Source: an uncultured Pseudobdellovibrionaceae bacterium (GTDB lineage Bacteria; Bdellovibrionota_B; Oligoflexia; Oligoflexales; Bog-1112). Taken from it: DNA of 22,018 nucleotides. The translations under genes and the position numbers were made by a program. The notes beneath the pieces are model-generated. The model ran no database searches and was not told the origin of the DNA. It was given only the letters and a program-made list of their open reading frames with translations. The stretch spans positions 1 through 22,018 of the forward strand of contig CAZWOL010000049.1 in assembly GCA_964635325.1 (NCBI GenBank), written 5' to 3'. This document shows positions 1-22,018 of this stretch, piece by piece (the first letter of the stretch is position 1; every line of letters begins with the position of its first letter).

Positions 1-72
1 GAGCGAATTCACGAGAAACTTGACGACCCAGAGTTGTCAAAGTTTTTTGTAGCGGAGTCGTCACATTGAACC

Positions 73-91
73 TCGATGATACTATCATCGA
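73..91. promoter_or_regulatory. 19-bp perfect palindrome TCGATGATA-C-TATCATCGA (candidate dimeric regulator operator) upstream of gap
   Basis: The nine-bp arms are perfectly complementary with a single centre base. A one-base centre leaves too little loop for an RNA hairpin, so a protein-binding site is more plausible. It sits ~210 bp upstream of the gap start. Confidence 0.3.
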
Positions 92-298
92 CTTCGCCTA
101 TGCCTTACAAAATCTCCATTTGATGAGAAGAAACAGGCAGGCCCGCCTGAACTTAGCACCATGTTGACATACACAAATAGCTACCTAGCAACGAGCATAT
201 CTTTTTTTCCGCGCTTCAAAAATTTTTCTCAATTTTGGAACGTTCTATGTTACTTTTTGACCTTTCAGAGTCAATTTACTGAGATGGAGGGGCCCAAG

Positions 299-1297
299 AT
301 GACGATAAAGATTGGTATTAATGGTTTTGGCCGAATTGGTCGCACCATACTCCGCGCAGCGTCTAAGCCAGAGTATCGCGATCTCGAATTTGTACACATC
401 AACGACATTACGGATACAGCGACACTCGCCCATCTTTTGAAACATGACAGCGTGCATGGAGGTTTTTCGGACGTTTCCCTGAAGAACGACCGACTGCACA
501 TCGGTGATCGCAGCCTCTCTATTTCTGCAAGTCGTTCACCTGCAGAAATCCCCTGGCGCGAAAAAGGTGTGGATCTGGTTATGGAATGTACTGGACTCTT
601 CAAAGATCGCAAAGAGTTCATGCCCCATATGCAGGCAGGTGCCAAAAAGGTACTGGTCTCTGCACCTGCACAAGGTGAGGACATCACCGTTGTGCTTGGA
701 GTGAATTCCAGAAATCTCAAAGCTGAGCACACTATCGTCTCCAACGGTAGCTGCACCACCAACTGCCTTGCCCCCATCTGCAAGGTGATCCACGAACGCT
801 TCGGTGTCGAGTCCGCTTTGATGAATACTGTGCACTCCTACACCAACGACCAACGTGTGCTAGACCTACCGCACAAGGATCTGCGTCGTGCACGTGCTGC
901 TGCAGTAAATATGATTCCAACCTCGACCGGTGCTGCAAAAGCAATTGGCTTGGTGATTCCAGAGCTTGCTGGCAAAATTGATGGCTTATCGATACGCGTC
1001 CCCACACCGAACGTATCGATCGTCGATGTTACCTTTAGGGTTTCTAAACGAACAACCGCTAAAGAAGTAAATGCAGCTCTCGAAGAAGCTGCTAAAGGCG
1101 AACTAAAAGGTGTGATGGGTTACTGTACAGACCCTCTCGTCTCCTCTGACTATATGGGCAATCCCTTGTCCAGCATCATCGATGCAGAGTTGACGAAGGT
1201 GATGGAAGGTACCTTGGTCAAAGTTCTTTCATGGTACGATAATGAGGCGGGTTTTAGCCATCGCATGCTCGATGTCGCTCGTCTGATGATGTCTTAA
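299..1297 (+). CDS. gap: glyceraldehyde-3-phosphate dehydrogenase (type I)
   Basis: Translation begins MTIKIGINGFGRIGR, a Rossmann NAD motif. The catalytic SNGSCTTNCLAP motif is present, and the C-terminal WYDNEAGFS is typical of GAPDH. A GGAGGGG Shine-Dalgarno at 286-292 precedes ATG 299. The six-frame ORF extends upstream to 161, but that part looks non-coding (Phe-rich, no homology). Confidence 0.93.
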   Translation: MTIKIGINGFGRIGRTILRAASKPEYRDLEFVHINDITDTATLAHLLKHDSVHGGFSDVSLKNDRLHIGDRSLSISASRSPAEIPWREKGVDLVMECTGLFKDRKEFMPHMQAGAKKVLVSAPAQGEDITVVLGVNSRNLKAEHTIVSNGSCTTNCLAPICKVIHERFGVESALMNTVHSYTNDQRVLDLPHKDLRRARAAAVNMIPTSTGAAKAIGLVIPELAGKIDGLSIRVPTPNVSIVDVTFRVSKRTTAKEVNAALEEAAKGELKGVMGYCTDPLVSSDYMGNPLSSIIDAELTKVMEGTLVKVLSWYDNEAGFSHRMLDVARLMMS

Positions 1298-1320
1298 CAC
1301 AGGTTCTAAGGAATTTTTTT

Positions 1321-1728
1321 ATGCGTCCTAAAGAAGAAAAACAAGCTACCCTTGGTCGCAAAGAGGTGCTTGAGCTACTTGCTGAATCTAAAGATCTGCG
1401 AGGGCTTGATATTCGCAAAGCCAATCTTGTAAAAGTCGACTTCAGTGGTTGTGACTTGCGCGAGTGCAACTTTTCCTATGCGAATTTAAAAGATGCAATT
1501 TTTAAGGGCGCCGACATGCGCGACTGCTCGCTATGGAATGCGAATTTGGAGGGTGCCGATTTTTCCGAATCCGATCTCGAAGGTGCGGATCTCGACTACT
1601 CCAAAATGCGAGGAGCAACGCTGTACAAAGCCAACTTGCGTAGAGCCACACTGCCTACTGAGTTGGTACCTCGTGAAGACATAGTACGCTCCGTCGAGAC
1701 CGGATGCAAAGTTGGTAAGTCGTACTGA
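1321..1728 (+). CDS. pentapeptide-repeat protein (Qnr/MfpA-like fold)
   Basis: The protein has consecutive A(D/N)LxxA pentapeptides: ANLVKVDFSGCDLRECNFSYANLKDAIFKGADMRDCSLWNANLEGADFSESDLEGADL. An AAGGAA Shine-Dalgarno sits 8 nt before the ATG. The gene lies 23 bp after the gap stop and is probably co-transcribed with it. Confidence 0.85.
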   Translation: MRPKEEKQATLGRKEVLELLAESKDLRGLDIRKANLVKVDFSGCDLRECNFSYANLKDAIFKGADMRDCSLWNANLEGADFSESDLEGADLDYSKMRGATLYKANLRRATLPTELVPREDIVRSVETGCKVGKSY

Positions 1729-1737
1729 CCGGTCAGT
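1724..1737. promoter_or_regulatory. 14-bp perfect palindrome ACTGACC/GGTCAGT overlapping stop codon of pentapeptide-repeat gene
   Basis: The palindrome is perfect and loopless. The TGA stop at 1726-1728 lies inside it. A weaker inverted repeat, GCTAT-N10-ATAGC, follows at 1739-1758. Confidence 0.25.
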
Positions 1738-1906
1738 GCTATTGATCACTGCATAGCTAATCTCATCTTACAAATTGGCTAAGCAGGCTCCATCGTGCGG
1801 CTCGCGGCTGACAAGTTGAAGTGATTATTGAAGCAGAGATCCATAGTCGAGAGGTCCCCCATGACGACACCTCGTCCATACTAAAATCCCAAGCAGAGGT
1901 CCTTGT

Positions 1907-2584
1907 ATGCAACATAATAAAACGCTAGCTATCTCTACGTTTACTGTCGGTAGACTCGGATGCAACTGCTCCATTCTTTATTCTCCACAGACACGTGAGG
2001 CCATTGCGATCGACCCAGGTAATGATGCCCAAGCTTTCTTGAGTCACGTGCAAGAGTTGGATGTGCAGGTCAAATTTCTTTTGCACACGCACGCCCACTA
2101 CGATCACATCGGGCAGGCCGATACCATCCGTCAGGAACTTGGAACACCCATCCACCTGCACAAGGATGATGTGTTTCTCTACAATGCACTCCTACAGCAA
2201 GGTGCGTTCTTTGGAGAAAAAGTAGCAAGACCTGGAGGCATCGACCACTACATTGAGGATGAAGAAGAATTTTCGCTCAATGTTGGGGCAGTCTCTGATC
2301 CGCAACTACGTAAAGTAGTTCAGTCGATCCATACACCTGGGCACACTCCGGGTTCGTGCAGTTTTTTATGCACAGCCTTTGATGAGCCACTCCTCTTTAG
2401 CGGGGATACACTCTTCGCAAATTCGATCGGACGTACCGATTTGCCAGGAGGAGATTCTGAACAAATACTCACGTCCATCAAACGTCGTTTACTAACACTC
2501 GAGCCCGAGACAAAGGTTATTCCAGGACACGGGCCGATGACATCCATCTATCACGAGAGCCGACACAATCGTTTTCTCACCTAG
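1907..2584 (+). CDS. MBL-fold metallo-hydrolase, hydroxyacylglutathione hydrolase (GloB)-like
   Basis: The HxHxDH metal motif appears as LLHTHAHYDHIG. Downstream His/Asp ligands are present (HTPGHTPGS, GDTLF, PGHG). The domain spans about 225 aa. Confidence 0.85.
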   Translation: MQHNKTLAISTFTVGRLGCNCSILYSPQTREAIAIDPGNDAQAFLSHVQELDVQVKFLLHTHAHYDHIGQADTIRQELGTPIHLHKDDVFLYNALLQQGAFFGEKVARPGGIDHYIEDEEEFSLNVGAVSDPQLRKVVQSIHTPGHTPGSCSFLCTAFDEPLLFSGDTLFANSIGRTDLPGGDSEQILTSIKRRLLTLEPETKVIPGHGPMTSIYHESRHNRFLT

Positions 2585-2593
2585 GATTTTTTC

Positions 2594-3157
2594 ATGGCAA
2601 AATTGCACTTTTATTATTCTGCAATGAATGCAGGCAAGAGCACTGTATTGTTACAAGCCAACTACAACTATAACGAACGCAAGATGCAAACCCTTGTCCT
2701 GATGCCTGATCTGGATACTCGCAGTGGTATCGGATATGTGCGCTCACGCATTGGTTTAGAAACCGAAGCCATTCCATTTTCGCGGACTATGGATATCTTT
2801 GAGTGTGTTGCCCAGGAAAAGCAAAAGCGTAAGCTTGCCTGCGTACTGATCGACGAAGCTCATTTTCTGATGCGCAGTCAGGTCTACCAGCTGTGTCGCA
2901 TCTGCGATGAACTGAACATTCCGGTACTCACATACGGACTGCGTACCGACTTTCGCAGCGAACCATTTGAGGGGAGTCAGTATTTGCTAGCACTTGCGGA
3001 CCAATTGATCGAGATCAAGACAGTCTGTCACTGTGGCAAGAAAGCGACGATGAACATGCGTATCGATGCGGACGGAAAAAAAGTTCATGATGGGCAGCAA
3101 GTCGAGATCGGAGGCAACGATCGCTACATAGCAACCTGCCGCAAACATTTTTTCTAA
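2594..3157 (+). CDS. tdk: thymidine kinase
   Basis: The protein has a P-loop (YSAMNAGKST) and a Walker B (VLIDEAHF). The C-terminal zinc ribbon is CHCGKKA...CRKHF. Length is 187 aa. The start lies 9 bp after the MBL gene. Confidence 0.9.
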   Translation: MAKLHFYYSAMNAGKSTVLLQANYNYNERKMQTLVLMPDLDTRSGIGYVRSRIGLETEAIPFSRTMDIFECVAQEKQKRKLACVLIDEAHFLMRSQVYQLCRICDELNIPVLTYGLRTDFRSEPFEGSQYLLALADQLIEIKTVCHCGKKATMNMRIDADGKKVHDGQQVEIGGNDRYIATCRKHFF

Positions 3158-3181
3158 GTGCATCGAATCCACTGCTTAGCC

Positions 3182-3745
3182 TCAGTAAGAAGAGTGATAG
3201 TATCCTTGCGCCGTTCTGGCAACACCTACAGAGCATCCCGTGGTCAATGCAAGTCCAACAGCAATCCACAAGCCTGCATAGATCTGTTGGGCAACATCTT
3301 TTGATTGCAGAGCTGTCGCGCACGATAGCACCGTAACGACGGCACCGATTGCGACCCCCACAGAGAAGCCAGCGATAGCTCCCTTGTCTACAGGATTATC
3401 AGCATTTTGCTTAGCCTCATTTTTTAAGCTACTCGATTGCGTTAGAGAGTTATTAGATGCTGCTTGCGGCACCACAGTTGTGCTCGTCCCACCTTGGTCG
3501 CCACTGCGATTTCTGCCTTCGCGAGTGCGATTGAGTCGGTCCCGTAGACGATTTCTACCGCTGACTGTAATGTTGGCATCCACATGCGTTTCATTTACAT
3601 CAACTACAGTTGCATTAGCAACTTCATCAACAAAAGTACTGTTGTCGAATACCAATTCATTTGTGAGATTTTGTGCAAGCAGGCTGTGAGGTGCAAGCAA
3701 AGCGAGAACACTAAGAGCAGACACAATGGATGTACGCAACTTCAT
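3182..3745 (-). CDS. secreted/membrane glycine-zipper (Gly-zipper_2TM, SlyB/Pcp-like) protein with an N/S/T- and Arg-rich low-complexity N-region
   Basis: A signal peptide (MKLRTSIVSALSVLALLAPHSLLAQ) is followed by a hydrophilic region with many N-x-S/T triplets. Next comes the Arg-rich stretch RNRLRDRLNRTREGRNR. The C-terminus has two hydrophobic Gly-zipper helices: GAIAGFSVGVAIGAVVTVL and GLWIAVGLALTTGCSVGVA. Confidence 0.6.
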   Translation of the reverse strand: MKLRTSIVSALSVLALLAPHSLLAQNLTNELVFDNSTFVDEVANATVVDVNETHVDANITVSGRNRLRDRLNRTREGRNRSGDQGGTSTTVVPQAASNNSLTQSSSLKNEAKQNADNPVDKGAIAGFSVGVAIGAVVTVLSCATALQSKDVAQQIYAGLWIAVGLALTTGCSVGVARTAQGYYHSSY

Positions 3746-3993
3746 TTTTAGATCCTAAAGAAGTAAGACAGATAACCACTGCTCTGCTTATAAATGATCA
3801 TTTATGAAAAACTGACGAGAGCTAACATGCAGGGCAAGAGTCAATGGAACGCACACCATGTCCATTGCAAAATCTCATCGTCAGCAAAAGAGGCTTCACT
3901 TTCGTAACTATTGATTCCCGCTTAGGCACATAATCTTCTTGGTTTTGCATATCTATTTAGGTTACCTTCTGGGATTTCTAAAAAGGAAGAGCG

Positions 3994-4332
3994 ATGAACA
4001 ATAAAATGGGAATGGACGTCTTTGTTGCGTTCCAAGTTATTCCAAGGTCCAGGAACGCTAATAATTTCGAGATTGTGGATAAAGCCATCGAAGTAGTCAA
4101 GAACTCAGGAGTTCCTTACCAAGTTAGCGCAATGGAAACGACGATGATGGGGGATCTCGATCACCTCCTTGCTATTGTCAAGGAAGCCCAGCAACGCTGT
4201 ATCGAGTGCGGGGCTGTCGAGGTGATCACAAACATAAAAATTCATAACAGAACTTCAGAAGCTACAGATAGCTTCTGCACCTACGATCGAGGAGTGACTG
4301 CTAGCAACAGCGTTTTTTTAAAATCGAACTGA
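3994..4332 (+). CDS. UPF0045 (MTH1187/YkoF-like, thiamine/HMP-binding fold) protein
   Basis: The motif VIPRS...VVKNSGVPYQVSAMETTMMGDLDHLLAIVKEA...VEVITNIKI matches the YqgV/MTH1187 family pattern (IPLG...SGLKYQVTPMGT..EGDLDE...VTTIKID). The true start is more likely ATG 4006 or 4012, with an AAGGAAGAG Shine-Dalgarno at 3983-3991. The 3' end overlaps the hflX 3' end convergently. Confidence 0.7.
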   Translation: MNNKMGMDVFVAFQVIPRSRNANNFEIVDKAIEVVKNSGVPYQVSAMETTMMGDLDHLLAIVKEAQQRCIECGAVEVITNIKIHNRTSEATDSFCTYDRGVTASNSVFLKSN

Positions 4333-5676
4333 TTTGAAGCTATCGACCATTGAGGAAAGAGCTCGAATGCGCATGTGCACACCATCTTCTGCAAAATCTT
4401 CGCTCAAAACTTTAGCATTGCGATGGACTTCGGCACGCAGATCATTGCGATCGTAGGCGATCACGATCTCTGCTTCGATCATATCTTTCTCAAAGTGTGC
4501 GATGAGTACATTGCGTAATTTTGCAACATCTTCTTTTGAACGCGCAGACATTGCAACAGCATCAGGAAACTCGTCTTGCAATGCATTGCGTGTAGGCTCG
4601 TCCACACAGTCGATCTTATTCAAAATAAGCAGGCTTGGGGTTGCATCCAGATCGAGCTTGAGCTCCGTCAAAACCCGACGAGTTGTCTCGAGTTGCGAAC
4701 GAAAGGTCGGATCCGCAGCATCGACAACGAAAATAAGCAAAGAAGCATCTGCAGCCTCATCCAAGGTCGAACGAAAGGATGCAACCAAGTCGTGAGGGAG
4801 CTTCTTGATAAATCCGACTGTATCTGATACCAATATACGAGGTAGCGTTTCGGGTTGCATAGCACGTATTGTTGTATCGAGAGTTGCAAAGAGTTTATCT
4901 TCGACAAGAACGTCACTCCCGGTAAGAGCTCGCATCAACGAAGACTTGCCTGCATTCGTGTACCCAACCAAGGCAACCTTAGCTTGGTCCCTGCGACGCT
5001 GTCTGCGTCCTTGTTGGTTTTTATGAATATCTTCGAGCTCATCTTTTAATTCTGCAATGCGATCGCGTATGCGGCGCTTGTCAAGTTCGTGAGCTGTTTC
5101 CCCAATCCCTTTCGCACCGATCCCTCCACCCTGACGATCTTGTCCGACACGATTCATCCGCAAGCGTGGGCTCAAATAGCGTAGTCGAGCGATATCAACC
5201 TGAATGCGGGCCTCACGTGTACGAGCATGTCGGTGAAAAATCTCGATGATCACCCCAGTGCGATCCATGACTTGAGCACCGGTTGCCATCTCAAGATTGC
5301 GCAACTGTGTTGGACTTAGCTCATCATCAAATACGACGGTATCTGCTTTTGGCTCAGCATCTTCATCATCAGACTCTTCAACTTCAGGGGCAGCTTCAAC
5401 AACTTTGTTCTTGCGACGTGGGGCCTGTGCCATAGACTCGATTTTGCCACTGCCTCCGGTGCGTCTACATAGCTCCTGTAGCTTGCCCTCACCAAGAATT
5501 GTTGAATTCTCGGCAATCGAACGTTTCTGCGACAAAGTCCCCACCACCTCAAAGCCAAGGGTAGTGACCAGGCGCCCTAATTCGCTGAGAGAGGCATTGT
5601 GATCCTCCAAGCTAACATTCGGTAATTGCAGGCCAACTAAGATGGTTTTCGGGGGGGTTGTTTGATTATGATGCAA
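4318..5676 (-). CDS. hflX: GTPase HflX
   Basis: An HflX N-domain is present, and DELSPTQLRNLE...VMDRTGVIIEIF matches the HflX linker region. The G1 motif is GYTNAGKSSL, G3 is DTVGF and G4 is NKID. A Lys/Arg-rich coiled segment (RRQRRRDQAKV) precedes G1. The protein carries an acidic insertion (see findings). Confidence 0.9.
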   Translation of the reverse strand: MHHNQTTPPKTILVGLQLPNVSLEDHNASLSELGRLVTTLGFEVVGTLSQKRSIAENSTILGEGKLQELCRRTGGSGKIESMAQAPRRKNKVVEAAPEVEESDDEDAEPKADTVVFDDELSPTQLRNLEMATGAQVMDRTGVIIEIFHRHARTREARIQVDIARLRYLSPRLRMNRVGQDRQGGGIGAKGIGETAHELDKRRIRDRIAELKDELEDIHKNQQGRRQRRRDQAKVALVGYTNAGKSSLMRALTGSDVLVEDKLFATLDTTIRAMQPETLPRILVSDTVGFIKKLPHDLVASFRSTLDEAADASLLIFVVDAADPTFRSQLETTRRVLTELKLDLDATPSLLILNKIDCVDEPTRNALQDEFPDAVAMSARSKEDVAKLRNVLIAHFEKDMIEAEIVIAYDRNDLRAEVHRNAKVLSEDFAEDGVHMRIRALSSMVDSFKSVRF

Positions 5677-5782
5677 GCTAAACTCCAGTATAGAAAGGTC
5701 TTCACGTCCGAATTTATAAACTAAGCAAGCCTTTTCAGCAACTGCTGCTTAATTCAAGCCTATTGCCGCAGTACCGATACGA

Positions 5783-8700
5783 ATGAATCAGGATTCACTT
5801 GGAGTCGATCATAAAATGAGACAAATACAAACACTCATTTACGCATCTTTGCTGCTTGTCTGTTCTTCATCCTGCAAAACACCAGCTCCCAAAATAAATA
5901 AGCGCAACAATTTAACTCCAACATCGGCTCCAACGAACGAAAAAAAAGTACCGAATCACGCTGCAAGCGCAGTGCTCTTCAAAGATATGGATAGTAGAGG
6001 GTCTTATGTTGAAGGAACTTTGAAAATCGGCAAAGCTTTTGACGAAAGCGACATAACTCACTACGTTCTTTACTGGGGAAAATCCGCATCAGAAAAAGTT
6101 CCGAACCTAGTCCCGCTTGCTAAAGTTGACAAGACAGGAGCGAATTTAAAAGTTAGCATCGCTAAAGACACCCAAATCCCCAATACAGCAAGCCATCTTA
6201 TTGTTCTCACAGGGAATGAAAATGGCGAAATGGCCAAAGGAGTTAGCACTAAGATTCACGATTTAGGTATCCCGTTAAACGCTGCACTGAGCTTGAATTT
6301 TCACAAAACAGAAGTTACTGAAAGCCATATTCAAGGAACCCTCACGATAGATCGGGCAATGGATGAAAGTGATCTGAATGCCTATGTGATTTACTGGGGT
6401 AAGTCTACAACCCAAAAACTTTCTCCCACACCTTTGGCCACTTTAAAGAAAGGCGAGGCAAAACTCACCTTTGACCTCGATATGAGTCGCCCCAAGGGGG
6501 CCGTCTATTTTTTGGTATTTGCAAAGAATGATGATGGTGAATCAGAGCGGAGTATAAGCACTCCCATTATCACAGACGGGATACCAACAATCGATATAAT
6601 CAATGCAAAATTTCAAGAGAATGATCCCAATCCAAACACAATTGGAGGAACGATCACATTCGACAAACCCTCAGATTCAACTGAAGTTGTCATTTATTGG
6701 CACAACTCTGGAGACAAAAGTCAAAGTGCTTTCGCAGAAACAAAAACTGGTGAATACAACATTCCTCAATCAACCCAGATACCAGAAGGAATGACGCATT
6801 TCTTGCTTGTTAGCAAAAACAAGATGGGTGAGAGCCTTAGCGGACAACTGATACCGATTATCAAAAGACTTGTTCCTAAAGAAGTTGGGACTGCATCGAT
6901 TAGTAAAAACGACTCGACCAATTTTCAATCATTATCTGCGATACTCACTTTGAATACACCCAATAGTTCAACAATTCAGCAATTTCACTTGTATTGGGGA
7001 CAATCGGAAACGCAAAAACTTCAAGACACACCTTTCCAAACCTATCAAGCAGACACTCCATCAATCCAGCATAGCTTTAATGAAACAACTTTAGCAGAAG
7101 ATGCGAGCCATATTTTAATTTACTCTGCAAACGAATTTGGTGAGAGCCAAACACCAGTCGCAGTAGAAATACCATACAATCTTGAATTACGTCCTAAAAG
7201 TATTGCAAAAAAAATTGAATTTAAAGATACGAATTACAAAACCCAGCATATAAGCGGACAACTCAGCATAGAGAGAGCAGACAACGAAAAGGACCTCACT
7301 GACTATGTCGTGTATTGGGCCAAGGGTGAAGCTAAGGGGGGCTTCATCGTAAAAATCCCCAAAGGAAAAACATCAGACCCCTTGCATATTGACTTTGAGA
7401 GTACAAAAATCCCAGACGATTCTACAGGGTTTTTGGTCTACACAAGCTATCACGGACAAGAGTCTATCGACAAAGCAACGCTTGATGGCATTGATGACGC
7501 ACCCAAAATTGCTAGCCTTGAGTTTACAGATGAATACACAGGTCTAATGCGTCTAGGTGGCGAATTGAAAATCACCCCTCCCCAATTGGATCTCAATTCA
7601 AGCAAGCAGGAGATTTTTAAAAACTCTTTCAAGTCCTATGAAATTTATCTCTATGCTCCTCATAAGAATAAAGAAGCAAAAACAGAAAACTGGATCCGTC
7701 TGAGCTCATTGAAAAATAGGGACAATCCTACCATTAGCTTAGATCAAGAACTCCCAAAAGAAGCCATATCAAACAATGAAATAAAGTTTAAGGTGACCAT
7801 TAAAGACAAGGAAGACTTTGAAGGTCCCGCCTTTGAAAGGACGTTTGAAAAAAAGATCCCACACGTTGCATATGCCTGGTTGCAACTTGGACTTAGCAAG
7901 GATAATCCAACTCAAATCACAGATGATGTCCCCGCAGTCGACAACTACGATTTACGCGTCATCTCAACAGACGGCTCTTGTCCCGAAGCCATTATAGGAA
8001 AAAATATAGAAACAATGAAATTGAGAGCGGGAAACAATCTATCCCAAGATTTTAAAGTCACAACTTGCCAGCTTAAAATTTCTAATCCCAATGAGAAAAT
8101 AAAGATATTGGTTGGTGATCAGACACTCACAGCTCAGCCTTTTTCATCACTCACATCTCTACAAATTGTCGGAGATACTGGATGTGGGCCCGAATGCCTG
8201 TCCAGGAACGAATTCATTGTTGTTTCTACACGAATGCGTAATCAGAACAATCAGCTTGTCATTCACCAAGGAAACTATGTCTACCAAGAAACGTCTGATA
8301 GCTGGGCAAACTGGGAAGAAGAGTTTTTTAAGCCTGCAAAAGATCTTCTCTCAGAAGCTCCTTGGGTCTTTGTACGTGGCAATCGTGAGGACTGCAAAGG
8401 AGCTTATCATGGATTCATACGTTTTCTAGATGTATGGGACTACACAGCACAAAGTCAAAAATGCAAAGAAGTTTCTCATCCCTTCAAATTTGAAAGGACT
8501 GGTGGTACATTTTACATTGCAGATTCATCTGCAGTGCCATCGCATGAGACTTCAAGTGCAGAACAAAAGCAGGGTCTTATTGATGGCCTAAGCAAAACCT
8601 TCAAAGCCATTGATTCAGATGCATCTTCGTCAAATTCAAAATTTTTACTCACAAGCAGCCCGATATGGGCATGCGAACCACAACTTGTCAGCCCCTCAGA

Positions 8701-9139
8701 AATCTGGAACAATGGTGGCTTGCGAAACTGCATAGAGCAAGGGCAGTTCCTTCGGAAGGAATTAGGAAAATTTTTTGACACAAGCAAAAATAATTTACGA
8801 AAAAAAATCTTAGCGGTCATCTCAGGCCGCCTTCACTTTTTTTCAATAGCATCGTTTCAAGATAATGAAGCAATGCAGTGGGTGATCGGCAATGGAGGCA
8901 GCAACCCACTCATCGGATGGTGGAACACGCTTGGCATGCAAATCCCCAACCTGATAACTTACAATCTAGCCATCACATCCGGTGATCGAATAGTTAAGAA
9001 GAGCTATTTTTATAACAATGACTGGGGATTTAGCCTCCTAGAGGCTGATCATGAAAACTGGACTCTCAGCAACTTCGATACTTCAGGAGCTAAAGCAGGA
9101 TACTACCAAGTTAATAGTCAGGACCGCAGCTACAAGTAG
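5783..9139 (+). CDS. giant secreted (lipo)protein: six FN3/PAP-N-like repeats + YAWLQL domain + degenerate purple-acid-phosphatase-like metallophosphoesterase domain (paralog 1)
   Basis: The signal peptide MRQIQTLIYASLLLVCSSSC suggests the true start may be ATG 5816. Six ~100-aa repeats each carry YV(L/I)YWGKS and (F/H)L(I/V)x..N..GES motifs. After them come YAWLQLGLS...C...C, then the phosphoesterase motifs IVGDTG, VIHQGNYVY, FVRGNRED, ISGRLHFF and VIGNGG. Confidence 0.85.
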   Translation: MNQDSLGVDHKMRQIQTLIYASLLLVCSSSCKTPAPKINKRNNLTPTSAPTNEKKVPNHAASAVLFKDMDSRGSYVEGTLKIGKAFDESDITHYVLYWGKSASEKVPNLVPLAKVDKTGANLKVSIAKDTQIPNTASHLIVLTGNENGEMAKGVSTKIHDLGIPLNAALSLNFHKTEVTESHIQGTLTIDRAMDESDLNAYVIYWGKSTTQKLSPTPLATLKKGEAKLTFDLDMSRPKGAVYFLVFAKNDDGESERSISTPIITDGIPTIDIINAKFQENDPNPNTIGGTITFDKPSDSTEVVIYWHNSGDKSQSAFAETKTGEYNIPQSTQIPEGMTHFLLVSKNKMGESLSGQLIPIIKRLVPKEVGTASISKNDSTNFQSLSAILTLNTPNSSTIQQFHLYWGQSETQKLQDTPFQTYQADTPSIQHSFNETTLAEDASHILIYSANEFGESQTPVAVEIPYNLELRPKSIAKKIEFKDTNYKTQHISGQLSIERADNEKDLTDYVVYWAKGEAKGGFIVKIPKGKTSDPLHIDFESTKIPDDSTGFLVYTSYHGQESIDKATLDGIDDAPKIASLEFTDEYTGLMRLGGELKITPPQLDLNSSKQEIFKNSFKSYEIYLYAPHKNKEAKTENWIRLSSLKNRDNPTISLDQELPKEAISNNEIKFKVTIKDKEDFEGPAFERTFEKKIPHVAYAWLQLGLSKDNPTQITDDVPAVDNYDLRVISTDGSCPEAIIGKNIETMKLRAGNNLSQDFKVTTCQLKISNPNEKIKILVGDQTLTAQPFSSLTSLQIVGDTGCGPECLSRNEFIVVSTRMRNQNNQLVIHQGNYVYQETSDSWANWEEEFFKPAKDLLSEAPWVFVRGNREDCKGAYHGFIRFLDVWDYTAQSQKCKEVSHPFKFERTGGTFYIADSSAVPSHETSSAEQKQGLIDGLSKTFKAIDSDASSSNSKFLLTSSPIWACEPQLVSPSEIWNNGGLRNCIEQGQFLRKELGKFFDTSKNNLRKKILAVISGRLHFFSIASFQDNEAMQWVIGNGGSNPLIGWWNTLGMQIPNLITYNLAITSGDRIVKKSYFYNNDWGFSLLEADHENWTLSNFDTSGAKAGYYQVNSQDRSYK
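5969..7852 (+). repeat. six tandem ~100-aa protein-level repeats (FN3 / purple-acid-phosphatase N-domain-like) inside paralog 1
   Basis: The repeats begin GTLKIGKAFDESDITHYVLYWGKS, GTLTIDRAMDESDLNAYVIYWGKS, TEVVIYWHNSGDKS, QQFHLYWGQSETQK, GQLSIERADNEKDLTDYVVYWAKG and SYEIYLYAP. They end SHLIVLTGNENGE, VYFLVFAKNDDGES, THFLLVSKNKMGES, SHILIYSANEFGES and GFLVYTSYHGQES respectively. They are diverged at the DNA level. Confidence 0.75.
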
Positions 9140-9345
9140 CCTTTACGATCTCATTGATTACGGCAAAAACAACCTCGTTTCAATAGATGCTACAACCTTT
9201 AGTAAGCATGCGGCATCTCAAACAAGCCTACCTAAGCATAATCGTAGAGTTCTGCATAATCTTCAAAAGATTGACAACTCTAAAACTATTTTTCAAAAAT
9301 CCAAAAATTTTTCATAACCAGGCAAGTTATCCTCTCCATTCAGAA

Positions 9346-9375
9346 TTGTAAGATTTCCATGTTACGCAATATAAT
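9346..9375 (+). promoter_or_regulatory. candidate sigma70-type promoter for paralog 2 (TTGTAA -18- TATAAT)
   Basis: TTGTAA lies at 9346-9351, followed by an 18-bp spacer and a perfect TATAAT at 9370-9375. This sits ~30 nt upstream of the GGGGGAG Shine-Dalgarno, inside the 265-bp AT-rich spacer between the paralogs. Confidence 0.35.
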
Positions 9376-9404
9376 TTTACAAAAGCCAAAAGCTCAGAGG
9401 GGGA

Positions 9405-12400
9405 GTGCCAGTGAAAAATCGTCTCTACGTCTTGTCCATTTGTGCATTTATGATGTGGGATCTAACATCCTGCGCAAATAAGAACACTGGAGGTCGCGCT
9501 CAATCCGCAGACAACCCCATACCGAGTGAGGAAACTACCCCAGCAAAGCAACCTGACAAAGGTCAAACTCATAAAACTACAGACGCTCCCACTAACGAAG
9601 TAAGCACGTCAACGACCAATGCCACGCCTCCCGAAAGTGGAAAACCAGATGAAGCTACTAATAGGAGCGAACAAAAAGAAGCTAGAGAAAACAGCGCCCC
9701 TGGAACTGGAGGGGATGCTAACGAACCTGAGCTCCCCTTACTCCCTCGAGCAGAAAAAATTGAAGCAGCGACTAAACTCACAACGAACAATGAACTAACA
9801 GGCTCCGTGTGGGTTGAACCTTCTGATCATCCAGAAAGCACTCATGACTATGTCCTATATCTCGGATCAAGTCCTTCTAGCCCCTTTGATGAAAGTAAAC
9901 TATTACTTGTTCGTACACTTCAAGAACTCAAAAATGATCAAGAATCGATTCAATTGCCCCACAAGATTTTAAGCGAACAGGATCAATATCTCCTTGTTGC
10001 ACCTCGCAGCACCGACAAAAAGCTTGGAGCACAGATCAGCATAGCACTATTTCCAATTTCCTATGCTTGGCTTCAACTTTCTACGACAGAAGGTGAATAT
10101 TCCGCTCGAGCCATCACGGAACACGACAGCTGCCCCACAGCTATCATCGATGGCAATGCACAGGATATGAAACTACGTGATAAAGATGAAAAATTTCATT
10201 TCAAAGTTTGTGAACTTAGCATTAAGGATACAGCAAAAAGCTTAATCATCGCTGACAAAGAACTGAAAATCAAACCCCGAAAAAGCATCGAAAGAATGCA
10301 TCTCATCGGCAATACCAACAATGATCAAAATGGATTCTACAGTCCACAATTCCCCAACGTTGCAAATAAGATTACGACAGATAACCCAGAACTCATCGTT
10401 CATCTAGGTGACATGGTCGAAGGAGCCAGCGACTACAATCAATGGGTGAAGCAATTTTTTGAGCCCGCAAAAGAGCTCATGAGTATGGCCCCCTTCGTTT
10501 TTGTACGTGGAGAAAAAGACAAATGCATTGCAGATAGATTCTTTGGCACAACAGACAATAAAAGCGAATGCGAATCTGTATTACCTATCTATAGTTTTAA
10601 AGTAAGAAAAGGAAAGTTCTTTGTACTCGATTCCACGGACAAAGAGCCTGAGAATAGAATGCGCTTAGAAAATGATTTCGCATTCAAATCTATACGAAAT
10701 GGAGCACAACCCAATAATTTTATACTGACTCACATGACAGCATGGGGTTGTATGCCGATTTCGTTAGGAAATCAATGCGAAGACGATGGATACTACTTTC
10801 GGGAAAAATTCTTAAATAAATTCAACCCAGACAGTTTAAACAAGTTTCAAGCAATCATATCAGCTCATATTCCACTATTTGCAATGAACTCGTATGCTAA
10901 GCATCCAATGCAGATTATTGTTGGAAACGGAGGACAGTCGATCCTAAGATACAATGGTCCCATCTCCTATGGAGAGGATCCAAAATTCCGAGAATCAAAA
11001 CCCGATCAACCTACCAACCATACAAGTGACTCTAAGTATGGCTACAGCGTCTTGGAGCCAATTAAAGATGCGTGGCAGCTGACAAGTGTCCATGCAAAAG
11101 ACAATACCAAGGCATATTTTAAGCTAGCCGATGGAAAATTCGAATCTCTTGCAAGACCCCGACCTGAGGATCAAGCGTTGAATGCTGCCAATCAATTGAA
11201 ATCGATTGAGGGATGGGTAACATTTCAAGAAGCTAACGACAAAAATATCGATAGCTATATTTTTTATATTGGAACATCACCAAAAAGCAAATGGCAAGAG
11301 GATAAGGAGATCACCAGGATCTCTACAGACTTGATCGCATCTTTTCGTAAAAATCTAGAACCAAACCAAGCCATAGATTTTTCAGAAATTGTCTATTTTC
11401 CAAGCCTTTCGCAGCTTAGAAATGACCCCAAAAATGAGCAAGATCAATACCTCCTTGTTATCCCATATAATGCTAAAGGTGAGACTGGACCTCCTATTAG
11501 CACACCACTATTTTTTCATAACTATGCCTGGCTCCAACTATCCACCGACTTAACTCAATATGATCTACGAGCCGTCAGTACCGATGTAGGATGTCCTCTA
11601 GTCCAGATCGATGGCAAAACAGAAACTATGGCTGTTCGCGCTAGAAAAGACAAAGACTTTGAGGTTACAGTCTGCAACCTAAAGATTGCAGATACCGTTA
11701 CAGACGTGAAAGTAGCTAACCAAGAATTCAAACTAAGAAAGCGAAAAGATATCAAAAAAATGCATCTAGTTGGGGATACTGGTTTCAATAATTCTTGGTC
11801 CAGCAAGGCAGGTTTTTTTAGCTGGGAAACAGCTGGACTTTATAAAGATTGGCTCTCTGGTGCAAAGCCAATGTTTCCTGCTGTAGCCAACAAAATAGCA
11901 GAGGATAGCCCAGAACTCATCATTCACATGGGTGACTATCTCTATAGCCATACAAAGACATTTGCTCAGTGGAGACAAGAATTCTTCGAACCTGCGAGTG
12001 AGATGTTGAGTAAAGCTCCTCTCGTCTTTGTCCGAGGAAACAAAGAATCCTGCGAAGAACATGGAGATGCCTACAGACGTCTCTTCGATGTTGAGCCATA
12101 TGACAAGGACAGTGCATGTAAGAAGGTCATACCGGCCTATACTATCGAGGTGGCAGGAGGAAAGTTCCTCATCTTAGACTCGTCAGATGCTCAATCCATC
12201 GAGAAGAGCTACAAACAAAAAGGTGATAATTTTTACAATCTCACCGAAACATCTTTAATTCATGATCTGAAAGATTTCGCACAGCATCTTACAGATCCAG
12301 CAACTAACTCCTTTATCATCACACACCGAGATGTCTGGGGCTGCGCACCAAAATCTACTACCACATGCTCACCTGGTGGTTACCTGATGCGAGAGAAGGT

Positions 12401-12788
12401 CCTTAATCAAGATGGGATGGAAAAATTACAGAACATACAAGCGGTCCTATCCGGTCATCTACATCTCTTTGCAATATCATCATTCAAAGATCATGCAATG
12501 CAGATCATCATTGGAAACGGTGGGACTGTGCTCAACACTCCGTACAAGATCGGTGAAGAATATGGCCCCATTTCAAATGATCCAAGTAATGTACAAAAAC
12601 ATGCAGAAGACTATAAGCATGGCTACGCTACTTTAGAACGAAATCAAAATGGCGGATGGACTCTTATCAGTAAATTTACCAAAGGTAGTGATAGAACTTT
12701 TGTCTTGAAGAATAGAAGTATTGAAACTCTACAATGGAATCTACACGAAAGAGAAGAAGACAAAGAGAATTCTGGACAGGAAGAATAA
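9405..12788 (+). CDS. giant secreted lipoprotein with two tandem FN3-like + YAWLQL + purple-acid-phosphatase-like modules (paralog 2)
   Basis: A lipoprotein signal (VLSICAFMMWDLTS-C) is followed by a ~100-aa T/P/E/K-rich disordered linker. Module A is DYVLYLGSSP...YAWLQLSTTEG...HLIGNTNN...IVHLGDMVEG...FVRGEKDKC...ISAHIPLF. Module B is SYIFYIGTSP...YAWLQLSTDLT...HLVGDTG...IIHMGDYLY...FVRGNKESC...ITHRD...LSGHLHLF...IIGNGG. The start is GTG 9405 or, more likely, GTG 9411, with a GGGGGAG Shine-Dalgarno at 9398-9404. Confidence 0.85.
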   Translation: MPVKNRLYVLSICAFMMWDLTSCANKNTGGRAQSADNPIPSEETTPAKQPDKGQTHKTTDAPTNEVSTSTTNATPPESGKPDEATNRSEQKEARENSAPGTGGDANEPELPLLPRAEKIEAATKLTTNNELTGSVWVEPSDHPESTHDYVLYLGSSPSSPFDESKLLLVRTLQELKNDQESIQLPHKILSEQDQYLLVAPRSTDKKLGAQISIALFPISYAWLQLSTTEGEYSARAITEHDSCPTAIIDGNAQDMKLRDKDEKFHFKVCELSIKDTAKSLIIADKELKIKPRKSIERMHLIGNTNNDQNGFYSPQFPNVANKITTDNPELIVHLGDMVEGASDYNQWVKQFFEPAKELMSMAPFVFVRGEKDKCIADRFFGTTDNKSECESVLPIYSFKVRKGKFFVLDSTDKEPENRMRLENDFAFKSIRNGAQPNNFILTHMTAWGCMPISLGNQCEDDGYYFREKFLNKFNPDSLNKFQAIISAHIPLFAMNSYAKHPMQIIVGNGGQSILRYNGPISYGEDPKFRESKPDQPTNHTSDSKYGYSVLEPIKDAWQLTSVHAKDNTKAYFKLADGKFESLARPRPEDQALNAANQLKSIEGWVTFQEANDKNIDSYIFYIGTSPKSKWQEDKEITRISTDLIASFRKNLEPNQAIDFSEIVYFPSLSQLRNDPKNEQDQYLLVIPYNAKGETGPPISTPLFFHNYAWLQLSTDLTQYDLRAVSTDVGCPLVQIDGKTETMAVRARKDKDFEVTVCNLKIADTVTDVKVANQEFKLRKRKDIKKMHLVGDTGFNNSWSSKAGFFSWETAGLYKDWLSGAKPMFPAVANKIAEDSPELIIHMGDYLYSHTKTFAQWRQEFFEPASEMLSKAPLVFVRGNKESCEEHGDAYRRLFDVEPYDKDSACKKVIPAYTIEVAGGKFLILDSSDAQSIEKSYKQKGDNFYNLTETSLIHDLKDFAQHLTDPATNSFIITHRDVWGCAPKSTTTCSPGGYLMREKVLNQDGMEKLQNIQAVLSGHLHLFAISSFKDHAMQIIIGNGGTVLNTPYKIGEEYGPISNDPSNVQKHAEDYKHGYATLERNQNGGWTLISKFTKGSDRTFVLKNRSIETLQWNLHEREEDKENSGQEE

Positions 12789-12892
12789 CGGAAGCGAACC
12801 CCCCTGGCATTTCCGCAATTTTCTAAATTTTCCACTCCCATTCCAGCAACTTATACATAAAGCCTAAAACCCTACCTCACTTTGCCGAAAAC

Positions 12893-12917
12893 TCCTGCAC
12901 CACAGATTTGTGCAGGA
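12893..12917 (+). promoter_or_regulatory. 8-bp-stem inverted repeat TCCTGCAC-N9-GTGCAGGA overlapping the Shine-Dalgarno of the hybrid kinase gene
   Basis: The stems at 12893-12900 and 12910-12917 are perfect with a 9-nt loop. The 3' arm contains the GCAGGA Shine-Dalgarno 7 nt before ATG 12925. Confidence 0.3.
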
Positions 12918-15900
12918 TTCATCAATGGCTCATGATGCAAAAGAAAAAGAACGTCTAGAGGAACTGGCAAGTTTTCACATATTAGGAACTGGACCAGAAC
13001 CTTTGTTCGACGACATTACTTTTTTAGCAGCACGCATTTTCCATGTACCAATAGCTGCCGTAAGTATCCTAGATGAGCATCGCAATTGGTACAAATCCAA
13101 GGTTGGCATCGAACAGGATGAAGTTCCACGCAAAGATGCGTTCTGCAATGTGACTATTGCTGATATGGACCTACTCGTTATCGAGGATACGTTGGAAGAC
13201 GAACGTTTCAAAAACAATCCCTTCCAAATACGTTTTTATGCTGGAGCTCCACTGATCACTTCAAATGGGCTTGCATTAGGGACTCTGTGCATACTTGATC
13301 GCAATCCAAGAAAATTTGCAGCTGAAGACCGCGAACTACTGCTTACACTTGCACGACAGGTGATGAGTCACTTGGAGGCACGCAAGCTTCACCAGATATT
13401 CGAAGAAAAAGAAGAACAAAACAAGCTGATGCGCTACTGCTTGGATGCTGCAATGGTCGGTTTTTGGGAGTGGGACCTTACGACACAGTCGCTTGCTTGG
13501 GACCATAATATGTATCGCCTTTACGGTGTCAAAGAAGGCAAATATACCAACAACTCTGAGGCTTGGGATCAGATTCTCTATGAGAATGATCGCAACAAAG
13601 CTTATGCTGATATTAAGAAATCTTTAGATGGCACAGGTGAATTTCAATCACATTTTCGTGTCAAAACTGATAACACGGGTTTGAAGACCATTGCAGCGAA
13701 AGGAAAGGTACTCTTTTCGAATGAAGGCAAACCCATCCGAATGGTTGGCATCAACTGGGACATTTCTGCAGAGACTGAAAAAGCAGAATTCTTCCGAGGT
13801 ACTTTTGAAAACTCATCACTGCCTATAGCTGTTTTTGATCCCCAAGGCTTATTCTCACGCGTGAACAAAGCATTTGCAAATTTACTAGGGTATACTATCG
13901 ACTTCTTTCCAGGAAAAAAACTCACGACTTTCTTAGATTCTCATGACTTTGTCAAAATTCAGCTCAAAATGGAAGAAGCGGTTCAAATGAAAAGCTCACG
14001 TATCATGAGCTTTGAAAGCCAATGCAGACATATCACTGGTCGCCTAGTACCTGTACTTATACGTACACAACTATTTTTAACTCATGACAAAAGCCCTGCA
14101 TATTTCCTATTGTTTGTCACAGATTTGACGGAGCAGAAAAAAGCAAATGACGAGCTTATCGAAAAGAATAAGGCAATACTTGCGGAACGTAATCGCTTTG
14201 AAAACCTTGTTTTTGCAATCAACCAATCCGCTATTGTTGCACATACAGACACAGAAGGTAACCTAACCTCAGTAAATGCAAAATTCTGTGAAGTTAGCGG
14301 CTATGCTGAGCATGAATTATTGGGACAAAATTTTCGGATGCTAAGCTCAGGTACGCAGTCTGATAGATACTTTCTGAAAGCCTGGAAGGTCCTCAACTCT
14401 GGTGTTGCATGGAATGGAGAGGTCAGTTACTGCAAAAAGAATAAAGAGATCTTTTGGGTTGAAAGCACAATTGTTCCACTCATGAACTCTGATGGAAAAA
14501 TTGATCACTACATTGTCATCAGCTTCGAAATCACCAAACGTAAGCAGCTGGATGATCACCTTCGTGAAAGTCGCGAGCTTGCAAAAAAAGCAAGTCGAGC
14601 AAAGTCGGACTTTCTTTCCAATATGAGTCACGAGATTCGCACGCCACTCAACGGTATCATCGGCATGACAGATCTGCTCGTTGGAACCGAACTCGCAGCT
14701 CCTCAGCGCAAATACGCCAATGCTATTTTAGATTCAGGGAAAGTTTTGCTGCATCTGATCAATGACATTCTTGAATTTTCTAAGATTGAGTCCGGAAAAA
14801 TCGAGTTAGAGATTGGTGAAACAGATTTGGGCCACCTACTCCGTGGTCTTGTTATGCCACACCAATTTCAATGCACATCGAAAAACATCGGCTTTGATTT
14901 TCAGCCCGTCGAATTAGAACAAATGATTTTTGCTGATGGCGGGCGCCTAGGTCAGATCTTGAATAATCTTTTGAGCAACTCTGTCAAATTTACCTCCAAA
15001 GGTAAGGTCTCTCTCAAAGTCGAAATTATGAATCAGACATCTGAAAATATAACCTTGCTCTTCAAAGTTGAGGATACAGGTATTGGCATTGATGCCAAGT
15101 ATCAGAAGCATCTTTTCAAAGCTTTTACTCAGGGTGAGAGTATTTTTCAAAAATACGGTGGTACAGGACTTGGGTTATCCATCGTTAAAAAGCTTATTGA
15201 CTTGATGGGTGGCAAGCTCTCCTTCGAAAGCAAAAGCGGCGAAGGAAGTTCCTTTCAAATCGAAATTACATTCAAAAAATCAGCTACCCTTGTACGAGCA
15301 CACTCTATCGAAAATGAATTCAAGAAAGTTCCTCTCAAAAAATTAAAGGGACGAGTGCTAATTGCAGAAGATAATATTCTCAATCAAAGCATTGTCTATG
15401 AAATGCTTGTGGACCTAGGGTGCCAGGTAGCTGTTGCAGACAATGGACGAGAAGTCTTGCGTCAACTACAAAAAGATAGCTTCGACCTTATCCTTATGGA
15501 CTGTCGCATGCCAGAAATGGATGGCTATGAGTGTACGAAAGCGATTCGTAGCCATGATTCGGAAGCCATCGCAAAACTGAGAATCATTGCACTTACAGCT
15601 AATGCCTCTGCCGAAGACCGAGACCGCTGCCTTGCTGTTGGAATGAACAGCTTCATATCCAAACCGATCACAAAAGCTAAACTTTTTGCGACCCTCACAA
15701 CCTACTTGGGAGACGCTGATGCCCCCGTGGAGCATGAGAAAGCACCTGATGCTCTCAGCGGCAAAGTCGATCACAGCATTATTAATGACCTACTAGCAAT
15801 GGGCCGACGCAAACCCTCGTTTTTCCCACGTCAGCGGGAGCTCTTCACAACTCATGCGAAAGCAAAGCTAGAAACTCTGGCAGCGGAGATAAAAAATGTA

Positions 15901-16122
15901 AACCGTAAGGAAATACGGGAAATTGCACACTATTTGAAGGGATCAAGCGCTGGTCTTGGCTCACTCGAAATGGCAAGGCTTTGCAAAGAACTTGAACTCA
16001 GTGTAGAACGTTTGAGCGAAGAAGAACTTGAGAAATATCGCGCAGATATTAATCGAGAGTTTGATGTCTTTGTAAAGTACTTAAATACAATCATCGTAAA
16101 ACAAGAGGGCGAGACACCGTGA
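12910..16122 (+). CDS. cytoplasmic unorthodox hybrid sensor histidine kinase (GAF-PAS-PAS-PAS-HisKA-HATPase_c-REC-Hpt)
   Basis: An N-terminal GAF domain is present (FLAARIFHVPIAAVSILD...GTLCILDRNPRKF), followed by PAS-like blocks (FWEWDLTTQSLAWD; GNLTSVNAKFCEVSGY...WNGEV). The H-box SNMSHEIRTPLNG has its His codon at 14629-14631. The N-box is LGQILNNLLSNSVKFT, G1 is VEDTGIGI and G2 is GGTGLGLSIVKKL. The REC domain is VLIAEDN...DLILMDCRMPEMDG, with its Asp codon at 15499-15501. The Hpt motif is IAHYLKGSSAGLG, with its His codon at 15928-15930. There is no TM segment. The true start is likely ATG 12925 (MAHDAKEKER); the listed 12910 start is a GTG. Confidence 0.9.
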   Translation: MQDSSMAHDAKEKERLEELASFHILGTGPEPLFDDITFLAARIFHVPIAAVSILDEHRNWYKSKVGIEQDEVPRKDAFCNVTIADMDLLVIEDTLEDERFKNNPFQIRFYAGAPLITSNGLALGTLCILDRNPRKFAAEDRELLLTLARQVMSHLEARKLHQIFEEKEEQNKLMRYCLDAAMVGFWEWDLTTQSLAWDHNMYRLYGVKEGKYTNNSEAWDQILYENDRNKAYADIKKSLDGTGEFQSHFRVKTDNTGLKTIAAKGKVLFSNEGKPIRMVGINWDISAETEKAEFFRGTFENSSLPIAVFDPQGLFSRVNKAFANLLGYTIDFFPGKKLTTFLDSHDFVKIQLKMEEAVQMKSSRIMSFESQCRHITGRLVPVLIRTQLFLTHDKSPAYFLLFVTDLTEQKKANDELIEKNKAILAERNRFENLVFAINQSAIVAHTDTEGNLTSVNAKFCEVSGYAEHELLGQNFRMLSSGTQSDRYFLKAWKVLNSGVAWNGEVSYCKKNKEIFWVESTIVPLMNSDGKIDHYIVISFEITKRKQLDDHLRESRELAKKASRAKSDFLSNMSHEIRTPLNGIIGMTDLLVGTELAAPQRKYANAILDSGKVLLHLINDILEFSKIESGKIELEIGETDLGHLLRGLVMPHQFQCTSKNIGFDFQPVELEQMIFADGGRLGQILNNLLSNSVKFTSKGKVSLKVEIMNQTSENITLLFKVEDTGIGIDAKYQKHLFKAFTQGESIFQKYGGTGLGLSIVKKLIDLMGGKLSFESKSGEGSSFQIEITFKKSATLVRAHSIENEFKKVPLKKLKGRVLIAEDNILNQSIVYEMLVDLGCQVAVADNGREVLRQLQKDSFDLILMDCRMPEMDGYECTKAIRSHDSEAIAKLRIIALTANASAEDRDRCLAVGMNSFISKPITKAKLFATLTTYLGDADAPVEHEKAPDALSGKVDHSIINDLLAMGRRKPSFFPRQRELFTTHAKAKLETLAAEIKNVNRKEIREIAHYLKGSSAGLGSLEMARLCKELELSVERLSEEELEKYRADINREFDVFVKYLNTIIVKQEGETP

Positions 16123-16139
16123 ACAGGATGGGCTTATAA

Positions 16140-16811
16140 ATGCTAACGTTATCACTCAAAAAGATTGCTGTTGTGAGTATGGCTCTTGCGCCTCTAATTA
16201 TTGGTTTTCCAGAAGCAATGGGCGCACGCGACTCAAGCCCACCCGCAGCAATGGAACATAGACCAGTCCTAGAGATCACCGAAAAAAAAGACATCTATCA
16301 TTTGATGGGAAAGATCACTGTTCTCTCTCCTCCGCAAACAGCATGGGATGTGGTTGCAGACTATGAGCAGTACCCCAATTACATCACTGTTGCCAAAGAG
16401 ATCAAGATCAGGAGTCGCAAAGCCAACGATCTTATTATTTGGCAGCAGGCACATGCCAAACCACTCTACCTCTTTGACCTGACTGTCGGTGTCGAGCTCA
16501 AAGTGCATGAGACTCCTCTAAGCTTGATTACATTTGAAGATCAGTTGCACAAAGATTTTGAAATTTTCTATGGAACGTGGACGTTCACACCTGGCCCCAA
16601 AGGCACTGAAGTCGTATATGAACTGACCGCAAAAATGAAAACGATGGTTCCCAACTGGATCATTGAAAAAGTTTTGCATATAGGACTAGAGCGCTGTCTG
16701 ACACAAATACGGGATCAGATTCTGCGCAAAACAGAGCCAGGTTGGAAACCTCAAGCAGCACAAGCCACACCGTCGATACAACCCGCTGAAAAGAACACAT
16801 CTGTCAAATAA
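16140..16811 (+). CDS. secreted SRPBCC-superfamily (polyketide cyclase/dehydrase-like, Bet v1 fold) protein
   Basis: The signal peptide is MLTLSLKKIAVVSMALAPLIIGFPEAMGA. The core ITVLSPPQTAWDVVADYEQYPNYI...FEIFYGTWTFTPGPKGTEVVYEL...VPNWIIEKV is typical of SRPBCC ligand-binding domains. Confidence 0.75.
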   Translation: MLTLSLKKIAVVSMALAPLIIGFPEAMGARDSSPPAAMEHRPVLEITEKKDIYHLMGKITVLSPPQTAWDVVADYEQYPNYITVAKEIKIRSRKANDLIIWQQAHAKPLYLFDLTVGVELKVHETPLSLITFEDQLHKDFEIFYGTWTFTPGPKGTEVVYELTAKMKTMVPNWIIEKVLHIGLERCLTQIRDQILRKTEPGWKPQAAQATPSIQPAEKNTSVK

Positions 16812-16887
16812 GCGCATCGCGAAAAAGATTCAAGCTTGGTAAAAAATAGACACTTGATTGATCTTTCATCTGTATAGGGAGGGGTCT

Positions 16888-18534
16888 ATGCTGCGCTTAG
16901 CATGGCTTTTTGTTTGTGCATTTAGCATCTTGTTCCAAAACTCTGCATTTGCAATGCATCCGCTTCACAAGTGGGTGGAAGATATCGGACCTAAACATTT
17001 TTCAGAACATCAGGATGAGTTTCGAGATGAGTTGCGCAAATATACGGACAAGCAAGGGCGCGTCACATCCGAATTGCAAGCTATATTGAGCGAGATGCAA
17101 CTCCGTTTTTTCCCAGTCTTCAACGAGTCTGCACGCGCAGACTTTCAAGACCGTCTTGCAGATATTGGAGCAAAACATCTCGATACAATGCAGCTGCCAC
17201 GCAGGAACACACCCTTTTGGTTGTTAGAGAAGGGCCCACTTCATAATTATCGTTCACACGCAAAGTTTCCGACTCAAGCAGATGTTGTGATCATAGGAGC
17301 TGGACTCACAGGAGCATCGGCTGCCTATCATCTAAGTCAGGCAGCACTGCAAGGCAAAAGCATTGTTGTACTTGAAGAGGGTCAAATTGCATCTCAGTCT
17401 AGCGGAAAAAATGGAGGTAACTTTCAGCTGCTCCCAGAAAGTTACGTAGGTGACTATACGGGTATGGTTGAAGAACGAGAGAAGTGGTTGACAACACAAC
17501 ATCCTGAATGGACTGCAAAGCACCTTCGAGAAGTTGCCAACAGGCAGGCTAAAGTCCTCTTCTCTTTCAGTTACAAGAATTTCCTACGTTTTAGCGACAT
17601 CATCGAACGTGAAAAAATCGAGTGTGATTTTTCTCCAAAAGGTTGGCTCAAGCTAGCTTTGACTGCTGATGAAGAAGAGGCATTGCGCAGGGACACAACT
17701 TGGATGTTGAGTATGGGTATCGACGCAGGTTTGGAACTTTGGTCACCGGAGTTTATACGTCAGCATCTATTCATAGACACACCTTTTGAAGGACGTTTTG
17801 TTCCGAAGAATGGGAACTACCACCCCTACAAGTTTGTGACTGAACTTCTGTCTCGTTCACTTAGCAAGGGAGTGCAACTATACACTCGGGTTAAAGTTCT
17901 GAAGATCAAAGAGCTCAATGCTGGTGGCGTGCTCATACAAACATCAAAGGGACCATTGAAAGCCGCAAAAGTGATTGTCGCTACGAATAGCGCAACGCCT
18001 AAGTTGCTTGCAGATCTTTCCGAAATCAAAACTCATGAGTCGATGATTATCAACTTAGAGCATGTCGAAGATCGCACCCGTGGAATGACCATCACTGAAC
18101 ATGCAGGAGACATCTACTATCATTTTCCGAAATCCAAGCAGTATCACGACGGACAAGTGGCACGCGGAATGCTGCACTATGGTTTGGATTTTGATGAGAG
18201 CATTCCAGACCAAGACAAAGTTGCGCGTATAGAACCGCACTTTCGTCTGATGAAAGACTTTATGGACGAACGTTTTCCAGATACCGTTGGACAACCTGCC
18301 AGTCGCTTTTGGATAGGTCCCATGGGTTTTACAAAAGATAGAACTCCACTCATTGGTTTTTACCATAGCCCAGAACACCCTAAGCACCAAGACATCGTCG
18401 TTGCTGCAGCATTTCAAGGCTATGGAGGAAGTTTTTGCACACAGGCAGGTTATGTCGCAGCACAGATGGCTCTAAGCGGTCAGGTTCATGCAGATGTTCC
18501 GGAAGAGGTCTTCTCTCCGCTCCGCTTTCGCTAA
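16888..18534 (+). CDS. FAD-dependent oxidoreductase (DAO family) with signal peptide and ~110-aa N-terminal extension
   Basis: A GGGAGGGG Shine-Dalgarno at 16876-16883 precedes ATG 16888 (MLRLAWLFVCAFSILFQNSAFA). The dinucleotide-binding motif DVVIIGAGLTGASAAYHL lies about 140 aa in, and a C-terminal FQGYGGS is present. The ORF track lists the start at 16858. Confidence 0.85.
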   Translation: MLRLAWLFVCAFSILFQNSAFAMHPLHKWVEDIGPKHFSEHQDEFRDELRKYTDKQGRVTSELQAILSEMQLRFFPVFNESARADFQDRLADIGAKHLDTMQLPRRNTPFWLLEKGPLHNYRSHAKFPTQADVVIIGAGLTGASAAYHLSQAALQGKSIVVLEEGQIASQSSGKNGGNFQLLPESYVGDYTGMVEEREKWLTTQHPEWTAKHLREVANRQAKVLFSFSYKNFLRFSDIIEREKIECDFSPKGWLKLALTADEEEALRRDTTWMLSMGIDAGLELWSPEFIRQHLFIDTPFEGRFVPKNGNYHPYKFVTELLSRSLSKGVQLYTRVKVLKIKELNAGGVLIQTSKGPLKAAKVIVATNSATPKLLADLSEIKTHESMIINLEHVEDRTRGMTITEHAGDIYYHFPKSKQYHDGQVARGMLHYGLDFDESIPDQDKVARIEPHFRLMKDFMDERFPDTVGQPASRFWIGPMGFTKDRTPLIGFYHSPEHPKHQDIVVAAAFQGYGGSFCTQAGYVAAQMALSGQVHADVPEEVFSPLRFR

Positions 18535-18535
18535 G

Positions 18536-19276
18536 CTAGCCTTTTAGAGCTTTTGTCAGAAAATCCATAGGTAGCGGAAAGAACGTTGTTGTCTTACCTT
18601 CACCCGTCGAAATTTCTTTCATCGTATCGAGGTAGCGCAAGATAATAGCGCTCTTCTCAGCATCGATAACACGTGCCGCCTCTGCAAGTTTCTTTGATGC
18701 TTCGAGTTCACCTTCTGCGGAGATGACCTTAGCTTTCTTGTCTCGCTCTGCCTGAGCTTGCTTTGCCATCGCTCGTTGCATTTCAATTGGTAAATCGATC
18801 GCTTTGACTTCGACAGCAGAGACTTTGATTCCCCATGGTTCGGTATGTTCATCAAGAATCATCTGCAACTTAGCGTTGATTTTGTCACGATTGGAGAGAA
18901 TCTCGTTGAGTTCAAACTGGCCGATCACAGAGCGCAGAGTTGTCTGTGCAATTTGTCCAGTGGCATGCAGATAGTCTTCGACAGCAATCACGCTACGATC
19001 GGGTTTGTCGACGCGAAAGTACACAACACCGTTAACTTTCAAGGTGACGTTGTCACTGCTGATAATATCCTGTGATGGGACATCCATTGTCACGGTACGC
19101 AGATCCACCCTCTGCATTTTTTCCAATAGGGGGATAAGAATGATCAAGCCAGGCCCTCGAATTCCGGTATAGCGACCGAGCCGAAAAATAACAGCGCGTT
19201 CATATTCATTCAAAATTTTTATGGTATTGAACAATATGAATGCGACCAAAGCCACTAGAAAAATCATTGGTGCCAT
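18536..19276 (-). CDS. SPFH/band-7 (stomatin-like) membrane protein
   Basis: An N-terminal TM helix is followed by [12 protein letters not shown]. The SPFH core runs through ...[26 protein letters not shown]..., and the C-terminus has a coiled-coil with Ala/Glu/Lys-rich repeats. Confidence 0.9.
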
Positions 19277-19318
19277 CAGAAAGTCTCTCCTCTATAGTGT
19301 GATCAGGAGGATGCAAGC

Positions 19319-20452
19319 GTGAAGACTCTAACCATAAAAAGATCACAACTTACTTACCCCGGATCCTATCGTGATTTGCGAGTCGATACATACAGCTCCC
19401 AATCATCTATAAAACGTGCTGTTGTGATGACGACAGCATTTATTGAAAATGGGTACTGGTATCAGATCGAAAAGAAAGGATACTCGCTCGCTAAAAGAAT
19501 AGCGCAAGAAGGATTTGATGTCTACGTCTTGAGTTTTGTACTCAAAGAGAAATGGCCGGCGCACAAAATTCCCCAAGATGCTTCTTTTAGCGAAATGGTC
19601 TGCGAACATTTACCCAATCTACATCGACAGCTTGCTGCGCAGTACCAAGACATTCACTATATTGGACATAGTTTTGGTGTCACTGTTCTACTGGCATATT
19701 TGATGGGCTACCGCAAAAATCCTAAGGGTGAGTGGATGCCAGATGCCAAAGATGCTGAGCAAAATGCGAACAAAGTCCGTTCTTTTGTAAGCCTTGCGGG
19801 TCTTTTCCAACTGCAGTGGCCTAAGCGCAGTTTGTTTCCAGATCCAACGGCATTCAAAACGTGGATCTATCCGCTTCTAAGTTATACAGCAGCGCAGCTA
19901 CCTTCATTAGCGAAAATCCCCTGGGAGCAACGCCTCCCCACGAGCAAGCTCTCTGCAACACGGCATTGGCCAGTATCTGCAGTAACACTAGGCATGCTGA
20001 AATGCCTCGAAGCGATTGGACTTATGCCTAGCTTTCATTTTGCAAATGCGGATATGGAAGCTCTGCGTCTTGCAATGAGTGAAGGCTCAAGCGATGAGAG
20101 CATGGAGCTCTTTCGAACTGTACTTGGACTGCACCCAAATGCTCGTCCTCTCGTTTCGAATACAGCGAAGCGAGGTCGAGCGCCATCGAATAAAAAAGCT
20201 GCACATGCAGCACTCCATAATTTTTGCGAGGATCTTAGGCACATTCACACCCCCATTTTATTTATACAGGGCGAGTTAGATCAGATCACACATCCACAGA
20301 CCATACAACGATATGGTTTTGATCGCGTTCAGTCTGTTGACAAAACGTTTACAATTCTAAAAAACACTGGACACCAAGATATGCTGGCAGCTAAAAATCC
20401 CGAGAAACTCTTTGTTGAACTTAAGAATTGGCTAAACCGTGAGTTCTCCTAA
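19319..20452 (+). CDS. alpha/beta-hydrolase fold esterase/lipase-like protein
   Basis: The nucleophile elbow is IGHSFG. An acid residue sits in GELDQI and a His in NTGHQDM, with a ~150-aa lid insertion between the Ser and Asp. The start is GTG 19319, with an AGGAGGA Shine-Dalgarno 7 nt upstream. ATG 19427 is an alternative start. Confidence 0.75.
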   Translation: MKTLTIKRSQLTYPGSYRDLRVDTYSSQSSIKRAVVMTTAFIENGYWYQIEKKGYSLAKRIAQEGFDVYVLSFVLKEKWPAHKIPQDASFSEMVCEHLPNLHRQLAAQYQDIHYIGHSFGVTVLLAYLMGYRKNPKGEWMPDAKDAEQNANKVRSFVSLAGLFQLQWPKRSLFPDPTAFKTWIYPLLSYTAAQLPSLAKIPWEQRLPTSKLSATRHWPVSAVTLGMLKCLEAIGLMPSFHFANADMEALRLAMSEGSSDESMELFRTVLGLHPNARPLVSNTAKRGRAPSNKKAAHAALHNFCEDLRHIHTPILFIQGELDQITHPQTIQRYGFDRVQSVDKTFTILKNTGHQDMLAAKNPEKLFVELKNWLNREFS

Positions 20453-21530
20453 ATTGACGACTGAAAAAACCATAGGTGTTCTTCTCATTAATACAGGTAC
20501 GCCTTCGCATCCGACCTACCTTGGTGTGCGACGCTACCTTCAGCAATTTCTGAGCGATCGACGGGTTCTAAACATGTCTCCCCTCGCTCGTTTTCTTTTG
20601 TTGCAACTCGTGATCTTACCTCTACGTTCAGCACGCTCGGCACACGCGTATAGACAGATTTGGACAAAAGAAGGCTCTCCATTACGCACCCATCATTTTC
20701 GTCTTGGTGAGGGCTTGCAAGCGGCACTGGGCCCTCGCTACAAAGTCGTATGTGGGATGCGTTATGGTGAGCCATCACTAGAAAGCGTTTGGGAGCAGCT
20801 CAAAGATGTCTCCGAGTGTGTGCTCTTTCCACTTTTTCCACAGTATGCAGCATCCTCAACAGCAAGCGCACTAGCCGAAGCGATGCGAGTGATGGGCCTG
20901 CATTGGAATGTTCCGACTGTTCGTACTATTGCCCCATTTTTTGCAGACCATGGTTTTATAGATGCTTTTGTTCAGCAGGTTCATGCAAGAGCTCGTGAAG
21001 TTATGGGCACTCCTAAGCATGCTGAAACAATGCAACAAGATACAGGCACATCCATAAAACCATGGGAGCACCTTGTGATGAGCTTTCATGGTTTGCCAGA
21101 AGACCATGTGGAACAAAGCGGATGCAAACGCTCATGCCTGCAAAATACTTGCACCACAACAAACACATCCTGCTACCGTGCTCAGGCTTTCCAAACCGCA
21201 CGTCTGCTTGCGCAAGCCCTAGGCCTGTCGAATGATGAATATTCGGTTGGCTTTCAGTCTCGTCTAGGTTCAAAACCGTGGATCAAACCCTACTTTGACC
21301 ACGTGCTTCCTGAGCTAAGGAAGAAGGGTTTTAGACGCATTGGTGTCGTGTGCCCCTCGTTCGTTGCAGACTGCTTAGAAACACTGGAAGAGATTCAAAT
21401 TCGGGCTCGAACATCATGGAAAGAGTTGGGGGGAGAGGAACTGATTTTTGTACCGTGTCTGAATGCAAGTGATGTGTGGGTCCAAGCAGCAGCACGGTTG
21501 GTGAGAGACGCAGGGCTAGGGCAGACCTAG
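20439..21530 (+). CDS. hemH: ferrochelatase with internal Cys-rich insertion
   Basis: The N-terminus reads IGVLLINTGTPSHPT...YLQQFLSDRRV. The motifs SFHGLPE, IGVVCPSFVADCLETLEE and IFVPCLN are classic ferrochelatase blocks. The start is ambiguous: GTG 20439, overlapping the upstream gene by 14 nt, or TTG 20454. Confidence 0.9.
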   Translation: MSSPKLTTEKTIGVLLINTGTPSHPTYLGVRRYLQQFLSDRRVLNMSPLARFLLLQLVILPLRSARSAHAYRQIWTKEGSPLRTHHFRLGEGLQAALGPRYKVVCGMRYGEPSLESVWEQLKDVSECVLFPLFPQYAASSTASALAEAMRVMGLHWNVPTVRTIAPFFADHGFIDAFVQQVHARAREVMGTPKHAETMQQDTGTSIKPWEHLVMSFHGLPEDHVEQSGCKRSCLQNTCTTTNTSCYRAQAFQTARLLAQALGLSNDEYSVGFQSRLGSKPWIKPYFDHVLPELRKKGFRRIGVVCPSFVADCLETLEEIQIRARTSWKELGGEELIFVPCLNASDVWVQAAARLVRDAGLGQT

Positions 21531-22018
21531 CTCCGTCACAAATTTAGTAAAAGGCAGAACTCTAACATTGTCTATTTGGAAGTCTTTTGTTCCGAGGTGA
21601 ACTTGATAAAAGAAAGGAATAGACGTGCGTTCCGCAAAATAGCGAATAGCAGGTTGGATTTGTTGCTCACCGGTTTTGCATTCCACTGCAAAAATCGGCT
21701 TTTTATCACGAAGCACTACAAAATCGACTTCACGCTTATCCGTATCTCGTATAAAACGCAGCTCCATTCCATAGCCTTCTATATCTTCGATATAATGACA
21801 GTACTTGAGCAACTGAGATGCAATAAGATTTTCAAATTTTGCTCCGGGGCTTTCAATAGACGACCAATCCCAGAGATATAACTTTTTCTCTTTTTTAACA
21901 GCACGTATCTTGGGTGCGCCATAAGGTAAAATTCGAAAACAAATATAAAGATTTTCGAGAATAGACAACCATCTTTCAACCGTCTTGTGATCAACCTGCA
22001 AGTCCTCACGCAAACTAT
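21516..22018 (-). CDS. AAA-family ATPase with C-terminal DUF4143 domain (COG1373-like), 5'-truncated by window edge
   Basis: The C-terminal region has the DUF4143-type pattern ...TVERWLSILENLYICFRILPYG...KKLYLWDWS...FENLIASQLLKY...GMELRFIRDTDKREVDFVV. The reading frame remains open to position 22018. Confidence 0.65.
   Translation of the reverse strand, partial: SLREDLQVDHKTVERWLSILENLYICFRILPYGAPKIRAVKKEKKLYLWDWSSIESPGAKFENLIASQLLKYCHYIEDIEGYGMELRFIRDTDKREVDFVVLRDKKPIFAVECKTGEQQIQPAIRYFAERTSIPFFYQVHLGTKDFQIDNVRVLPFTKFVTELGLP

Follow-up and report, generated by a model that had tools for sequence, protein, structure and literature searches.

Two adjacent genes of an uncultured Pseudobdellovibrionaceae bacterium, here g1 and g2, encode very long proteins that share a module resembling the purple acid phosphatases (PAPs). 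The question raised by this locus is whether such proteins act as phosphoesterases, as binding proteins, or as both. The DNA analyzed, hereafter the window, is the whole stretch of 22,018 nucleotides of contig CAZWOL010000049.1 (assembly GCA_964635325.1). In our reading, to which we assign a probability of roughly 55%, g1 and g2 encode anchored exported proteins that display three heads, of which one is probably a phosphoesterase and the other two are non-catalytic.

The two same-strand open reading frames reported in the preliminary description of this DNA (1118 and 1127 aa) are present and uninterrupted (Table 1). Nevertheless, the true starts are likely ATG 5816 for g1 and GTG 9411 for g2. 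The former is preceded by GGAG and the Logan assembly also calls g1 as a protein of 1107 aa, while the latter is preceded by GAGGGGGAG and agrees with P0001, a database protein of 1125 aa that is listed under the sources ncbi and lgn. Residues are counted from position 5783 in g1 and from position 9405 in g2. One explanation for the locus would be an artefact, that is, a collapsed or chimeric assembly, or else the decay of functionless paralogs. The presence of the locus in only one sample, its damaged catalytic motifs and a G+C content of 0.40-0.43, below the 0.46-0.48 of the left flank, would fit this explanation, which is largely refuted already and which we regard as extremely improbable. 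The Logan assembly of SRR12712853, obtained independently, matches this DNA along 19,710 bp with 100% identity. Moreover, near-identical DNA repeats are absent, and the best repeat spans only 54 nt at 72%, which bears out the argument from DNA divergence made at the outset. An identical independent assembly together with strongly diverged DNA therefore rules out a misassembly or a collapsed repeat. Decay is also at odds with two unbroken reading frames of more than 1100 codons, ribosome-binding sites upstream of both genes, a promoter-like site before g2, invariant cysteines and core motifs, and normal substitution rates.

Table 1. Features of the g1-g2 locus (positions in the window).
Feature	Position	Strand	Details
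g1	5816..9139	+	1107 aa from likely start ATG 5816
g1 longest ORF	5783..9139	+	1118 aa
g1 signal peptide	5816..5875	+	MRQIQTLIYASLLLVCSSSC; hydrophobic core; Cys-containing end outside canonical lipobox
g1 five tandem FN3-like repeats	5960..7510	+	aa 60-166, 167-270, 271-367, 368-466, 474-576
g1 segment aa 577-695	7511..7867	+	occupies the place of the module-adjacent FN3-like domain of g2; fold unverified
g1 N-terminal beta domain of module	7871..8143	+	opens with YAWLQL; conserved Cys at aa 733 and 762
g1 PAP-like metallophosphoesterase domain	8144..9136	+	degenerate site GDTG / GNYVY / GNRE / TSSP / GRLH; 4/7 metal ligands
Promoter-like site	9346..9375	+	TTGTAA, 18 nt spacer, TATAAT; consensus match only; in the 265-bp gap upstream of g2
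g2	9411..12788	+	1125 aa from likely start GTG 9411
g2 longest ORF	9405..12788	+	1127 aa
g2 signal peptide	9411..9473	+	canonical lipobox LTSC; lipidation predicted at Cys23; Ala at +2
g2 low-complexity stalk	9474..9740	+	aa 24-112; rich in T, P, A, E
g2 FN3-like domain A	9747..10061	+	aa 115-219
g2 module 1 (YAWLQL beta and PAP-like domain)	10062..11159	+	degenerate GNTN / GDMVE / GEKD / THMT / AHIP; 3/7 ligands
g2 FN3-like domain B	11166..11522	+	aa 588-706
g2 module 2 (YAWLQL beta and PAP-like domain)	11523..12740	+	GDTG / GDYLY / GNKE / THRD / GHLH; 7/7 ligands

As regards the surroundings of the locus, no E. coli-type Pho box occurs in the window within 3 mismatches of the E. coli consensus, and Rfam and tRNA scans of the window returned nothing. 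The window also encodes HflX, whose similarity to entries named as Oligoflexales and Oligoflexus (57-64% identity) suggests an Oligoflexia-like organism, and no g1- or g2-like gene lies near hflX in the contigs bearing its closest counterparts (76% and 70% identity). A JGI contig (L006) considered as deriving from a related organism was discarded as unsupported, given that its DUF4143 protein has no blastp match to the partial DUF4143 ORF of the window.

We found three paralogous modules of about 400 aa, one in g1 and two in g2. The hexapeptide YAWLQL that had first drawn attention to them is found in all three copies (aa 697 of g1; aa 220 and 707 of g2), and so is the pair of cysteines of the domain that it opens, whose two positions are conserved in 143/150 and 148/150 aligned family sequences. 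The assignment of metallophosphoesterase domains is equally sound, as Pfam Metallophos (PF00149) exceeds its gathering score of 21.5 bits in both proteins (27.8 bits in g1; 69.4 bits, over two stretches, in g2). The two modules of g2 share 35% identity over 511 columns (E 6e-92), and g1 is 26-31% identical to them (E 4e-35 and 1e-45). In the tree, the g2 modules are sisters with 99.5% bootstrap, in agreement with the proposal that the family expanded both within and between genes. Taken together, the three do not form a group of their own (2%) but fall into a clade with P0003 and P0004 (72%). Six cysteines are invariant across the modules, and faster evolution of the degenerate modules is not supported by relative-rate tests, mostly non-significant (chi-square below 3.84 in 6/7). 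Invariant cysteines and normal substitution rates suggest that the module fold is still constrained.

Neither g1 nor g2 has a direct sequence match in the PDB, where PAPs are reached only through the family profile. At the level of structure, the closest solved fold is that of a PAP and spans both the catalytic and the N-terminal beta domain. Plant-type PAPs, such as kidney-bean PAP (PDB 6ofd/1kbp) and the wheat PAP phytase (6git), are among the closest known systems. Plant PAPs align over 333 residues, and pig PAP, which is devoid of an N-domain, over 255. The preliminary description had assigned the role of the PAP N-domain to an FN3-like repeat; judging from these aligned lengths, it is the YAWLQL domain that is the modelled counterpart. 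The FN3-like part of the same structure model is of low confidence and largely unstructured. The profile suggested at that time to check for an N-domain, Pur_ac_phosph_N (PF16656), has no match in full-length g1 or g2 or in 53 family members. Likewise, eight isolated N-domains matched neither Pur_ac_phosph_N nor PhoD_N, even at E<=10, nor any other Pfam model.

The preliminary description had also left room for the YAWLQL domain being confined to one clade. Instead, this domain heads a widespread single-module family of secreted bacterial PAP-like proteins. A profile search retrieved 1276 cluster representatives at E<=1e-3, including 184 at E<=1e-30, with a best match at E 8e-83. Nearly all of these proteins are 380-500 aa long and match only the part of the profile that covers the YAWLQL and metallophosphoesterase domains. 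The N-domain motif of the family is Y-x-W-x-Q-x-G and PF00149 matches 52/53 aligned members. As a whole, the family comprises more than 1000 clusters at 50% identity from Proteobacteria, Legionellaceae, Chloroflexota and Planctomycetota. The exact hexapeptide YAWLQL is also found on an unrelated JGI contig. Source databases name family members only 'metallophosphoesterase', 'serine/threonine protein phosphatase', 'predicted phosphodiesterase' or 'hypothetical'. No NCBIfam model matches the family, generic Pfam Metallophos being the only curated model that does, and a limited literature search found no studied member. Examples include the 'metallophosphoesterase' of Methylosinus trichosporium and of Massilia/Pseudoduganella dura, and the Legionellaceae hypothetical protein CAM4454080.1. 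These proteins are true homologs of the g1 and g2 modules, with the same two-Cys N-domain, phosphoesterase domain and Cys pattern, and lipobox-like signals in the closest relatives. Unlike g1 and g2, they have a single module, no FN3-like domain and, in 87% of cases, a canonical signature.

In contrast to the modules themselves, the architecture of g1 and g2 seems to be rare. None of the best 150 of the 1276 family matches exceeds 697 aa. When 5.8 billion proteins were searched by word index, g2 returned itself alone, and a genome scan that covered 185,579 species, run with the alignment of the three modules, gave two distant loci only, missing the source genome itself. A metagenome scan yielded three loci, all single-module. 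The initial impression that a multi-module PAP, or one on an FN3 stalk, is unfamiliar thus withstands these searches, which returned no counterpart. Among known systems with a comparable layout, YfkN of Bacillus subtilis has two active modules and is anchored by an LPXTG sortase signal, not by a lipobox. UshA-CpdB fusions, of which YfkN is an example, are large secreted or surface-anchored proteins with two fused metallophosphoesterase-type modules (PMC10454023). Unlike g1 and g2, YfkN belongs to the 5'-nucleotidase/CpdB branch, with 5_nucleotid_C domains, and not to the PAP branch, and it has no FN3-like stalk. We regard the g1-g2 architecture as an unusual and new way of arranging an enzyme family that is widespread yet unstudied, and not as a new kind of system.

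The damaged catalytic signature of the modules, overlooked in the preliminary description, is key to deciding between a phosphoesterase and a binding protein. The nine-position PAP signature D-D-Y-N-H-E-H-H-H, which contains the seven invariant metal ligands (D, D, Y, N, H, H, H), is kept in 128/147 homologs (87%), and such exact conservation reflects a strong constraint in those proteins that presumably depend on activity. All three modules deviate from this signature, and the residues flanking the motifs align unambiguously. The signature reads DDYNKEHHH in g2 module 2, NDEEKDHHP in g2 module 1 and DNYNRESRH in g1; hence, the histidine of the GNH motif is replaced in every one. In g2 module 2 this change, to Lys, is the only one, and all seven ligands are retained, including the Tyr of GDxxY. 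On the other hand, the five motif blocks D / GD / GNH(D/E) / H / GHxH, the source of the dimetal ligands, have become N / GD / GEKD / H / AHIP in g2 module 1 and D / GN / GNRE / S / GRLH in g1. In our reading, g2 module 2 has most likely remained able to cleave a phosphate ester or anhydride, and the g1 module and g2 module 1 are most likely non-catalytic binding or scaffolding modules, as far as the residues at these positions can tell. Because the substitutes Asn, Glu, Ser and Arg include possible metal ligands, the loss of function in the degenerate sites is something that we infer. The three modules might instead all be active with remodelled metal centres, for instance with Ca2+ or Mg2+, making g1 and g2 multi-headed phosphatases or phosphodiesterases of differing specificity for phosphate scavenging. 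This is rather unlikely, since a histidine changed to Pro, Arg or Ser at a ligand position cannot coordinate metal in the usual geometry, the GNH histidine is missing from all three modules, and the signature is exact in such a large share of the homologs. PhoD relies on a Cys metal ligand that is not seen in the g1 and g2 modules, whose family keeps the PAP ligand set, and all PhoD Pfam models score under their gathering thresholds. The Fe and two Ca of PhoD (PDB 2yeq; PMC4223295) show that this fold can hold such metals, a further reason for caution over loss of function in the degenerate sites.

The opposite alternative is that no module is catalytic, and that both proteins are adhesins, receptors or structural surface proteins in which the PAP fold serves as a ligand-binding head. 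The replacement of the GNH histidine in 3/3 modules points in this direction, because this change could abolish catalysis in g2 module 2 too, leaving no active module. So do the long FN3-like and low-complexity stalks, which are typical of adhesins. Furthermore, P0006, a single-module close relative, has a fully degenerate site (NNAEQENQR), indicating that catalysis loss recurs in the clade of the g1 and g2 modules. A precedent exists in the apicomplexan GAP50 (PDB 3tgh), a PAP-like protein without catalytic residues or detectable activity (PMC2172186). GAP50 differs from g1 and g2 in being eukaryotic, single-module and anchored by a transmembrane helix; it is not specifically related to them and its glideosome role is irrelevant here. 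The seven ligands of g2 module 2 are hard to explain without a metal centre. In addition, LpxH, the UDP-2,3-diacylglucosamine pyrophosphatase and itself a metallophosphoesterase, is an active enzyme. Its GNH histidine is replaced by Arg (PMC3087551), a precedent for the GNK and GNR of the modules, and its GN-R-D motif is compatible with catalysis. For these reasons we consider it unlikely, albeit less so than three active modules, that all heads are dead.

Regarding the stalks, the repeats fold as a beta sandwich of seven strands, for which FN3 domains are the closest solved structures. The FN3-like label given earlier is therefore apt at the fold level, but it finds no support in Pfam, as no fn3-type profile matches g1 or g2 above threshold. 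The fn3_4 model gives a sub-threshold match (E 0.021; 15.2 bits, the cut-off being 27.1) at aa 612-647 of g1, within an uncertain segment, and a profile of eight FN3-like segments had no significant match in the PDB (best E 0.37). For g1, the preliminary description counted six extra repeats and a further one within the module. This is an overcount, because only five repeats are clear and aa 577-695 bears no significant similarity to those five (3.2 bits, under shuffled controls). In g2, domain A is recovered with a leave-one-out E of 5e-10 and scores 11.9 bits against an HMM of the g1 repeats only (shuffles <=4.8); the corresponding values for domain B are 8e-11 and 18.6 bits (shuffles <=5.7). 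The composition of aa 24-112 of g2 agrees with the disordered T/P/E-rich stalk first proposed.

Both proteins had been described as carrying a lipobox. When signals were checked manually with the rule L-[ASTVI]-[GAS]-C, together with a positively charged n-region and a hydrophobic h-region, this proved right for g2, where MKNRLYVLSICAFMMWDLTSC satisfies the rule despite an unusual Asp at -4. It did not for g1, as neither Cys of LLLVCSSSC fits a canonical lipobox. Close relatives have lipobox-like signals (LVAC in P0005, LSAC in P0007 and an upstream in-frame FLTLSC in P0004), suggesting a lipoprotein ancestry of the modules. Thus, g2 is predicted to be lipid-anchored and g1 may be. We infer lipidation and location for both proteins from these signals, which fit an outer-surface and a periplasmic position equally.

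Altogether, we propose that the three heads, one probably a phosphoesterase and two non-catalytic, arose from a single module of about 420 aa with a signal peptide or lipobox. This ancestor would have combined two domains. The first, an N-terminal beta domain of about 80 residues with two cysteines, would have taken the role that the N-domain has in plant PAPs; the second would have been a phosphoesterase domain with a binuclear metal site and the ligands of PAPs, the Tyr among them. FN3-like spacer domains would then have been added to the module in this lineage, which would also have undergone one ancient duplication that produced a second gene and one duplication inside g2. An N-terminal lipid would hold each protein on the membrane, and the heads would be kept off it by the five FN3-like repeats in g1 and by the T/P/E-rich linker and FN3-like domains in g2. 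The C-terminal module of g2 is predicted to hydrolyse its substrate, with Lys standing in for the GNH histidine as Arg does in LpxH. The degenerate heads, in which fold and disulfide cysteines have been maintained and substitutions accumulate at a normal rate, would bind or scaffold like GAP50.

A more speculative extension, improbable when taken as a whole, joins three parts. The degenerate module of g2 would pack on the active one like the subunits of the plant PAP dimer, forming an enzyme-pseudoenzyme pair. The g1 protein would be a dead 'phosphate-ester lectin' held about 20 nm from the cell on its FN3-like stalk. Both would form a surface system whose target, to be recognized and processed, is a phosphorylated polymer carried by other cells or by particles, candidates being lipid A, teichoic acid, phospholipid and eDNA. 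If true, these would be the first PAP-fold modules serving as bacterial adhesin heads.

The locus opens no long-standing question and implies no new mechanism, and the family would profit from a model that defines its N-domain and from the biochemical study of one member. What the locus offers is a natural experiment in which module duplication was followed by the selective loss of catalytic residues with the fold kept. As such, it is a compact case for studying how a phosphatase becomes a pseudoenzyme or binding module, and how FN3-like spacers are recruited for display.

The products of the tandem genes g1 and g2 (residues numbered from the longest ORFs) are paralogous, and their modules adopt a fold resembling that of purple acid phosphatases (PAPs). 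The hexapeptide YAWLQL, which opens the N-terminal beta domain of the module, occurs three times, at residue 697 of g1 and residues 220 and 707 of g2. The two halves of g2 are 35% identical to each other over 511 columns (E 6e-92), and g1 is 31% and 26% identical to them (E 1e-45 and 4e-35). In the Pfam search, the preliminary description was borne out for Metallophos, which scored over threshold in both proteins, but neither fn3 nor Pur_ac_phosph_N was matched in g1 or g2. An AlphaFold2 model of g2 residues 590-1127, derived from a 55-sequence alignment, had high confidence over the stretch that begins at the YAWLQL strand and ends in the C-terminal beta strands: averaged in blocks of 10 residues, pLDDT exceeded 90 in most of model residues 121-520. 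The FN3-like part of the model was of low confidence and mostly unstructured. All 30 top Foldseek matches of this model were PAPs, with alignments of 470-520 columns for plant PAPs versus approximately 350 for mammalian PAPs. The additional ~80 residues aligned were contributed by plant PAPs, which possess an N-domain. Together with the unstructured FN3-like part, this suggests that the YAWLQL domain, rather than the upstream FN3-like repeat to which the role had been assigned, corresponds structurally to the N-domain of plant PAPs.

Residues 60-576 of g1 comprise five repeats of ~100 residues with an FN3-like fold, which are mutually significant in leave-one-out HMMs (E 1e-12 to 5e-25). Six had been counted before the module, and the segment 577-695 showed no significant similarity to the repeat family in the HMM test. 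Two segments in the equivalent position of g2, each preceding a YAWLQL domain, do belong to this family: an HMM of the g1 repeats only gave 11.9 bits for residues 115-219 and 18.6 for residues 588-706, against at most 5.7 for shuffled controls. Between residues 24 and 112, g2 has a low-complexity linker in which T, P, A and E are abundant. Its lipobox, LTSC, follows the canonical pattern, and the g1 sequence satisfies the lipobox rule at neither Cys; g2 is predicted to be lipidated, anchored and displayed, and g1 may be.

Features of the window
Feature	Position	Strand	Description
187-aa ORF	3182-3745	-	also a gene call in the Logan assembly
HflX	4318-5676		divergent
g1 ORF	5783..9139	+	1118 aa, longest ORF
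Intergenic repeats	9288-9391		11-nt motif and 20-nt direct repeat
g2 ORF	9405..12788	+	1127 aa, longest ORF
Hybrid histidine kinase	12910-16122	+	GAF / PAS x3 / HisKA / HATPase / REC / Hpt; begins 121 bp past g2, same strand
Hydrolase and ferrochelatase	19319-21530		adjacent genes
Partial DUF4143 ORF	21516-22013	-	runs toward the contig end

The locus is genuine. Misassembly, raised as a concern in the preliminary description, is excluded because divergence at the DNA level is great (the longest repeat spans 54 nt with 72% identity, and the modules share just short blastn matches) and because the sequence agrees with the Logan assembly of SRR12712853 at 100% identity across 19,710 bp. The likely start of g1 is the ATG at 5816, which follows the ribosome-binding site GGAG and agrees with the gene as called in the Logan assembly (1107 aa). 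That of g2 is the GTG at 9411, preceded by GAGGGGGAG and matching its 1125-aa database entry. The 265-bp gap between the genes contains a promoter-like site, TTGTAA-18-TATAAT, beside which an 11-nt A/T-rich motif (ATTTTTCAAAA and variants) occurs three times. Like the motif copies, a 20-nt direct repeat flanks this site, and these elements may be an operator or merely A/T-rich sequence.

The flanks are ordinary chromosomal genes, encoding on the left GAPDH, a pentapeptide-repeat protein, a metallo-beta-lactamase-fold protein, thymidine kinase, a thiamine-binding protein and HflX, and on the right the GAF-PAS hybrid kinase, an SRPBCC protein, a DAO oxidoreductase, a Band_7 protein, an alpha/beta hydrolase, ferrochelatase and the DUF4143 fragment. 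The 187-aa ORF had no Pfam match. Judging from one protein, HflX, which shares 57-64% identity with entries carrying the names Oligoflexales or Oligoflexus, the organism is probably Oligoflexia-like. No genes resembling g1 or g2 were found near HflX in relatives whose HflX is 70-76% identical. In one of these, GCA_964611335.1 (70%; L005, 8800-12441), alpha/beta hydrolase, HflX and ferrochelatase follow one another on a single strand. HflX of the window is on the other strand, ~14 kb from the hydrolase-ferrochelatase pair, and g1, g2 and the kinase, SRPBCC, DAO and Band_7 genes intervene; this broken order indicates that the g1-g2 block sits in an apparently rearranged region. G+C is 0.40-0.44 over 6001-16000 (g1, g2 and the kinase) versus 0.46-0.48 in the left flank, and AT skew is strongly positive across both genes (up to 0.23), which could reflect either a K/N/T/E-rich protein composition or foreign origin.

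The catalytic site was read at nine signature positions (motifs GDxG, GDxxY, GNHE, xxxH and GHxH) across 150 aligned sequences. The signature D-D-Y-N-H-E-H-H-H is kept in 128 of 147 homologs, whereas all three window modules carry substitutions, at positions whose flanking residues align unambiguously. Module 2 of g2 (DDYNKEHHH) retains seven of seven metal ligands and changes GNH to GNK; module 1 of g2 (NDEEKDHHP) retains three and the g1 module (DNYNRESRH) four. LpxH is an active pyrophosphatase. Its GNH His is replaced by Arg (PMC3087551), a precedent for a basic residue at the position of the Lys in g2 module 2, which is predicted from its residues to be catalytically active. The other two heads would have a non-catalytic binding or scaffold role, as in the PAP-like GAP50, which lacks catalytic residues, has no detected activity and functions as a membrane anchor (PMC2172186). 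That even g2 module 2, with its altered GNH, is inactive, leaving not one active head, seems unlikely given its full ligand set; that every head is active through remodelled metal sites is rather improbable with only three or four ligands left in two of them. Six Cys are invariant across the window modules, and in relative-rate tests the degenerate copies did not evolve consistently faster (six of seven tests non-significant), which argues that the folds remain under selection. An artefactual or decaying locus is thus scarcely credible. In a single-module close relative, P0006 (Logan, 440 aa), the signature is fully degenerate (NNAEQENQR) and there is a lipobox-like signal; catalytic residues have been lost more than once in this clade.

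In a neighbour-joining tree of the window modules and family relatives, the g2 modules were sisters in 99.5% of 200 bootstraps, and the g1 module did not group with them (2%). The three modules fell with two relatives, P0003 and P0004, in a clade with 72% support. This topology suggests that the intragenic duplication in g2 is lineage-specific and that the split between g1 and g2 is old, or obscured by divergence. P0003, the closest homolog, shares 38% identity with g2 module 2, and its active site is canonical. P0004, the closest complete relative, is a stand-alone, single-module gene with an in-frame lipobox-like signal, VKKLLISSLCFLTLSC, upstream. Adjoining P0004 is a gene that matches Pfam NttE (PF24274; L010, 8914-9756, minus strand), and a Phytase-like (PF13449) gene lies ~6 kb away; Legionella exports Ntt proteins by type II secretion.

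When 1.84 billion cluster representatives were searched exhaustively with a profile, 1276 family matches reached E<=1e-3, of which 184 reached E<=1e-30. The best 150 of these, g1 and g2 aside, are 301-697 aa long, and nearly all cover only profile positions ~100-480, that is, the YAWLQL and phosphoesterase domains. Family N-termini show a signal peptide followed by Y-x-W-x-Q-x-G, so that the YAWLQL domain has counterparts in widespread single-module relatives and is not confined to one clade. The exact hexapeptide recurs in P0003, at the truncated edge of its contig. Source names are generic ('metallophosphoesterase' in Methylosinus trichosporium and Massilia dura, 'hypothetical' in a Legionellaceae MAG), and no NCBIfam model matches the family. 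C-terminal additions differ: P0043 (659 aa) carries DxDxDG-type repeats rich in Asp, which by eye resemble thrombospondin type 3 repeats, together with a hydrophobic segment at its C-terminus, and P0086 (697 aa) carries an unrelated extension of ~280 aa. These may be alternative modes of displaying the module.

The architecture is rare. Among the best 150 of the 1276 matches, g1 and g2 alone exceed 697 aa or carry two modules. A g2 query against 5.8 billion 90%-identity clusters retrieved nothing but g2 itself, and scans of 185,579 species genomes and of JGI metagenome contigs revealed distant or single-module loci only. The sole remaining candidate is the contig that carries P0003 (L006; JGI 3300045502, Ga0494960_00062976, 1-1274), whose end cuts the ORF exactly at 'LYAWLQLGV'; it likewise bears an AAA_14/DUF4143 gene, with no blastp similarity to the window DUF4143 ORF. 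The family profile reaches PAPs in the PDB at 1.7e-8. The enzyme fold itself is already known, and the novelty lies in the architecture. The core idea of the preliminary description stands: g1 and g2 represent a multi-module PAP-like protein family, presumably displayed at the surface, that has expanded by duplication.

Follow-up and report, generated by a model that had tools for sequence, protein, structure and literature searches.

In the window, that is, the whole 22,018-nt stretch of DNA that was analysed, gene 1 (5783..9139, plus strand; 1118 aa) and gene 2 (9405..12788, plus strand; 1127 aa) are intact ORFs of more than 1100 codons each without interruption, and both products matched Pfam Metallophos (PF00149) above the cut-off of 21.5 bits (gene 1, 27.8 bits, E = 4e-6; gene 2, 69.4 bits, E = 7e-19, in two stretches). 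The gene 1 product (P0077 in the database) runs from a signal-peptide-like N-terminus with Cys residues through six tandem repeats of ~100 aa (5966..7867, plus strand), which were delimited by alignment and motif scan and follow the pattern YVxYWGxS ... FLV ... GES, to a single C-terminal module resembling purple acid phosphatases (PAPs), with an eroded metal site (7868..9139, plus strand). The gene 2 product (P0009) begins with a lipoprotein-type N-terminus, whose putative lipobox, LTSC, was picked out by eye from the translation, and continues with a low-complexity linker, a copy of the ~100-aa repeat (9738..10055, plus strand), the eroded module A (10056..11160, plus strand), a further repeat copy (11160..11519, plus strand) and module B with its full ligand set (11520..12788, plus strand), both repeat copies being placed by alignment. 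A Pfam search with the ~100-aa repeats returned no family above cut-off; they are probably beta-sandwich spacer domains.

A sequence scan recovered every motif string that the preliminary description of this DNA had listed for the three modules, at the place given for it; the 15 strings scanned for have one occurrence each, all on the plus strand. The gene 1 module carries GDTG (8171-8182), GNYVY (8270-8284), GNRE (8378-8389) and GRLH (8825-8836), and TSSP (8651-8662) instead of xxxH at the place of motif IV, in keeping with the earlier remark that it has no VxxH equivalent. Module A carries GNTN (10308-10319), GDMVE (10407-10421), GEKD (10509-10520), LTHM (10725-10736) and AHIP (10863-10874), and module B GDTG (11772-11783), GDYLY (11931-11945), GNKE (12036-12047), ITHRD (12318-12332) and GHLH (12453-12464). 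All three modules begin with YAWLQL and can be aligned end to end, with pairwise identities of 28-42%; they are true paralogs.

The modules belong to a large unnamed bacterial family of more than 2000 clusters at 50% identity, which extends over Caulobacterales, Wolbachia, Oligoflexia, Binatia and Acidobacteria, and 164 sampled members outside the window served as the family baseline. Nearly all 164 carry the consensus GDTGC / GDYxYR / GNHExC / xxH / GHxH, each ligand position is conserved in 156-162 of them, and no columns of the family alignment are more conserved than the motif positions. The GNH His position is occupied by His in 160 of the 164 members, by Arg in three and by Asn in one, with no instance of Lys. 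The deviations of the window modules from this consensus are far from chance. Neither the window proteins nor five canonical relatives fell into an NCBIfam family, no function is assigned to the family in NCBIfam or in the literature searched, and the gene neighbourhoods of four relatives had no common neighbours and offered no hint of function. No orthologs of gene 1 or gene 2 were found, the closest outside protein being 38% identical, and a GTDB species scan gave a best identity to the window proteins of 31%; both proteins form singleton clusters, and P0009 had no exact look-up match. Neither gene was present on the contigs of the two closest HflX relatives, and the contig of the closest relative, P0001, showed no synteny with the window.

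The assignment to PAPs, which the preliminary description had made from the letters of the motifs, was confirmed by fold comparison. AF2 models were obtained for module B (pLDDT 79.9, pTM 0.86) and module A (pLDDT 81.2, pTM 0.87), the latter with an intact PAP fold predicted, and Foldseek ranked PAPs first for both, as top PDB matches of module B (E = 6e-15, probability 1.0) and of module A (E = 5e-13, probability 1.0; TMq 0.64 for kidney bean PAP, kbPAP). The leading matches of both predicted models were plant and mammalian PAPs, with TMq values of 0.50-0.66. DSSP placed every motif of the two models directly C-terminal to a beta-strand (E80-84, E133-137, E168-171, E264-268 and E308-311 in module B, with equivalents in module A). 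A family profile alignment to lupin PPD1 and wheat PAPhy put motifs I-III on PAP positions, with GNKE of module B opposite the GNHE of both enzymes, and hhalign paired D20, D49, N75 and H76 of lambda phosphatase with D86, D139, N174 and K175, the alignment of the family to this enzyme reaching motifs I-III and ending before IV and V. For motif V, the Pfam match ran as far as the second His (position 189 of the 191 in the profile). The correspondence of the strings to PAP ligand positions was borne out in this way for motifs I-III and V, and from the His found in 162 of 164 family members and the beta-strand end predicted in both models we infer that motif IV is a metal-ligand position as well. 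Among sequence comparisons, only the family profile reached PAPs, and for motifs I-III only; phmmer searches of PDB sequences with module B and with its C-terminal part alone gave noise (topoisomerase IV, TonB), and of the PAP-specific Pfam domains Pur_ac_phosph_N was not matched and Metallophos_C remained sub-threshold in module A (17.9 vs 23 bits). Such empty single-sequence searches are what one would expect if the motifs were chance look-alikes and not PAP ligand positions, a reading that we regard as practically impossible in the face of a Pfam match above cut-off, profile alignments that set motifs I-III on known PAP and lambda phosphatase ligands, a fold search that returned PAPs with probability 1.0, and motif positions that are the most conserved columns of so large a family.

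Ligand roles were taken from kbPAP, in which His202, the second-sphere His of GNH(D/E), binds the substrate phosphate (PMC2267794). Module B has all seven PAP metal ligands, spread over its GDTG, GDYLY, GNKE, ITHRD and GHLH motifs. Four of the seven are present in the gene 1 module, which retains the Fe-site trio (the Asp of GDTG, the Tyr of GNYVY and the second His of GRLH) together with the Asn of GNRE; its other three positions hold Asn for the bridging Asp, Ser for the His of motif IV and Arg for the leading His of motif V. The ligands at these three positions, the bridging Asp and the two His residues, are the ones that module A keeps out of the seven; all three Fe-site ligands are gone (GNTN, GDMVE, AHIP), and the motif III Asn is replaced by Glu (GEKD). 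The gene 1 module and module A have lost complementary halves of the dinuclear site. The Arg that follows the motif IV His is kept in module B and lost in the two others. The exchange of the GNH His for a basic residue, reported earlier for every module, is confirmed, with Lys in A and B and Arg in the gene 1 module, which leaves none of them with the second-sphere His of PAPs. Module B deviates further by having Ser for the GDxxY-Arg, and Phe together with a long inserted loop for the GDTG-Cys; it is the only sequence seen that combines all seven ligands with a residue other than His at GNH, and a literature search for GNKE, GNKD, GNRE or GNRD in metallophosphoesterases found nothing. The earlier picture of one near-intact and two eroded sites holds insofar as one dinuclear site is complete and two are broken, while module B, which also lacks the GDTG-Cys and the GDxxY-Arg, is less intact than had been claimed.

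Modules A and B are sisters (NJ bootstrap 99.5%), and the gene 1 module branches separately. Since A is the sister of B, the metal site was eroded twice, in two independent lineages; the same sisterhood dates the erosion of A to the time since the duplication, over which B retained every ligand down to an identity of 42%. The 'graded decay' of the preliminary description does not survive this tree, which gives two independent erosions with complementary half-site losses, and a single graded series was rejected on the same branching order. The Arg codon of GNRE in the gene 1 module is CGT, one transition from the His codon CAT, and the Lys codon of GEKD in module A is AAA, the same codon as in GNKE of the sister module B; these Arg and Lys codons suggest that the GNH His was also lost twice.

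Relative-rate tests, which count changes in a distance-like way on a profile alignment of sequences that have diverged very far, showed module A to be faster than module B with all five outgroups (unique changes 53:33, 54:29, 52:30, 36:20 and 40:22; P = 0.008-0.044), and the rates of module B and P0001, a canonical GNHE relative, were not different. For the gene 1 module against P0001, one outgroup gave 49:20 (P = 0.0006) and three others 45:27, 34:19 and 52:36 (P = 0.044, 0.053 and 0.11), so that its excess is outgroup-dependent and clearly significant in one of four tests. Retention of ligand versus non-ligand positions did not differ significantly in Fisher tests (P = 0.22 and 0.27), the numbers being small, and was given no weight in the argument. 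The suggested partition into enzyme and pseudo-enzyme gains some support from the faster change of A, from a rate in B no higher than in the canonical relative and from the fold of A, intact in its model; the gene 1 module, with its excess clear for one outgroup only, adds less. The higher rates (of A with every outgroup, of the gene 1 module with some) could also mark functionless remnants in which a domain-level pseudogenisation is under way, as could the lost catalytic residues and a lineage-specific locus with G+C below that of its flanks. We find this hardly credible, as both ORFs are unbroken over more than 1100 codons and show no stop or frameshift despite an old divergence (28-42% identity), the AF2 model of A is confident (pTM 0.87), and the degenerate modules retain 60-74% of the other highly conserved family columns, Cys pairs and GNGG included, compared with 72% in canonical P0001.

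On balance, we lean slightly towards an explanation in which module B acts as a metal-dependent phosphoesterase whose substrate pocket is altered, with module A and the gene 1 module as binding or scaffold domains devoid of catalysis. Genes 1 and 2 would encode large exported, probably membrane-anchored proteins of an Oligoflexia-like bacterium, in which the ~100-aa spacer repeats would hold each PAP-fold module outward. Module B would most likely bind two metals, metal 1 through Asp, the bridging Asp, Tyr and His and metal 2 through Asn, His and His, and would hydrolyse a phosphate ester or anhydride. Its Lys stands at the second-sphere position from which a His normally makes a hydrogen bond to the substrate phosphate and, by analogy with the Arg of LpxH, may shift substrate preference without abolishing activity. 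In module A and the gene 1 module a dinuclear centre could no longer assemble, and the two may have been kept for a structural or ligand-binding role; a basic residue in the phosphate pocket would permit both to bind an anion or phospho-ligand, the extra Arg at the former Zn-ligand position of the gene 1 module would also favour anion binding, and alternatively either could partner the active module. A GAP50-like state, with the PAP fold present and its residues largely replaced, is predicted for module A from its model and indicated for the gene 1 module on sequence alone.

The absence from module B of three near-invariant residues (GNH His, GDxxY-Arg and GDTG-Cys) counts against this explanation. 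It is possible, and to our minds doubtful, that none of the three modules is catalytic, inactivation having begun with the loss of the GNH His and B being the least eroded copy, with metals kept for fold stability or ligand binding. The Lys at GNH is common to A and B and hence older than their duplication, and the loss of two further near-invariant residues from B points the same way. In the family, moreover, a residue other than His at GNH is associated with broken metal sites (ligand loss in 2 of 3 such members vs 3 of 158 with His, P = 0.002), by which B could be an early-stage dead domain. Yet B held all seven ligands and the motif IV Arg while its sister A lost four ligands, it has changed no faster than the canonical GNHE relative, and LpxH demonstrates that catalysis is compatible with a basic residue at the position of the GNH His. 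Loss of the GDxxY-Arg is likewise seen in 11 outside members with GNHE, nine of which have Ser.

Because the half-site losses are complementary, each eroded module is left with a plausible single-metal ligand set (Asp/Glu/His/His in A; Asp/Asn/Tyr/His in the gene 1 module, with Arg replacing the second metal), and the fold and many other conserved residues are kept, as they would be if all three modules were catalytic and the eroded ones worked by mononuclear or metal-independent chemistry. This we judge very improbable: we know of no metallophosphoesterase that works with one half-site, ligand-less PAP-fold proteins such as GAP50 have no detectable activity, and A and, with some outgroups, the gene 1 module have evolved faster. 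The clustering of losses in half-sites also needs no functional cause, since the rest of a site is expected to drift once one of its ligands is lost.

A bolder proposal, which we consider unlikely, is that GNH His to Arg or Lys is a recurrent, selected route to phosphate-binding pseudo-phosphatases, and that the half-site modules would be single-metal or metal-free receptors for a phosphorylated surface or prey molecule that is passed on to the Lys-bearing module B. The GNH change apparently occurred at least twice at this locus, judging by the CGT and AAA codons, and is also seen in three unrelated family members, at least two and perhaps all of them short of one or more metal ligands; of the complementary half-sites, the Fe-type one survives in gene 1, with Arg at the place of a Zn ligand, and the Zn-type one in module A.

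Domains that are dead enzymes are a familiar feature of eukaryotic phosphatases and kinases and are rarely documented in bacterial secreted hydrolases; the arrangement of an enzyme with dead copies is known in other organisms and, to our knowledge, has not yet been described in bacteria of this kind. If active, module B would be the first PAP-type enzyme we know of with Lys at the GNH His. The locus sets side by side, in one genome and in the same fold, a full metal site and two different half-sites, a natural comparison that could show which residues of the PAP site serve metal binding, phosphate binding and turnover, and it draws attention to a large family without an assigned function. Its practical impact will be modest unless a substrate or partner emerges.

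Among known systems, PAPs (kidney bean, sweet potato, lupin PPD1, wheat PAPhy and mammalian TRAP) share with the modules an N-terminal beta-sandwich followed by a metallophosphoesterase core and, in module B and the family consensus, the seven-ligand set, with its GDxxY Tyr and a divalent site of the His2-Asp-Asn kind. They differ in that identities are 12-15%, with no significant sequence match to any solved PAP, that the family has features of its own, namely conserved Cys residues in GDTGC and GNHExC, a GNGG motif and the Arg that follows GDxxY, and that the window modules have Lys or Arg at the GNH His, two of them being short of ligands. Receptor tyrosine phosphatases likewise unite a competent and a degenerate paralogous domain (D1 and D2), derived from an internal duplication, in one polypeptide; their fold and chemistry are of the unrelated Cys-based PTP type, and they are eukaryotic and cytoplasmic, so that the likeness is one of logic only. 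PhoD, an exported bacterial PAP relative with a tyrosinate-Fe site and a GDYxY-like motif II, was the fourth fold match of module A; its metals are one Fe and two Ca ions, held by Asp and Asn (PMC4223295). Membership of the PhoD family was rejected, as PF09423 scored 17.6 against a cut-off of 27, in the motif II region only, and the divalent site here is of the PAP type (Asn/His/His). LpxH (UDP-2,3-diacylglucosamine pyrophosphatase) is an active calcineurin-like metallophosphoesterase in which the GNH(D/E) His is naturally Arg and all metal ligands are kept (PMC3087551), and its activity with GNR is the one precedent for the unusual mechanism that the preliminary description had entertained. 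Like module B, it combines a basic residue at the GNH His (Arg vs Lys) with full ligands, a one-residue analogy only, and it comes from another subfamily: its motif I is DxH, the Tyr ligand is absent, a cap binds lipid, and the enzyme is cytoplasmic. Membership of the LpxH group was rejected, given the GDxG / GDxxY motifs of the window modules, the lack of an NCBIfam match and a fold match at rank 50 only. In GAP50 of Apicomplexa the PAP fold has had most of its metal and catalytic residues exchanged, phosphatase activity is not detectable, and the protein acts as a membrane-anchored scaffold (PMC2172186); its structure (PDB 3tgh) was a fold match of both models, at rank 27 for module B and rank 13 for module A. 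Eukaryotic and single-domain, with known partner proteins and no active paralogous module in the same polypeptide, GAP50 is nevertheless the closest parallel to module A and to the gene 1 module.

Genes 1 (5783-9139, 1118 aa) and 2 (9405-12788, 1127 aa) are uninterrupted open reading frames on the forward strand, and calcineurin-like phosphoesterase domains were detected above the Pfam cut-off once in gene 1, where the purple acid phosphatase (PAP)-like module forms the C-terminal third (7868-9139), and twice in gene 2, most of which consists of modules A (10056-11160) and B (11520-12788); NCBIfam provided no name for either product. The three modules, all starting with YAWLQL, could be aligned end to end with 28-42% identity over trimmed family columns. 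In protein numbering they take up roughly residues 696-1118 of gene 1 and residues 218-585 (A) and 706-1127 (B) of gene 2. A repeat of ~100 aa (…YVxYWGxS…FLV…GES…), for which no Pfam family was matched at cut-off, occurs on the same strand six times in gene 1 (5966-7867) and once ahead of each gene 2 module (9738-10055 and 11160-11519), which indicates that the duplicated unit in gene 2 is repeat plus module. The gene 2 product carries a predicted lipoprotein-type signal (…LTSC) at its N-terminus, and that of gene 1 a predicted hydrophobic leader that contains Cys. Outside the window, an initial homolog search returned eight homologs, all with the canonical motifs GDTGC / GDYxYR / GNHExC / (T/S)H(R/K)P / SGHxHxF / GNGG, and when 1.8 billion representatives were searched with a profile, 2296 clusters matched (961 at E ≤ 1e-30). 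Scanning the GTDB species genomes turned up more than 569 loci (Caulobacterales, Wolbachia, Oligoflexia, Binatia, Acidobacteria and other groups). The canonical form was present in many Wolbachia genomes (loci L023, L026, L046, L056, L057, L069 and L074) and in a Naegleria-associated Legionellaceae MAG (L002), so the family is kept in reduced intracellular genomes.

Several lines of evidence placed the motifs on the metal ligands of PAPs. AF2 models of module B (pLDDT 79.9, pTM 0.86) and module A (pLDDT 81.2, pTM 0.87) both had plant PAPs as top PDB matches (lupin PPD1, wheat PAPhy, sweet potato and kidney bean), followed by mammalian PAPs, with probability 1.0 and query-normalised TM of 0.50-0.66 for the PAP fold matches. 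Alignment of the family profile with PAP chains paired GDTGC with GDMG, HMGDYNY with HIGDLCY or LLGDVSY, and RGNHE with SGNHE or EGNHE, thereby covering motifs I-III, and hhalign paired D20, D49, R53, N75 and H76 of lambda phosphatase with D86, D139, S143, N174 and K175 of module B, the position of S143 being Arg in the family. The last residue covered by the Pfam match of module B is the second His of GHLH (profile position 189/191), and in both models all motifs lie directly behind a beta-strand, as in all metallophosphoesterases. The correspondence to PAP ligand positions assumed in the preliminary description was thus borne out for motifs I-III and V, and we infer the assignment of motif IV, which appears well founded given the profile, hhalign, Pfam, fold and strand-position evidence together. 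In fold and ligand signature the family is PAP-like; since the PAP-specific Pfam domains and the PhoD profile all remained below cut-off, it falls outside both sets of curated sequence families, PAP and PhoD, and PhoD has a divalent site of its own unlike that of this family (PMC4223295).

All 15 motif strings were recovered, each once, those of the preliminary description at the places it had given, and the deviations that it reported proved far beyond chance when set against 164 sampled outside members. Kidney bean PAP binds Fe(III) through Asp135, Tyr167 and His325 and Zn(II) through Asn201, His286 and His323, with Asp164 bridging the metals and His202 of the GNH motif hydrogen-bonding the substrate from the second sphere (PMC2267794). 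On this key, module B is complete for all seven ligands, the His202 equivalent being the one residue missing. The gene 1 module retains its Fe-specific set of three, namely the motif I Asp (161/164 outside members), the motif II Tyr (161/164) and the second His of motif V (160/164), as well as the Zn-site Asn of motif III (156/164, plus 6 Asp), and has lost the bridging Asp of motif II (to Asn; 162/164) and both Zn-site His residues, in motif IV to Ser (162/164) and at the first His of motif V to Arg (159/164). In module A, none of the three Fe-specific ligands is left (Asp to Asn, the Tyr, and His to Pro) and Glu replaces the motif III Asn; the bridge and both Zn-site His residues are kept. 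The eroded sites are therefore complementary halves of one centre rather than steps of the graded decay proposed earlier. As half-site clustering is to be expected once a first ligand has been lost, the clustering alone is no sign of function, and we regard mononuclear catalysis by the eroded modules, for which such half-sites might be taken, as unlikely.

At the GNH position itself, His is present in 160/164 outside members (Arg 3, Asn 1, Lys 0) and replaced in all three modules, by Lys in A and B and by Arg in gene 1, as had been noted. In full-length numbering these residues are K371 (A) and K880 (B) of gene 2 and R868 of gene 1; S848 of gene 2 follows GDYLY in module B, and R1016 of gene 1 is the Arg at the first His position of motif V. 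The earlier picture of one near-intact and two eroded sites stands as far as the full ligand set of module B is concerned; module B is nevertheless less intact than it was said to be, being without the GDTGC Cys (163/164 in the family) and without the Arg that follows GDxxY (153/164). That Arg is also missing from 11 outside members that keep GNHE, with Ser in 9 of the 11, and the Arg behind the motif IV His is kept in B and lost in A and the gene 1 module. These additional losses speak for the main rival reading, that module B is dead as well, and so does the family-wide tie between a non-His residue at GNH and broken sites: ligand loss was found in 2/3 complete sequences with non-His versus 3/158 of the others (P = 0.002), a third Arg-bearing member, which has lost ligands too, having been left out because its motif V is missing. 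With all seven ligands of module B in place on the other side, we consider a dead module B a serious possibility of distinctly lower probability. Four single-module proteins from unrelated metagenomes (P0070, P0082, P0091 and P0097) likewise have broken metal sites, three of them with Arg at GNH, which indicates that dead copies arise repeatedly in the family.

In a neighbour-joining tree (200 bootstraps), A and B were sisters (99.5%) and formed a clade (100%) with the module of gene 1 and with P0001, a metagenomic protein and their closest outside relative; the bootstrap for monophyly of the three window modules was only 34.5%. P0001 is canonical (GDTGC, GDYVYR, GNHES). Its open frame (locus L081, 3-1277) is truncated by the contig end right at the LYAWLQL module boundary, so that P0001 may correspond to the final module of a longer, multi-module protein from a related organism. 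As the sisters A and B both carry Lys, this residue is older than their duplication, and the topology implies that A eroded after that duplication and the gene 1 module separately. The GNH-position codon is CGT in gene 1, one transition from the His codon CAT, and AAA in A and B, a difference more simply explained if the His was lost twice, independently.

Relative-rate counts gave module A 1.6-1.9 times more lineage-specific changes than B (five outgroups, P = 0.008-0.044) and the gene 1 module 1.4-2.5 times more than P0001 (four outgroups). This second excess was clear with a single outgroup (P = 0.0006), the remaining three giving marginal or non-significant values (P = 0.044, 0.053 and 0.11); B and P0001 did not differ in rate (46:35, 28:28 and 38:29). 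Of 50 further columns with ≥85% conservation across the family, B kept 36, the gene 1 module 37, A 30 and P0001 36, which suggests that the eroded modules have preserved their folds and structural residues and that their metal ligands have fallen to background level or below. A direct Fisher comparison of ligand with non-ligand retention was not significant with these small numbers. Functionless decay of the eroded modules, with which their faster change might agree, is thus unlikely in view of the retained columns.

The genes on either side are of an ordinary chromosomal kind (GAPDH, thymidine kinase, HflX, a hybrid sensor kinase, ferrochelatase and others). Among named relatives, those most similar to HflX are from Oligoflexales (64%) and Oligoflexus (57%), so the contig probably derives from an uncultured Oligoflexia bacterium (Bdellovibrionota). 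G+C is 0.40-0.44 in genes 1, 2 and the sensor kinase (6000-16000) against 0.46-0.48 in the flanks, and genes 1 and 2 are much richer in A than in T along their coding strand (AT skew up to 0.23), which may reflect foreign origin or merely exported proteins rich in Lys, Asn and Glu. In a relative with a 70% identical HflX (locus L089, 8800-12441), abhydrolase, hflX and ferrochelatase genes are contiguous on one strand, whereas in the window hflX (4318-5676) is inverted and 14 kb from the abhydrolase-ferrochelatase pair (19319-21530); genes 1 and 2, the sensor kinase and three further genes lie between them. This arrangement suggests insertion plus inversion. The sensor kinase (12910-16122; GAF, three PAS, HisKA, HATPase, receiver and Hpt) has the orientation of gene 2 and begins 121 bases past it. 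Genes 1 and 2 are separated by 265 bases (9140-9404), which contain the region's two best sigma-70-like matches (9271-9300 and 9346-9375, 10/12 each, consensus matches only) and in which no terminator-like site was found; gene 2 could have a promoter of its own. The contig end cuts off a DUF4143 gene (21516-22013, reverse strand) that corresponds to the C-terminal part of an AAA_14-type ATPase; a full-length gene of this kind adjoins P0001 on its contig, and as the two are only 26% identical, the parallel is probably coincidence. Orthologs of genes 1 and 2 were found neither in the GTDB species scan nor on the contigs of the two closest HflX relatives, and the neighbourhoods of four relatives and the HflX-relative contigs offered nothing informative on function.

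Taken together, we lean, by a modest degree, towards module B as a predicted dinuclear-centre phosphoesterase with a remodelled substrate pocket, and A and the gene 1 module as predicted non-catalytic PAP-fold domains: B would still build the dinuclear centre and hydrolyse phosphoesters with its altered pocket, and the other two would be kept for binding or scaffolding, without catalysis. The principle of dead enzyme domains is well known from Vps29, plant 'inactive' PAPs and the tandem D1/D2 domains of receptor tyrosine phosphatases. Literature searches returned neither a match for GN(K/R)(D/E) in metallophosphoesterases nor any account of a bacterial protein that combines live with dead PAP-type modules. 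LpxH, an active pyrophosphatase with GNR and all ligands intact, sets a precedent for catalysis when a basic residue, like the Lys of module B, replaces the GNH His (PMC3087551). For the dead domains the precedent is GAP50, which was also among the fold matches of our models and serves as a scaffold with a PAP fold devoid of ligands (PMC2172186). Dead phosphatase domains being thus already known from GAP50 and others, live and dead PAP-type modules within one bacterial protein would represent a variant of that principle.

Follow-up and report, generated by a model that had tools for sequence, protein, structure and literature searches.

Two giant phosphatase-like genes and a hybrid kinase gene in a mildly low-GC stretch of an uncultured Pseudobdellovibrionaceae bacterium: probably gene-to-gene variation rather than a transferred block

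Since two giant paralogous genes (P1 and P2) and a gene for a hybrid histidine kinase lie next to one another in a 22,018-nucleotide stretch of DNA from an uncultured Pseudobdellovibrionaceae bacterium (the whole of this stretch is called the window; Table 1), the question arises whether the three form a compositional island. It was originally predicted that exactly these three genes make up a strongly AT-rich block, horizontally acquired or fast-evolving, and that the kinase belongs functionally with the paralogs. In our view the "island" is probably ordinary within-genome compositional variation that follows from the nature of the genes, and not a transferred three-gene block.

The span 5783-16122 has a GC content of 41.7%, as against 46.6% in the remaining window. 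P1, P2 and the kinase gene have 41.3, 41.8 and 42.5%, and the neighbouring hflX, tdk, SRPBCC and hemH genes 48.8, 47.2, 45.2 and 49.5%. A low-GC segment does exist at roughly the place proposed, but the contrast is about five GC points and not twenty. Hand counts had given 28-38% for the paralog genes, ~40% for the kinase gene and 50-60% for the genes around them; in non-overlapping 60-nt windows the three genes had means of 41-42.5% (SD about 6) and the four neighbours means of 46-49%, and only ~25% of the windows in P1, P2 and the kinase gene fell within 28-38%. A few hand-counted 60-nt samples had thus turned a 5-point dip into a 20-point island, which calls for caution with such counts.

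In a two-breakpoint likelihood scan the maximum-likelihood segment (Table 1) had a log-likelihood ratio of 30.6, and borders at 5783-16122 scored 25.9. The left edge was sharp and lay within the hflX/P1 spacer, where the break had been predicted. The right edge, which had been placed straight after the kinase stop, was found to be a plateau on which all positions from 15.4 to 17.0 kb lie within about 5 log-likelihood units, with the optimum inside the kinase gene, at its REC domain; the REC-Hpt part (15301-16122) has 44.8% GC, as against 42.5% for the whole gene. A chimeric assembly behind the GC break was ruled out, as both junctions were reproduced at 100% identity in an independent assembly, a Logan assembly of the same run that equals window positions 1759-21468 at 100% identity. 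The GC of hflX exceeds that of its locus by a mean of 2.7 points in 73 other loci and by 4.7 to 9.3 points in the three closest relatives. As a housekeeping gene of intrinsically high GC, hflX thus inflates the left break and makes that border sharp.

Table 1. Features of the window (positions are those of the 22,018-nucleotide stretch)
Feature	Start	End	Strand	Basis and remarks
hflX, GC-rich (48.8%), forms left border	4318	5676	-	Pfam GTP-bdg_N, GTP-bdg_M, MMR_HSR1
Low-GC segment, maximum likelihood	5660	15410		Two-breakpoint likelihood scan; 41.4% GC vs 46.6% outside
P1, 1118 aa	5783	9139	+	ORF list; Pfam Metallophos 27.8 bits
P1, six tandem ~100-aa repeats	5960	7864	+	Alignment; 14-39% identity
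P1 phosphatase-like module, degenerate	7865	9139	+	Alignment; GDTGC / GNYVYQ / GNRED / TSSP / GRLH
P1-P2 spacer, 265 nt, 35.5% GC	9140	9404		Promoter-like sites, consensus matches only, at 9271-9300 and 9346-9375
P2, 1127 aa (gene callers 1125)	9405	12788	+	ORF; Pfam Metallophos at 69.4 bits over two stretches
P2 N-terminal module, strongly degenerate	10056	11132	+	GNTNN / GDMVE / GEKDK / THMT / AHIP
P2 C-terminal module, best preserved	11517	12788	+	GDTGF / GDYLYS / GNKES / THRD / GHLH
Soluble hybrid histidine kinase	12910	16122	+	Pfam, every domain above cut-off; gene callers start at 12925
SRPBCC gene	16140	16811	+	ORF, Pfam
FAD oxidoreductase gene	16858	18534	+	ORF, Pfam
SPFH gene	18536	19276	-	Position
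Hydrolase gene	19319	20452		Position
hemH	20439	21530	+	Position

The low-GC segment is significant against an independent-bases model but not against realistic gene-to-gene variation. Among 48 loci of about 21 kb each, taken as controls from other genomes, 25% reach an equal log-likelihood ratio, and in 33% the GC contrast amounts to 5 points or more. When the gene order was shuffled, three adjacent genes this low were obtained with p = 0.12 for GC and p = 0.25 for GC3s. P1, P2 and the kinase gene lie 1.0-1.4 SD below the mean of the window genes (45.6 +/- 3.0), and within the relatives' loci the SD of gene GC is 2.5-3.7 points. As a quarter to a third of the control loci are equally heterogeneous and the permutation gave the p value for GC stated above, ordinary gene-to-gene variation would suffice.

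Most of the dip is a matter of protein composition, together with the GC-rich housekeeping neighbour. Of the 5.1 points by which the coding GC falls short, amino-acid composition accounts for 3.3 and synonymous choice for 1.8, or 64% and about one third of the deficit. The P1 and P2 proteins are high in Lys, Asn, Ser, Thr and Ile and low in Arg, Ala, Val and Leu, and this make-up accounts for their lower GC at codon positions 1 and 2, while their synonymous sites lean to A- and T-ending codons. GC3s is 0.37 in P1, 0.35 in P2 and 0.35-0.38 over the three large genes, a range that overlaps that of flank genes (hydrolase 0.372, orf165 0.338, oxidoreductase 0.394, hemH 0.399). It had been stated that uniformity, once amino-acid composition was allowed for, would speak against an acquired block. 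Such uniformity was approached, given the share of the deficit that composition explains, but it does not extend to the synonymous codons of P1 and P2, which differ from both flanks (chi2/df 3.5 left and 2.2 right, as against 1.6 between left and right flank). AGA makes up 0.29 of the Arg codons in P1/P2 as compared with 0.08-0.09 in the other genes, and the dinucleotide delta* of P1/P2 to the flanks is 77-108, against 55-71 among flank segments. Within this one 22-kb contig, which was the frame of these comparisons in place of genome-wide distributions, only P1 and P2 are compositionally atypical, and mildly.

Classical genomic islands are recognized by insertion next to a tRNA or tmRNA gene, by flanking direct repeats and by a clean indel among close relatives. 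Pfam scans of the window's 16 ORFs gave no integrase, transposase or recombinase domain, ARAGORN found no tRNA gene in the window and Rfam gave no RNA family match; repeat scans found no flanking direct repeats, the only ones being short matches where the paralogous modules encode their motifs. In this the original prediction, which had seen no integrase, tRNA or border repeats, was confirmed. The sole borderline case is a fragment of DUF4143, which lies beyond the region at 21516-22013. IslandPath-DIMOB defines an island by dinucleotide bias over at least eight consecutive genes together with at least one mobility gene (PMC6022643); here at most P1 and P2 deviate when judged against the contig flanks. 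The region resembles compositional islands in its contiguous lower-GC genes, in the deviant dinucleotide and codon signature of P1 and P2 and in its accessory, secreted proteins. It departs from those of IslandPath-DIMOB and IslandViewer (PMC6022643) in having two to three genes rather than at least eight, in a contrast of about 5 GC points, two thirds of it amino-acid composition, and in having no mobility gene, tRNA or flanking repeat. What stands of the proposed acquired or fast-evolving accessory block is that P1 and P2 look accessory and fast-evolving; the membership of the kinase falls away, and hallmarks of mobility are lacking.

What kind of proteins do P1 and P2 encode? In P1 a signal peptide is combined with six ~100-aa repeats of beta-sandwich type and a single purple-acid-phosphatase-like module. 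Because gene callers begin P1 at 5816, giving 1107 aa (gene call in L081), there is no exact database record for P1 from 5783. P2 starts with a lipoprotein-type signal (LTSC, the lipobox being read from sequence) and a Pro/Thr/Glu-rich tether, and its body was shown by pairwise comparison with P1 to be two copies of a beta-sandwich repeat followed by a phosphatase-like module. The P1 repeats were undetectable as DNA repeats in a tandem-repeat scan and match no Pfam family. AlphaFold models repeat 1 as a beta-sandwich of seven strands (pLDDT 78), for which the PDB returned generic Ig/Fn3 folds only (E >= 0.04).

Purple acid phosphatase-like enzymes carry the motifs GDxG, GDxxY, GNH[DE], H and GHxH, which supply the metal ligands and the catalytic His. 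Both P1 and P2 exceed the Pfam PF00149 gathering score of 21.5, and an HMMER profile search recovered a module family of about 1300 representatives with a well conserved consensus in the alignment (GDTGC / GDYxYR / GNHExC / THRPxWG / SGHxH), so that this wider bacterial family follows the purple acid phosphatase pattern GDxG / GDxxY / GNHE / H / GHxH. A word-indexed search had returned P2 alone and missed P1, and with the HMMER result the status of P2 as an orphan was rejected. The complete set of metal ligands and catalytic His is missing in all three modules: the His of GNHE is lost in each of them, several metal ligands are lost in two, and in the P2 C-terminal module the change of that His to Lys is the sole motif change. 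Judged by their residues, the catalytic motifs of all three modules are decayed. The predicted model of the P2 C-terminal module has the two-domain fold, an N-terminal beta-sandwich and an alpha/beta metallophosphoesterase core, with low overall confidence (pLDDT 57, pTM 0.65) and a better beta-sandwich (pLDDT 80-90). Its best Foldseek matches were a plant purple acid phosphatase (3zk4, E 7.5e-11, TM 0.51) and a wheat phytase (6gj2).

P1 and P2 are thus like purple acid phosphatases and phytases (lupin PPD1 3zk4, wheat 6gj2) in being secreted and in the order of beta-sandwich and metallophosphoesterase core. They are unlike them in that the modules are fused to undescribed ~100-aa repeat arrays, that the module is duplicated within P2, that the GNHE His is gone throughout and that the module profile matched no PDB sequence. 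This architecture of repeat arrays with duplicated, catalytically decayed modules is unusual and was unseen among 150 listed representatives and 80 metagenome loci. The proteins belong to a large bacterial family of secreted proteins with no solved structure found by sequence, and neither the modules nor the repeats nor four homologues matched an NCBIfam model. Compared pairwise, the modules share 26-42% identity, and in a crude neighbour-joining tree P1 is not sister to P2 (three-module monophyly in 3/100 bootstraps), by which recent tandem duplication was ruled out; the genes are therefore old, rather than a recent arrival that was then duplicated. Taken together, P1 and P2 look like lineage-specific, fast-evolving accessory genes.

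AT-richness as a trait of the phosphatase family was ruled out. In 50 other loci single-module homologues average 2.5 GC points above their flanks; 6% are negative and none is at -4 or below. As the homologues are nearly always GC-richer than their flanks, the deficit of P1 and P2, which runs contrary to the family's tendency to exceed host-genome GC, needs a special cause. We propose that P1 and P2, being specific to the lineage and coding for secreted proteins or lipoproteins, are probably under a constraint that is weak or changing and, being probably weakly expressed as well, would follow the GC-to-AT mutational bias of bacteria. Both the relaxed constraint with AT-biased mutation as the cause and the low expression are inferred. 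AT-biased mutation is described as general in bacteria (PMC2936535, PMC2936529), and P1 and P2 resemble AT-biased, weakly constrained accessory genes, as portrayed there, in their A- and T-ending codons and lost functional residues and, in the same direction, in the rise of Lys and Asn and the fall of Arg and Ala; for P1 and P2 the relaxed constraint in this likeness would be a presumption. It is tempting, though quite improbable, to imagine P1 and P2 as founding an undescribed class of giant surface lipoproteins of an uncultured Oligoflexia-like bacterium, in which new beta-sandwich arrays would display phosphatase-derived pseudo-enzyme modules that bind, and do not hydrolyse, phosphorylated ligands; the AT shift would then reflect rapid diversifying evolution at the host/prey interface, possibly under control of the kinase.

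Against ordinary variation as the preferred reading, it could be argued that P1 and P2 alone (about 5783-12788) were acquired, jointly or each by itself, from a donor richer in AT (about 37-41% GC) and partly ameliorated, the kinase being native, and we regard this as possible but unlikely. Their codon usage is off both flanks, their AGA share resembles that of AT-richer relatives (0.25-0.38), and the nearest module homologues lie on contigs of 37-41% GC and themselves have 41.5-43.1%, like P1 and P2, in a family that elsewhere is GC-richer than its hosts. The P1 module moreover groups with P0005 and P0006 in the neighbour-joining tree instead of with P2, and neither gene is found beside hflX in the three closest relatives. 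On the other hand, the region lacks an integrase, transposase, tRNA and direct repeats, and the overall codon usage of P1 and P2 is nearest to that of their own kinase and right flank (distance 0.59-0.61, as against 0.80-0.96 to other sampled genomes). The tetranucleotide correlation of the span 5783-16122 with the right flank (r 0.82) is matched by that between the two flanks (0.80). The common repeat domain, otherwise unseen, argues for long co-residence, and relatives with an HflX at most 76% identical, in which hflX is rearranged on both sides, are too distant for absence to mean insertion. If a full genome made P1 and P2 true outliers, they would be a small case of accessory-gene gain in a poorly sampled lineage.

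The closest relatives found, L086, L087 and L088, have an HflX that is 76, 70 and 68% identical, and the kinase too is absent from beside their hflX. An HflX search of genome contigs gave at most 65% identity among the matches listed, and a tblastn comparison of all window proteins with the 80 listed HflX loci gave no common neighbours and was uninformative on synteny. Another account, which we find doubtful and rather unlikely, is that 5783-18534, that is P1, P2 and the kinase, SRPBCC and oxidoreductase genes, represents a lineage-specific insertion or rearrangement in an ancestral hflX-hemH-SPFH neighbourhood. In L087 the gene right behind hflX is hemH (51% identical), and 5 kb downstream comes SPFH (84% identical) with an NfeD partner that is missing in the window; in the window hemH and SPFH lie 13-15 kb from hflX, with five genes between. 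SPFH and hemH are remnants of the hflX neighbourhood seen in this single relative. The strand orientations, however, do not fit a simple insertion, as hflX, hemH and SPFH share one strand in L087, while the window has hemH on the plus strand and the other two on the minus strand. In L086 and L088 neither hemH nor SPFH is near hflX, so that the link comes from one relative. The other side of hflX is unconserved too: all three relatives have a DsbH-like gene close to hflX, and the window lacks it.

The kinase has the domain order GAF-PAS-PAS-PAS-HisKA-HATPase_c-REC-Hpt, of which HisKA-HATPase_c-REC-Hpt is the phosphorelay order of unorthodox kinases of the ArcB/BarA/TorS type. Like these it has the conserved His, Asp and His, with phospho-acceptors at H574 (SHEIRTP), D864 (LILMDCRMP) and H1007 (HYLKGS); unlike these it is soluble, with GAF and three PAS sensors and no transmembrane segment. 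It has no adjacent response-regulator gene, unlike its nearest homologues P0273 and P0275. A gap of 17 nt separates it from the SRPBCC gene, from which co-transcription of the two is likely; a promoter and terminator scan gave counts at or below shuffled expectation and was unusable for operon boundaries. That the kinase forms one acquired or co-evolving block with P1 and P2, sensing or regulating something tied to the phosphatase-like proteins, is very improbable: the three genes are adjacent on one strand (P2-kinase gap 121 nt), all lie in the lower GC range, and P1/P2 and the kinase do not differ significantly in codon usage (chi2/df 1.12), but the kinase is indistinguishable from the right flank in codon usage (chi2/df 0.90) and clusters with it in signature (dinucleotide delta* 43-48, tetranucleotide r 0.72-0.78), its nearest neighbour is the SRPBCC gene, the best right border falls within it, its closest homologues precede response-regulator genes with no metallophosphatase nearby, and the closest module homologues have no kinase near them, the 591 kb of flank around 80 module loci containing a kinase match of any kind in only 6 of these loci and next to the module in none. 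With these results the boundary of "exactly three genes" dissolves into a diffuse border, and the proposed functional tie between kinase and paralogs finds no counterpart elsewhere, where the homologues of the two are unlinked. The hybrid kinase would rather be a normal resident gene, probably in one transcription unit with the downstream SRPBCC and oxidoreductase genes, and its slightly low GC may be a property of its family, as the homologue P0275 has the same kind of deficit, lying 3.7 GC points below its own locus.

The low-GC segment was found to be real but small, and to come mostly from protein composition and a GC-rich neighbour. GC content was 41.7% in 5783-16122, which holds the two large secreted paralogues (P1 and P2) and the hybrid histidine kinase, versus 46.6% in the rest of the window, with gene values of 41.3, 41.8 and 42.5% for P1, P2 and the kinase and of 48.8, 47.2, 45.2 and 49.5% for hflX, tdk, SRPBCC and hemH in the flanks. 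The hand counts of the original prediction (28-38% for the paralogues and 50-60% for these four flank genes) overstated the step, since 60-nt windows within the three genes had means of 41-42.5% GC (SD about 6), only about a quarter of them falling inside the lower band, and those of the flank genes averaged 46-49%. When each gene's amino-acid sequence was recoded with the codon usage of the flank genes, the 5.1-point difference in coding GC was divided into 3.3 points of amino-acid composition and 1.8 points of synonymous choice. The three proteins are raised in Lys, Asn, Ser, Thr and Ile and lowered in Arg, Ala, Val and Leu. Their GC3s (0.35-0.38) was significantly under expectation (z -2.5 to -4.6) and is overlapped by flank genes, namely the hydrolase (0.372), orf165 (0.338), the oxidoreductase (0.394) and hemH (0.399). 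The gene hflX was 2.7 GC points above its surroundings across 73 loci, and 4.7 to 9.3 points above them in the three closest relatives, and thus its own GC richness sharpens the left break.

By several measures the segment is not unusual. A two-breakpoint likelihood scan placed it at 5660-15410 with an LLR of 30.6, a value at least equalled under the identical scan in 25% of 48 control loci taken from other genomes, each about 21 kb long and centred on hflX, and 33% of these 48 had a GC difference of 5 points or more. The SD of gene GC was 3.0 points in the window versus 2.5-3.7 in the loci of relatives, P1, P2 and the kinase lay 1.0-1.4 SD below the window gene mean, and when gene order was shuffled, three neighbouring genes as low as these arose with p = 0.12 for GC and p = 0.25 for GC3s. 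The left border was sharp and fell in the hflX/P1 spacer, as had been predicted, whereas the right border, which had been set after the kinase stop, was flat from 15.4 to 17 kb, with its optimum inside the kinase at the start of the REC domain.

It had also been proposed that the island contains exactly these three genes, but the kinase was found to pattern with the right flank and P1 and P2 apart from it. Summed synonymous-codon heterogeneity between gene sets (chi2/df) was 0.90 for the kinase versus the right flank and 1.40 versus the left, 1.64 between the two flanks, and 2.19 and 3.52 for P1 plus P2 versus the right and left flank, respectively. In dinucleotide and tetranucleotide signature, too, the kinase resembled the right flank (delta* 43-48, r 0.72-0.78), and P1 and P2 were mild outliers versus the left flank (delta* 77-108). 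The clearest single difference lay in the Arg codon AGA: its share was 0.29 in P1 and P2 and 0.08-0.09 in the kinase as well as in each flank, and AT-richer relatives had 0.25-0.38. A kinase homologue, P0275, was 3.7 GC points under its own locus, as the kinase is here. Over 5750-13000 the coding strand of P1 and P2 holds far more A than T (AT skew 0.1-0.3), a skew that is weaker in the kinase and right flank.

The kinase, a resident gene, encodes a soluble phosphorelay protein (GAF-PAS-PAS-PAS-HisKA-HATPase_c-REC-Hpt) with H574, D864 and H1007 intact, and the gap of 17 nt between its stop and the SRPBCC start suggests that it may be co-transcribed with the right flank. The proposed functional link to the paralogues has adjacency in this one contig as its single argument, and it was not borne out elsewhere, where the homologues are unlinked. 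Directly after the nearest kinase homologues (46 and 36% identical) come response-regulator genes, with no metallophosphatase nearby, and no kinase was found near the nearest homologues of the purple-acid-phosphatase-like module of P1 and P2. HisKA-HATPase matches occurred in six of 80 module loci (591 kb of flank), none of them adjacent, which is about the background kinase density.

P1 and P2 are AT-shifted and look lineage-specific and fast-evolving. They have in common only the module of about 400 aa (26-42% identity), which is found once in P1 (7865-9139) and twice in P2 (10056-11132 and 11517-12788). A profile of the three modules gave 1293 representatives at E <= 1e-3, nearly all, among the matches listed, being single-module proteins of 400-450 aa, with signal or lipoprotein leaders on those homologues that were aligned. 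The module had no sequence-level match in PDB and no NCBIfam family, and the top structural matches of its model were plant purple acid phosphatases/phytases (3zk4, E 7.5e-11). The family consensus motifs (GDTGC, GDYxYR, GNHExC, THRPxWG and SGHxH) are otherwise well kept in 22 aligned homologues, but the His of GNHE is replaced by Lys or Arg in all three window modules (GNRE, GEKD, GNKE) and several metal ligands are also gone in two of them, and from these losses it is possible that the three are pseudo-enzymes. Every module is preceded by beta-sandwich repeats of about 100 aa, six in P1 and one for each P2 module (eight in total), for which no Pfam family and merely generic Ig/Fn3 structural matches were found. 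Neither this repeat nor tandem module copies were seen in 80 metagenome loci bearing module homologues. In neighbour-joining, a crude method, the two P2 modules were sisters in 99 of 100 bootstraps and were joined by the P1 module in just three, P1 grouping with the metagenome homologues P0005 and P0006; this topology points to old paralogues and argues against a recent tandem duplication. Among the module homologues P0005 (L082 1-1274) is the closest, at 37% identity; its ORF is still open where the 4.4-kb contig ends, and the full protein may be longer, with several domains. An AAA_14/DUF4143 gene also lies on this contig, as at the right end of the window.

The most likely cause of the AT shift in P1 and P2 would be weak constraint under AT-biased mutation, described as general in bacteria (PMC2936535, PMC2936529). 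The main alternative is that both genes were acquired long ago from an AT-richer relative, an origin that would fit their AGA usage and the 37-41% GC of the contigs of the nearest module homologues. Furthermore, module homologues in 50 metagenome loci were on average 2.5 GC points above their flanks (6% negative, none at -4 or below), against a deficit of about 5 points in P1 and P2. Nonetheless, P1 and P2 still come closest in codon usage to neighbouring genes (distance 0.59-0.61 to the kinase and right flank, 0.80-0.96 to the other genomes sampled), and no mobility gene, flanking repeat, tRNA or RNA element was found in the window, in agreement with the earlier remark that integrase, tRNA and direct repeats are lacking. 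Genomic islands have been defined operationally by at least eight biased genes together with a mobility gene (PMC6022643), and by this definition the region is not one. A horizontally acquired three-gene block is disfavoured, the region having no mobility marks and including a kinase that goes compositionally with the right flank.

In the loci of the three closest HflX relatives, P1, P2 and the kinase were not next to hflX, both sides of which were rearranged. In one of them (L087, HflX 70% identical), the gene immediately after hflX is hemH (51% identical), with an NfeD-SPFH pair (SPFH 84% identical) 5 kb downstream (L087 10001-17383); in the window (hflX at 4318-5676, SPFH to hemH at 18536-21530) NfeD is missing beside SPFH, and 14.7 kb separate hflX from hemH, which lies on the other strand. 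The arrangement in L087 hints that the variable part is all that lies between hflX and SPFH (5783-18534), beyond the three genes. Codon usage is near-equal (distances 0.38-0.46) in L087, L083 (the locus of P0006) and L089 (that of P0275), which may represent one lineage of about 38-40% GC with module and kinase homologues at unlinked loci. The nearest named HflX relatives were from Oligoflexales MAGs (64% identity) and the nearest others were 76, 70 and 68% identical, distances that indicate a poorly sampled lineage.

The window is a complete NCBI contig (22,018 bases) of a metagenome-assembled genome. Over 1759-21468 it is matched at 100% identity by an independent Logan assembly of run SRR12712853, and therefore the gene order and both proposed island borders are not assembly artefacts.

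Features of the contig in order, with their position relative to the low-GC region
Feature	Coordinates	Strand	Remarks
gap	161-1297 (ORF)	+	left of region
Pentapeptide-repeat protein		+	left of region
Metallo-beta-lactamase-fold protein		+	left of region
tdk		+	left of region
Orphan membrane protein, 187 aa	3182-3745	-	left of region
Thiamine-binding-like protein		+	left of region
hflX	4318-5676	-	left of region
P1	5783-9139	+	region
P2	9405-12788	+	region
Beta-sandwich repeats	5960-7864, 9726-10055, 11133-11516		P1 and P2; core motif like YVxYWG
Hybrid kinase	12910-16122	+	region
SRPBCC	16140-16811	+	right of region
FAD oxidoreductase		+	right of region
SPFH		-	right of region
Alpha/beta hydrolase		+	right of region
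hemH		+	right of region
DUF4143 fragment	21516-22013	-	right of region; ORF open at contig end

The start of gap is probably Met47 (nt 299), as the NAD-binding domain runs from residue 49 and residues 1-46 resemble read-through of upstream sequence. The orphan protein has no Pfam match; between its signal peptide and its hydrophobic C-terminal region the sequence is of low complexity, and its gene adjoins a spacer of 248 nt with 39% GC (3746-3993). The thiamine-binding-like gene and hflX are convergent with an overlap of 15 nt (4318-4332), and the hydrolase gene and hemH, on the same strand, overlap by 14 nt (20439-20452). The DUF4143 fragment probably represents the C-terminal end of an AAA_14-type ATPase and, at 40.0%, has the lowest GC of the window genes.
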